Below are positions 1-64,000 of a stretch of DNA of 64,000 bases, one piece after another; positions within the stretch are counted from its first letter, which is position 1; the number at the start of each line of letters is the position of its first letter. The position numbers were made by a program, and so were the translations under genes. A model generated the notes under the pieces. The model made no database searches. It was not told where the DNA came from and worked only from the letters and a program-made list of their open reading frames with translations. This DNA comes from Ophelia neglecta (Eukaryota): contig OZ260666.1 of assembly GCA_965285935.1 (NCBI GenBank), positions 43,152,001 to 43,216,000 on the forward strand, read 5' to 3'.

Positions 1-1004
1 TTATGTTAATAGTTTTATTAGTTAGCGGTTCATCGCATAATTTGTAATATGTGTATTATTAATGGTTTATGTCTAGTTTAAGTGTTGTACAATCTCGGGT
101 ATGTTGTGTGGTTTTCTTCATATGTATGATAGGTTACACTATACTGTTATATGTTTGTACAAGTACATGCTATGCTCTACTTTATATGTTACATGTTTAA
201 AGAAATAATATAAAAGATGGCTTGCAGCAAGCCTAACTCCAGAGAGTGGTTAATTGAAGATAGATGTTGGTAGGATGTATGTATGTAGAGCTGGTTGCTT
301 TTCTTTGGCCGCTATCTTGGAGTGTTGATGTGTACTTAGCCTGGGAGTGTGCCCAGTGTTAGAGTTGGGCCAGTTTATATTAGTGTGTGTCCACCTGGAG
401 CTGATTAGGAGTGGGCCAGGTAGGCTAGCTACAGCATTGCTGGCATGGGAGGAATGTGAAAAATCAACCCTGGAATTACATGGAAAAAAACTAGAGTATG
501 TGTGAGTTTGGCACTGAGAGTTTGTAAATAAAAATAGCTAGGTTAGCACACAGCTTGTGTCAGCTCTGAATACGCCTGGTGAAGTCATGCTGAATTACTT
601 ACTGGCTTCTTTAGGCCGCCTTTCTCTGGCTTAACAATTCAGATTCCTGGTTTTATCCTTTTTCAATAAGATGTGATAAGATGAAGTGTATGCTATGATG
701 TATGGTTTAGTATGGTATGAGTCAGTAAGCAGACCCCTTGTTGATGGTCTCCATCCTCCCACTCACCTGGAGAATACCAACATCATGTATCATGACAGTC
801 ACCCTCTCTCACCAGGGGCTCACATAACACACTGTACAGCACAGGTCAACATCACAATAACCTGGTACTAATATATGAATGTACACAGGGCTTGTTTTAA
901 TGTGCCATGTCTTGAAATTACAATACATGTATTGAAATTGAGTGGTAAAGGTATGTATGGTAACAACTGTTAAGAATTGGTAGCTTTATCCCCCTTCCCC
1001 CTCT

Positions 1005-1425
1005 TCTAACTCCTGGGAGCTAGTGATAGGGTTATGGTAGACCCCTTTCCCCTCATTTAACCTCTGGGAGCCAGTGATATGGTAATCACTGGACCCCAAA
1101 CCATACCCCCATTCTCCCATCCTAGTGACTCCCGGAGCCAGTGATAGGGTAATCATAGACCCCAATCTTGTTACTCCTAGAAGCCAGTGATGGGGCAATG
1201 GTAGACCACCTCCCATGCCCCTACCCCCTGGTAACTTGTGGGATCAGGTGAGAGGGTAATTATAGACCCCCCTGGTCACTCTTGAGAGCTGGTGATATGG
1301 TTATTGTAATCCCCCCCCCCCCCTCCTCCTCCCCAGGTAACCCCTAGGAGCCAATGATATGGCAATTGCAGACCCCCCTCCCTTTCCCCTGGTAACTCCT
1401 GAGAGCCAGTGACTAGGTTATCGTA
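1005..1425. repeat. Degenerate ~55-60 bp tandem repeat
   Basis: Recurrent actcctgggagccagtgatagggt..tagacccc, about 7 copies. Confidence 0.75.
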
Positions 1426-1741
1426 GAATTGGAGTGTTATTGAGTCTCAGTGGGTAGAAGTATAAACCGCAGGTTGGTGACTCTTGAGGTGTTACATCCT
1501 GGCAGGGCACACATATCTCTGACCAGCTTATATCTACATGGTCCTTACACCTACACAGATCACTATAGTTCCTCTGTGATCAGGGCTATTTCCTGTTTGT
1601 TTACTGTAAAGAGTCACAGTTAATCTAAAATATACACACACAAATACATCAAAATCTTCAGACTTTCGCTCAAGGCTAGCAGTGCAGCTGTAGGATATTT
1701 TATAACTCCCAGGTTCGAACAGTTGCTGCTTGAACTGAAAT

Positions 1742-1754
1742 ATGGTTCTTGCTG
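1742..1754 (+). CDS. Candidate alternative initiating exon of tensin (MVLA-G)
   Basis: aatATGG context, in-frame TGA at 1736-1738, consensus donor CTG|GTGAGT in phase 1, matching the acceptor at 1881. Confidence 0.5.
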
Positions 1755-1880
1755 GTGAGTTCTGGCAAAAATATCAGGATTATGTACAAACTATGTACAC
1801 GTATTTATAACAGTGACTAACAGTCCATACCAACTGTATCTGATGACGCCGCTTGACTGGTATATGTTTATTATTTTCAG

Positions 1881-1997
1881 GACATGATTTACTTCGCGAC
1901 CAGACATTGCCAATAGAGTCATCTCTAGATCCGTTAGAACGATGGGACTCCTACGAGAACTTTAACAATCTAACGGAGGACAGTTTTGATGGCACAG
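1881..1997 (+). CDS. TNS: Tensin exon ([12 protein letters not shown] motif)
   Basis: ttttcag| ... |gtaagt; motif conserved in tensins just after the C2 domain. Confidence 0.9.
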
Positions 1998-4900
1998 GTA
2001 AGTCCCCGCTGGCTCTGACGCTTGTAACTACCACTACTAGCTTGTCTGCTTACAACGGGCGGGTAGCTTGAGCTAAATATCATTATTTAACACTGGTGAG
2101 TCTTCATATAACACTACTGTTCTGCATTGCCTGTATATTCATTAGATGACTGAGATTGTTGAAGCATGGTTAGTTACATGTATAACTGGTGTGGAACTAC
2201 ACATGGCTCAGTGCTGCCAACTCTCCCATTGTCTCATTCTTTTTTCGCAGAATTTAGCATTTTGCCATAGCACATTAATCTGGTAGATTTCTTGAATGTT
2301 TCTAATGGGTTGAGTTGGTTCCCGGGAAAAGTTGGCAGCTCTGGGCTGGCCAGCTGTTGTCACGGTAATGGTGTGTACATGGTAACGGTGCTGTTTGTTC
2401 CAGAGAGCGGTGACGGAGATTTAGGCACGTCAGACACAGACCGTGTTAGGCACGTCAAGCACACGGAGGGACCCGTAGATGGAAGTCTATATGCCACAGT
2501 AACAAAAGGCGCCCAACCAGCAAGTGGGATCAGACACGAGAGCCAATCACATCTAAAATCCTCGTCAGTGGGCGTGGCCAATGGGCCTGGGAATTTACAC
2601 AACGGCCCGCTGACTCACAGCGCAGACAGCGGTATATCATCTACTCAGTCTCAAGGTTGGGGCAGCAGCATCGCACTTACCATACTACACAGTCCCTTCC
2701 ACTACTACTATTACTTACCCTCCCCATCACTGCGTCATGCTCTGTACTCACGTCTGCTATTTGGTCATGTACATGTTTGCCTGTGTAGGAATGGGGAAAT
2801 AGAAAATCACTTTTATAGGCATTAAATCTTCTTGGTATTATTCTTTAGGCTGCTAAATGCTCTTTAAGCAACTTTTCTATGTCAGTGATCTGTAGAGCCA
2901 AAATAATTTAATTGAGGATAAGTTACAAGCATGCATAACTGTAAATAAAAGCATGATTAAATGACAGATGTGCAGAGATTTTTATCTAAAAATATGTTTG
3001 TTTTTTCAGGATATACAGGCAGTGCAAATGTAACATCAAATGTAACATCACAGAGTTACGCGACAAAAAAAGACAACAAGATGATGGCCACGACATTGAA
3101 TCAGTCTTCCATGGAAGAACACACCCAGCTGGATGAGATCCTTAATGAGTTGCTAGGAGACCAGATGTTCATGAACAGCTCATCGTCTCCCACCAAGGAC
3201 CTCGTCCCAGTCCACACGTTACCAAGCCATGGAAGTCTGACCACGAGTGATGGCGCCTCGCGCACCGTCGTCTCCTGGCAGTCCAGTCAAGCCGGCCCCA
3301 CCAAGTCTGTCACCGTCACCAAGGAAACCGTCTCCAAGTCACCTAGGGTGCACTCAGAGACCAAGGTCACCAAGTCGGAGGAGGTGAGCTCCTACTCCGC
3401 CCCCAAACCAGACGGGTATAGCACCTGGGGCACGGTACAGGAGAAACGTGTGGAGAGCAAAACAGAAAGGCGTGCACGGGAACAAGTGTCTGGGGAGAGG
3501 ATCACCTCGCCCCATGACAGACTGACCTACGAGTCCAGGCCTCCGGAGTACAACGGTGTGTCCTCTTACCGAGGCTACGCCTCAGACTCTGAGGAACAGC
3601 TCTCCTGGCTACAGCAGCAGCAGGCCAAACTAGAGGCCAAACGTGATGAACGCTCGTTTCACCACCGCTCAGACAGTGAGAAGAAACTGGTGGCCGAGCT
3701 GAGGAATGCTCAGAACAGTTTCTCACGTAAACGGGCACAGAGCGACGCCGAGGAGGACACAATCATGCGGGAGTATGCCCGGCAGGACAGGTCTGCCTAC
3801 ATGAACGGCCCCAGCTCCCCGCCTACCACCTACCGTAGTGAGATCAGCTCACCCTCGCCTGACCGGCATCAAGAATTAGCCAGACAAAGGTTTTGGACCA
3901 CCTCGCCCTCCCCCACACCAGAGCCTATACGCAAGACTGAGTCTCGCTACAAGGAAGATGGCAAGACGGAGAAAAGTTTCTATGTGTCAGGATTAGAGCG
4001 ACCACCGTTCACCACCCAGCAGACCAAATATACTTTCTCAGTGTCACCACCTGTCACCTCCAAACCTCCACCCAGTCCAGGACCATACCGCTCGGCGCCC
4101 AGCTCCCCCATAGTACCCCAGCGTGGCACGGCCAGCCGCGAGGCTGTCATACGCTCACGCTCCGCCACAAGAGAAACCAACGGTAGGCCACTCACCAGGC
4201 AGCGCTCGGACACCACGTTTGACCGGGAACGACCTGAAATTGCCCCACCTTCACCCCCTCTCTCTCCCACCCTTATCCAACCTACCCATGTCTCTCCCTA
4301 CCATACCTCTCCCCACCATGTTCCTTACTCCAGTTACACTGAGCCCACTACCCACAGAACACAGCCCCTCAGAGAAAAAGTCAGCCAGCCTCCCCACAAA
4401 GAACCCTCCCCAACCAATAGCATCGTAGAGGAGCCTGTCGTCAAGAAAGTGGCCATAAAAAAGGCCTCAGGTAAACTTCACTTTGGATTTCCAAATTCAT
4501 CATTATAACAACAACTTTGCACTTCGACCAATTTGTTTACCTATTTTATAGTTGGAACAAATTGTATATATTACAGGATACACTTTGTATCTAATATTCA
4601 GTTCAGTAATTTGACATTTACCATATTTGCAAATTAATTAATGTAGCCATCATTCACTTTGTGCAATATAGAGTTTTCAGCAGATGGTCCTCACATACAA
4701 GTAGTATGTTGGAGATATATGTGCCGCCCATTTAGTGCACTACTTACAAGTTTGCTGGAAAGTCTATAAAGTTAACAATGTGATATGCAAATCCAGAAGT
4801 AACCTATATCAAATTGCTTAACAGATGCTTTCATGATATAACTATTAGTTAGCCTTAAATAGAACACAAGTAGTTGCAAGGCTGAACCTTCCAACTTGGT

Positions 4901-7900
4901 TTTGGCCTAGAAAAGACATAATAGTCTAGGTAGATTGTCCAAGCGTATTACAACTATTAGAACCTGAAACTATGTAACTTTATATGTGAATAGCAAGTGG
5001 TAGAATTGATATTGTTAGCAGATCTGAGCAAGTTGGAGATGATCCTGAAGAGCTTCATATTGGGCTTATTCCTGCTGTATATTTTACCTCTGCCTTCGAC
5101 TGACTGTCTGTTAACCCTTAGGCTATTTAACCCTGTAGCTCTCGAGTCCAGGTACCTTACCCCCACTTGGTAGGTGTGGGTAGGAGAGGGTCAATCTCGG
5201 ACATTCTGTGACTGGCTGTCCAGCCGTGGTGTTTGTTTTATTATTTTTGTTTATTTCTAAGTTTAGATGAATTACACCCTCATCAAGACTTTGTTATCAG
5301 TTTACACCTAAGGTACTGTCATCTAATTTATTTACTGTAGTATGACTTTTACAAATTTCCTTTTAATTGACTTAATCAGAATTACAGTTTAATTATTTTG
5401 TATGGTCTCTCAATTCCAGACATATGTATTTATCAGTTTTTGTAAAAGAAAATATTAAGCTCCTCAGATTCTGATTTATTCAGTATACTTTTAATACAGA
5501 TGTATTGATTTATCCACTTTTTCCCACTTTTCCATGCTATTTACTAGAATTTAGCTAATTTCACCAATATGTCGCCTGTTTGTTTATTTCATGCTTCTAG
5601 ACATTTTATGCGAAGCTGAACATTTAGCAGTTGCTAGTGTACAAGGCAGTTAGTTTTTACAAGAAGCTAAAATGTTATGCTTCAGTGAAAATATTCCCAC
5701 AGATTTTTTCAAAATAATGATCTCTGTAATCAGGGTATGGACCTCGACCAGACGACATTGAGAAAAGCCTACGAACAAGTGCAAACTCTGGCTTTGACAG
5801 CTTCGGAGAATCCAGTTTTGAATCTCGGCAAAGCTATGAAGTCAAGCAGCATGTATGTATAATCAATACACTGATCTGGCCTGGTATTGTCACTACATGT
5901 ATGTGACTCACATCTCATAGCCTCATTGTTTTCTAATTAAATGAAGGCTCACAACATTGTTTAATTGATGTCATGAATTAATGATTTTTGTTCATAAAGT
6001 ATTCCACAGATTTAAGATGGCGATGGTTACTTAGCAGGTAGTAGTATTCAGAGTGTAGTAGTATACAGAGCCCCTGTGTTATTCTCCTGCCTATGATCAC
6101 TGTCTTTGATAAGCTGGTTTTTTGGTTGTCCAGGTGGAGCAGGTCCAGCAGGGGCCGCCCCCGGAGGAGATCATTGAAGAGGAGGTGATCTCTCTCCAGC
6201 CCATTGGGCCCGGCATGCAGGTCCTGGAGCCCCCCGACGCCGGCATGGGCACGCTACGCAGCCCGACGCCCACCGGCACCCTACGCAGCGCCACACCCTC
6301 CTTCCCTGTTCAAGGTAGGTCCTGATTAATTCCAGTCCTATTATATGTCAGGGAGAAGGCTGTCAAAACCTAATAAAAGGCAATAGTAGAGGTGTATATT
6401 TATATACAGGACTATCTGAAACATCTCTAGTCTTCATCATTTAGCCTACATAGTCCAAATGATTACATGTACTGTTAGTGAAGCTGAGAGAAGTAGTAAG
6501 GTAGTAGTATGTCTAAACTATGATAATGTAGACAGAACAAGAGCAGGTGTAGCTGTAGAAGTCTGTAGTGATTTCCAGCATTATAGCTAGTAGAGTCTGG
6601 TATAGTATGTATTGTTGACTGTTTTAGTAATACATTATAGATAATATAATGTGGAGATTAGAATGCACTTTACCAACCAGGTGTGAACCATAAGGTTATC
6701 AATGTCACAGCCCTGTGAGAGCTGGTCTTGATCATGTCAACAGTGTGGCATGAACCTCTAATCAGGGGCAAAGTAGGGTCTCACTGAATGAACAGCCACA
6801 TAAACATCAAAAACAGGCTGTCAATATAACTACGTAGGGCAGGCCACACAGGGCACGCCACCGTGTACCGTGTACCATGCTGTAATAGTCACTGCTACTA
6901 CAGTGAATTTTATATCAAATCAAAGTTTTTGGTTTGGAAACATCTGTGCAGTAACTGCAACAATTTGTTCACAAGCTGTCATTGAGGAAGGACCTTGGCT
7001 GAAAGAGGAAATCATAAGCAAGGAAGAAGGTACTCCCTGAGAAAACTCCACCCTTACAAAACCTAGCTTCTAGTCATAATTATGTCACATTGTTAATTCT
7101 TGAACCACCACTATTGTTATAAGTGTGGCACAAAACGCTAAGCATTCTCTGGGTCCAAGTCCCCAGAACATCACCTGCATGACAAGGGGTAGTGGCGTAC
7201 ATGCATGGAGTCCTCCTCTATGTGTTTCCTACTAACGTGTTGTTCATTTTCATAATTATACTTATCAGTTTAGCTTCAAATAAATGTGTTACAGTTTCAT
7301 TAGTTGAGTTTACACTGATATTTTAGTTAAGTTATATTGAGTGTTATCACCACTAGTTTACAGGTTATATTATACCAGTGATGTGTACACCAAAGGATAC
7401 CAGCCAGGCCAAAAACTAATTGTGGTCACCCCACTATCAGCATGCAATCAAAATGATAATTACATTTTCTAATGGAAAAAAATTGTATTTTTTTATTTTG
7501 CAAGTCACACATTCATTGATGAGTACTGGACTCTACCTAAACTATAAGCGTTATAAAGATTTTCCCAGTGAATAAATAAATCACAAATTTTTGACACAAA
7601 CGAATTTGATTTTCTTGAGAAGTTTGGGGTACCTTTCATAATTACCTACGGACATGTTTTTCAAGCAAACCATGTCATGGTATTATAGTATCATAGTATA
7701 TGATGCTTCAAATATTATTATGGGTCTACATAGACTTCTGGTTTGAGGTTTCAAAAGTTATGAATCCCGTATAGCCGAACATGCATACATGTTAGAGTCA
7801 AGCCAGCGCTGATCCCCTTGGTGTACACACCCCTGAATTAACAGTACTGAACTGTTCACTACACATCTAACTGATTTGGTGGTGTTTAAGAGACTAGTTT

Positions 7901-10900
7901 TTAGGTTTTCAAGTTTTCTAGCTATACAGTTGAACCCCTCATGAGAGACCACTAAATAATGGTCTCGTATCAGGGGTTTAAATACAGGAAAGGTACAGCA
8001 AACTGTTTTGTCAAAAGAGTCATTTTAGCCAATTGTGGGTGGTCTTACATCAGGGGTTCCACTGTATAAACATTCATTTGACAAAGACACAAGAGTTATT
8101 GTTGAAAAATTTACTGACTCTAAAACACCACCAAACACAAGTTTGAAAAAAATCTTGATGATATAGTTTGGTTATTTCAATGCTCATTGTTTTCTTTTAC
8201 TACGTATAGTTTTGGTGACCCCACCTTTTCCCACCAGTAACACCTTGTCCCCACGGACTCCATATGACAACAGAGGTATGCATGCTTAGCTCCACCTTTA
8301 CTGTATCTTGTCTTATTACACAGATTAGTGCACCATAGGTTATAGGCTTTCCCAAGTATGTGTATCTCAAATACATGGTATGGTCCCCTCCAGGGATCAT
8401 TTCATGTATGCCTGTATCAGTAACTAAGTTTGTTCCTCTACTACATGTAGATTATCCACTATATTTATATGAGGCCTTATGTTTTTGTTAATTGGTATAC
8501 TGGACTATGGTTGATAAGATGTAAAATAAATAATACAAAACAAGTGACTTTTATTGCAGGGGGGGAGGGGGGGGGTTAACATGTAGGCATGAATTATATT
8601 CCTACAGCAGAAAAATAAGGTAGACAATGTCTGTATTTAAAGTTTACTTGTCTGTTCACCTAATAGTGGGTGGTCTCCTTATGCAAGTAATAAAAACACA
8701 GGGCCTAAGTGCATCTTGTAGGAACTGAGTAAGAGCATATATACTAGTCTTATAGAAATAATATTATTAAGTAGGGAGCATATTTGAAAACTCTGATCTT
8801 GCTTTTAGAGTAAAATATAATGCTTGAGGTTGATATGAGTGTAGTTAGATGTTAAATTATCTGATAGATTTTTAAATATGATAGTGGCCTTGAATTATGG
8901 TGCAATGATGACTTATTAAACTGGTCTATATGGTCTGTGAATCTGGACCATCACACTCTGGCTCTGGTGTATGGCTCAATGCTCTAGGCTCTGGTTAAAC
9001 ATCAATACTGATCAATACTGATGGCACTGGTGTATACAATTTTAATACATTTCTTTAATCCAATACTTATTGAGGATTATTAGCTATTGGGCCACATCAG
9101 AATGAGCCAGGGTGTGATGCAAGTCATGTAGCATGTTTCTGCCAGGTTGCCTGACTTTTCCTCCCCCTCACACAGCCTTCCCTCGGCAAAGCTCTGCCAC
9201 CCTGCCCGCTCGACACGCGCCAACCATGACCAGCACCCCTGTCACCCACAAGGTGTCGCCTGCAGCCCGGCCCACCGCCGAGGGTCGCAGAGACGTGGAG
9301 GCCCTCATTGAGGCCCAGATGGTAGACGGTGTCAGTGCCACCACTCGCCATCAAGGTGCAGCTCACAACTACTATGATCCCACCTACGCTACCATAGGCG
9401 GTGATGGGGGTAGGTCTCGCGCTGCGTGGGATCCCACCACTGTGTTTACGTACCCCTCGCATGATACAGGTTTGCTTTGGTTTAATTTGCTTGGTATGCT
9501 GTGAGTTGCCTAGCAGACTCACTGGCATGTTCCTCTCTAGGATCTAGGATTGGTGTTAATATGGGTCTGAACAGACCCATAAAATGTCAATTAATTAGTG
9601 CAATATTAATTTTAGTGGTGAACACAATCTATGCTTAAATCATCTTACTACTATGCTTCATTCCTTGTACTACTATGCACAACAGTGCTGTCTCCTCCAT
9701 TTTTGATTCCTCTTTTAATCTGTGCTGTCAAGCCCTAGTGATATATATTCATCTGTAGTACTTAACTCTTTTGTTTTTGTCTGAGACTCACTATACATAT
9801 ATACAACATGAATCATTCTACGACTGTGTTCTCACGCCACATCCATACATGGTTCAACATGACTCTAACTTAGTTAAATTTACTTTCTTCATTTTATTTA
9901 ATGATATTATCATTTCATGTGTAAAAATGAATGTGATGTGGTGGGCCCAGTTGTAAAAAATGTGCTGAGCTGTTGTGATTGACTAAAATCTTGTAAAAAG
10001 AATTTAACATACTTGACATTACTAGATTTGAAATATGTGTAATGACCTTTTAATTGGGTAAAAATGTATAACAGCAATCTAGACCTAACAGTGGCATTAG
10101 ATGTAGTACTAACCGAAAAAATAATGTGTTGTTTACACAAGCCGCTGCAAGATTGTCTAGGACTTACTGCTAGTATGAGATGAGTTTAACTGACAAAAGG
10201 ATCAGTTGTACAATGTAGGTTAAGTTTCCCAATTAAACGCCATAAGTATAATTAGGCTAGACATATCATTTGGGAGTCCTACTCTCGATGTTCACTTTGT
10301 CTGCATTCTGAAAAAATAAAACAAGAGCTCATTTGAACTGAGGTGGGTAGACCAGGAACTAAAGTGTTTTTTATAGGCCATTTAGCAAAATAAATAAATG
10401 TAAAAAGGAAAATGTAATGTTTTAGAATCTTTCAATTTGGAGGTGTTTAACACATTTTGTGTTTTCTTTCAGTGCCCATGGGAAGTACCCAGCAGACTGT
10501 ACATCAGACTCGTTCAGTGCAACAGCAGCAATACCACCACCAGCAACATGGCGTGATGCAGGCCTCGCCAGGGGTAAGTTACTGTGTGTTCTAATTCAAC
10601 ATGGCTTGCTGCAGGCCTCGCCAGGGGTAACTTACTGTGTTCTTAGTCATGCCTAAACAAGGAATAGGTAAGTTACTGTGTGTTCTGAGTCAGGCCTACA
10701 CAGGGAAGGGGTTAGTTACTGTGTGTTCTAAGTCAGGCCTACACAGGGAAGGGGTAAGTTTCTGAAAGCTTAAATGTAGACCTCACTGGGGATGAGGGTA
10801 AGTTACTGTGTGCTCTAAGTAAGGCCTCACTGGGGATAAGGGTAAGATACTATCTGCTCTATGTAACTGTACTACAAATTGACTTAGGTGTTAAATATAA

Positions 10901-13900
10901 AGTTTTTGATCGTGCATAAAAACAAGGCATGTTTATTTTGCTGTTGGCCAGCTCTGTGCAGGGTACCTACAGGTTGTTTTCTTTGACTTTCAGATGATAC
11001 AGCCCCAGCCCGGCATGATGGTACAGGGCTCTCCCATCCCCCCAGCCTACAACACCCTCAACTCACAGCACGGCATCATGGCACCATCTAACGGCACCAT
11101 GATGTCTGTGGGAAGCGGCTTCCAAGGAACTGGCACCATGCAGTCCCATGGCACAGGCAGCCAACATCTGCATGGAAATGGCACCCTACAGTCGCACGGA
11201 ACTGGCACCCTACAGTCACACGGAACTGGCACCCTACAGTCATATGGAACTGGCACCCTTCAGTCACAGGGCACAGGCACTATGATGTCACAGGATGGGC
11301 AGTCTAACATGGCCCAGCAAGGCTTCAATGTACAGTCACGGGATGTACAGAGAGAAACCACCACCTCTCCCAGGCCTGGAGGGTCAGTTATTGCAAATAA
11401 TACTACTAACATTACAGGCCAACATATATGTTTAACTCTTGGGAAGTTACCGTGTGACTCCTTTTATAGTTTTGATTAAAATAATATTTTTCATAATAAT
11501 CCTAAATTGAGCTTCTTTCTGTTAAAGGCCATTTGATATTGACAATTGCTGAAGGTATGAAAATATGATGTGACATGGGAATTTGGAGTGACCGTTATGT
11601 TAGATGTGTATATTTTAATTGTAGGTATGCTGTGAAAGAGATGACAACTCAGCGTGAGTATGGCGTCCCTCACCAGGGAGTAGGACAAGGCTACAGCGTC
11701 CAACAGAACACCTCAGAACGCTCCATGTCTAACACGCCACACGCCCAGCAGGTAGGCACTAGTACACATACCATGGCTCTCACTAAATCATCTAGTAATC
11801 TTAACAATGTGGGGTTTGATTTAATCATAAAACATCTGTCAGTATAAGCTGAAGTATTATCCTCACTACTAAATGTGTTAAGCTGTTAAAGGAACCCAAA
11901 AATATACAATGGTGAAATTAGTAACTAGCGGGGGTTTTCATGTGTGAAGGTTGGACAAAGCCTCCTTCTCTGTTTAGTTGTAATAGATATACAGTCACTT
12001 TACTTCTCCTTTTCTGCCCTTTCCAGCAGGCTTATTCACAGCAGCAAGTAGTACAGCAAAGTTACTCCAGCAGTCAGCAGGGGGCGCCTCAGTCATTCCC
12101 ACACCAGAACCTTGCTCAACAACAGGCGCTTCAGGCTTCGCAGGCCCACCACCAGCAGCACTCCTACCAGGTAGGTCATAGCAGTCAAACATAGCAGTCT
12201 TCTCAGGACATATATAACAAACTACAAAGCTATGTCAAACATGGCACCAATTGATGTACCTTTAGTACCTCTAAGTGATATAGCTAGAAATATATAGACC
12301 AAAACCTAGCCTGATATAAATTAGATTTACAATGCCAACTAAGGAAAGGTACAGAAAATATTGAAACTTTTTTAAACTACCTTATTTTAGATGAACCAGC
12401 AAGGTCAGGCGATGCAGAACGGTAACCTCTCTGTGGATACGTCAGCCAGGGGTCTGTCAGCGGGCATGCCAAGAAGCCCGTCCTCTGGAGGGAGGTAAGG
12501 CCCCACATGAAAACAACCTACTAGCACTCTGGCACTGCGGTATTTTACCTACTACTTGTAAAGCATGAAAAGGATAGCACACTTCTTAATACACAACTGG
12601 GACAGGGGTATTTTACTTACTACTTATAAAGACAGGGAAGCTCTCGTGGAGATGATAATGCACTACTTAACACATGGGCTCTGGAAAACTCTAATTGTTG
12701 AGTTGGTCAAACACTACAAAACACATCAGGGTCTAAGACAAGAATGCTTACTCAGCAGGATTGCGTTCTGTCTATGTTTGTTCCACAGGGTTTCATTCAT
12801 GCTTTTAATAGATATACTCTTGCTTTTGTATACCATCCACACTGACTGACTAAAATTTAAAATAGCTTGAACTTGAATGAATGTACAGCTTTATCTGCCA
12901 GAAGATCCTTGGTATGTACATGTACGTACATGTAAATGTACATGCCCAATAAGATGTATGACACAATATCAAGCAACAGAAGACAAAGTACCTGTTTCAA
13001 TGTATTGTTTGTAATTTTCAGTACCCACAGTCCCCAGTCTCCAGGAGGTTACCAGATGGGTCGCCAGACCCACACCGCCCAGACAGGTTCCTCCTCCATG
13101 ACAGGACAGAGCTCACCCAGCATCTATTTCGGACAGTCACGCGGTGGCAGTCAGAACTCCCTCAATGGTAAGTTTGCCATATATACTACTTCCTTTTACT
13201 ACTTCACTGAAACCAGAACACTCTCAGTGGTGACCTGTCATAGATACTACCTCAATATAGGAGGGAGACAGCCATGAATACTACTATAATGTAGTAATAT
13301 ACTACCCTGTTAAACATTTAACTTGGAATAGCCTGTTTTAGCCTTATCAGCTGGCAGTAAGGGTATCAGCTCTTTAAAGGAGAGCAACAACAAAAAACCA
13401 GGATGTCAAACTTTTGGAAGTATTTCCCTGATTATAATTGTATTATTACAGGGTTCAAAATTAAGGCTAGCAAACTGGCAAAATGCTAGTATATTTGACA
13501 TATTTGCCAATGAAATATATAGTAACTAGGAGGCAGTTGCTAGCTGGAAAGTTCTGTGTAAACATTGTTTTTGATGGCTCATTTTTTGTGCCTGCTTATT
13601 TTGCTTTATACTGCATAAAACCTTTGCCGTCATTTACCATTCAGTCTACAGCGTTAAAAATTGTTTAATGAAATTAACTACTGCTTGATATATTACACAT
13701 CATTTCAATGATTCCATGTGTGAGCAGATTATGAGCAGTGAGCTAGTAGAAAAAATTATAACAAGCTGAGTTTTGCTAGTGATCCAGTAAAGTAATTCTT
13801 TAACTCTTACATTAAGCTAATAAAACAAATATGCATCACTGCATATTTATTTTTCAAACTTTCCATTGGATTTTTTTATTAACAAAACCTGAGAAAGACT

Positions 13901-16900
13901 TAGTGTAATGTATGTTATCTGAGTGAGTGAATGATACTTTTACATGTTTATGGTATTTAAACGTGAAGTATTGTAGGACTAAAGGAGCCTTTACTTGATA
14001 ACACCTGTCAAATGTGAACCCAATAGATCTAGTGCCCTTTTTGTGTTGTATGGCAGACGGACCAATTGTAGTTGACAAGGTTTGCCTTGAGGGCCATCTG
14101 GTGAGCAAGGTTCACCACACCTACATGAACACATGTACAAGGAGCTAACCAGAAACATCTCATATATCAGACCTCGGCAAATAGCAGAACCTCTCTTATT
14201 ATTAGTATTTTTATATCCTATGGGGTTTCTTATGCTGTGTCTGTTTCAGGAGATGAGGTTTATTTTTGAAAGTCTCCTCCCAAAAAAACAATATTGTATT
14301 TTGATAACCAGCTAGTTTATCAACAAGGGACTGACTTGTCTTTTTTATTTATCAAATAACCCCAAAACAAACTGATATAGAACTCTGGTCCTGCCTACCC
14401 ACTTATCTGGTCTGGAGAAATCACTGAAATTAAAGTACTGAATACTATTCAAATATTGAAGCTCACACCGGTTTGTTTGTGGACAAATACCGCCTGGACG
14501 GTGTCACAGGGTGGCACATTGACACTCGCAGCGGTGTCATTCTCCAGGTAGATCTCGTCAGAGCTCGCTGATCAGCTCAATTTGTGACAAGGATAAAAAC
14601 TAATGCTATGACAACAACATGACATGTCAACTGACTACAGAGCATGTATAAAGGTAAACCTCATTGTCAATCTGATATTATCATGACCTCAAGGACTTAG
14701 ATGGAGATCACTGAATGGGGAATTTAACAGGTTAATAGCTCCCTAATGGAGGAAATTCCTGTTGTGTTGGAATGTCTCTGGTAAAAATCAGAAAACTGGA
14801 TAGGTGACTCACACTAAAGCTATCTTAGACCAGTCTGGGCGCGAGTGTGGGGCGTTGGGCATGGGGCATGGTGCAGGAGGGGGGGGGCGTGGGGAGTGAG
14901 ACTGGGTTGTCAGAGTGGGTTGTCAGAGTGGGTTGTCAAGAGTGGGTTGTCAAGAGTGGGTTGTCACGGTGGGTTGTCAGGGTGGGTTGTGAGCGTGGGT
15001 TGTGAACATGGGTTGTGAACATGGGTTGTCACATAGGCTGTCGTTATCTGGTACGGCCCCTGTGTACTACCAATATTGGTAGTACACAGGGGCCGTACCA
15101 GATAACGACAGCCTATGGGTTGTCAGGGTGGGTTGTCAGAGTGGGTTGTCAGGGTGGGTTGTCAGGGTGGGTTGTCAGGGTGGGTTGTCAGGGTGGGTTG
15201 TGAACATGGGTTGTCAGAGTGGGTTGTCAGGGTGGGTTGTGAGCGTGGGTTATGAGCGTGGGTTGTGAATATGGGTTGTCAGGGTGGGTTGTCAGAGTGG
15301 GTTGTCAGAGTGGATTGTCAGGGTGGGTTGTCAGGGTGGGTTGTGAGCGTGGGTTGTGAGGGTGGGTTGTGAGGGTGGGTTGTGAACATGGGTTGTCAGG
15401 GTGGGTTGTCAGAGTGGGTTGTCAAGGTGGGTTGTGAGCGTGGATTATCAGAGTCGGTTGTCAGAGAGTGTTTTCAGAGTGGGTTGTGAGCATGGGTTGT
15501 GAACATGGGTTTTCAGAGAGGGTTGTGAGGGTAGGAGGTGAGCGGGGGTTGTGAGAGTGGGTTATGAGAGTGGGATGTGAGAGTGGGATGTGAGCATGGG
15601 TAGTGTGTGTTGGTTGTGGGCGTGGGTTTGGTACATGGGTAGTGTGTGTTGGTTGTGGGCGTGGGTTTGGTACATGGGTAGTGTGTGTTGGTTGTGGGCG
15701 TGGGTTTTTTACATGGGTAGTGTGTGTTGGTTGTGAGAGAAGGTTCAGGCATGGCAGTTCTCAGTGACATTTCCTCAGACCCAGAGCGTGAAGACCTTGA
15801 CATAGACTATATCCAGAAAAATTGGCAGCAGTCTGCTTGATTCCAATTTCATGATTATCTTACTGATATTTATATACATGGTGTCCATATTTTTCTTATT
15901 TGTTATACACCATTAGATCAATTTCATTTGGCATTTTCCCATCCTAGTCAGAGCCAGGACTCTTTCCTTAGTTAAGACATGTTTATTTATTCTTGTCCCC
16001 TAATGACCATGTTTAATCTAGAGGGGTCCTTAGATCTCCTGGAGGGCTGTAATAAAACCAGTCCAGCTGTACTCCAAGGTCTCCTATCAGATTGTTACAG
16101 AGGTTCTAGTGGACATTAATACAGCAGCTGGTCCTGCTCTTAGTATCATATCTGAAGTGAGCTTTATATTACCTGTGATCAGGTGATACTGCCCCTTGGC
16201 ACTATCCAGTTCATAGGGTCAGAGGGGCTAACCAATGGTTTATTGGCCCTGATTGAGTACCTGTATAGTATATAAATTGTCTACATGGACCTTATCTACC
16301 AGTGTCATGTGTCAGCAGTAGACACTGCTGGTCTTAGGTTAGTCACACATGACAGTCTCTACCCTCCACCAGATGGAAGCTGCCAACAAGAAACTACTAA
16401 AATTGGTATTAGATTATACCCAGCCCACTTGTATTTACATCTAACAAGACATGAGCCATGTGCTGCAGTCTCTGTCAGACAAATTAACAGGAATGGTTCA
16501 ACAAGTAACCCCCTAGCTGAGGGCCATGCCCGCCTTAATGAAGAGATGTTAGTACCACCTCAACCCTCTTCTTTACTCCAGCTGTAGGTCACAGCCAATG
16601 TACATGAATCTATGAGACAATATAAGATTTAACTCTCCCCCCCCCCTCCCCCCTCCCCTGCCTCCATCTGCTGCTACCCCATCCTCTGCTCCTCTTATAA
16701 TTCTGAATCACACCTAATTAAGAAATCTAAGGTAATTGCCAACATCAGGAATGTATAAGTGCAAAAGAAACACATGTCTGTGGAAAATAAAGCATGTTTT
16801 TTAACTGCTCTAAGCATTGAAATTATTAGAGTGACAGTAAAAGAAATTATCTGAAGATTGGCTGATAGAAGGACATTTTTGAAACATAAGATGATAAAAA

Positions 16901-19900
16901 AGCTGCTCAGATTAACTGATTGGAAGTCATTCATGAAATGTCTCACAAATGTATTTTTTTTAAGTGCAAGATGCCGGTGGCTTTCAGAAGTGGTGTGCCA
17001 ACTAGGCTTAAATATACAGCTTGGGAATTTGATCAGCCCCACCAAAACTTATTAAAATTAGCCTTTGATGATTGAGAAATGGGGGACAATGATTTGCATG
17101 CCTGCATGTCCCATGTAGGTGAGCCTTGGTAATGAGTACCGGGAGCCTGGTAATGAGCATGTGTTAACATTCAGCCAGATCTCCACTGCCTCATGCCCCA
17201 GACCACACCCCTTGTATCTGATGTGCTAACCCCCAGCTGTCAGATACCAGTATCTCCTGTCTACAGACAACAGGAGCACTGCTCCCACGTGCTTGATATC
17301 CTAGTCCAGCCTACCAGAAATGTCAAAGATCCTTAGATAACTAGAAGATCATATCCTATATGTCTTGCCCTTGCTGAACTTGCTCACAAGGCACAAAAGG
17401 TGAACCAGCTAACATTCCCTATTGAGTTTCAGTAAGGCTGTGGTACCATTGGCCAAAGGATTGTGAACTTGTAGGCGGCTGTGTAGAAATGATCTCCTCA
17501 TGGCTGTTACCAGGTTTGATCTGTAGAGTACACAGGTGTTGCTGGATGAGAAGACAGGCCTGATCTTGTGTCATTTTATATCCTAATTTCTTCAGGGAGA
17601 ATTAGACAGTGTTGAACTACAATTAGCCAGCATACCTCCGGGTAAAAACCTTCCCAGTGCTGTATTAGTTATTTTAATTGAATCTAGCAACAACTGTATG
17701 GCTAAATATAACTTTTACTTCTAGGGGTTATTTTCCTGTTGAAATAAGAAATTTCAGCCCACTAAATAACTTTGTAGAGATTGTAGAAGTCATTGGGTGA
17801 CCTTTCAGTAAGATACTTGACCCTGCATTAAGTTACTCAGTCTTACAGGTTAGTTGTTTAATACTGAGAACTGTGATAATATGATGGTATCACCTATTTC
17901 TCATCCATCATAGTTTGACATTCAGATATATCAGCTGGGTGGTGTGTTCTGCTCTGTCTGCCTCCCCAGCCATACAGTGCCTACAGGTACCTACAGGTAC
18001 CTCCAGCCCCCAGGCCCCCACAGATCTACCTGATACATGGCCCACTGGAAGTATATATGATAAGGATACCACAAGCTGGCATTCTTTGTCAGTCGGCAGC
18101 CTGCCAAATCCTCAGGCTAAATCAACCATTTTCATATCTCTAACAAATGAACGACCTTGGCATGCCTGTAATGTAATGGCCTGCTAAATTGTCTCTCACT
18201 CCGTTTTTGTTATTAATGAGTTGAGCTTTAAGGTGATCTTTAAGTGTTAAGTCCAGTTACTGAATGGATTAATCAGGGTCTGAGTACAGTAATGGTACAA
18301 ATAATAGGCAGCTAAGTGATTACTCCATCTGTTGATCTGAGTGAAATGTCAAATTGCCGTGATGTATGGTATTTTGTCAAATTGACAGACAATTAGCAGA
18401 CCAGCTGTAAACGTACAGATGTGCTGGGTGCATTCCTCAATGATAAATTAGTCATTGTTAGCAGCAACCAGTTAGGAAGGATGTCAAATCTCTTACATAC
18501 ACAAGAATATGTCAAGAGCATTTAGGGTAAATCAGCAATGAGATCATTTCTCAGGCTATATCTCTCTAATACATGCTGTGATAGAACGTAGATGATAAAG
18601 ACGATATAAATGTGTATTTAATATCTGTACATGTATGTGCCTTGCCAGATGACTGGTATTAGGATTGCATCCAACAGAATTGGGGAGTCCCAGGACATCA
18701 GAGGCAGTCAAGAAGGCGCCATTTGACGAAATGTTGATTCTGGCAGGGAGTGGTGGCAGCCTCCTTTGGGCCTTTACTGTACAAAACAGGGTTGATTGTC
18801 TGTTACTGGAGCCTAGATGACAGACACCAGCTGGGATCGACCCTTGTAGATCATCAGATCCACTCCACCATTACATATTAACTATGGTCAGAGGAGATTA
18901 TAATGTTGAGAATCTACCTGGACGTATACCCCCTCGGGTTTGCTGGTGTTATTGTAAACAGACACAATTTCTCATCTTGTCAGTGTTTGAAGTGGAGCTA
19001 GCAGGATATATTGTTGGTGTTGAGTAGATCTGTGGCTGTGATTGATTTACATGGGCTAGCTCTAGAGGCAGACAAAGATGCTAGATGAGAGAGATAGGTA
19101 AGACAGTAGGCCAGTTACTAGGACCACTAGAAAATAAAAAATCACAATCCTGCAAGTCTGATTCTGTAGCACCAGGAATCAAATAAGTGCGTCTCCTCTG
19201 GAGAAATGTAGCTTAGTCTGTGAGTGGAGTGTAAACCACTGATCAGTGAGCAATGGGCTTGGCCTTTAAATGGAGTAGACTCGTTATTACTCAACTGTCA
19301 GGATTGTGTTTTTTTGCCTTAGAGCATTGGCATAGGTGTCATTCTTTGCCACTTTCCACTACTTTTGTTGTATTCTGAGGGGATGATGAAGCCTGCAGAC
19401 TTGGTAGGGCCTGGTTCTGCAAGCCTCAGACTTTGAGGTGAGACTTTGAGCCAGCCTATCAGCTGCCAGACAGCACCTCTCTTGATAAAGTCAGCTTCAA
19501 GGAGGTACAAAAAGTGGGGTTTGACTCACAGTGTTCGGTGGCTGTTTACCAATGATTTTCCAACCAACCTGGTTCCGATCATCAGGGTAGCTTTACGTTA
19601 TGAGCAGATCGTATCTAAGTACAAATCATCTTCTACCATCATGTTTAGAACTCAGGGTAGGCAGTAAACTTCCTGAACAGCCCACCAGAAGACACTGGCA
19701 TACTGCTTAAAGCAGGGCTGCCAGCCATTCATTCATCATTGGTGGCAGTTCACAGCATTTGTTTTGGGAGATTTCCCTGTGGAGTTAATGAGAGATTGAA
19801 GGAGCTGTTTGCCTTACAAGATTGACTGCCATAGCAGACATAGTCAGGGAACGCATAAATTGGTGGTTGACTGGCCACAGTGCAGCTGTGTGGAACTGAC

Positions 19901-22900
19901 ACAAGATTGACTAGACATACGGCAGGTATGCCTCCAGTGGAGGGCTTGTTGGACTCCTCAGAAACACCTCTCACATCCCGCCAGTACAGAAACTATTCAG
20001 CACAGGCCTTGGAAAGCTTTATCTTCTTCCTGACTACACAATGACAATTCATTCCCGTGATTCGGGATATGAAATATTAGGACAGAAGAAGGTGAAACCC
20101 AATGGGTGCCACCGAGGGTGAAATGTGTTTTCAAGGCATGTATTGTAACTCAAGGATTCACCTCAAGGAGTGTGCTTGAAAGTTTTCTATAACCCATCAA
20201 GAAAGGAATAAACCAGCATCATGGTCAAGAGACTTTAATTACCTTGTTAATGCTGGTGGTTCACAATAATATTATACCTTCAGTGATGGTGGGCCTTCAC
20301 AGTGTATAAATTATTATATTGTACTAGTGACCTAGTAGTGGGAGTCAAATGTACCAGAGGTGGTGAGGTCAGAGTATCAAATCTCTCTGGTAAACTGATA
20401 GGGACTATAGCTACCTCTAGGCGACACCTGGTTAAACCTACATCCATGTGTTTTTTTCTCGGGGTACCGTAGTAGGAAGTATTGCATGCCTGGAGGCAGT
20501 GCCACCAGGCCTGGTCAGGGGTGTAAACAGGTTGCCTGTTTGACACTCACCCACTTCCTTCCTAACTAATACATGCAAAACCTACCAGGCAAGCGTTTAC
20601 CAGGCTACGCCACACAGCACAAAACCCACAGCACAAAACTCACACCACAAAACTGGTGTTGAGGCTCGCTGGTTCAGTAGGAGGAGTGGGATATGGCCCG
20701 CAGCAACTTTTTCTGGCCATGTGCTTTATTGTTGGATTATAATCTGGATTAGAACAGAAATACACTATCCAGACCCGGCTGCTTCCAGATCAAATCATAG
20801 ATAATCATATAATCTATTGATTTTGTGATCAGATCTTCTAGAACAATCTCCTGATTTGGAATATCTTTTTGGAAATTGGAAAAGTGTGATCATGTATATA
20901 AGGCAATAGGCAGCCTTATGTATGTATTCCTGGGGTGTTGGTTGGTTTCATCGGACATTGACCAGAAAGGGAAATGTGTCCTGAACAGGAAGGCCTTTGA
21001 CACATGAAGCAGGAAAAAATAATGTAGGCATAAAAAAAAACCCATATCTATATACAATGTGAGCTGTGGTGGGTGACACATGTTTGTATGGGACATGCAC
21101 TGTTTGACGGAGACTCTTCCTGAAGGAGGAGCTAAAAGAGGAAAATAATAGTAGACATCAGCCAAAAGTATGTATGAAGAGCTAAAGTCATAACATGTGT
21201 AAGAGTAAAAGTTTTCTAGAAAACTTGACTGTACTTAGCCGTCTGAGGATACTCTGAGGAAATTATTCACAAGTGCAAGAAAAGTTTAGCTATACATTAA
21301 CAGGGAAACAAGACATTTTTCCGGTGAACTTGAACTGATGCAGTGTTTCTAGATTAGCTGCCTTTCTTAAACCTACAGTGAACTGAGTGGGGAAAAAACC
21401 CAGAGACCGTGCCGTGGATTTATCGTGTTTTTTACAATGGATAGGATTTCTTATTTTTACAGTGTATTAGTTGAGCATTTTCTCCACTAAAAGCCTCTAG
21501 TCCCTGCTATTAAGAGAGGTTTTTCTCATTTTCTCTGACATTCTATTGTGATCTCAGACAGATGTGGGTTATCTTGATGTTCACCATTGTGATATTGTAA
21601 TAATTCCATAAACACCACATTCCAACATGGTTGAAAAAATGGACCAGCTGATTCAGAACCTTGTGCAACTTGGAAAGCGTTACCCAGGTGAATGGATTAT
21701 TTATTGTGTTTACCACAACTTGGGTGATAGTTTTCATGGTTTAAAGTGCTTTATGCCAAATTATTGAAATGATGTAAACTTTTATGGGGATATGATTGAA
21801 ACTGGAATGTAAACACTGTTTAAAAAACAATTGGGCAACAAAGGCAGTGTAGGGTGGGAATTTACTGTTTGTATTAGGGTTCATATATCGTATGCTCAAT
21901 TAATGTGTTTACTACAAATTGAACCAAATTATTATACCAAATTTAATACATAGAAAGCAGGTTTTAGGTCATTTGCTGCCCCGGGAAAAAATGTAGCCGA
22001 AGCGAGCAGTCTATCAGTAGTCATTTGAGCACGGTGCCAGGCGGCCTCTTGTTTGGAATCCTTCATTTCATGTCAATTACTGGTAAAACTGACTGCCCTA
22101 GCCCACTCTATATAAAGATGCCACCTCATTATTAGATGTCTGCTCCCAGTGTCAGATTGGAATATTAAATCCCAAAATAGGACCAATAGTTTGTGGATTC
22201 TGTAATTATTCAAGCCTACAAGAATGTTTTCGGGTGATTTGTTGCACACTTTTCATTTACTTGCCATGTTTCCAATTAAGATGGCTCACGGGTTGAATAT
22301 GTGCTGTGCCTGTGCACAAGTGCAAATATTAAAACATAATATATCAAGGAAACTTTAAAAGAAAAAACTGAACATTAGTTGTAGTGGTGCTTTCTCATAT
22401 TATTAAGAGAAACTCACCTTGTAAAATATCATATGTGCAAAAGTATTGGTTATAAATATCTCCATATTGAAGTATACCGTTATTATCTGTCCCATATGTG
22501 AACCTTTTTGTGAAGAAGGTTATTAATTTTACTTAGGAAAATGTGTGTTGGGTGTATATTAATTATTCCCTATGCGTTGCCTCATTGTAATCCAGCTGGT
22601 ATGGCTCTGAGATGGTTATGAGTTGACAGCTGGGAGTGTAGTGAGAGGTTTCCTCTGTTTATTAGTACAATGGGTGTAGAAAGATGATCTCCAACCCAGG
22701 TTTCTGACTTGATACTACCTGTACACCCAGCTGACTACAGATGCCAAATTCTAGAAAAATCTACCCTCCAACAGATACAATTCCCTCCCTTCTTGCCCTC
22801 TTACATAGGATGGATAAACATTCCTGCCCAAAACATTTTGCCTATTAGATATCAGTCCATTACGCCATCAGTTTTGCCACTAGCTCAGATGTTTGAAGCA

Positions 22901-25900
22901 TAAACTGACCTTCTGCGCTATCTCAATGGTTCTCTTTAACCATCTATTACCAGGGGAAAATCTGTGCTGCTCATCACTGTGAGCCATGGCTTCAACTGAA
23001 GTTGGTCCCAAGAAACTTGGGTGGCAGAAAAACGCAAGTGTGTAGAAATTGGCCAGTTGCTAGTCAGGTTGAGCTATGATGTGAGCCAATCCCTCCAAAA
23101 TTGAGTTAATTCAGACTCCATGTCAGTGCACATTTCAACAAGTCAAACTCAAAAAGAGCCAGACTTGCAAAAAATGGCCAAGACCTGAATGAAGAAAAGC
23201 ATGTTTACACATGGCTTTCTTTAATAATGTTGTTTTGTTTATTATTATTTCTTAATAATAGATTGAGAAATGGAAATAATTGTTGAATGAGTTATTAATG
23301 TTTTTACTTTATTTTGCAGAGGGCAGTGATGTGGTACACCACACTCCGAGGTTCGTCCGCGACACATCTAAATACTGGTATAAACCACACATCTCCCGGG
23401 AAGAAGGTAAGAAAACCTCTTGTAAATCAACCTAGGTGTGAGTCATTGAATGTGTTGTATCGAGGAAGTGTGAAGTAGGTCTTGAAAGGCATTCACTGAT
23501 GGACAGTTATGTCTCTTTAGTTCTTACCATTGCAGAATTTTTCGAAATTTTCTTATCCCAGTTTAACAAGTGAAGGAATCAAAGGTTAATTTTATCATGC
23601 TAAATTGCATGTGTACTGCAGTCCAAGTTAGTCTATATTCACTGTGAGAACATAACATCAGTCATGTCCGTCCGTAGATCAATTGTGAATGAGACAAATA
23701 ATTGGGATAACTCATCAGGGGCTTGTTTTGTTCTTGCAGCTGGTAAATCAACGGGTGCCGGCTTTAATAAGTTGTTAAGAGTAGCAGCAGCACCACAATA
23801 AAACTGATTATGTAGTCTTATGTGCTGGCAGCAGTATGGTATCTAGGCTCATCAGACTTAAGTGTTCTCCTGTCTCGCAATGCAATTTACTTTTTAGAGT
23901 TTCTGGGAAATCAATCAAAAAGTGAAAGCTGCAGTTTCTCACTCTTGTTATTTCTTCTTTTTTTACTGACGTTTGATGCGATTCGACAAATCAAATACCT
24001 TTCAGCTGAACCAGTTTGATTTTTACCTCCAGGATACTATCAGAATCATGATTTGTATAAATGATACTGTCTTCTAGGAGGAAAGGGGGTAATTAAGACT
24101 GATTATATATGTATATCAATCAATTATTATTTTATTGGCTGTTTAACCTTTTATGATGCATTGGAATCCAGACCTGAATCAATCTGGAGTCATAAGTCCA
24201 GTCCTGTTCTGTAGATTGTTGATGTACATTAACTCTTTCACTGCTAAAGGTTATGCAAGCTGCATAACTGTGTTCGCCAATCTACTTCCATTAATAGGTA
24301 TCAGATTTAAGGCTTTTCCAAAATAGTATTCATTTTTTTAAAGGTGTCTGTATTTAACTGTGACATTCCGTAGGTAACGAGTGAAGCTACTTATGGATTA
24401 TTCTGGCAGTTGTCATAGTAACTGTACTTGTTGTGCTACTTATTATGGTGTTATAAATGGCAAGGAAACATATTGACATATTGTCAGCATTGGCAGTGAA
24501 AGGGTAATGTTGAAAAAAGCCGATCTTGGCAGTGAAACAGTTAAGAAATATTTCAGTCGATCTGTTTTAACTTTGCCTTGTTTCTGTTTCTAGCAATAAC
24601 CATTCTGAAGGACAAGCAGCCAGGTACCTTTGTGGTACGAGACTCTAACTCTTTCCCAGGCGCGTTTGGTTTGGCGGTAAAAGTGGCACAGGTGCCACCC
24701 AATGTAACCACCAAGGGTGGTGACCCAGCGGCAGAGCTAGTAAGACACTTCCTCATTGAACCAACACCCAAAGGAGTCAAACTGAAGGGATGCAGCAACG
24801 AACCAGTCTTTGGTGAGAATACACAAGTGATGCTTCTATTTTATATGGTAGAATTTTGCTTTCTACCATCAGTAATTGAAGTATGAAGGTGAAACTGTTA
24901 CTATGAGTTGATTAACTCTGAACCTGGAAAGATACTTTGCTGGAAGTTGCTCACAGCCAAAAATGAATTTGCTGAAATTATCGAACTTGATTTTAGATAA
25001 ATTCTACAACAAACAACTCAGTCTTATTATTAGCCACCTAAAAAGTCGTGCTGACAGAAAATCCTTTATTTGCACTGGTTCAAAATGTTATTAATATATT
25101 AAAAAATGGCAGTAAACAATGTTACTATAAGGTAGTTTTGTATCACCTTAGTATTATGGTTTTTATCCTATTTCATTGAAGATTTAATATTAATGTTTTG
25201 TATTTTGTATTCAGGGAGCCTGGCTGCCATGGTTTACCAGCATTCTATCACTCCTCTGGCACTGCCTTGCAAGCTACTACTTCCAGAAGTTGGTGAGTAG
25301 TATTGATCAAATAGATTTAATACGGCAGTCAATTAGAAGTAGTTTAGCTTACTCCATCAGATGGATTTAAGAAGGCGTGTTCTTGGTGACTTTTTTTTGA
25401 ACAAATGATAAAACAGCCTTGTATAGAACTTGTACATGTAATGTACATCTTTGATCCTATTTTTTAATCTTCATGAACATGTATACTATGTAATTAGGCC
25501 TTTTTAGGTATAATTATTGTACATGAATGTCATTAGAAGTATGTAGGAAAGACATAATAGTATCAAATGTGTAGTGTGAATAACACTGTAAATTGTCATG
25601 TAAGTTCCATTACAAATACTTAATAAAGTTAAATTAGAACAATAGACTGAGGACACATAGACATTCACCTCTGAAGTATTTTAACATACAATTTATGTAC
25701 AGGACTGGTATACACTTGTACTCTTAATGTGGCTTCTGTTGTGCAATATTTGTATGTGGCTTTAGTATTATGTAGATGTATGTATATTGTGTGCAGTGCT
25801 GCTAACCCCTGACAATAAATATCACAGTGATAACATGTTATAACAGACTGATAACCTGTTAAAGCAGACTGATAACCTGTTATTGTACATTGTTATGGAC

Positions 25901-28900
25901 TGTGTTAGTCTTGGTGTAGTAATGAACACAAATTAAACCTGCCATACAGAGATTATATACACACTGACAACAATTAATAACTGGAGTGCACAGCTGTACA
26001 TTGAGACTTGTTCTTTTTTCCATTACTAGTTTATGATATTGACCCTGTACACAAGACTTTCACCATCTCATTGTGTGTGTTTTGTCCATTTTTGCGTCCT
26101 CAGGACATCAACAACATCGACGTCAGCACTCGCAAGGGAACATGACTGTTGACAGCCACAGTTCTGGAGGAGTAGCTCATCTAGCCGGTTTGTCTATTTT
26201 GCCCACCCTCCTGCTTTAGACTAGTAAACTGTCTGTTCTCTGGGCTATACTGTCTGGATGGGTCTCTAACCCTCTGTTCCCGTGGGCATATTCGCTGGGG
26301 TATAACCTCTCCCTATTATATATACCACATAGCACACCAGACTGCAGTAAAGCTAACTTTACTTTATTTTTCCATCTGTTCCATTAGGGACTCATAACAT
26401 AAAATGGGGAAATAGATGGATATTAACTTTAGCAATATGACTATCTAAAATTATCATTGAGCCCATCTTATCAATAGTTGACTAACCAAAACCATCCTGG
26501 AGGCCATCTTATCAGTAGTTGGACTATCCAAAACCATCCTGGAGGCCATCTTATCAGTAGTTGGACTATCCAAAACCATCCTGGAGGCCATCTTATCAGT
26601 AGTTGGACTATCCAAAACCAATCCAAAACCATCCTGGAGGCCATCTTATCAGTACTTGGACTATCCAAAACCATCCTGGAGGCCATCTTATCAGTAGTTG
26701 ACTAACCAAAACCATCCTGGAGGCCATCTTATCAGTAGTTGGACTATCCAAAACCATCCTGGAGGCCATCTTATCAGTAGTTGGACTATCCAAAACCAAT
26801 CCAAAACCATCCTGGAGGCCATCTTATCAGTACTTGGACTATCCAAAACCATCCTGGAGGCCATCTTATCAGTAGTTGACTAACCAAAACCATCCTGGAG
26901 GCCATCTTATCAGTACTTGGACTATCCAAAACCATCCTGGAGGCCATCTTATCAGTACTTGGACTATCCAAAACCATCCTGGAGGCCATCTTATCAGTAG
27001 TTTAACTATCAAAGCCCTCCAATGAGGCCATCTTAGCAGAAGGTTGATTATCCTAAACCCTCTGTGAGGCCATCTTATCAGTAGTTTGACTATCCAAACC
27101 CAACATTTAGGCCATCATATCAGTAGCTTGACTATCCTAAAGCCACCTTGAGGCCATCTTATCAGGAGTTTGACTAACCTAACCCACCATTGAGACCATC
27201 TTATCAGTGAGTAGTCTGAAGTATGTAGTAGTATGTCTTAGTCTAGTAACCGTTAATACCCTTGGTAGAAAGTAGTCCCAGTATTAAATTTACAACTAGA
27301 ACATACAATACTTTCTCCTAATAACTTCTTAGCCTTTAAGCTAACAAAAACAGAACTAATCAAATTTTGAGATATTTTTGTTGTCATACTGCCAGAAGAA
27401 ATAATTACAGGAGCCATCCTTTGAGCTGGAGTCTCGACAGGGTGTCAAGCTCAGCCTTATCTGAAATGGTCAATTTGTCTGTCCTGACAATTTCTCTTAT
27501 TGGTTTCCTACTTTGCCTACATGTACTCGTGTTACTGTGACTAAGGCGTATTTGTTTGCTATAACCATTTTGCTGCTATTCTTTTTCAGGTACACAAATC
27601 ATTTGTACCCGAGACTGCTGAGTGCAATAATAACTTTGTAGTTTGTTTCTTTTAAAGAACTGACATTTTTTCTCTAGATGAGGCAGTGTTGGAACTTGAC
27701 CGTCAGCAGTATAAACGACACTACCAGGCAGTTGTAGCTCAGCAGGGGGAGCCAGGAGGTATGACCTTGTCATGGCTTCCAGCTTGTTACCCATACCCAG
27801 CTTGTTACTAACACAGGCTGGCCTATTCCTAACACAGGCTGGCCTAGTCCTAACACAGGCTGGCCTAGTCCTAACACATACTGGCCTACTCCTAACACAG
27901 ACTGTCATAGTCCTAACCCAAGGCTGGCGTACTCCTAACACATACATACTGCCCTAATTCTAAGAGAGACTGGCCTATTCCTTAAACGGGCTGGCCTAGT
28001 CCTAACCCAAGGCTGGCCTAGTCCCAACACAGACTGGCTTAGTCCCAACACAGGCTAGTCCTAACACATACTGCCCTAGTCTGCCCTAGTTCTAAGAGAG
28101 ACTGGCCCAGTCCTTACACAGGCTGGCCTAGTCCCAACACAAGCTGGCCTAGTCCCAACACTGGCTGGCCTAGTCCCAACACAGGCTGGCCTAGTCCTAA
28201 CACTGGCTGGCCTAGTCCCAACACAGGCTGGCCTAGTCCTAACACAGGCTGGCCTAGTCCCAACACAGGCTGGCCTAGTCCCAACACAGGCTGGCCTAAT
28301 CCTAGAACACACTAGCCAAATGCTAACTGTTTATAGTCTATATGATAGGACTGGCCTTGTCTAACGGAGACATGCCTAGTCCTAACACAGACTTGCCCAG
28401 TACCATGCTCTAGCTAATACAGGCTGTGTTCCTGATACATGTACCTCATACATGTACAGAGCATGTAGCAATACACAGTGTAACAATAACATTATAATGA
28501 GCCCAAATCAAATGGAAATAATCTCCTGTATCAGTATTTGTAATCATGTGTACAGGAGATTGATAACCAAATGTAGTTAAGGCTTCCTGTATACGATTGC
28601 TGCCCCTTTATGGTCACTTATCATGATGCAGGTGACCAAGGGAGTCAGGAAAAAGTTTTAAGCAGGCACTTTGATTTTATGAATTTGTGCTTCTAAATGT
28701 GTCTGTTTTTATTTTCATAAGTTGAACCTGTTGGCCCCTGCTATGAGGCACACTGGATGGCTGGGCTCAGTATACATGGTAGTCAGCAGGTCCAAATGCT
28801 GTAATCTGTCCAGAGGTCCTACAACTACATGCTAAAACTGCCATTCTGGTCAATTTGTCAAGGATGCTAAAGTTTTTTTTTCTTGAGAAATAAATGTTCA

Positions 28901-31900
28901 CCAAAGCACATTCAGTTTATAAACACACACAGTTATGTACACTTGTTATTTGATCTGAAGAAAACACATCTGTTTGTTATGACAAATACACTCATGTGCA
29001 CATATTATTTGATCAGACATAAAAACCACAACTTCTGTTTTGTTGTGAACCAGAGAGAACACTACATCGTGTTCTCCCCTGACAGCCTTGTTATATGTTC
29101 TCCTCAGCAACTCTTGCCAAGCTCAGTTTAGTAGTAGCAAACAAGTCTGTGTATTAACTGTTTGTCATTGTACTACTTAGACATCTGTCCATGCTGTTTG
29201 AACTCCTTCATATATACACACCATGTCACCTGATAACACCACTATGTAGTACTCCAAGGTCTCTCACATTAATAAAGGGCTTTCTATAACTTTTCAGAAA
29301 TTGTTTACAAACACACATGATGAGCGTAGAAGATGAGAATGTTGCTAGATGTTCAATTGCATGCAAGCAGTATATGATTTACTTTTTCATAGACACACTA
29401 GGGAGCAGCAAGTCCCACCAGTACAGCGCTGCCAAGCGTATGCAGAAGGTGATTGGATCTGGTGGAGAGGCCTATAGTAATAAGCGTCCGGCGTCTGCAC
29501 CGAAGGCTCAGACCTCTCACAGCCAGAGCAGGGCGAGCCAGGATATGTGGATTGACAATGCTCTTGAGTCACTGGAGCGCGAGTCTGCCGCTCAGAGTAG
29601 CTCTAGAATGGCGACACAAGAAGGCACCACTCAATTCTCAAACAGAGCCGATGGAGCATCTGGTGTCATGGAAACAGAAGTGGAAACTTACGACTGCTAC
29701 ATAGACCCACAGCAGGGCTTGAACCCAGCAGGGCACGAAACCTATGACATAGGGGTCGTAACTAGCTCAGGAGACATGATAACTAGGTCAGGGCCCACCG
29801 TGTCCTCCTCGGGCAAATCTCAGGAGACTGCCTTCAATTTTGACAGCCCAGGGGAGGCTAGTAGAACAGATACATACCAAGCCAACATGAAGGAGAGGAC
29901 AGGCCTGGATCAGTATGTGGGCTTTGAGGACGGTGGTGAGAAAGTTTATATGTATCTGCAAGCTCCATATTGGTTTATCTAACAACTATCAGCTGAAACT
30001 ACTGAGTTCCCACATCTACTAGCATCTTGAACAGTTACTGGCGATGATAACAAGACTGAAATATAGCATGGTGTGTTTGGACAGACACCAGGATTTGTCA
30101 AGTTTTATGTCTTAAGTGTAAGGTGCATTTGAAGGAGATCAGACCAACCCCAGTGCAACTCCTAAAAGTATAAACTACCTACACTGTATAGGAAAATAAT
30201 CAAGTGGCGCTGTGTGAATGAAAGCTTTGCTCCTGATATTGTGTTGCTGACTTGATGCTAATCTTTATATTAAGAATATTAAGTAATCAATTCATTTTTT
30301 ATGCAGTGAGTGCTCTAAAAGATGTAACCAAATGTTAACAATTCTTACTTAGACCCCAACATTTTTTATATCATTTTAACTCCCCAAACTTGGATACAAC
30401 AATTTATATAATTTTTACTTTAAATTAACAAACTTTCATTTGGATCATTCGGCCTATTACGGTTTCCAGTGTGCTTTCAGTGTTACAACATGGTCTTTTG
30501 TGAGGAGTCTGACAAATTGTCTTCATATTACCTATTAACATGTGTACTTTTTTTACAGATAAAAATAGCTCCTGTTTGGAAAATCTTTTTATGTTTCAGG
30601 AAACTCATTTTTTCTTTGAAGGATTAACCAGAATATTGCAATATTATTTCAAGTAAACTCACATATTATTTGTACGGCTACGTTTTTCCATTGTCTCCTT
30701 ATCATTATCCTAGATTCTCAATAATAATGATGTGGTAAGGATGTCTTCCTGTGTGTCAGTAACTGTCTCTCTCACCTTCCACGTTGCATGTTTTCCTGAA
30801 CATGAAGTAGAGTGATTGTAGCAGTCAGTGTTTGTCAACCTGTCATTTGATTTTTACAATTTTGTTTATCATTCAGAGTCCCCTGAGCAGGAGACATTTG
30901 ATACAGTCGGTTATGAAGGTAGGCTCAGCTAGCTGGAATGGCCAGTGGACTCCTTTAAGCTTTCATCCCTCCGCAATCATTCTTTGGTTTTCTCTAAATG
31001 TCCTTGTGTTCTCTTATAAACACTGTTATGGTATTAGTAGACTAAACCACGGAGCTGTTTGTACCATGACATTATTCACCCACTGCATCATTCTTCTCTG
31101 AGAACAGGAGTGTCAGTGTTATAGAACCAAGGATTTTTCCAGCTGTGTTATTCTTGTAATAAACAATAAAATTGACGTTTACTGCATTGATAACCATGCT
31201 CGTCTTAGGCTTGTACTAAACACCATAGAAAACGGATTGCTGAGATATTTTTTATTCAAGTATTTCCGGTGTGATGATGCATGGTAGTACTCATAGTAGT
31301 TAGCTCTAGTGGAGCTTCATTTCAATAAGAATATAAAGTTGGGAAATATTTAAATTTAAGTTAATTGTATATTAAGTAGATTAGATGTTTTTCTTTGTCT
31401 TTGAGTTGGCAAGTGTGAAATGATAATCTGTTATTTGAATGACTTGCATGATACGAGGAACATATTGTAACTACATGATAAATTAACTTGACAATATTTC
31501 ATTCGCTAGAAGCCTTATTGATTTGATGTAGTTGTTGGCTATATTACTGAACTATTAAACAGTTAAGAAGTGTATGATCTATTGATTAGTGGTAGTAATC
31601 TATGGGTTGTTATGGTTGTTAATTACATGCTCTGATTATATTAATGATACAAAGCATTCCTTAAAAGCTCCGACCTTAGGTCATTTGATGACTTCCTACA
31701 TGTTGATCCACAGACATATAGATGCTCCAGTGATTAAATTCATTAATACAGTGGTTTATATTCAGTTTCAGTTGATGGTGGCTACTGACTACTCGATGGT
31801 TATTTGACTAGTGTCCATGAAATGATTTAAGCAGGGTTGAACTGATTTAGATATGATTTGAGCAGATTGACCAAATTGAGATATGATTTGAGCAGAGTTG

Positions 31901-34900
31901 TCCCGATTGTGATATGATTTGAGCAGGGTTGACCTGGTTGTATTTTTGTTTACAGATCCAGTAGATGTGGACACGGTGGACGGAGCCGTGCCGAGTTCTG
32001 CTGCACAGCTTCTGGCTCAAGGAGCAGGTAGGTCATTCTTCTCTCAGCCCAAACATAACAGCTCTACTAGGATATTGTTGTCATCTATGTCAAGTTTGAT
32101 TCTATTGATCTGTTGATTTGCTGTCAAGACAGTTTGTTAAGTAATGCAGTGACTAAGATGCTGTCCATCACAGATTGGTGTCAGGATAGAAGAGCTGATT
32201 GTATTGTTGTTTTGCAGCCTGTAATGTGTTGTTCCTGTCCAGTGTTGACATGGAGAGTCTGACGGGACCTGAGGCAGTGGCCAAGGCAGTCAAAGATACG
32301 TTTGACAACCCGCTATCTAGCAAGACCACCGTCGTCCACTTCAAGGTGTCCTCGCAGGGAATCACCCTCACCGACAACAAGAGGAAGTAAGTAGTATTTG
32401 GACAAACACCCTTTCTGTTGTTTAAGGGTATTAATGGGAATTAATGACAATTAGTCTGAAGTGCATATGATCTTGTATATAATGAAATTTGTTATGATAT
32501 GCAATCATACATTTTAGGTTGTTTTTCCGTCGTCATTACCCTGTGAACTCTGTGACTTACTGTGGGATGGATCCGGAAGATAGAAGGTTAGTGACTCGCA
32601 ATGTCTGTACAACTATTGGGCCAGTCAAAAACAACTTTAGTCAGGTGTATTTCTCTGAATGCCACTTAATTCAGACCTCTCAGTTATCATTTTCTTGCTA
32701 TACTATGTACTGTAATGTTGTCATTAATAACCCCCCTCACCCTTTCCTTGCCTGGAGTTTTGAGGTACAACCAAGGAATCAAAGGTCAATTATAAAGAAT
32801 TATATGTTTTCCTTTTTGCACTGCAGAATTCATCAAGCTGTGAAGAATAAATATGGCTCATTATTTAAAGAAAATACAGTTCTGTGGTCTTGTGCAAAGA
32901 GATGTTCTTAAACTTCTACCTAAAGTGTCTTTTGCAGAGATTATACAAAGAGTATCATAATCATCTTTAAAACTTTATGTGTGTCATATGAAATTATTAA
33001 GTGGCTAGTACTGAGAGCCACCCAAATACAATGTTTGTAAACAGTTACCATGCAAATGGCTGTAACTTTTTGGAAGCAAGGCCGTCAAACCAGAAGTAAC
33101 TTGAATATCTACCTTTTTACATTGTTGATTGATTTGAAGTGGAACTGATAGCAATCTACTCCCAGTTGGTAGATTTGCTAAATTTTTTGATGGTTCCAAG
33201 TGCCATCGAACCTGATTAGTTAATGATTTTATAGACTATTGGGTACCTTGGAAGCCGAGGTGATGCCTTAAGATTAGCACACAACCATCTTTGATAGTTA
33301 TACTGCAGGAAATGGTTAACTCTGCTACGAAAAGAAAATTGTTGGTGTGTAAGTGGTTGTTATCAATTGCAAGGTGACTTTTAAATACATGTAGCTTACA
33401 TATTATAACTTTAGTGAACTGTTTATACAAATGTTATCAGAGCTGAATGCTGTTTCAACTCTTGAATGGTACATAATGCACACAAATATTCAGGTCCACC
33501 TTCCAGAATCTTCTACAGAAAGTCTCAATTATTTTTATCACCTGTTTTTCTTGACACTTGCTGATGAATTATGCCATAAAACACCTCATGTCATGTATGC
33601 TCTGGTTAACATTGACAACATTATTCTAACTTCTCATAAACAAGTTGTCGAAAAAAAGGTTGTATATGATTAATTTTCCCATAATTGTATCATTTGGAAT
33701 GACTAACTTTTGGCCAATTACCAGAAATATTCGACTTCATAACAGCAAGCACCGGAGGTGCATGACAGCACAGCACACTCTCATAACAAAATCTTTCAGC
33801 ATGGAACCGATTTTTAATCTTTAAATTCTTTAAAGAATTAAAAGGCTGACCAATATTAATTAAGAGCTAAGGATTGATATCCCTTTGTTTTCTCTGATGG
33901 CCACATCAAGAGGTTCATCTATGGCATGCCATTTATACATTACTATATTTTGTTTGCAGTGATTATGTTATAATTTCAGAATTTCAACTGAAATTATACC
34001 TCTTTTTACTTTACTGTAGGTGGTCTCAGGCCAATGAGGAGTCGGGTGTGCCCATGAATGCAAAGTGAGTTGAAGAGAGGAGGCCATCTTTTTCGACCTC
34101 TCCTGCATGCCATCAACCAACCCTACATTTTCCTGGCTAGTTCTGGTCATTTTGATACCTTAAATCATTGTTTTTTCCCCAGAGGACTTTAAACCCTTGC
34201 ACATATTTATATTTTTTAAACCATGTGTACCGGTCTTTGGTAATACACTGCTATAATAGGATTGGTTATTTTGCATCATCACATGCATATCATTAATTAA
34301 GGTCTTAATTTGAAATTTGAAAGGCAATAATAAATCAAGAAATCATAGCATGCAACTACCTTTTAGTGGGATGATGTACATGTATAAAATACTGTTTGAG
34401 CAGAGATATAGACATCTGCTATTTGCTGGCCTGAATTGCTAAATAGAACCAGTTTTTTAAACTTGATTGAGATTGCAAAATGCAAATTGGGATAATTACA
34501 GAGCCCTTTTTTTTGGGGGGGGGGGAGTTATCAATCTAATTAGCCTCATGCACTAATTCGAACTGTCTGATTATTTTGAGGCACATCTTGTGATGTTGAC
34601 ATTCACTCCTGTCATTTTGAACCATACCGTCTTTGCATGTCAATGTACAAGGGGGGGAGGGGGGATATTTTTTATCTGGTGCACCTGTTGAATGGCTGGT
34701 ATGTTTCAGGATATTTGGGTTTGTAGCTGAGAGGTAGGCTGTATATTATAGCAGCATGTTCCTTGCTATTCTATAGAGGTGCTATAATGATAATGGAACC
34801 ATAAGTGCATTGCAGGCCTCTTTACCTATATATGTCAGCAATTTCTTCAAATCTGCATTTTTTAAATCCTGTCACCTTTCCTTTTTCTTGCTGAGCCCAT

Positions 34901-35511
34901 CGATAAATGTGAAATGATTCTCTCCAAATGTGTGGCTTTATTCTATATATTTTTGTTGTTTTATTAGTCACATTTTATGTTAAATTACATTCTTTGTACC
35001 CATGTATGTTAACAATATTTATGTTATTGCTTGAGAGCCAAACACTTTGCCTGAATTCAACAGTCTGTCTTTCAATCTATTTGCTTCATTATTAATTTTG
35101 TTAAATATAAGATTATGCCATTAATATAATGAACTGCATGCAGCTACATGTATACTCTTGTTTGCCATACAAGTTTTCAAAACATATTTGATTGGATCAA
35201 GAGTTTACTTTAAGAAGGGTTAGATGTGTGCTCATTTGGATGAACTCTGGCTTGTTGGGTTACTATTTACATGTACATGTGTATTAATGTGCAGCATTTG
35301 TCCTAATGGAGTTATTTTCATGACCTTTATTACACAACAGTAACTTACTCTTTTTTTTAGGGTGTTTGGTTTTGTGGCAAGAAAGCAGGGAAGCACCACC
35401 GACAACGCATGCCATCTGTTCGCTGAGCTTGATCCTGATCAGCCAGCCACAGCCATTGTCAACTTTGTGACAAAGGTTATGATTGGCCAAGGCAGGATGA
35501 TGAGGTCATAG
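1881..35511 (+). CDS. TNS: Tensin (central region + SH2 + PTB); N-terminal PTP/C2 exons not seen in this window
   Basis: Exons 1881-1997, 2404-2655, 3010-4470, 5734-5852, 6134-6314, 8210-8275, 9176-9469, 10473-10573, 10994-11382, 11625-11751, 12027-12170, 12391-12494, 13022-13167, 23320-23406, 24594-24812, 25215-25292, 31956-32027, 32218-32386, 32518-32586, 34020-34064, 35361-35511. All are GT-AG, phase-compatible and in one frame to TAG at 35509-35511. Tensin signatures: [100 protein letters not shown]. Confidence 0.95.
2404..2655 (+). CDS. TNS: Tensin exon ([16 protein letters not shown] motif)
   Basis: ttccag| ... |gttggg; matches the tensin HTQGPxDGSLYA motif. Confidence 0.88.
3010..4470 (+). 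CDS. TNS: Tensin large central exon (Ser/Pro-rich, short coiled-coil-like segment)
   Basis: 1461-nt open exon inside ORF 2961-4508, ttttcag| ... |gtaaac, phase 1-1. Confidence 0.9.
7927..8064. mobile_element. Tc1/mariner-type MITE
   Basis: TA|cagttgaacccctcatgagagaccac ... gtggtcttacatcaggggttccactg|TA: terminal inverted repeats with TA duplication. Confidence 0.75.
9176..9469 (+). CDS. TNS: Tensin central-region exon
   Basis: cacag| ... |gtttgc, 294 nt, phase 1-1, coding-like GC content. Confidence 0.75.
10545..10865 (+). repeat. Tandem repeat (~43-53 bp) built from an exon end and its splice donor
   Basis: About 7 copies of (c)aggcct...gggtaagttactgtgtgttct. Confidence 0.8.
10994..11382 (+). 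CDS. TNS: Tensin exon with GTGTLQSH repeats
   Basis: tttcag|ATG ... GG|gtcagt; internal 24-nt coding repeat. Confidence 0.8.
14902..15595. repeat. 13-bp G/T-rich minisatellite (GTGGGTTGTCAGG and variants)
   Basis: Directly visible tandem array, degenerate at the 3' end, interrupted at 15032-15117. Confidence 0.95.
15032..15117. repeat. Perfect 86-bp palindrome (probable foldback/MITE insertion)
   Basis: cataggctgtcgttatctggtacggcccctgtgtactaccaat is followed immediately by its exact reverse complement. Confidence 0.95.
15595..15735. repeat. 39-bp tandem repeat, ~3.5 copies
   Basis: Unit catgggtagtgtgtgttggttgtgggcgtgggtttggta. Confidence 0.9.
21627..21687 (+). CDS. Candidate alternative initiating exon for a short SH2-PTB tensin isoform ([20 protein letters not shown])
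   Basis: ccaacATGG context, in-frame TAA at 21609-21611, donor CAG|GTGAAT in phase 1, matching the SH2 exon acceptor at 23320. Confidence 0.5.
23320..25292 (+). CDS. TNS: Tensin SH2 domain exons (23320-23406, 24594-24812, 25215-25292)
   Basis: [42 protein letters not shown]...[49 protein letters not shown]. Confidence 0.95.
24233..24540. mobile_element. TTAA-flanked (piggyBac-like) MITE
   Basis: TTAA|ctctttcactgctaa ... ttggcagtgaaacag|TTAA, with an extra internal copy of the right end at ~24491. Confidence 0.6.
26104..26187 (+). CDS. Candidate tensin cassette exon 1 in the SH2-PTB linker
   Basis: Pyrimidine-rich cctcag| ... |gtttgt, 84 nt, phase 1-1, open ([28 protein letters not shown]). 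Confidence 0.6.
26463..27208. repeat. 42-bp minisatellite with higher-order variants
   Basis: Unit ccaaaaccatcctggaggccatcttatcagtagttggactat; near-identical copies to ~27000, then diverged copies. Confidence 0.95.
27678..27758 (+). CDS. Candidate tensin cassette exon 2 in the SH2-PTB linker
   Basis: tttttctctag| ... |gtatga, 81 nt, phase 1-1, open ([27 protein letters not shown]). Confidence 0.6.
27808..28400. repeat. 21-bp minisatellite
   Basis: Unit ctaacacaggctggcctagtc and variants. Confidence 0.95.
29393..29935 (+). CDS. Candidate tensin cassette exon 3 in the SH2-PTB linker
   Basis: tttttcatag| ... |gtgaga, 543 nt, phase 1-1, inside ORF 29317-29982, coding-like composition. Confidence 0.75.
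30877..30918 (+). CDS. Candidate tensin cassette exon 4 in the SH2-PTB linker
   Basis: attcag| ... |gtaggc, 42 nt, phase 1-1 ([14 protein letters not shown]). Confidence 0.55.
31826..31935. repeat. ~31-bp degenerate tandem repeat, 3-4 copies
   Basis: gatatgatttgagcag(g/a)gttg.. recurs just upstream of the acceptor at 31956. Confidence 0.7.
31956..35511 (+). CDS. TNS: Tensin PTB domain exons (31956-32027, 32218-32386, 32518-32586, 34020-34064, 35361-35511)
   Basis: [27 protein letters not shown]...[42 protein letters not shown]...[43 protein letters not shown], collinear with the vertebrate tensin PTB. Confidence 0.95.
34710..34737 (+). CDS. Candidate micro-exon or alternative last exon (K)IFGFVAER
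   Basis: gtttcag|g ata ttt ggg ttt gta gct gag ag|gtaggc; phase 2-2; near copy of the start of the last exon (VFGFVARK); read-through gives AGG TAG. Confidence 0.5.
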
Positions 35512-38372
35512 GATTAACTTCCATGAACTATGATATCCAACCAAGATGTGTATCAAAGAACCTCATTGGTCAAGCCATCCCAGCTGTCAAAAACCTCTGC
35601 TCATTATTATCATGGGATAGGTAGAGAGATGCCCAGTGGGAAGCCATATTACAAATTGCTCATGAGAAACTTCCCATGTGATTGGCTGTTTGACCATGCT
35701 GGTCACATGACATTATGGATACTGAATCTTCTACAATGGTGCTGAACATTTGACACTGTGGCTGTTTTGCCTAGGGTGGCGGTGTTTTGGGTGTTACCTC
35801 CATTACTACTTGTATATAGCCTTGCATCTACAGCTAGAGAACCCGGATTTGGATAATTTACTACTTCACTTGTCACAGTTATAGAAGTTGTATACTACAT
35901 GTACTAAATTAACGATAACATACTGTTTGTTATGTAAGGTCACAGACTTACCAGATGTCAGATGTTAGTTCCTGATGCGTAAACCTTACTAGATCTTTGT
36001 CCTTTGACGTAATATAGTAGTACAGCCACAGTCTGTCTGACGTATTGATATAGCTATCGCCATAATAATGAAGAAATAACTTGTTTGTTGGTGTTTTTTT
36101 TTTGCATGAATAAAGATCTTTGTCACTTGAATGTATTCAGGTAACATACACTTCAGTCTGTTTGCGCCTTTGGACATGAGGTATTGTTAAAGCTGTATGC
36201 TGTGTTTGTGGATGAGGAGCCATGAAGGGGCTACCCTGGTGAATCCTCCCCTATTTATTAATCTTCAGCCTGACAAGTATAGTAGGTTGGTGTTATGGAG
36301 TCTATAGTACAGTAATGTTTATTGACAACAAATTTAACAGAAGAAATTGAATGTTAGATTTAAGATAAAAGGTTAGTAAATGTTAACCTTTTATTAATGT
36401 ATAGCAATTGAACTGTTGAGTTGAGCTTCTATAAAAATCTGTAGCAACAATTTAATGAGCCATTAATGAAGTAGAGGTTATATTAACATAGAAATGCCAT
36501 ACTAGATTATTTTAATCCTATTGAACATGTGGGAATACAACGTTGATTGCATGATTGTTTGGATGAGCACCGGTTCACTAAAGGGTCCCATGTAATTAAG
36601 TATATGTCAATCATTTCATGAAATGTATTTCAATATTAAATAGCTTCCAAACCACTTTGAACCAATATCAGAAAGCTCCTATGAAATGTTTTGATCCTGT
36701 TGTCTTGGATACTGTTGCTATGGTGACTTAATACTTGTAATTTAATGTATATTACTCAAAATGACATCTTACGTTTATGAAAATCAATGTAGTCACATAT
36801 GATTTACTGCTGCTCGATTATACAACTATTTTAATGTGTAAATTATCGTTTATAGTGTTCTGCTATGACATTTAGTTGGACGACAGCATCTGGGTCTATT
36901 ACCCAGGTGGTATTTTTAGCTTGGTGTAGTACCTCTAACTCTTGTCACCAGCCTGTTGGTGGGGTTTTTATATTATTGTATTTATGAAAATCACAGCAGA
37001 TTTCTCTATCTTGCATCTGGTGACAGCCCTACTTGCAGACATACATGTACAATGTATTGTGTGGTGTGAAGCAGACTGAAATCTATGTATCTTCAAGCCC
37101 GACGGTGTAGCTATATTAATGTAAACTTTGATAACAGCTGGGTGATCAGCCATATTGGGATATGCTCACTATCCTCATGTCTCCCTTTGCCTTTTACTGT
37201 GATTGTGTAGACCTTGTGTGCTCAGTTAAACCGTCAATCAGACCATTTATACTGAGATCTCCTTCTCCTTGTGCTATCAGAGTAGGACTTTAGTGCTGCT
37301 AGTGAGTCAGCTGTCCATCAATAAATGATGGCATACAAATACTACTGTCACAGATTCGATCTAGCAATAATGTAATTTGTATTACAAATTGTATATATAG
37401 TGATAATAGAAGTAGTTTTCCGACAGAGGAATAAATTCAACAGCTGTCATAAGAGCTTAGCCTAACATTTAGTATGCTGCCTTCAGGGCAGCAAGTATAT
37501 CAAATGCATTTATACTACTCACTAGCTGGGATACCCATCATTGTCATGTATATTAATATTGAATTATATATTTATGTTACCCCAAAAGGGACCCTTGCCT
37601 GTACTTGCACGTATCTTGGTTCATGGTTTCTTGTTTCTTAACATTGTTTTATTATAATTATTATTAGCAAGAACTCATTGTAAAAACTCTACTTTTATAT
37701 CATTGTATAAATATTTCAAAGCAACTTGTACAATATGCATGAATGGTTGTACTTCGCTATACCTCAAAACAGAGCTGCGCCTAAACAACTACTGGCTGTA
37801 TCATCTGGTACAAGTTGTGAGTCATCATAAAATGAATTTACAGATAGGTCAGCCATGGACACTGACTTCAGATGTCGTTAAATGTGCCTTGAACCCAACA
37901 TGACGACTAGCTCCTGGGGTAGGGCCATTCAAATGGTTTGCATCCTAATTTGACCATAAAAATGATTTTGGGTTACAACATGCAAAGTTTTAACTCATAT
38001 AGTATGTATACATATATACACAGATCATTGTAACAGATCAGCATTGTATAAACCTAAATAAAGAGTTCTATACCGCTATGCATTGTAAATGAGAAATGCT
38101 TAGATCTATACCTTGTTGGCCAAACAGAGAGTATCGTCATCTGACAGCTTTAGGCTCCCTTCTCAGGCTGTGCCGATGAGGCGAATCCAGATGCATACAT
38201 CAAAGACACAATGCTATCTAAGCCATTTTATGATGACCCATACGTGTACTACACAGAAGGTTAACTTTGCATGCCTGAACAGTTAAAAGTTACTGGGATT
38301 GTTACTTATTCTTTTTTGATCAATTAATATAACTGTAACTGGTCGACTCTTTGAAACTTGTTCACGAATAAA
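35512..38372 (+). other. Putative tensin 3' UTR with several AATAAA signals
   Basis: AATAAA at 36109, 37320, 37430, 38057 and 38367, with no further coding-like exons. The true end is unknown. Confidence 0.4.
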
Positions 38373-38659
38373 TGGTTACAAGTGACTGACTCTGTGTCCA
38401 TCTTATTAACAATATAAATCTACTCCATATGATATGTTGAAGAGACCTCGATAGTCATTTTTTCTGTTCCATCAACACAAGCCAGCCACATTTTGTCACC
38501 CTATACCATTTCATACTATTAGATAGTTAGAATCTATTTTTAACAGCATCCTGGCGAAAAAATTGTTTTGCTAGCTATAATATTGAAACTAGATTGATGT
38601 CTACGCAAACTGGTGATTATCTAGGTTTCAGCCTTGTTGATTACCGGAAATGGTCGAGT

Positions 38660-39350
38660 TCGCCAGCTGCCAATTCGATTTTTTGGTTTGATTCAGCATT
38701 TGAAGTAAATCTAATTGCTCGAAGTTGGACCAATTAGGTTTGAAAAGAGTTTAAATTGTATCTAATGATTGATTTGACCAATTACTTTAAAATGAGTTTA
38801 AATTGTGCCAAGTGATTGATTTCAGTTATTTGTAGTCACCAGAAATGGACCAGTTTGCCAGCTGCCAATTCAATTTAAGTCAAATATTTGTCGCAAATAA
38901 TCACCATAATCTCCGAAAGTTTGGCCAATGAATTATACTGGTTCCAAATGATAGATATGAGTCGTAATTAATGTACTATTTACAACTTTTTGAATTGGCA
39001 GCTAACACAACCTTCAGCTGCCAATTCGTTTTTTGGATCCCGCCATCTTTCGCATCCGAAAAAATTGTGCAATCGCATGCAAGCCAGGCAGCGTTCTGAT
39101 CGACAGACCCATGAGGGCCGGTAGAATGTCAGGACATGCTTAAGCATTAGAACGTGGTCACGTGGCCTACTATTTGAATTGTTATTCACTTTACAAAACT
39201 ATCCATCTGTGACTTAATTATGTGGCCCTTAATCATTGGTTTGAATTAGGGCCTATTGGTTTTGTTCTTTTAGCAACTTTTTGTACCTTCAACTGGCAGC
39301 TGGAATTGGCAGCTAACTTTACTTTCAGCTGTCAATTGGCAGCTTACTGT
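38660..39350. repeat. Cluster of direct and inverted CAGCTGCCAATTC motifs (possible DNA-transposon subterminal repeats)
   Basis: Forward copies at ~38662, 38857 and 39016; inverted copies at ~38992, 39303 and 39334. Confidence 0.45.
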
Positions 39351-40646
39351 ACGTTGCTTCATAAGATTCCCGAATATGGCTTTCTTTTCTTAGTGTTTAA
39401 CACATTTGAAATGCCCATCGTTAAACTATTAAGCCCTTCAAAGGTTTGGCAGAAATCTTAGAATAATTATTTTCATCACCTATCTGCCAATATCCACACT
39501 AATTATAAGCTTTATCGTGAATTTCAATTCGCTCACAAGCTATTATGCGAAAAAAAGGTCACAAATATGTTATCAGGTTTCTTCATGTAAAATAATTTGT
39601 AGTTATTTGTTAAATCTACTCTGACAAGGTAAAACGACCTTACCTCTTTATTGTTGAAAATCAGATTTTTGGCCAAAATATCACTAGAAATGTATTACAC
39701 AAATCATTCCATCTCACCCAACTAATCAAAGAGGAAGTGCAATTTTGTATCAGCAAATTACCAGGCATATAAAAGAATTTCCAGGAATGAATACCATAAA
39801 GGTAAAAGAATGACGAAAAGAAATAAATGTGTCTGAGCCCTAATCGTGCTAAAACATTTTGATCGGGTTGCAATTTTGGAGTAATTTTTTACTTAGGTGA
39901 TCTTGCTTTTATTTTTGAGGTTTTACATCAATATATAACAAAACTTCTATACTGAAGTTATAACACTGACTATTATTAAAACATAGCATTCTACATTGAA
40001 AAAAATCATGAAAGCATGATGTTGGTTAACGAAACTGTAACAAGCAGAGATTAACTTCATTTAATCCTGTATGACTTATTTTCAGGGACTAATTCACTAT
40101 CCGGTATGATCTATAATCCAAGGTGTACTTCAAGATCCGATATGACCTAACACGTTAGTATTGAACTCGTTCTAAATAAGTACGAGATAAGTAAGATAAA
40201 ATGCCACAGACGAGTTTCAATTTTTTCATGGAAAGAAATAGCCAAAGAATTGGATATCTTGATGCCCTATGAGTTTATGTTTCATTTTAAGTTTCATATT
40301 GTTTTTTGATATTTAGGTTAATCGGCCTCAATATTTGACGTCCACTGATAGAACCGCAAGTCTTTGTTTCTTTCTGCCCCGGTCAACCTTAGAAATACAA
40401 TTAAATCTTTTCAATGTGATTCAAGTAACAACAACATGCCAAATTGAGCCTCCGCTTAGCGGATTCGGAGAGAAATAATAAAGTATACCTAATACTTCAC
40501 ATAACAGAAACTCTGTTCAAAATATTACTTCATGCTAGAGGATAGCCAGGGACTGCATTTCATTTTAAAATGAGCAAGTATGATTACCGGAGTGTTAGGA
40601 AGGTTATACCGTATAGCTGAATTGCAAGATTTTACCGCGTGCTAAG

Positions 40647-43600
40647 TTACTCGGTACTGCATACCGACCGAGGGTGTTCTAACATGGATACTTTGAGACC
40701 TAGGTTTTCATCCGCGTGGTTTTCATTTCCATGGTTTACAAACGCATGGTTTTCACTCCCGTGCATTTCATTGTTGCTGTGGTTTTCACTCTCTTGGTTG
40801 TCATTGCCACTGCACATGGCTCTCGCCTGCGGGCTTCTTGTCCTAGACGGCAATATAAGAAAAGATCAAATTAGAGAGAAAACGTTCAAAATTGTGAAAA
40901 TGGAACTACCATGCAGAAGTATAAAATAAAAATAAGACAGCAGACTTATTAGTTGATGAGGGCGAAAGGTAGGTTTAACACGGCCTTTTTTGTAGTCATA
41001 TCACTGGTTTAAAAAAAAAATGCTTTTCATATTTATTTTACCAGTTAAGAATGAAATGTAGAAAGTAATCTTTTTTTTAGATTATATTCAGCACAAAAAC
41101 CCTTACTGTGCATCCACTGAGTCCACATTATAACCCTTAGGTCCATTACTTTTGTCTTTCTTGTTGTGAATTAAAAAGCCAAGTTTTAGGACTACAAAAG
41201 ACTTTTGCTTGTAATGAGACATTTGCAGTAATTTTTTTCAAATTATGATACTGTAACATTGACAACAAGGCTTATCTCCGCGGTTCCCCCCCAAAAATAT
41301 CTAAATAATATTCAAGCGTCCTTGTATCTTTCACAAACATATAATCGCGAACTTGCTGCCATCCGTACTTAGACATGACATTTTACTGTATTTTTCGACT
41401 TACGGGTACTTTATTTAATAAGAGAAAAATAAAAACATACAAAGACAGAGGAATGTAGACCGCATTTGTTCGTTTTCCACCATTTTGTACTTGTCTTCTC
41501 ATCAACTTACAAGCCAAAGCTCCACACACACCACCAATAATACCGGAAATGGCTACAGCCAGACCTAACACTAGGAATCAAACAATATATCTACCACTAT
41601 CCCTATCTAGTACAATTAAACATGGATTATCAAAATTTTGAGGTTTAAATTATGCGAAAATCAATCCAGATTTTGATGAATCATTCTGATTGTAATACAT
41701 GCGAAATTTATCTTCCTGAACGACAGTTAAGGGAATGAAAGGTTAGCAACAGACGTTTGAAGGAACCATTTTTATAAAATCTTAGCATTTGATTCGCTAG
41801 AAAAATAGGTCAACATCGAAAATTAAAGTGTGTTTCAATGTGTTCTCAATGAAGCTAGGTCCTACCCTCCGTTGTATAAGTAGTTCTCGAGTTCCAATTT
41901 CGACTAGACTCACTGTTCCCGATTAAGTTGACGCTACGAGCTGTTGGATTGCTTTTCGAAGCTGAGCAACCGTCAATCGCACACGTCAGGCTACAAGATG
42001 GCGTTCTCGGGCATGTCACACTACATTCGGAACAGGCGCAGGCTGGACAAGATATGTTTGGCGATGCTGGGCAAGCCGTTTGACAATCAGGGCACGTGAC
42101 ATTCATTTTTGGACAGGAGAGATTACAGTCGGGACAAATGTTATGTGCGCTGGGACAATCCAGTTGGACATTAGGACATTTGCAATCCGGGCATGTGAAG
42201 TCTAGCATTGGACAAATCAGTTTACAATCGAGACAGGTAAAGTTAAACAAGGGGGTGGGGATGAATGGCGGTGTAGCGGTAGGGGGTTCGATTGTTTGGT
42301 CGTGCCTTGTTGTGGGGACAGGATCGGTTGTTTGGACAGACTCGGTTGCTGGCTCAATTGTTGGAATAGTTTTGTTAACAGTGCAGAATCTAAAACTGCA
42401 CCAGGCTTGCCGTGGATAGTTTAGCTGGTATATATAAAAATTTCCCTGGTCGGACGGACACAGCTTCACCTGAAAGAAAGAAACAAATGCTCAAGACTTG
42501 CTATACATCTTTATGTTATAGGGGGCCCTATTATGTAGTAATAATAAGTGAAAACGCCCGTAGAAGTGTTACCCTCCAACTGACCTTAACGGCCAGTGTT
42601 TTGTAACAACAGTTTTGACTCCAATGAATACACGCCCTCATGGCCTTCACCTCAAAGTCTAAAAGAAAAGAAATGTATTAAAGCTCAAAACGTGACAGTT
42701 GTGTTTGCTTGTCAATCATATTTCAAAATTTGTTTAAGACTGTTCAATAGAAAATATGCTGTTTTTTTATAGCAAGTTTGTTAATGTCGGGTGTACAATT
42801 TCTTCTGTTTATGCCTATTATGTATTGAGAAAGCATACTCTTGAAAACCCGGTTAGCATACCTAACCTTTTGCTACTTTTAATGAAAACTAAACTAGGCC
42901 TATTCGCATTTGTTTTTAAGAGTTTGAACCCAAGTCTGGTGTAGATTAGGGTACATTATTTCATTTATTCGTGACCATTTTAACGTTAAATCAAATAAAA
43001 CATTCTTTTAAAAAATACAGTTAGACGTAATTTTTGGTAATAATCATTGCGAAATAAATGAGAAGACGAAAAATATACCATCTTCAGCAATATTTTTGGC
43101 ATATAGGTCTATTGGCCAAAATCCGTTGACCTCCCTTAAGGAAGCTAAAATTACACTTAGCACATAGTAGCAGCAGTAGTATAAAATGCACATTAAACAA
43201 ATATTTATATTACTGTTTAGGATTTCTTGGTGTTTCTTACTTGTTGGATGAGTGCCGTTAATGAAAGCCGTGGCGTGGGTTTGGCAGCGCCTGGCGGGAG
43301 GACAGGTCTCCGGGATCATGTCTCCCCCCGTCCCGTTAAACCGATACCACGCCTCTGCAATGAAAATAAGTTATGGCTTTTCCTTTGTACCTAGCGAAGC
43401 ATTCCCCTAATTTCATTTTTAACCTACCTCGGTCAATAATTTGGTTGTTATCACATTGTGGTGAGCTACTGTCAGTGTTTAAGATACTCCTGGTCGGATC
43501 GTCGAATGTGGTGTGCCCTCCCTCGGAGCAAATGTCTTGACCAGTAGCCAAAACTGCGCAAAATCAAATTTAGCCAATAAAAACCATAAGCCTAATATAT

Positions 43601-44006
43601 ATACAGTGAAACCTGTGAATTGAGACCACCCAAGGGACTGGACAATACTGGTCTGATTGTGGAGATGGTTAGTTTAGACAGGCATTTTTACATTGAAAGC
43701 TCAGTATGGTCTTAGGAGGTCAGAATATAGAGGTGGTCTTTAAGTCAGGTTCCACTGTATTAAGATCAAATTTATTCAAGTTAAACCAACACAAATTCAG
43801 TTTCCAATTTTAGATGAGCATACTATCACGAATAATTATGCTAATTATTTTAAGAGAGAAGTTGTACAGAAAACACTGAAGTTCTTTCAGTGCCACCAAT
43901 TCTATTTGAAAAATGAAGCGAAAAGAAGGCTTTATACTGCCTTATAAATTGACTTTTTACCTGATATCAACATCAAAAAACATCCAATTTTTTCGGGTCG
44001 AGCCAT
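40647..44006 (-). CDS. D8C (UMOD/GP2/OIT3-type) domain, Cys-rich-stalk single-pass membrane protein, paralogue A (~429 aa)
   Basis: Exons 44006-43961, 43553-43428, 43354-43241, 42658-42585, 42469-41866, 41570-41441, 40842-40647 (1290 nt, one frame, GT-AG). D8C pattern: C..DPTRS..CD..WYRFNGTGGDMIPETCPPARRCQTHA..INGTHP..CIHWSQNCC..VKLC..FYIYQL..C.FRFC. Hydrophobic N-terminus; TM VLGLAVAISGIIGGVCGALAC. Confidence 0.9.
43604..43757. mobile_element. Tc1/mariner-type MITE in intron 1 of paralogue A
   Basis: TA|cagtgaaacctgtgaattgagaccacc ... ggtggtctttaagtcaggttccactg|TA. Confidence 0.8.
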
Positions 44007-46421
44007 GAGTAGAGTCTATCGGTCCACTGTTTAACTTTAAATCTCTAAGCCTAATAAAGGAATTACTTCAATTTACTATAATACATTGCGTAGTAATATA
44101 GCTCCATAGCTAGCTAGGTGGCGTATCAAGTATAGCTTCAATAACATTTGAGTACCATGAAGCTAGCCCTTACTTGGTCCATTAACGAATTCCAGAACAT
44201 CACATGACATCCGCTCATTGTTTAGAGGTTTAGACACCATGAAATTAGACCTGATTTTGGGAGATGAATCTATCACCAACATTGAAGAGGTCACATAGTT
44301 GTTAACCTACTTTGATAATAGTGTAAGATGAGCTTTTGCACTGGTAAACTATATGTTCGCATTTTTCTATATAGTTTACTGAAAATTGACATTTTCTATA
44401 TCTACATGTACTCATTTAAAAGTCTATGCTATTTTGCGGGTATATGCTTTTATATAGCTTATGTTTTTAATTAGTAACTATAAATAACCATTTATGATTG
44501 TAATGAAATAAATGATTTTATCGGTGCTGGGCTTAGACCTTGGCGGTTGTTTACCTTTAGTATTCCCTTTGTTTATTTATTTATCTCACGCGCCAAATTC
44601 TTATCTATTTCGCACAATGCATTGGTGTAATTATTGTAATCTCGGGGGGGGGGCGTGATTCTCGCCGTCTCCTCCTGGCCAATCAGGAGCCAGGGTTTTT
44701 ATCCCTTCCGGTTTTGTTCTCCAGTAAATCGGTCATTTCTTCAGCTTACTCACAGCGATCAGACGTGCTAAAATTCTTCAAAACCCCCCTCCATCCTCCC
44801 CTGCTTCCCCCTGTATTTGCTAACCCCGCCTAGGTCTACGCTCTCCACCACCCTAGTTTGTCTTAAACAGGTACTTTTTCTTGTGGAACTGTAATTAGGT
44901 AGATTTGCTATTCTGTAAGTGTAATGAGTTGTCTTAGATTGGTCTTAAATATGTACTGTTCTCTTATAATGCTGTATTGAACTAGATCTGCTAATTTCTG
45001 TAAAGTATGTTTAGTGGTAAGATTTGCCTTAATTTTATGTATTGTCTATTCTTAGTTTACATGTGCCCATTTTACCCACACAGACTTGTATAAACTACCT
45101 ATAGAGACTGTTATGTAATCCTATGCTAAGGTAAATTGTGTATATATATTGTGTGTTTTTTATGGTGCTGTAAATAAACTTTGTCAAAGTTGAGAACTCA
45201 TCAACCTTGGCCTTTTCAAGCTTACCCTCTCTTATGTTTTAAGTCCAGTGCTACGATAAATAGACATAGGTTGTTGACTATACAATACGTTCATACGTAA
45301 CGAAAGTATAGTTGTTGCAAACAGTGTGTTCCACTAGACCTATATGTATATTTTTCTGTTTTCATACATTTCCTTAAATAATTTTTTCCACTGATTGGTT
45401 TAGTTTAAAGATACATGTACCTGTAAACCACAGTTACGCGAGACGCTTGTATAACTAATTGTACATAGGTATCTTGTTATACATAGGTAGTTATACATAT
45501 CGGCTGTGAACCTCTATAGATATAAAGTAGTAGATGTTCCGTTTATCGAAGAACCACGGCAATGAATGTGAGGTTTACCCTGCCAATTAAATTTGTTGGA
45601 AGGGAAATAGAAAAAAATCGAATGCAATTTAGCACTAAATAATGGTGATTTTCAAAGAAAAATCGACAGAAACATGAAGAAGGTTGATTGTTGAGATAGT
45701 TACTTTTTTGCGTGCCTAATGGCTCAATTTAGTAAATCCTATCGGGATTTTTAAGGGACAATTTTGGATGAATATTTCTGGTTACCGTTGATGTTTATTT
45801 GGATTCAAATAGCTCTATAAAGTATTGGGTTTAAATATCGAAAATTTGAGACACCATTACATAGATCCATCTTTACTAGACGCAATACCGTTCACTGACT
45901 TAAAATCAGTCAATTAGTGAATGAGTTATAAATTCTTAGCCTGAACATTTAGACGCCCTCTGTAAAATACAAACATAATATGCTTTGTATGAATAACATT
46001 TATTGGATTGAGTTTCCTTCTTCTTTGATTAAATAAGAAAAGTATTTTTAGTTTAAACACGCAGCAGACTAAATTGCATCCAGCATTCATGCCAAGGCCA
46101 AGTTTAAGGTAACCGTAAGTATTCACTCTATACAAATCAAACTTTTTATGTCGTCACAAGCTCACAACTATACCAAAAGCTTGACGACTCGTGAACAGTT
46201 TCGTTGTCCTTTGTCACTACATTGAAGATTTTTTGTTCGTAATAATTCAAGCATCTACAAATAAGGAAAATTGCTGCAAGAAATGAAAACATTAACTGCC
46301 AAGATTAACTGGAAATTATAAACTCTCGTTAAACAATTTATACCGAAAGTCCAGAAACGATTGTTGACATGACATACATGTACGTATACCATTAAGTGAA
46401 GGCTATTAAGAAGGCTTAAAT

Positions 46422-46757
46422 GGGGGGGGGGGGGGTGCACTCCCTATACCATGGTAGGAACAAGTGTCCCGTTATTGACCACCCTTTTTCGCCAAATGGT
46501 GTAGAGTTTTGACCCTTTCTTGTAGGAGTATACTCGATGCATAAGTTTCGACCCCCCACTTTATGGAAAAATATAATGCTTTTCCTCCATCAATTTGAGA
46601 TGGGCCATAATTTTGATCCCTGTTATCATCCTAAATGTAGGACCCCATTATTATGTAGAGTTTGACCCCCTAAATTTGGGCCTCAATTTTGAGGTCGCTC
46701 TTTTTTTTCAAAGGTTTGCAGCGAAATATGTACCCCCCCCCCCCCCCCCCCCCCCGG
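46422..46757. mobile_element. Non-autonomous element bounded by poly-G and poly-C
   Basis: G-run+tgcac at the left, gtac+C-run at the right, internal repeated ttgacccc motifs. Confidence 0.45.
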
Positions 46758-48034
46758 TTTATTTGTAATTCAGATATATTCTAGCCGATGAAGAATCTTA
46801 CACCATATCTGTGCTACGAACAACGGCCTTGGCACTTAACATTAACCAATTTATTCCAATAATTCACCCCGTCATTTAAATATATATTTGAGAACTTCTT
46901 TCCATGTCCTTATATTTTAGTTAGTTTCTAAAGGTACAGGTGAAAATCAGAGCGAAAATTAACTGCTCAGATAGCCTACTAGTGAACATGCCCATTTCAC
47001 TTGTTGAAATTCTTACTTTGCTGTCACTTTACAAAAGAAGTAATATTTTCATATACGGATAAAAATAAAAAAGACGAACATATTGCAATGATCGGTGCCA
47101 TCCAATTAAATAAGCTTTTACATGTTGCAAAATAATTAATTTGATTAACAACAATTATGGTGCAATCCAATGAAAATCAAATGAATTCTGATGATAGTTA
47201 TCAATATGGTTTATTATCATTTAACATAGAGGATTGAATAATATTAATGGCCATTTACTTTATTTCAAACAAAAGCAGTGAAAAAATTGAGAAGCGAAAA
47301 ATTTGGCAAAGGCAATAGAAGGAGTGGAAATATCAGAGTTAATCGCAAAAGTGGGGAACTAGAAACAGCCACACCACAGATGAAGTCAGAAAGATTTAAG
47401 GTGTGAAGAAAAATGGGTACCACGTTTGCCACATGTCACACCAGCTACCATACAATAGTTATGCATAAGCCTAAATAAAGTCAGTTATGTTTTTAAATTC
47501 ATAAAATGCTGGTTTAGTTATAACCTTTAGAGTAAATTTATAGATCTTAGTATGTAATGACCTAAGATCTAACGTCTTTAATTCAAAGCGCATCAAGCCT
47601 TCAAATATCTAGTCCAATAGGCAAAGTTAATAACCGTTGGCGTAATGTGTAATATTGAACAGAGGCTTTGCATTGGTTATGGGACCATTCGCTATATCGA
47701 TCTTAAGACCACTGTGATCACGGTAAAAAAGAGCTGAAAGCTTTGAAACAATAACATTGGTAGCGCAATTTTATATAAATACTGAAAGGTTTCGTATTCA
47801 AGCAATTACATGATATGCAAATGGGAAAGTAAAAAAAAAACTACATTCATGGGTTGAATTGTAAACAAATGACGTTGTCGCTATAGAACGTTTGAGGGGC
47901 CCAAGTCAAATCTTTATTCAAACAGTTTGATTTGTATTGGACGTATTGAGTTAATTGTATATGAATGAGTGGAGCGATTGTGTCAAAAGGATCAAATATA
48001 ATTATAGTGTTACAATGTTACTAGCTGACTGTAC

Positions 48035-51000
48035 TCAGTTATTGCAAACAGATCGAGGGTTTGCTAACATGAGAAGTTCGTCATACGGGTTCTCACCGGC
48101 GTGGGTTTCACTCCTTTGGTTGTCGATGGCACTGCACATTCCCCCGGCTGGAGGGCTTCTCGGCCTAGACAACAGAATCAGGAAAAAAGGGATGAACGTT
48201 TCATGTGTGAAAATAGCTATATACACGTCTGTTCCCCAAATACTAGAAAGAACCTTTTTGGAATTGTACCCATATTGTTTTTAATAATTACTACAGTTTC
48301 CAATGTACCCTTGACACGTTGCAGTTATTTTGACAATAAGGATCGTTAAAGGACATAGGCTTTATAGGTTGTCATATTCTATATAACACACTGTGTCTCA
48401 CTTTCCCTCATTGCCTGCTATAAATCGACTTAAGAAAAGGAAATGTATACCTACGAAGATGTGGGTCTGGAGTTCGAACCTGCTCGCCACCCGCCATTCC
48501 GCTTTTTCCTATCACTAACGAGCTTGGAAAGCAAACCTCCGCACACACCACCGAGTATGAATGACAGGGCAATAGCCAGGCCGAGCACTGAAATGTAATT
48601 CAGATAAAACCAAGAAGGCTGTCATTTTTCAGAGGCAATTATACCAAACCATGTACATGCCGCACCAACCAGTTTCTGTGATACGTCGTGTATCTATCTT
48701 AAAGTTGGGGATTCGTAAACGAAATCGACCGAAATGCAGATTACCTGAGCCATCAGCAGAAACAGTTAAACAAGTGAATCCGTTATTAAATACTATTTAT
48801 GTCTATTTCTAAAACACAAACTAAGAGTCCATAGACAAGCGTGCTCCTCTTTTTTGAATTTTTTTAAAAATAATATAGTTCGCCTAAAACTTTTAATTAT
48901 AAGCAAAGTATTCCTAACTAGTTATATTCTTTGGAAGTCAATTTTGATCGGTAGGCGTACACTTTTCTTTAGATAAGTCTTATTGGCCATGTTTCAACAT
49001 TGTAAAGTGTTTATGGCAATAAAAACCTGTTGATTCCAAAAACTTGCTCATTAATTTTAAATTCTATTAATAACAATGCTACTCAAATACAACAACAAAG
49101 GTCTACAGGCACACGAGTTTCACAATTTGTTAGTAGAACTTCATTATGGTAGGCTATTTTTGTCCTTCGTATATTGTTTTTATATTAGGATGACAATAAT
49201 TAACTATAGCCTTTAAATAAGATCCAGTTAACAATATGATTAGCAAAATGGATAAATGTTTACCTTCTGAAGAGTGAATCATGCTCCCATTCCCAGCAGG
49301 CTTAGGACTATTGTGGGCGATGAAGGTACTGCTCCGATGGTCTGCTGTTTCACCTTGGGATTCTGAGCAGCTGACACTCGGGCACGTCAGGTTGCACCCA
49401 GGCGGCCTCGAACAGGTAACACTACAGGCTGGACAATCGCAGGCAGGACAGGAGATGTTAGGAAGTGCTGGGCAAGTCGTCTGGCATGCAGGACACGTGG
49501 TCTCAGCCTTCGGACAGGAAAGATTACATGCGGGACAGAGGTGCTCAACTTTGGGACAAGTCAGTTGGACATCAGGACATTTGCAGTCGGGACAGGTGAA
49601 ATTTAGCTTTGGGCAAGTTAGTTTGCAATCAGGACAAGTAAAATTGAAGTAGGGGTTGGAGAACGAGGGAGGCGTAGGGCTCGGAGGCTCAATGGTGGGG
49701 GCAGTGTTGTTAACAGTGCAAAATCTAAAACTGCACCAGGAGGGCGTTGGGTAGTTAAGTTGGTAAACATAAAAGTTTCCCTGGTCGGAAGGGCACAGCT
49801 TCACCTGAAATAAAACCAAAACATAGGCTTATGCTTTTGAATGGCTTATGATTCCTTTGATTTTTGTGAGAAATGGACGTGAGGAGTTTAGAGGCGACTG
49901 ACCTTAACATCCAATGTTTTGTAACAACATCTGCTACTCCAATGAATACACGCTGTCATGGACTTCACTTCAAAATCTAAAAGAAATGACAAAATGTCAT
50001 AATTATTTTGACTGGGTCATTTATAACGTTGAGATTGTCCTATAGGATGCTCGCAATCATTCTTTTTACAAGTTATGCCAAGAGTGTATTGTTTGAACTG
50101 TGTATTGGTTTTTGCCTATATTTATAACGAGCTCTGAAATAAAGTTGAACTTCTTTAAAAGATTTGCCATTGGCTAATACTGAATGGGCATAATGATAAA
50201 GTAAAGTTATAAATACTAACTGGTGGGATGGGTGCCGTTGATAAAAGCCGTGGCGTGTGTACGGCAGCGGTTCTTTGGAGGACATGTCTCCGGAATCATG
50301 TTTCCTCCCGCCCCAGTGAATCGATACCACATGGCTAGGGTATACAAACTCTTTTAATACGATTAATTATATTAGTGACATTTCTTTTGTAATGGTGGGA
50401 AATATTAAAGTATTAGGCCTCTCATAGTAGAAATTGAATAACAAAGACAAAGCTCATTTTTCGGCAGGGAACCTGCGATGTTTTTCTCTATGTATCAACA
50501 TCTTTAATATTATGCACATGTAGGCTGAAAATTGAATGCGTCGTTCCTCAGACACCATACTATTTCACCTACCACGGTTAATAGTGTTGCCATCACATTG
50601 TGTTCCACTGGAGACGGTGTCCAAAATACTCCTAGACGGGTCGTTTATGACGGTGTAACCCCCTTCGAGGCAAACATCTTGACCTTTCGCGGTCACTTCA
50701 TCGATAACAAGTTAAACAGATATATATTAGAATTAAAATGAGTTCATGTTTTGCGATTGCCATATTTGAAATAGCACTAAAGTATTTTATATCTCGGCTG
50801 AGAAAGGTCTAAAAATTAGCTGTTCAAAGTCCTTCAAAATGTTAATTTCAAATTGAATAATGTACATTGAAAACTGTGAATAGAAACCACCCAATTAACT
50901 GGAAAATAAAGAACTTAGTATGGACGTGGTCTCATTTGAAATTTGTGTACCCTGATGACGGCTGTATCAGTCGAAAGCTCGGAGAATATATCCTTTTTAC

Positions 51001-51223
51001 ACCTACTTGGATCTTATTTCTCTTTTATTCTATTTAGACAGGTTGTTTTACATTAAAAGAGTACAGTCTTTTCTTCCCATTAGTTGCCTGAATACACATG
51101 TTGTTTGAATATAGATGTGTTCTTTAAGGCAAGTTTTACTGTATTGGCGATAAAGATCGTATGAAATTACAGCTCACCTGTTATAACTATCAGAACAGAC
51201 GCAATATGTCCGAATCGACCCAT
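48035..51223 (-). CDS. D8C domain, Cys-rich-stalk single-pass membrane protein, paralogue B (~386 aa)
   Basis: Exons 51223-51178, 50695-50573, 50334-50221, 49976-49903, 49804-49264, 48587-48455, 48164-48035 (1161 nt, one frame). Same exon phases and motifs as paralogue A (WYRFTGAGGNMIPETCPPKNRCRTHA, CIHWSSRCC, VKLCPSDQGNFYVYQL). Confidence 0.9.
50865..51142. mobile_element. Degenerate Tc1/mariner-type MITE in intron 1 of paralogue B, carrying a ~95-bp insertion
   Basis: TA|cattgaaaactgtgaatagaaaccacccaa ... ctttaaggcaagttttactg|TA; aligns by eye to 43604-43757 outside ~50938-51031. Confidence 0.6.
50944..50988 (+). ncRNA. Minimal type I hammerhead ribozyme motif (Penelope-like/retrozyme type)
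   Basis: cc CTGATGA c GGCTG-tat-CAGTC GAAA GC TC gg: conserved core boxes, 5-bp stem II, palindromic AGCT in place of stem III, short stem I. Confidence 0.65.
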
Positions 51224-52965
51224 GTCTACAAAGTCGTCGCCTTGTTTAGATTCCAACCACTAATTCTAGAAATACTCAAACACAGTGAGAAGAACTGCTT
51301 ATTATATTTCAGTATCCTGGATTTGCCAGCTGTCAGTGATAGCAAGAGATCAGAAAACCGCATGACACGAATCTATTGTTATGGGAGTCAAACTTCAGAA
51401 ATCTGACCTGTCCCTCCATTGGAGGAGAAGAAATATCCATCATCAGTGTGAACTGATGACATAGATGACATGACGCTCAATTAATAACTGATTAATATCA
51501 TTTGCACTCGTGGCTGGCAGTGCATTGCTGTGTTGGTCTAGCTTCCCTGCATAGATTCTTGAATTTTCATACAATTGGGCTTTAGGTTATTATATTACAA
51601 TAGTCAGGCTTCTAGTTATCCAATGCCACAAAAAATAGTTTGCCGAGTGTCTTGCACTAAATGGATACTAATGTCAAATACTTTTTGAGAGAATCAATAG
51701 GTTTAGCATGCGAGCGACTAAAAAAAGAGACCCATTAAATTTGTGTTCAGTATGACTGTTTAGATTTCTATTGATTAATAAGAAAGTGGGTCCGCTTCTT
51801 ATATTCGGGTTTAGTATTTTTTATACCTAATAACTCGTGCTAAAAAATATTGGTGCATATTGCGATCTTTATCCAGAGGACATTTTAACCTGACCATTAA
51901 CATAAAAGAAAACACATCAGTGATGGCTTCATTAACTCATGAAGGCCATGCACGCATGAAATTAAGTTCTCAGATGAAACAGCATAACTACATGAAAAAA
52001 AACTGTTTATGTTTGGCAAGTAACTCGTAACCCGTTTGTCAGTAGTGCCTCGTATACCATAGTTGTACATTTGACGCAGAAGAAATGAATGGTTAATAAT
52101 ATCAGCACATTGTTTACCATTAGAATATTTCGGAAGGAAAAAATTAACTAACAATATAGAATATATTTAAACAAGTTGTTGGTTCTGAATTTCATGTCCT
52201 AATGATATTTCACCCTTGGGTGGTCTTAATTCACAGGTTCCACTGTATTGTTACATTTAGTTGTTAATTGAAATGAAAATGCATACGTGATAAAAATACC
52301 TAGATGCAGTAAGCTTATTGAATTGATTTTTATCATATGCTTTCTGAAATTCTTAATATATACCAATTAACGAGTAACCATTCTCAATGGCATAAACGGT
52401 TTTATCCACTAGCCTGATAAGCGGCATTTAAGCACTGTGGTTTTTTGAGTTATCTGCCTATTGTGAATTAGATCCATCGATATAAACGATGAGGACAAAA
52501 CTGATGGAATAAAGCCAAGCAATATGATTAAATAAATAGTTGATATCTGTAGGCCTACATGTTTAAAGAACCCTTATTGAGAGGAAATTCATGCTTACAA
52601 ATATATGTTCGCAGGGAGTGTTTCCGGCAGATCTAATAACAATTCTTAGAGACCTTTTCCTTTATTTTATTTAATAAGGGAAATACAAGTGTTACCCCAT
52701 ACCTGTAATATAGGCAATAATTGAAATAAAAGCTTACAGATGAAGAATATATATAGGGCGAACAGAGTATTTTTTAATAATACCTTCTAGTTTTTCGTAG
52801 GAAACCGAGTGCTCGAGTCACTTCAATACCTCATATAAACCTATATGAATGTGGTCTGCCCATGTCTGAGAGGAATGAATCAAAATACCTTCATCGGCTT
52901 AATCCTTTAAATTTACTGTCCATGATAACCAAGTGGTTGTGACACTATTTATCTTACAGCTACTA

Positions 52966-53900
52966 CCCACAAAGCCAAAAAACAAAAAAAAATTTAAATG
53001 TCTTAAAAGTGTTTTTTTCAAAACATATAAACGTTTAAAAAAAACAGATAAAAAGTTTATTTAACATTAATTTGTTGGTTCTTATTTACATTTGTTAAAC
53101 GTTTTTTAGAAACATTTTTAGCATGCGTTTTTATAATGTTTTTCCTCAAACGTCTTTTCAACGTTATTTTGTTGGTTTTTTAAACATATTGTTAACGTTT
53201 AAAAAAAAGCATTCACAGTATTATTCCTTAAATGCGTTCTTTTAACACAGTTTAAACATTTGTACAAAAAAATTCTTAACAAACGTTTTTCTAAATGTTT
53301 TATCTCAAACGTGTTTCCAACTTTATTCTGTTAGCTTTTTTTAAGACATGTTCACGTTTTTAAAAACATTCACACTATTATTCCTTAAATGCGTTTTCAA
53401 GATTTCTTCCTTCTTTTAAACATTTAAATAATACAAATACACATTTTCCAACTATTAACAAAGTGTATTTAATGGGCCACACTGCCATAAATGATAAAAG
53501 CTATACTTTTACACAAATTAATCAAGCATGCCATAGCTCTCTAGCTTCATAGAACATACTTTGTAGCTTTCTTTAACATACTTTTTTTATGGCATAAAGG
53601 TTTACAAAACTTTTTACGCTGCATATCTCAGGTGATTTACACACATCTAAAAGCAATATAAATTGAACATAAAACAAATGACAATATACTTTATTTGATC
53701 ACATTATAGAACCTCTACTCCAACATGTGATATATAGTAGAAAAATAATATTTCATAAGTGAATAAACATGTTATGATAAAACGTACCTTTTCCAACACC
53801 AATTAAGAAAGTTAAAAACGTTTTTAAATCTATTCTACACGTATCTTATAAACGGTTGTGGTTAACTTTTTTCAAAACGTTTGATAAAATGTTTGGTGGG
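52966..53900. mobile_element. AT-rich non-autonomous DNA-transposon-like element
   Basis: TA|cccacaaa ... tttggtggg|TA termini; many internal aaacgtttt motifs; internal direct repeat (~53090-53250 vs ~53275-53400). Confidence 0.55.
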
Positions 53901-55118
53901 TATGACAGTGGGTGTAATTGGCTCCCAGAAATGAGGAGCTTACGGGTCTCGCTAGATAATATTTTACTAATCTTGCAACGGCGATCGTTAAGGGGCTTAC
54001 GTCGATTTTTAAAGGGTTTTATCTAATGTATATAACGTCGCACCTCGCGCTTACGAAACACATCTAACACACCCAGCGCTTGCTGGCCTGTATATATCAT
54101 ACAACCTACATAATATCTGTTTGAGCTAAACACAAGTTTATTTATTCATATGAATTTCTATGAAACAGTTTTCTGTAATCTGGCAGGCTTCTGGTCTAAT
54201 TTGGTAATCGATGCCCCTTAATTAATAGAGACGCACCATTCCACGTAAATAGGGAATTTACAAAAAAAAGCATGCTGATAACTTTTATACAAAATAAAGC
54301 AACTACGCATTCTGAATAAATGGATTAATTTGAATAGATGTTTTTATAGTTAAAAATTCGAAACTACAGGGTGACCATCCATATTTTACACGCATTAGAG
54401 ATCAAAGTAGAAGCTAAATAGGCACATTTCTGTAAATTTGCCCAAGTGGCTAGTAGTGGGTTATGTGTTGCAACGCGGACGTGCTGCTACGTATTATCCA
54501 ACCTGTATGTTATTGACAGCATAGGGGATCTAGCTTGTTTTGTTTTTACCGTTTTTAATTTGACGTTTACGTGTGGTAGGCTACAATAGCCGTACGCTCG
54601 TTGATACCAGTGGAAGGGCCAGTGGTAGAACTATTCGATTTAACAATAATAATATATATGAGTGTACATGTAGCACCGTATGACACGTCACACCAGGTAC
54701 TGGTTACATCCTAGTCAACCGTGCCATACCAAAAACTTCTTATAAAGGACCAGTCCGACCAGCGTCAACGGCCGGTGTACGTCTTGAGAGGTATGTTACG
54801 TTCAAGGCTACCACATGTGGGTCGGCCCCAATAATTTTGTCGCCAGTTTGATTTGGCTATCAGACTCATATAATGAAATGCCTTTTGGCCCAATATGTAC
54901 TGTAAGTCGCTGAATGTTGGTGACAATACCATTTGGTACATGATCAAAACTGGGTTAAAAGAAAATGAATTATATAACAACTAACGATAGTTTTAAACCT
55001 AAGTGACACAGTAGTGAACAGGTGTTTAGGTACAGTAAGGCTGCGAGATCTAGCACCAGATTCAATACAAGGACACCAGACAACCTGTACAGCCTGTAAA
55101 TAACAACAAAACAGTATA

Positions 55119-55297
55119 CATTAAAACCTGTCTAATCAGGTCAGTCAAGGGACTGGAAAAAACTGACCACATAATTCAGGGGACCTTAATAGGCAGGTCA
55201 CTTAACACAGGCAAAAATGGGGATTTGGTTGCAATCAAGTGACCTTAGTGGGCAGGTGACCTTATTACACAGGTGACCACAAACACAGGTTTGTCTG
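55119..55297. mobile_element. Tc1/mariner-type MITE
   Basis: TA|cattaaaacctgt ... acaggtttgtctg|TA with internal caggtgacc repeats. Confidence 0.55.
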
Positions 55298-55529
55298 TAT
55301 ATATGCCATTCGTGCTCTAATAGGTTACTGGCTCGGTATGCAAATAGTTCTATAGTAGGCTACAAGCTGTGTTAAGAAGAATAATCAGTGCATTACCTGG
55401 TCCAATTTCGATTAAATATTTATGATTTAATCCAATACGTATCATTAATTGTGTCCATTAGAAGATTTGATTAGTTTTTCTATCGGTATTAATTTGTCTA
55501 CGCAGGCATTCCAGATTAACCACCAAATT

Positions 55530-56040
55530 AGGGGCGGATCATTTAATACTTGAGGGGGGGGGGAGGTTATTGTTTTCTTTCTGATAAAAAAAATTAAACT
55601 TTTTTTTCTCCCTGATCAGAAGCAAACAATGGCAGAGACAAAAAAATTCCAGGACACAAGTATAAAGAAACCCTTATGCTATCCCTTATCGTGAAGTGAA
55701 AGAATATCTCCTCTTCTTAGTTGTAACGTCTTCAATAAAGTAGGAAGATATTATTAAACATTAAGGCTAGTACAATGTACTTCATGTTCATTCAAGTTCA
55801 TGTTCAAGTTCAAGTTCATTTTATTCAAAAGTGGCATTAGGCTAAAATAAAACTGTTGACCAAGCCGAGCGAGGAAAATATTTGATCTTCTCTTTAATTA
55901 TTTTCTGCAGTTTCAGGCCGATTTCTTTTTATAAATCTGCTGTCAACAATCTATTATTAATTTTGGTCAACTTGGCAAACAAAGTTTTTTTTTTCACAGA
56001 AAAACCATACCCCCCAGGTATTAATTTGGCTCATCTATTC
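55530..56040. mobile_element. MITE-like element
   Basis: Imperfect inverted ends: tcatttaatacttgagggggg versus ccccccaggtattaatttg. Confidence 0.4.
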
Positions 56041-56711
56041 CATCTAGCTGAGTTTCAAAGCTCTGGGTCTATTTCTAATGTCAAATTGGTTGGCTGACAT
56101 GTACTTTGACTTGGCAGCACAGAGCTTCTGGCCAGGATATCTATAGGCCTACTCCCTGTGGTGAAAGTCAGAATTTTTATCTACTTACCGATAAAGCACT
56201 ATTTTTTCCGACATTATCTTATTGATTAATGCATACAGTCATGAACAAATAAACAATCGATTTGTCTTAGTCAATTTAGTTTGAAACCTATGGATCCGAC
56301 TACAAATAGAGACTTTTGACCGACTTTGAAATGTTGTCACTGTTTAAATATAACGGGTCTGGTCAATATGCTCTCTAAATGACTTTGTATTCATAACATG
56401 GCCAACCCAGTTTTCCCTCCTCTAGTTGCGCCTTTGAGGAGAATGTTACATACTATAACTTGTTACATATGTAAAAATTTGGTTCAGCAGTGAGAACCTT
56501 AAGCCGGTCCCGAATAATACAAACCAGCTTTTTGTTTTGCAAAAATATATATCAAGCTCGCCAATCACTATCTTGTCGAGTTCAAAATAGGTTTATCAGT
56601 TTTATAAGATAAGTTTGGGTTCAGGGTAAAAAACTTCGAATGACCATGTACATGATATCAATCCAAAGAAATGACGTTAACAGCAATGTCATAATTATTA
56701 ACACATGGCTT

Positions 56712-57495
56712 TGGAATTTGATGTTTTCGAAATCAATGAAATTTGCACCAGTAGTTTGGAAACCATTGTGCATATGAACAGGGTGGGTAAGGTGGGGGGG
56801 GGGGGGGGGGGGGGGTTCTGTCCCCAGATCACAATTTTGAAAATTGACATTTCCCAGTTCCCAGAAATATGTTGAAATTTCCCAGTTCCCAGGGAATAAC
56901 CTCGCTCCCGGCTCCCGGACAATAAATAACAAAATCCCGATTCTCAAATATAGATACACTGTTGTGCATTCATTATCAGAATCGTATTTCTTACCATTAA
57001 AATCACAATCCAAGCCCGTGTAAGTGTCATAGGAGCTCACTCCAGGTAATTTGTGACGTGACATCCTTTAAACCGCAATCCCATTTCACAAGATTTTAAA
57101 TGAGCAATCACAAGTGTCAAATAAATCGGTCATTCCCATGGAGTTCATGGATATTATAAACAGGATTTCCCGTTTCCCAGGTATCTTCTGATCCCGAATC
57201 ATGGGAAATACGTAGGCTTAATTCCGGGTTCATGAACATAATTATCTAAGATCTATTCCCGATCCCAGAAGTCGGAATTTCTCCTACCCCCCCCCCCCCC
57301 TCCCCCTATGAATACTTTTCCAAATGGTATCGGTTAAAGTTGTTTTTTTATGAGCTCAAAGGTTGTTACCATTTTGCCCAGCTAACTGTCTGTCACCAGG
57401 AATTGGTGCAGTGGTGTCTGTAAATCCAATGTTGATTGAATGAGCCTTAGTTGTCTTCTCCCATGAAACGGTTGTCACCGGGAGAAATTGGTATA
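56712..57495 (-). mobile_element. Retrotransposon gag-like remnant (copy 1), interrupted by a ~540-bp insertion at ~56775-57310
   Basis: HNGFQTTGANFIDFENIK on the minus strand; both parts align by eye to 61305-61621. Confidence 0.55.
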
Positions 57496-57945
57496 CAAAG
57501 ACCGTGTAGGCTTAAAGGCCTCATGTGAGGTTCGAACATTGTATTGAGACTGATAGCCTTATCAGCTTACACGGTGTTTCATGGGGGTCCAGTTGATAAT
57601 CAACAAATGATACAATCATTTTATTAGCGAGGAAAATGTACAAAGTATATAATCCAAAACACCAGTCAGATTTAAACATAGAAGAGGGAAACTAAACCAA
57701 TCCTACGGCATATATGTACTCGACATTTACTTCGATAGCTAAGATGTATGGGCAGTTTAAATTGTATAAAGCCTATTAACAACTGTCAACAACAGATAGC
57801 ATATCAATATTATAAATGCACTATACCATATATATTCCAGGCCATTACGGAAGAGTAACCTGTGGCCTCGTTCGTGGTTTTACCAAATATCGTTTATTTT
57901 AAACTCCAGACGCGGTTAGTCTGCTGCATTTGAACAGGCAGTAAC

Positions 57946-59624
57946 ATGGCAAAGGTAGCCGAAGCTGCAGTAGTGAATGAGCTAAAATGGGAGAAACTGC
58001 CTAAGACAGTGTACAACAATGTTGAAGGTCAGCTGACTGTCTACCTCCCTGGGTTCACATACAGCGATGTCGATAATAAAGGCATGTAGTAATTTATAAT
58101 CGCAATACCTAATATTGATTAATCATTGCCCGCCTAGGCTATGGATTATAGTGAAACCCCCACGTCAGTGTTGCACAGTTAGCCCCAAGACAGGCGGTGC
58201 ACATGAAAATTAAAGGAAATACAAATGAACCTATGTCAAGGTTTTGAAATTATTTCAAATGTTCAAGTAAAATAGTTCCAGTTTTCAAACTAAAAATTCC
58301 TTTTAGGTTAAGTAAGAAAATTGAAAAAGAAAACTGGTAGGGTGCGAATCATTTTTTCTTTTGGAATACAAGGTTTTCATCTTTCCAGCTATTTCGAATA
58401 CATTGTCCTGCGTGCAAAAATAAACAGTGGGGTCCCCATGCACTTTATATGGAGGTACTGTGGAACCGAGGTTATCGCTCATAATAATGGAGTCATATTT
58501 ATAAAATCTAATTCATTGACCACCTAGGCTATTGATTATAGGATAAATGTGGATTTTTTCATTGAGCTTAACAGAAGGAAATATCAATTATTTTGACTTT
58601 TGTCTATGCTGCTAAGGTATAAAATCAAATATTTGAGGATCTAACTTCTTTTTATTTTACATTATTTTGCCATCAATAAAAAGGTTATAAGTTACGACTA
58701 TTTGCATGTTGTTTTGTAACAGTATATGAGGACTATTTTGTAACACAAGTGTATATGTATATCTTGATTACACATAGTGAGGTAGGTTTGTTAATTTCAA
58801 AACTAACACAAGATCATGACTGTAACAATTAAAAGAAATGTTCATATTTTCACTCAGGTAACCTGACGCTGTGGTCTGCAGCCAGTTATGCCGAAGCCGG
58901 AAGATCACATATTTATTTCGACCCAAAGCTACCTTTTTGTGAAACATTTCAAGAAGGCTTTTTTTATCTGGCATCTGTCATATACGAATTCACGCCACAT
59001 TTCTATAATAAAGCATGTAGATACAACCCGCTACGAGATGAAGTCAATGTTACTAATATTAGAAAACGTTCATTAACGCAATATGATAAGATCTGGTCGA
59101 CAGTTACTGGGGAACTGTTGTATACCTCCACGGCAGTTCTTGTACATGTTGACATGACGTCACGAAAACCTTCGAGTCTACCTCCATCGTTCAAGGAGAT
59201 TTTTGGAGCGAAGGCTCTTTCAATGCCAGGCGTTAAAATACAGAGGATCGATAGACCGACACGGACCTTCATTGTTCCATACCAAATTCAATGGAGCGAT
59301 TCTGACTTCTTGGAACATTCCAATCAGTCCTCTTACGTCCGTTATTGCTACAACGCCGCCCAGACCCTAGTGAGGCTAAACGTATTTAAAAACATCCAAG
59401 GAGAGTTGGGCAATTATAGGGTGTGTAGAGTTACTTGTCTTTACTTGAATGAAACAAAGCCCGGGGAGATTGCCAATATACACGTGTGGGAAGATGAATC
59501 CAATAAGTGGAACTTGTATTTTCACATAGAAATAAGCAAATTTCTAAGGTATCAGGGCTCCATTGAATTCCAAGATCCGGGTCACGAGAAAGATCGCCAA
59601 AAATCACAAAAGGCGAAACTGTAA
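57946..59624 (+). CDS. Double-hotdog acyl-ACP/acyl-CoA thioesterase-like protein, paralogue C (~300 aa)
   Basis: Exons 57946-58081 and 58858-59624, open frame. Motifs YSDVDNKGNL..WSAASYAEAG and IQWSDSDFLEHSNQSSYVRYC resemble the two D-x-D-x-x-x-H-x-N type hotdog motifs. The donor is GC (AAG|GCATGT). Confidence 0.8.
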
Positions 59625-61269
59625 CAAAAGAAGAAAAGAGCAGTTTAATCGACATTTTAAAATCTAGAATATTGATCTTTCTGATATGATATTGGGAAGT
59701 CCAGTAAGTAATGACATGTCAGAATTATTTTAGTGTGTACGATATAAAAGCATTAAGTGGATTTTATATTGGTAGAAATTTATTTCATTTGATTTTTTTT
59801 TACAGTGATTCGAGCCTAATGAGAATAAACCCTTGATTCAATATGTGTTCACTGCCAAATGCTTTTTGTATTTTCAGTGTTAAGAAATGCTCTTGTAATT
59901 AAATTTCATATTTTCATTGTTTTCCTTATTTTTGCCTGTAGGCACGTGAATTTGTCATAGGTCATCAACATGCTCCTTCAGATACATAAAACAATGATCA
60001 AAGCAATCTATATTTTAGTAATGTTATGTGGTGTTACTACATGCAGCATGCGGTGTGATGTATGTGGTATGCATTGTGATATATAATATTCAGGATTGAA
60101 ACTGATAAAATGATAAACTCAAGGAATACACTATTACATGCAGTGCCACACATTTCTGAAATATTACCTAGGCTACATAGTATACATTGTACCAGCTGGA
60201 TTTGGCGGACCAACCGATATTACTTCTTTAACTGCTAAAATACACAAGTGTATGTCTCAGGTGAAACGATACAGTTGATGATCCATCCAAGAATTTGTAT
60301 CATTGCATAACAATAATGATCCAAATGTATTATTTAAAAATAATGCCACCGTTTTAATATTTCACTGTATCCTGCAAGTTTAGCAAAAACACCACATGTT
60401 CCTCAAACATTTTTTGTGAAGAAAACAAGTCAAAAAATGTTGTGTTCTCCCTTTGTTGTAGGCAAATAAAGGACGGTCACAATCTCCTTAATGAGAGTCA
60501 TTATCGAAGAAAAATCTTTGAAATTTCGTATGTAGGTGCTACTAGTATCTGCCATTGACTTAACACGTACGTAGTGAATACTGCAGTGACTTTGAGTGAT
60601 CGATCTTTTCCGCTCATCCTAGGTCTAGGGAAGGCATCGTACACATAATGTGAGCGTATGCTGAAGACCAATCAATGTACATGTTCTGTTCCAATTACTA
60701 GGAATTAAGCGTGACCTGTTCACTTTGTAAGTTAAAGCTACTTTATTTTACATTGTCGATTAGTTCCGAAATCTAGTTTCAATTATCAGACTGCAATGAC
60801 CGTTTTTCTCATTTCATTGCCCATGTGCTATGAAGACAATTTAACATGACGTCTAACATTTATAATAGGGCCTGGTCCATCGTAGTCTCCTTTAGGGCAC
60901 ATGTTAACTTCGTTCTCATGGACTACTGACTAGAATGGCCAGCCGATATAGAGGCATGGGAGGTCAAATCTAATGTTTATAGAAAAAACATAACCGATGT
61001 ACAAAAAGCCAACGAATAGCTTGAAATATATATTTATGATATAGACATAGCTGAAGGGAACGCTTAACTAGCGGAGACATCTGAAACAAACACTATTTTG
61101 TTTAACGGTCTTGAGAAATTAGAAAGGGATATATCTGACTCCAAGGTCGAGTATCATCAGTTGAAGTCAAAGCTTAAAAGCGTTAATGCCCGGGTTGAGG
61201 AAATAGATCGGGTTATCCAAAGATGTTCCGGTGAAAGCCCCATACACCACCAACGTGATGCAACAGGGC

Positions 61270-61621
61270 GAGAACATTGAAAGAGTTCTTCGGGTCGTTC
61301 TTCAAACCCCAATTTGATGTTTGCGAAATCAATGGAATGTGCACCAGTAGATTGGAAACCATAGTGCATACAAATCCTCTGTTAAATTGAATCAGTTGAA
61401 GTTGAATTTTCCAAAATGGTGATGCGAGATACAACAGGGCAGTAGTTGACCACTTGTCCGAATAGGACCTCAAAGGTTGTTACCATTTTGCCCAGCAGTC
61501 TGTCTTTGTCTTCAGGAATTGGTGCAGTGTCGTCTGTAAATCCACGGATGGTTGCATTAGCCTTGGTTTTCTTCTTCCATGAAATGGCTGTCATCAAAAA
61601 TCGGGAGAAATTGGTATCCAA
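61270..61621 (-). mobile_element. Retrotransposon gag-like remnant (copy 2), with stop/frameshift damage
   Basis: DTNFSRFL..WKKKT..RGFTDD..GQVVNYCPVVSR.TILENSTS.DSI followed by [28 protein letters not shown] recognise this as the N-terminal region of a marine-invertebrate LTR-element polyprotein (recall, not a search). Confidence 0.65.
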
Positions 61622-62935
61622 AAGCAGTGTATCCTAAATGCCTTATGTGAGGTTTTGAAAAAAACTTATTTAGACTTGAAAGCCTTATCAGCTTACTCTG
61701 TTTTTCAAAGTATATAAACTAAAAGCACATGTCACATTTAAACATGGAAGAGGGAACTAAACCAACAATTTATACATGTGAGAATGTATAGTGTGAAAAA
61801 ATTTAAAACTCTTTTTACTATATATAAGAAAACACCTGATCACCTTCGTGCAAATCCAGTTGCAAAAATCACTGATCTGAGCATACAATGAATCTAATGT
61901 CTAATATCTTAAATATTTATCGTGAAAAATCTTAGATTGCCTCTCTCGCATGCCTTCACTACTCTTAGCCGTGTAGTCGTACGCTGCGAGATTAATTAGT
62001 CCTACTTACAGATACTTATATGCGGTTCTTTATTTCAAAACGGGATCTTGAGTATTTTGTCATATCATGCACTAAATTGTATATTTATTTAGTTCTTAGA
62101 AACTTTTATATTCAGGGGTGTAAAGATGAAACTGTTCTGTTAAATTTCACGTTATATTCAAGATGGGATCAGCCATTAACCTAAAAAACAATGTGAAAAT
62201 TACTTGCTGCTTACAAAGTAATCGTTCACATGGGGAGGTGTTTATATTTGAGATGGTTTAGTGGCCGACTAACACACCCTCCAATTCTACACCTGTAAAA
62301 AGCCAACGGACTAGTTCCATAATCATGGCCATGTATTTTCAGATGCTTTTCGATTTGTCAGCGATTTGTTAGTTATCATATCGGCGACTATGAATCGTCA
62401 GCAATGTGATAGTTTATCACATCACCGACAATGATGCGCATACCGTGCACTGCCCAGCTTAGGTCATACAAGACTGACCACCTTAGTTTTGAAGCCGATA
62501 TTAGAGTACACATATTTATGTATGATAACCTTCGTATTAATTACACACATGTTTCAATGCATGTTCTTAATGGGTTTACTTCATTGACATTCAAAGAGTC
62601 TTTTTTTTTAAGCCTTGGGCCGCCGGCCCTCGTTTCCCCCTTTACGCAGATATTCATTCTTATGTCCTGTACGGCATACAAGCACTTGACCTTTACTTTG
62701 ATAGCTAAGCACTAAGATGTACGCGCGGTGTAACTTGTTAAGCCTATTGCCGCCTGTCATGTGAGCAACAGATAACAATTCAATATTATAAATGCGCTAT
62801 AACATATGTTCCAGGCCCATTCGCAAGAGTAACTCGTGACCCAATACGTGGTTTTCACCAAATACCGTTTATTTTAAACTCCAGACGCTGCATTTAGTGG
62901 AACAGCTTGTCCGCTGCATTTGAACAGGCAGTAAC

Positions 62936-64000
62936 ATGGCCAAGGTATCCGAAGCTGCGGTAGTGAATGAGCTAAAATGGGAGAAACTGCCTAAGACAGT
63001 GTACAACGAGGAGGAAGGTAAGCTGACTGTCTACCTCCCTGGGTTCACATACAGCGATGTCGATAAGACAGGTAAGTAGTATGTTTATTATCGCAATAAC
63101 TAATATTGATTAATCATTGCCCGCCTAGGCTATTGATTATAGGATATAGGTTGATCTATTAAGTGAGCTTAACAGAAAGAATTATCATTTATTATGATTT
63201 TTGTTTATGCTGACTAGTGACTAGTACAAAAGTATAAGCTCAAATATTTAAGGATCTAAATTGATTATTATACATAATTTTGCCTTCAATAAAAATGTTG
63301 TAAGATAAGACTATTGGAATGTTGTTTTTAACTGTTTGTAAAACTTATATGTTTACCTTGTTTTCATATAATGTAATAGGCATGTTTATTTAAAAATGGT
63401 TACAAGTATCAAAAAAAGTTATGTAGCAATTAAATGAAATATTCATATTTTCATCCAGGTAACCTGACGCTGTGGTCTGCAGCCAGTTATGCCGAAGCCG
63501 GAAGAGCACAGATTTTCTTTGACCCAAAACTACCATTTTGTGAAACATTTCTCAAAGGCTATTTTTATATGGCGTCCGCTATGTACGAATTCACGCCACA
63601 TTTCTATGATAAAGCATGCAGATACAACCCGCTAAGTGATGAAGTCAATGTTACCAATATTGGAAGAAGTTCATATACGCAATATGATAAGATCAGGTCG
63701 ATAGTTACAGGGGAAATGTTATTTACCTCCACTGTTGTTCTTGTACATGTTGACAAAACATCACGAAAACCTTCCAGTCTACCTCCATCGTTCAAGGAGA
63801 GGTTTGGAGCGAAGGTTCTTTCCTTGTCAGGCGATAAAATACAGAGGATCGATAGACCGACACGGACACACATCGTTCAATACCAAATTCAATGGAGCGA
63901 TTGTGACTTCTTCCGACATTCCAATCAGTCCTCTTACGTCCGTTATTGCTACAACGCCGCCGAGACCCTAGTGAGGCTAAACGTATTTAAAAACATCCAA
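62936..64000 (+). CDS. Double-hotdog thioesterase-like protein, paralogue D (3' end beyond the window)
   Basis: Exons 62936-63071 (CAG|GTAAGT) and 63459->64000, open to the window end and highly similar to paralogue C; motifs NIGRSS and IQWSDCDFFRHSNQSSYVRYC. Confidence 0.85.

Follow-up and report, generated by a model that had tools for sequence, protein, structure and literature searches.

A conserved open exon, very probably coding and probably optional, in the SH2-PTB intron of a tensin gene of Ophelia neglecta

Tensins are generally regarded as having an invariant end, the SH2-PTB tandem, with most reported differences between isoforms lying upstream of it. A 64,000-nt stretch of Ophelia neglecta DNA (contig OZ260666.1, positions 43,152,001 to 43,216,000; hereafter the window) raises the question of whether this end can vary as well. 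An earlier note, made from the letters of the window, had placed four symmetric cassette exons in the intron that separates the SH2 exons of a tensin gene from its PTB exons and proposed that they form a splice-tunable spacer between the two domains. We asked which of these exons are real, whether their inclusion is optional and what an insert would do.

Judging by its sequence, the host gene of the candidate exons is a tensin. The best named matches of the locus are tensins, and the Pfam SH2 and tensin-type PTB (PF08416) domains both exceed the cut-off, SH2 first. As in the tensin family (TNS1-4 and invertebrate tensin/blistery), the SH2 and PTB exons share 70-95% identity with tensins of annelids, brachiopods and molluscs, and a phase-1 intron lies at the SH2 end (Table 1). 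The phase-1 donor of SH2 exon 3 opens the intron holding the candidates, and a phase-1 donor occupies the same place in 10 of the 16 other animal loci inspected. The earliest tensin matches in the window start at about residue 286 of the Owenia tensin; the N-terminal PTEN-like phosphatase and C2 domains of tensin are expected upstream of the window. Joining the SH2 end directly to the first PTB exon (25292 to 31956) gives a 36-aa linker, which tblastn found collinear with annelid, brachiopod and mollusc tensins; the earlier note had aligned the same join with the short vertebrate linker.

Table 1. Features of the tensin locus, in window positions (acceptor and donor scores in bits)
Feature	Position	Strand	Description
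tensin SH2 exon 1	23320..23406	+	87 nt, phase 1-1; tblastn with six tensins; splice ends inspected
tensin SH2 exon 2	24594..24812	+	219 nt, phase 1-1; Pfam SH2; 89% identical to Owenia tensin
tensin SH2 exon 3, SH2 end	25215..25292	+	78 nt, phase 1-1; tblastn
candidate exon A	26104..26187	+	84 nt, 28 aa; acceptor 7.1, donor 0.6; GC 0.52
intronic tandem repeat	26439..27208	.	42-nt unit, ~18 copies
candidate exon B	27678..27758	+	81 nt, 27 aa, 2 Tyr; acceptor 3.0, donor 3.7; GC 0.54
intronic tandem repeat	27808..28304	.	21-nt unit, ~23 copies
exon C	29393..29935	+	543 nt, 181 aa; predicted disordered
amphipathic helix motif W-I-x-x-A-L-E-S-L-E-R, LD-like	29548..29580	+	in exon C; invariant block, 3/3 sequences
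tyrosine motif G-L-D-x-Y-V-x-F-E	29902..29934	+	3' end of exon C; invariant block, 3/3 sequences
candidate exon D	30877..30918	+	42 nt, 14 aa, 1 Tyr; acceptor 2.6, donor 5.1
tensin linker/PTB-start exon	31956..32027	+	72 nt, phase 1-1; tblastn
tensin PTB exon	32218..32386	+	Pfam PTB; tblastn
tensin PTB exon	32518..32586	+	tblastn; splice ends inspected
short tensin PTB exon	near 34020-34066		tblastn
last tensin coding exon (PTB end + stop)	35361..35511	+	tblastn

The four open exons attributed to this intron, of 84, 81, 543 and 42 nt and called A to D here, proved correct in their coordinates, GT/AG ends and phase-1 frames. None contains a stop in phase 1, and each keeps the frame whether it is included or skipped. 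The SH2-to-PTB join reads 178 codons without the candidates and 428 with all four, free of stops either way. This is the claimed difference of up to 250 aa, and any subset can be used in frame. The phase 1-1 symmetry that had been taken as a sign of cassettes proves little, because an insert into a phase-1 intron can preserve the frame only if it is itself phase 1-1; the first PTB exon (72 nt) and all three ordinary SH2 exons (87, 219 and 78 nt) share this symmetry. With count thresholds fixed after the four scores had been seen, a scan of the intron gave six candidate rows, four of them in phase 1 and exactly exons A-D, and the reverse strand gave no phase-1 candidate. Ten control window-strands of equal length, some of which contain real exons, gave 0-4 phase-1 candidates each (10 in total, mean 1.0); by chance, an intron of this kind would hold about one phase-1 candidate. 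A further possible exon, 28722-28778, was dismissed for its weakness (AAG acceptor; score reached by 818 of 1000 shuffles). A 21-nt candidate at 30714-30734 is closed in phase 1. The splicing-regulator motif TGCATG occurs four times in the intron against 2.3 expected, an uninformative excess.

Exon C, which lies between the SH2 and PTB exons, is conserved and very probably codes for protein; we hold its coding nature with high confidence. Its GC content is 0.54 against 0.35 in the remainder of the intron, where no window of equal length exceeds 0.40, and the GC content steps at both splice sites. The coding score is 0.141 in the exon, -0.158 in the open frame upstream of it and -0.077 in the read-through past the donor; 12 of 1000 open-frame shuffles reached the score of the exon, and none of 300 simulated introns contained 180 consecutive codons without a stop. 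The exon has a single match in its own genome. Sequencing depth was flat over it in three runs that behaved like DNA, with introns evenly covered and no joints. Two variants fall within it, both at third codon positions (K>K and E>D), too few for a selection test. Exon C belongs to no Pfam family, its structure model reached a pLDDT of 37, and a profile searched against the PDB returned only antibody matches at chance level.

A search among 1.84 billion proteins found P0282 (E 3.6e-8), the closer homologue, 35% identical over exon C residues 48-180, and a two-sequence profile found P0293 (E 9.3e-15); both may belong to tensin genes. None of 1000 shuffles reached the pair score of exon C with either protein, and the match outlasted removal of the first conserved block (0 and 2 of 1000 shuffles). 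Exon C is conserved at the protein level across ~65% sequence divergence. After G-G-E at the predicted donor, all three sequences part into dissimilar tails, the pattern that reading through a common phase-1 G|GTGAR donor would leave. The top-ranked match, P0281, was discarded, its score being the sum of seven weak repeats of one 39-residue stretch. A weak search among proteins of 316-2000 aa gave no full-length protein containing exon C, the protein atlas gave no usable match, and none of 137 pattern matches in metagenome contigs was confirmed.

Both the joining of exon C to the SH2 and PTB exons and its skipping in some transcripts are likely; we regard the former as highly probable and the latter as probable, and the joint reading, in which exon C is coding, spliced into tensin and optional, as the one moderately favored. 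Skipping is likely because the linker, measurable in 262 of 293 tensin proteins, never exceeds 57 aa; the insert of 181-250 aa lies far outside this range. The gene models of Patella caerulea also count for skipping: an 11-aa insert at this junction is present in four of six and absent from two. Alternatively, exon C, with or without A, B and D, could be constitutive, so that a long linker is normal in the lineage and nothing is tuned by splicing. This reading would suit the phase-1 symmetry shared with the ordinary SH2 exons, the conservation of exon C and the fact that the splice sites of B, C and D score close to those of their ordinary neighbors. We nevertheless consider it unlikely, since the direct join gives a normal linker (36 aa against a median of 39 aa in 106 of 120 representatives), no measured tensin linker is longer than 57 aa, and B, C and D have weaker acceptors (2.6-3.1) than the flanking exons do (4.4-6.1).

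Exon C might instead be terminal. As an alternative first exon it would start a protein with PTB but no SH2 at an internal Met; as an alternative last exon it would end one with SH2 but no PTB, a role also possible for exon A with its weak donor. The open frame spanning exon C extends from 29290 to 29979, past both splice sites and with ATGs upstream. Residues 1-47 are without counterpart in P0282 and P0293, and conservation begins at residue 48, near a Met common to exon C and P0293. A short isoform of TNS1 that begins at a start exon of its own has reportedly been published (PMC12753235), which we count for the first-exon possibility. However, the coding score and GC content drop exactly at the acceptor and donor, the three post-donor tails are mutually unlike, a point against a last exon, and neither AATAAA nor ATTAAA occurs in the 1 kb downstream of A or C. 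We consider a terminal role quite unlikely.

Exons A, B and D are plausible candidates. Exon D, of micro-exon size and also open in phase 0, had a coding score reached by 23 of 1000 open-frame shuffles and is fairly probable. Exon B scored above all 636 intron windows, 189 of 1000 shuffles reaching its score, and is slightly favored as real. Exon A, with a strong acceptor and a weak donor, did not rise above its shuffles (727 of 1000) and is the least certain candidate, its reality falling a little short of an even chance. For A, B and D, which are short queries, comparison with 187 tensins and 80 loci gave no match.

Four independent cassettes could in principle provide up to 16 spacers and uncouple a closely packed SH2-PTB pair, as the earlier note had suggested. 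All 16 subsets stay in frame, with inserts of 0-250 aa, and exons A-D are all rich in GC, their best score among the six frames being that of phase 1, although the other frames contain stops. This reading is nonetheless very unlikely and sixteen free combinations are unsupported, for four uncertain exons would all have to be real and independent, and the normal linker is already predicted to be flexible. In a model of the Ridgeia SH2-PTB region (pTM 0.50), most domain blocks had a pLDDT of 73-94 and residues 167-182 fell below 50, so that the normal linker is predicted to be disordered, with the two domains lacking a confident fixed orientation. Furthermore, the seven solved tensin chains found each comprise SH2 or PTB alone. 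The case for uncoupling is accordingly weak.

Nor could exon C easily be explained as a remnant, as a fragment of a mobile element or as belonging to a nested gene, with A, B and D as chance pseudo-exons and the short linker alone in use. This is scarcely credible, even if exon C is without Pfam family or solved relative, controls give about one phase-1 candidate per intron and A and B fail to beat open-frame shuffles, because exon C has a single genome match and two protein-level conserved blocks ending at the donor, a comparable frame is missing from all 300 simulated introns, no partner exon of another gene is conspicuous among the intron candidates, and the shuffle test is weak on short exons (a true 72-nt exon was reached by 116 of 1000).

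Under the favored reading of an optional exon C, the short form would retain the ancestral flexible 36-aa linker, and the long form would place a predicted disordered segment of 181 aa between SH2 and PTB. The segment would bring in an amphipathic helix of LD-like type, whose likely partner is a helical bundle in an adhesion protein, with talin as the first candidate, and one conserved tyrosine as a putative phosphorylation-dependent docking site, both beside the integrin-binding PTB domain. Given the predicted flexibility of the normal linker, the effect would likely be the addition of motifs more than the freeing of a rigid pair. More speculatively, a likely-annelid lineage may have evolved a conserved splice switch, in which exon C supplies another docking helix of the talin type, together with a site for phosphotyrosine, by the PTB domain and so converts tensin between two adhesion modes, e.g. 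muscle attachment versus other tissues, with the smaller exons tuning the spacing; we think this extended scenario rather improbable.

Splicing of disordered, motif-carrying segments is a well-known general principle, which limits the surprise here; what would be new is a large variant of known tensin splicing. Vertebrate TNS1 has a ventricle-enriched 13-aa insert in its central disordered region (PMC11296937), a tissue-biased inclusion of a disordered segment comparable to the optional insert proposed here, albeit upstream of SH2 and away from annotated domains, whereas exon C is much larger and lies within the tandem, which a review calls an evolutionarily stable scaffold (PMC12383349). The linker was constant within species in 16 of 17 isoform groups examined, which indicates that splicing at this junction is uncommon in annotated animals. 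The gene models of Patella caerulea, P. vulgata, Mytilus californianus, Dreissena polymorpha and Capitella teleta have extra residues exactly at the same SH2-end junction, although of only ~11-18 aa and without convincing similarity to exons A-D. If the conserved 181-aa exon lies in the tandem, SH2 and PTB would tolerate wide separation, and the junction would be one at which spiralian animals have repeatedly acquired new exons. The insert would then make it possible to ask, in a natural setting, if integrin adhesion depends on SH2 and PTB being close together.

Of the LD-like motifs ascribed to the inserts, one pattern was found, in exon C only, and it is imperfect. The LD consensus is L-D-x-L-L-x-x-L; exon C reads I-D-N-A-L-E-S-L, and both homologues have E instead of D. 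The hydrophobic moment of the motif (0.71) is the maximum in exon C, and the motif is helical in the low-confidence structure model, giving an amphipathic helix within a predicted disordered region. It thereby resembles the talin-binding helix of the disordered region of tensin3 (PMC9462884, PMC12637021) and the LD motifs of DLC1, RIAM, KANK and paxillin, likewise short acidic amphipathic helices in disorder (PMC9462884, PMC12637021, PMC8287531). Talin binding by the exon C motif I-D-x-A-L-x-x-L, placed between SH2 and PTB, is predicted from this likeness and is doubtful. The helix motif had no sequence match among solved chains, and a predicted complex with the TLNRD1-like four-helix bundle of the genome, a stand-in for talin R8, scored 0.00, which is uninformative either way. 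The talin bundles in the Ophelia neglecta genome are divided among several exons. The tyrosines likewise ascribed to the inserts occur in B (2), C (7) and D (1), exon A having none. In one run, an allele at 29928 changes the invariant Glu of the tyrosine motif of exon C to Asp.

The 3' portion of a tensin gene lies in the window; its exon order agrees with the tensins of Owenia, Capitella, Ridgeia, Lingula, and Haliotis, and its SH2 and PTB domains both lie above the Pfam cut-off. Its main SH2 exon has a single match across the 762-Mb genome, and among named animal matches Owenia (89%) and Capitella (88%) are the most identical to it, which points to a likely annelid. The intron between the two domains holds four candidate exons, A to D (see the table), each with AG/GT ends and open in phase 1. 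The SH2-PTB joins with none or all four are both stop-free and differ by 250 codons, confirming the observation of an earlier note. Enumeration of open AG..GT segments of 3n length, using a generic splice-site matrix and thresholds chosen once the exon scores were known, gave six rows in this intron, and the four in phase 1 were exactly exons A to D. Ten control window-strands produced ten phase-1 candidates altogether, so about one small candidate could be due to chance.

In coding score, exons C and D stood out from open-frame shuffles of the same letters, and A and B did not, albeit in a test that is weak for short exons because the score of a genuine 72-nt exon was reached by 116 of 1000 shuffles. 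A, B, and D are uncertain candidates. A GC-rich, phase-1 open segment with a weak AAG acceptor and a low coding score is a possible fifth exon.

Features and exon statistics. GC of the remaining intron is 0.35 (two tandem repeats excluded); the coding model was frame-specific and trained on 3,564 coding bases from the window.
Feature	Position	Length	GC	Fraction of same-length intron windows with GC at least equal	Intron windows reaching coding score	Open-frame shuffles reaching coding score
Tensin gene, 3' part (+ strand)	about 1,900 to 35,511
Large upstream tensin exon	2961-4505
LD-like motif	near 3129-3155
Disordered-region frame with short repeat	10910-11476
Phase-1 intron 5' of SH2 exons	13170-23319	10 kb
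SH2-PTB intron	25293-31955
Direct join	25292->31956
Exon A	26104-26187	84 nt	0.52	0.007	3/635	727/1000
Exon B	27678-27758	81 nt	0.54	0.0007	0/636	189/1000
Possible fifth exon	28722-28778	57 nt
Exon C	29393-29935	543 nt	0.54	0	0/570	12/1000
Exon D	30877-30918	42 nt	0.48	0.08	2/641	23/1000
C-P-x-C frames (- strand)	41858-42490; 49157-49828
Similar long frames (+ strand)	58833-59621; 63434-64000
L046 candidate exon, phase 1	5787-5834	48 nt
L046 linker/PTB-start exon copies	7398-7475; 7579-7653
L085 bundle frame	1039-1848	269 codons

A full HMMER search of exon C against 1.84 billion proteins returned two matches, one of which was discarded as a repeat artefact. The homologue P0282, an unnamed protein of 165 aa encoded on one contig of 22,476 bases, is 35% identical across exon C residues 48-180. 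A profile of exon C and P0282 found a second, P0293 (unnamed, 146 aa, 787-base contig); residues 1-47 of exon C are outside both matches. The pair scores of exon C with either homologue beat all 1000 shuffles, and the similarity survives removal of the first block. Two blocks are invariant in all three sequences, a first one of 12 residues and the tyrosine motif G-L-D-x-Y-V-x-F-E, whose Glu is replaced by Asp in one allele. The tyrosine block is followed in each by G-G-E and then by short tails unlike each other. Since G-G-E in the window is read-through of the exon C donor (G|GTGAG), the homologues most likely share this donor. Coding score and GC fall at both acceptor and donor, and this pattern points to an internal exon rather than a first or last one.

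Exon C is very likely a real, large, and conserved exon, and the earlier reading is partly supported. Phase symmetry is no argument for cassettes, since phase 1-1 also holds for the SH2 exons (87, 219, and 78 nt) and for the 72-nt first PTB exon. The sixteen free combinations proposed for a splice-tunable spacer are unsupported. The direct join, with A to D skipped, gives a linker of 36 aa from L-P-C to A-A-C. Known linkers measure 28-57 aa with a median of 39 (106 of 120 representatives, the best 120 of 821 matches), and 262 of 293 proteins have linkers of at most 57 aa in a survey of proteins up to 2000 aa with at most 15 members per cluster. The direct-join linker lies within this range, which indirectly supports exon skipping. 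Inserts at this junction have precedents: Patella caerulea gene models carry one of 11 aa in four of six cases and lack it in two, and single inserts of about 12-18 aa occur in P. vulgata, Mytilus, Dreissena, and Capitella. However, of the 17 isoform groups the remaining 16 show a linker that is constant within species, which counts against optional splicing here. Three read runs across the window behave as DNA from one sample and are joint-free. Judged from sequence, optional splicing of the insert is likely. Known junction inserts showed no convincing likeness to A to D in 36 comparisons, the closest pair being exon A and the linker of P. vulgata (4/300 shuffles).

A further precedent at this junction is L046, a tensin locus from another animal, where the linker/PTB-start exon is present in two phase 1-1 copies, which look like mutually exclusive exons; this locus also contains a further phase-1 candidate exon.

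Modelled from 33 sequences (pTM 0.50), the Ridgeia SH2-PTB tandem had both domains well folded and residues 167-182 below pLDDT 50, and the seven solved tensin chains found comprise one domain each. Model and structures together suggest a normal tandem in which a flexible tether joins the two domains; a longer tether need not break anything in it. As the conserved part of exon C consists of two short motifs, we read it as a putative motif carrier combining an amphipathic helix block with the tyrosine motif. If phosphorylated, the tyrosine could serve as a docking site, perhaps for the SH2 of the same protein. The exon C frame model has low confidence throughout (mean pLDDT 37, alignment of three) with a helix across the first block, which has the highest hydrophobic moment within the exon. 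This helix may resemble the talin-binding site of tensin3. Its motif found no match among solved chains, and it departs from the LD consensus at two places. Vertebrate tensin3 has, within its disordered region, a helix that binds talin R3, R4, R8, and R11 and cooperates with the integrin-binding PTB domain (PMC9462884, PMC12637021); LD-type helices, too, are short acidic amphipathic segments within disorder (PMC8287531).

Titles and abstract openings of the full-text literature, which included few subscription papers, mention no insert spliced in between the SH2 and PTB domains of tensin; an isoform table in some supplement could list one. A 13-aa insert of TNS1 adjoins no annotated domain (PMC11296937), and the SH2-PTB tandem is called evolutionarily stable (PMC12383349). 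The insert would be a new variation on known tensin splicing.

Elsewhere in the gene, the large upstream exon encodes the LD-like motif L-D-E-I-L-N-E-L-L, a candidate ordinary talin-binding site kept in the tensins of Owenia, Lingula, and Haliotis. A short repeat of G-T-G-T-L-Q-S-H type lies in the disordered-region frame. At another locus, L085, a frame lying outside the talin gene encodes a helical bundle of talin type and is likely TLNRD1; its end shortly past the four helices implies a following intron or break. Two similar cysteine-rich open frames in the window, with repeated C-P-x-C motifs, are likely tandem paralogues, and the one at 49157-49828 had no Pfam match. Of the two similar long open frames on the plus strand, that at 58833-59621 matches the thioesterase-like family 4HBT_2.

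What the first reader, a model, noticed from the sequence alone, without database searches (positions are those of the whole stretch)
40647..51223. Tandem pair of orphan receptors: uromodulin-type D8C head on a Cys-repeat stalk, no ZP domain
Seen: two intact 7-exon genes with signal peptide, D8C, Pro/Thr linker, 21-Cys region, Ser-rich spacer, Gly-rich TM helix (GxxxG-type) and cytoplasmic tail. Known: in UMOD, GP2 and OIT3 the D8C domain comes with EGF and ZP modules, and in UMOD/GP2 it presents a glycan decoy for bacterial FimH. Inference: a lineage-specific surface receptor or decoy family, possibly mucosal or immune, in which the Cys stalk replaces the ZP polymerisation module. This is my best candidate for an undescribed system in the window.
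Basis: partly seen in the sequence, partly recalled or inferred. Interest (0 to 1): 0.75.

Follow-up and report, generated by a model that had tools for sequence, protein, structure and literature searches.

The report
Worm membrane proteins with uromodulin-type head
Two neighbouring worm genes encode cell-surface proteins that carry the uromodulin/GP2-type cysteine domain on a previously unseen cysteine-ladder stalk; this is a new arrangement of a known domain, and its function is unknown.

Summary
Two minus-strand, seven-exon paralogues sit in tandem: gene A at 44006-40647 (429 codons) and gene B at 51223-48035 (386 codons). All introns are GT-AG and the phases are identical in both genes.

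Exons 3, 4 and the start of exon 5 match human GP2 and UMOD D8C/D10C in order (E 1.7e-8, 0.012, 0.15). After the domain come:
- a Pro/Thr linker;
- a 94-residue region with 21 cysteines, identical spacing in both copies and a 7/14-residue period;
- a Ser-rich spacer;
- a GxxxG transmembrane helix;
- a tail of roughly 66-87 residues.

Ka/Ks is 0.10-0.47 outside the signal peptide, so both copies are under constraint. I found no EGF or ZP exon.

The beta-hairpin and both FimH-decoy glycan sites (UMOD N275, GP2 N65) are missing. The tail has no known signalling domain. This genome also has about a dozen other D8C loci, none near a ZP match, so lacking ZP is normal here.

The cysteine stalk has no relative in this genome or in the large protein libraries. 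No RNA data were available. Spliced-protein searches and folds were left out by rule, so the distribution in other species remains untested.

The scan had noted the Cys region before, on this same window only (s1-745848).

The parts
43961..44006 (-). Gene A exon 1: ATG plus 15 codons and 1 nt; hydrophobic core of the signal peptide
   Evidence: only phase-1 ATG exon with a good GTAAAA donor and a hydrophobic core near the homologous place; same 46-nt length as in gene B; KD 9-residue mean 2.5
43428..43553 (-). Gene A exon 2: end of the signal peptide and the N-terminal part of D10C with two Cys (presumed C1, C2)
   Evidence: No tool match. By reading: Y/H-T-x-x-x-D-P-x-R-S after the first Cys and C-D before WYRF, as in the GP2 text printed
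43241..43354 (-). Gene A exon 3: D8C core (WYRF..ETC..RC..NGTHP; C3, C4)
   Evidence: Pfam PF23283 E 0.047, profile positions 6-36
42585..42658 (-). Gene A exon 4: D8C middle (C5, C6, C7)
   Evidence: Pfam PF23283 E 0.0046, profile positions 43-57
42383..42469 (-). Gene A exon 5, first part: D8C end (C8, C9, C10)
   Evidence: coordinates; 27 of 31 residues identical to gene B, whose copy aligns to GP2; Ka/Ks 0.10
42248..42382 (-). Gene A exon 5: Pro/Thr-rich linker, 45 aa
   Evidence: 23 of 45 residues are P, T or S
41966..42247 (-). Gene A exon 5: 94-aa region with 21 Cys, 7/14-residue period, 4 CPxC motifs
   Evidence: Ka/Ks 0.16
41866..41965 (-). Gene A exon 5: Ser/Thr-rich spacer, with a second in-phase donor whose last exon nt is 41914
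41441..41570 (-). Gene A exon 6: transmembrane helix with GxxxG pairs, basic stop-transfer stretch, start of the tail
   Evidence: KD 19-residue mean 2.12
40647..40842 (-). Gene A exon 7: cytoplasmic tail and stop codon
   Evidence: shared motifs RSP..MCS..DNQ.SE.H and ML..PRSVC in the alignment
51178..51223 (-). Gene B exon 1: ATG and signal-peptide core
   Evidence: KD 9-residue mean 2.9
50573..50695 (-). Gene B exon 2: end of the signal peptide and D10C N-terminal part with two Cys
   Evidence: no tool match
50221..50334 (-). Gene B exon 3: D8C core
   Evidence: PDB GP2 7p6r E 1.7e-8, UMOD 6zs5 E 5.3e-8; Pfam PF23283 E 0.0056
49903..49976 (-). Gene B exon 4: D8C middle
   Evidence: GP2 E 0.012; Pfam PF23283 E 0.014
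49718..49804 (-). Gene B exon 5, first part: D8C end
   Evidence: GP2 8xc5 E 0.15 and 7p6r E 0.16, the top two of 4 listed
49649..49717 (-). Gene B exon 5: Pro/Thr/Ser linker, 23 aa
49367..49648 (-). Gene B exon 5: 94-aa region with 21 Cys and 6 CPxC motifs
49264..49366 (-). Gene B exon 5: spacer, 34 aa
48455..48587 (-). Gene B exon 6: transmembrane helix and start of the tail
   Evidence: KD 2.22
48035..48164 (-). Gene B exon 7: tail and stop codon; AATAAA lies 117 nt downstream at 47918

Best explanation
These are two old tandem duplicates, both kept by selection, that encode single-pass type I membrane glycoproteins of an annelid-like animal.

Shown:
- Each gene has a hydrophobic N-terminal exon.
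- Each has a uromodulin/GP2-type D8C domain, with all eight D8C cysteines in register.
- Each has two more cysteines upstream, where D10C C1 and C2 would lie.
- There is no beta-hairpin, no EGF and no ZP module.
- The domain is followed by a Pro/Thr linker, a 94-residue 21-Cys region of 7/14-residue period with four to six CPxC motifs, a Ser-rich spacer, a GxxxG helix and a short tail.

Inferred:
- The D10C head is held away from the membrane on an O-glycosylated, disulfide-rich stalk.
- It acts as a surface recognition or adhesion module, or as a glycan-presenting one. The N-glycan sequon NGT, equivalent to UMOD N232, is kept.
- The protein does not polymerise as ZP proteins do. It more likely pairs through the GxxxG helix and the cysteine ladder.
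- The tail acts in sorting rather than in enzymatic signalling.
For: - Gene models with matching phases.
- Collinear GP2/UMOD matches of exons 3, 4 and 5, and Pfam D8C matches on exons 3 and 4 of both genes. The rough sum of exon scores is 33.3 bits for B and 31.9 for A, against a 27-bit cut-off.
- GP2 cysteines C3 107, C4 113, C5 138, C6 145, C7 146, C8 157, C9 172 and C10 177 (PMC8930769, main text read) each align with a worm Cys.
- Ka/Ks is 0.28, 0.15, 0.31, 0.21, 0.43 and 0.22 for exons 2-7, with Ks about 0.5-1.3.
- Cys spacing is identical in both copies.
- The hydrophobic helix has a KD mean of 2.1-2.2 and is followed by basic residues.
- No ZP match on this contig, and no family match in 10 flanking open stretches.
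Against: - No RNA run holds the locus, so splicing and expression are unconfirmed.
- Exon 2 matched nothing with any tool, so D10C C1 and C2 rest on reading alone.
- The AF2 model of exon 5 was useless, with pLDDT 30.8.
- The D10C fold could not be modelled, because joining exons was ruled out.
- No orthologue was found, so constraint is shown only between the two paralogues.
- Function is inferred from architecture alone.
Confidence: 0.6

Rival explanations
1. The D8C head presents a high-mannose glycan that traps bacterial mannose-binding adhesins, as in UMOD and GP2. Here the head would be tethered to the cell, or shed from it.
For: - The head is a true D8C.
- One UMOD/GP2 sequon, NGT (UMOD N232), is kept in both genes (alignment).
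- A further sequon follows C10 (NNT in B, NKT in A).
Against: [quoted passage not shown] UMOD N232 carries a complex, solvent-exposed glycan.
- In the worm genes the N275-equivalent residue is Gln.
- The N65 sequon is absent.
- The protein starts 4-5 residues before the first Cys, so there is no hairpin and no groove.
- No polymerisation module is present.
Confidence: 0.12
2. This is a signalling receptor. Ligand binding at the D10C head is passed through a GxxxG-mediated dimer to tail motifs that recruit cytoplasmic partners.
For: - Type I topology, GxxxG pairs and a tail of roughly 66-87 residues.
- Conserved tail motifs RSP..MCS..DNQ.SE.H and ML..PRSVC.
- Gene B has a Tyr-containing NPYDELL stretch.
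Against: - No Pfam domain in the tail.
- The Tyr motif of B is absent from A (alignment).
- Exon 6 has the highest Ka/Ks of exons 2-7, at 0.43.
Confidence: 0.15
3. The genes are not functional as modelled. They are untranscribed relics, or the models are wrong.
For: - No RNA evidence.
- No homologue outside the genome.
- The signal-peptide exon is poorly conserved, with 5 of 15 residues identical.
Against: - Both reading frames are intact over seven exons, with 12 of 12 GT-AG introns and matching phases.
- Ks is about 1 while Ka/Ks is 0.10-0.47 outside exon 1.
- All 31 extracellular Cys are kept.
Confidence: 0.05

Closest known systems
Decoy module (beta-hairpin + D10C, formerly D8C) of human GP2 and uromodulin (PDB 7p6r, 6zs5; PMC8930769)
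   Same: Exon 3 has 19 of 35 aligned residues identical to GP2 (my count on the alignment). C3-C10 are in register. The WYRF and NGTHP motifs, and the V/I-Y pair before the N275 position, are kept.
   Different: - No beta-hairpin.
- No sequon equivalent to N275 or N65.
- No EGF or ZP module.
- No GPI-type end. Instead there is a linker, a Cys ladder, a TM helix and a tail.
OIT3/LZP (D8C + EGF + ZP). That it carries D8C is recalled; for PMC7909667 I saw only the search listing and the start of the abstract.
   Same: A D8C-type head.
   Different: OIT3/LZP carries a ZP domain (abstract listing). The worm genes do not.
Other D8C loci of the same genome (for example C12:42.41-42.47 Mb, C2:76.26-76.28 Mb, C1:126.30-126.31 Mb, C5:40.42 Mb)
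   Same: They share the D8C core. Between 14 and 19 of 34-35 residues are identical to exon 3 of the window genes. They also have no nearby ZP match.
   Different: Their D8C lies in two exons and ends in CP.AYCAG, followed by an EGF- or CBM14-like Cys motif. None has the 21-Cys stalk.
CPRCP repeats of the human IgG3 hinge (recalled from memory; analogy only, not tested)
   Same: Short repeats with three Cys each and CPxC motifs in an extended Pro-rich segment. In the hinge they form parallel inter-chain disulfides.
   Different: No sequence relationship was tested or claimed. The worm unit is 14 residues long and carries N-glycan sequons.
Metagenomic proteins with long CPxxxTx heptad arrays (P0094, P0099, P0107, P0126, P0129)
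   Same: Seven-residue period with a Cys-Pro pair in each unit. The profile matches had E 1.6e-8 to 3.1e-5.
   Different: They have one Cys per heptad and no CPxC. Their N-terminal parts are different, and they have no D8C. The match may be periodic composition only.

Membership tests
D8C / D10C domain (Pfam PF23283; GP2/UMOD decoy-module domain) | Sequence match to the D8C profile or to solved D10C domains | tested here: met
   Exon by exon: GP2 7p6r at E 1.7e-8 (exon 3), 0.012 (exon 4) and 0.16 (exon 5 start), collinear. Pfam gave 14.3-17.6 bits per exon on exons 3 and 4 of both genes. No single exon reaches the 27-bit cut-off.
D8C / D10C domain (Pfam PF23283; GP2/UMOD decoy-module domain) | Eight cysteines, C3-C10, at conserved positions | tested here: met
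   Each of GP2 C107, C113, C138, C145, C146, C157, C172 and C177 (PMC8930769) aligns with a Cys of gene B. Gene A keeps all of them.
D8C / D10C domain (Pfam PF23283; GP2/UMOD decoy-module domain) | N-terminal extension with C1 and C2, which makes D8C into D10C | tested here: inconclusive
   Exon 2 has two Cys, 25 residues apart in B (22 in GP2), with C-D before WYRF. No tool aligned it. The resemblance to the GP2 text is by reading only.
D8C / D10C domain (Pfam PF23283; GP2/UMOD decoy-module domain) | D10C fold (nine strands, two 3-10 helices, five disulfides) | not testable with these tools
UMOD/GP2-type bipartite decoy module | Disulfide-stapled beta-hairpin before D10C | tested here: not met
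   Exon 1 is the signal-peptide core. Exon 2 has only 7 residues before the first Cys, some of them signal peptide. No extra Cys pair is present.
UMOD/GP2-type bipartite decoy module | Sequon for the high-mannose glycan (UMOD N275 or GP2 N65) | tested here: not met
   Gln aligns with GP2 R165 / UMOD N275. After the first Cys, gene B reads L-E-G-G-Y-T and gene A reads S-E-G-G-H-T, where GP2 has Q-N-Y-T.
ZP-module filament proteins (UMOD, GP2, OIT3) | ZP module | tested here: not met
   PF00100 gave 4 matches in the genome and none on contig C9. Of 10 flanking open stretches, 0 matched. The exon-wise six-frame search has limited sensitivity.
ZP-module filament proteins (UMOD, GP2, OIT3) | EGF domains beside D8C | tested here: not met
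   No Pfam family on exon 5 or any other exon apart from D8C, and none in the flanks.
Mucin-like type I membrane glycoproteins (a descriptive class, not a homology family) | Signal peptide, Pro/Thr/Ser-rich segment, single TM helix, cytoplasmic tail | tested here: met
   Composition and hydropathy by script. No signal-peptide or O-glycosylation predictor was available.

The most novel reading that the evidence does not exclude
The 21-Cys, 14-residue-period CPxC region is a new kind of extracellular stalk. It would be a hinge-like ladder of symmetric inter-chain disulfides that zips two parallel chains (A-A, B-B or A-B) into a rigid covalent dimer, aided by the GxxxG helix. The odd number of cysteines fits that design. 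The D10C domain would then be an ancient stand-alone recognition head, which vertebrates later coupled to EGF and ZP modules.
Probability: 0.15. Interest if true: 0.55.

Novelty: new variant of a known kind. Interest (0 to 1): 0.35.

Why it matters
The paper I read describes D8C as conserved in vertebrate proteins, and it places the domain in the ZP-module filament proteins GP2 and UMOD. This locus shows the domain in a spiralian, membrane-anchored and without a hairpin, EGF or ZP module. It belongs to a genome that holds about a dozen further ZP-less D8C genes.

That widens the known contexts of the domain. It gives a natural 'D10C only' construct for asking what the domain does apart from presenting the FimH glycan. 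The cysteine stalk is an unclassified, strongly constrained repeat that may be worth a structure.

It remains a lineage-specific domain shuffle with no functional data. A specialist would be mildly interested rather than surprised.

Tried and rejected
1. Word-indexed protein search with the 224-aa open frame of exon 5 of gene B. 98 candidates shared words and none reached E<=0.001. With residues 5-64 alone there was 1 candidate, which did not reach E<=10. The length window was 123-392 aa, so longer relatives could not be seen.

2. HMMER profile of exon 5 (A plus B) against 1.84 billion representatives. 175 proteins had E<=0.001.
   - Of the 150 listed, 135 have under 5% Cys.
   - The ones I read are AHNAK-like or TPKVE-type periodic proteins. 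I rejected them as periodic or compositional matches.
   - The 15 Cys-rich ones are CP-heptad arrays or translated repeats, not shown to be related.

3. The ESM Atlas gave no usable hit for exon 5 or exon 3.

4. The metagenome contig scan matched patterns at 38 places. None was confirmed.

5. The AF2 model of exon 5 with a 2-row alignment had pLDDT 30.8 and could not be used. No fold search was made.

6. PDB sequence search with the Cys region gave nothing below E 0.79.

7. The own-genome search with exon 5 gave 7 matches: 1 to itself, 2 to gene A, and 4 to translated minisatellites.

8. Exon 2 got no support from phmmer against PDB, from a profile against PDB, or from BLASTP against a paralogue.

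9. Literature searches found no invertebrate or membrane-anchored D8C protein: 'D8C domain' (30 papers, 25 listed), 'D10C', 'D8C' + 'invertebrate' and 'uromodulin' + 'annelid' (4 papers). I saw only the listings and the starts of the abstracts. One search was badly framed and told me nothing. Subscription journals and supplements were not searched.

10. The sequencing-run search listed 3 runs of one study, none on record as RNA. Each holds 95-99% of the words, introns included, so they look like DNA. I did not use read laying because these runs cannot answer the expression question.

11. These are Pfam on the whole protein, a full-length database search, a fold of the D10C head or of a dimer, and signal-peptide or topology predictors.

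12. In one search I tested 10 of the 24 Cys-containing open stretches listed. That is 10 of the 16 stretches outside the two gene spans. Six four-Cys stretches outside the genes and four inside introns or in other frames were not tested.
Full report
WHAT IS THERE. The window is G000:C9:43152001-43216000 of a 762-Mb, 223-contig assembly. Earlier notes of this scan call the animal an annelid worm; I did not test that. Six-frame reading of the minus strand, the sequences themselves and a boundary script give two seven-exon genes.

- Gene A: 44006-43961, 43553-43428, 43354-43241, 42658-42585, 42469-41866, 41570-41441, 40842-40647 (1290 nt).
- Gene B: 51223-51178, 50695-50573, 50334-50221, 49976-49903, 49804-49264, 48587-48455, 48164-48035 (1161 nt).

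All 12 introns begin with GT and end with AG. The phase pattern is the same in both genes, and exons 1, 3 and 4 have the same length in both. Exon 1 of gene A was not obvious. A scan for ATG exons ending in a phase-1 donor found one with a hydrophobic core and a GTAAAA donor at 44006-43961, the same 46 nt as in gene B. Blocks of intron 1 are also conserved between the genes. An AATAAA lies 117 nt after the stop of B. The first signals after A are an ATTAAA about 580 nt and an AATAAA about 730 nt downstream.

THE HEAD IS A D8C/D10C DOMAIN.

- Exon 3 of B matches GP2 (7p6r) at E 1.7e-8 and uromodulin (6zs5) at 5.3e-8. Only GP2 and UMOD chains were listed (4 of 4).
- Exon 4 matches GP2 at E 0.012, and again 3 of 3 listed chains are GP2 or UMOD.
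- The first 34 residues of exon 5 match GP2 at E 0.15-0.16, the top two of four listed.
- On chain 7p6r the three matches are collinear: 64-98, 106-121, 127-150.
- Pfam PF23283 matched exons 3 and 4 of both genes, which is 4 of 8 exon translations. Scores were 14.3-17.6 bits, each below the 27-bit cut-off, at profile positions 6-36 and 41-57. Summed roughly, they pass the cut-off.

I read the main text (part 1 of 6) of PMC8930769, which gives the GP2 disulfides. Its C3-C10 (107, 113, 138, 145, 146, 157, 172, 177) each fall on a worm cysteine in those alignments.

Exon 2 carries two more cysteines where C1 and C2 should lie. When read against the GP2 text printed, it shares Y-T-x-x-x-x-P-x-R-S after the first Cys and C-D before WYRF. 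No tool aligned it, however, so the step from D8C to D10C is inferred.

WHAT THE HEAD LACKS. The protein begins only a few residues before the first cysteine, so the disulfide-stapled beta-hairpin of the GP2/UMOD decoy module is absent. PMC8930769 places the FimH-binding high-mannose glycan at UMOD N275 (GP2 R165), or in GP2 at N65, in the hairpin/D10C groove.

- In the worm, Gln aligns with that position.
- The N65 sequon is missing from both genes.
- The sequon that is kept, NGT, corresponds to UMOD N232, which the paper describes as a solvent-exposed complex glycan.

No EGF or ZP exon was found.

- PF00100 gave four matches in the whole genome and none on this contig.
- No other Pfam family matched any exon.
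- Of ten flanking Cys-containing open stretches on the gene strand, none matched a family at E<=0.01. These were 10 of the 16 such stretches outside the genes listed.

THE STALK. After C10 comes a Pro/Thr/Ser-rich linker, 45 aa in A and 23 aa in B. A 94-residue region follows, with 21 cysteines whose 20 spacings are identical in the two genes. It has no indel, its autocorrelation peaks at 7 and 14 residues, and it holds four (A) or six (B) CPxC motifs and several N-glycan sequons. It is not a DNA tandem repeat.

It has no Pfam family and no PDB relative. It has no relative in the genome beyond the two genes: one search gave 7 matches, of which 3 are these genes and 4 are translated minisatellites. 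Nor has it a credible relative in the large protein libraries.

- The word-indexed searches returned nothing.
- The HMMER profile search of 1.84 billion representatives returned 175 hits.
- For the ones I read, these hits are Cys-free periodic proteins of AHNAK or TPKVE type, or arrays of CP heptads.
- No listed hit combined a D8C end with a Cys ladder.

The AF2 model of exon 5 was uninformative, with pLDDT 30.8. The two Atlas look-ups and a metagenome scan were blank.

MEMBRANE ANCHOR AND TAIL. Exon 6 opens with a 19-20-residue hydrophobic segment with a Kyte-Doolittle mean of 2.1-2.2. The 1.6 threshold is recalled. The segment has GxxxG pairs and is followed by basic residues. Counting from the end of that segment, the tail is about 87 aa in A and about 66 aa in B. 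It has no Pfam match. The paralogues share a membrane-proximal RSP..MCS..DNQ.SE.H motif and a C-terminal ML..PRSVC motif. A Tyr-containing NPYDELL stretch occurs only in B.

SELECTION. Nei-Gojobori estimates were made exon by exon. Ks is 0.46-1.30 for exons 2-7, so the duplication is old.

- Ka/Ks for exons 2-7: 0.28, 0.15, 0.31, 0.21, 0.43 and 0.22.
- Within exon 5: 0.10 for the D8C end, 0.21 for the linker, 0.16 for the Cys region and 0.47 for the spacer.
- The signal-peptide exon is the exception at 1.8, on 15 codons.

Both copies are therefore maintained as coding genes. These are two-sequence estimates at near-saturated Ks and should be taken as rough.

CONTEXT IN THE GENOME. PF23283 found 22 exon-level matches at about 16 other places. 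Examples are three tandem copies on C12, four modules 1.9 kb apart on C2, two on C1 and one on C5. The two window genes score lower and were not among the 22.

- These other genes encode the D8C in two exons.
- They end it with CP.AYCAG and follow it with an EGF- or CBM14-like motif.
- They share 14-19 of 34-35 core residues with the window genes. That is about as many as human GP2 does (19 of 35 by my count).
- None lies within 14 Mb of a ZP match. The ZP search is exon-wise and probably insensitive.

The window pair is thus a separate branch of a D8C family that is expanded and, as far as seen, ZP-less in this animal.

READING. The structure is that of a type I membrane glycoprotein that displays a D10C-like head on a glycosylated, disulfide-rich stalk. 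I take it as a surface recognition, adhesion or glycan-presenting molecule that may pair through its GxxxG helix and its cysteine ladder. All of that is inference.

- A signalling role has nothing beyond topology in its favour.
- The odd number of stalk cysteines and the CPxC motifs recall the IgG3 hinge. This is from memory and was not tested. It suggests a covalent parallel dimer, which I give as the boldest reading still open.

LIMITS.
- No RNA run was on offer. One search listed three runs of one study that hold 95-99% of the words, introns included, so they look like DNA. I did not use read laying for that reason.
- Spiralian genomes and proteomes could not be searched with spliced proteins, and the word-indexed searches were blind above 392 aa. 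'No relative found' therefore applies to exon 5 only.
- Literature searches for D8C or D10C outside vertebrates found nothing relevant in the listings. Subscription journals and supplements were not covered.

Noticed in passing
G000 C12:42408165-42471096; C2:76263201-76277290; C1:126298992-126309729; C5:40419791-40420479; C9:62981872-62982036; C9:72930362-72930911 (loci L008-L026): There is an expanded set of other D8C genes. Their D8C lies in two exons and is followed by an EGF- or CBM14-like Cys motif. Three are tandem copies about 31 kb apart on C12. Four are modules about 1.9 kb apart on C2, which may be one multi-D8C gene. No ZP match is near any of them.
   Followed up: partly
window 57934-59621 and 62924-64000 (+): Tandem pair of thioesterase-like genes. 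The 263-aa open frame matches 4HBT_2 at E 2e-6. The second copy runs off the window.
   Followed up: partly
window 43594-43647, 43723-43761 (gene A intron 1); 50856-50908, 51107-51145 (gene B intron 1); 52213-52248: Two short blocks of intron 1 are 81-85% identical between the paralogues. A 36-nt inverted copy lies upstream of gene B. This is either a regulatory element or a repeat fragment.
   Followed up: no
window 41914 (gene A exon 5): A second in-phase GT donor (GTGAGT) would drop 16 codons of the Ser-rich spacer, giving a possible alternative isoform.
   Followed up: no
proteins P0094, P0099, P0107, P0126, P0129: Metagenomic proteins with dozens of CPxxxTx heptads at their C-terminal ends. 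Of these, only P0129 was sent to Pfam, and it matched nothing.
   Followed up: no
L004 (C7:8382744-8383103), L005, L006 (C12:55951421-55951738), L007: Minisatellites that translate into Cys-Pro or Cys-Gly-Tyr periodic open frames of up to 267 aa. They mimic Cys-repeat proteins in six-frame searches.
   Followed up: yes
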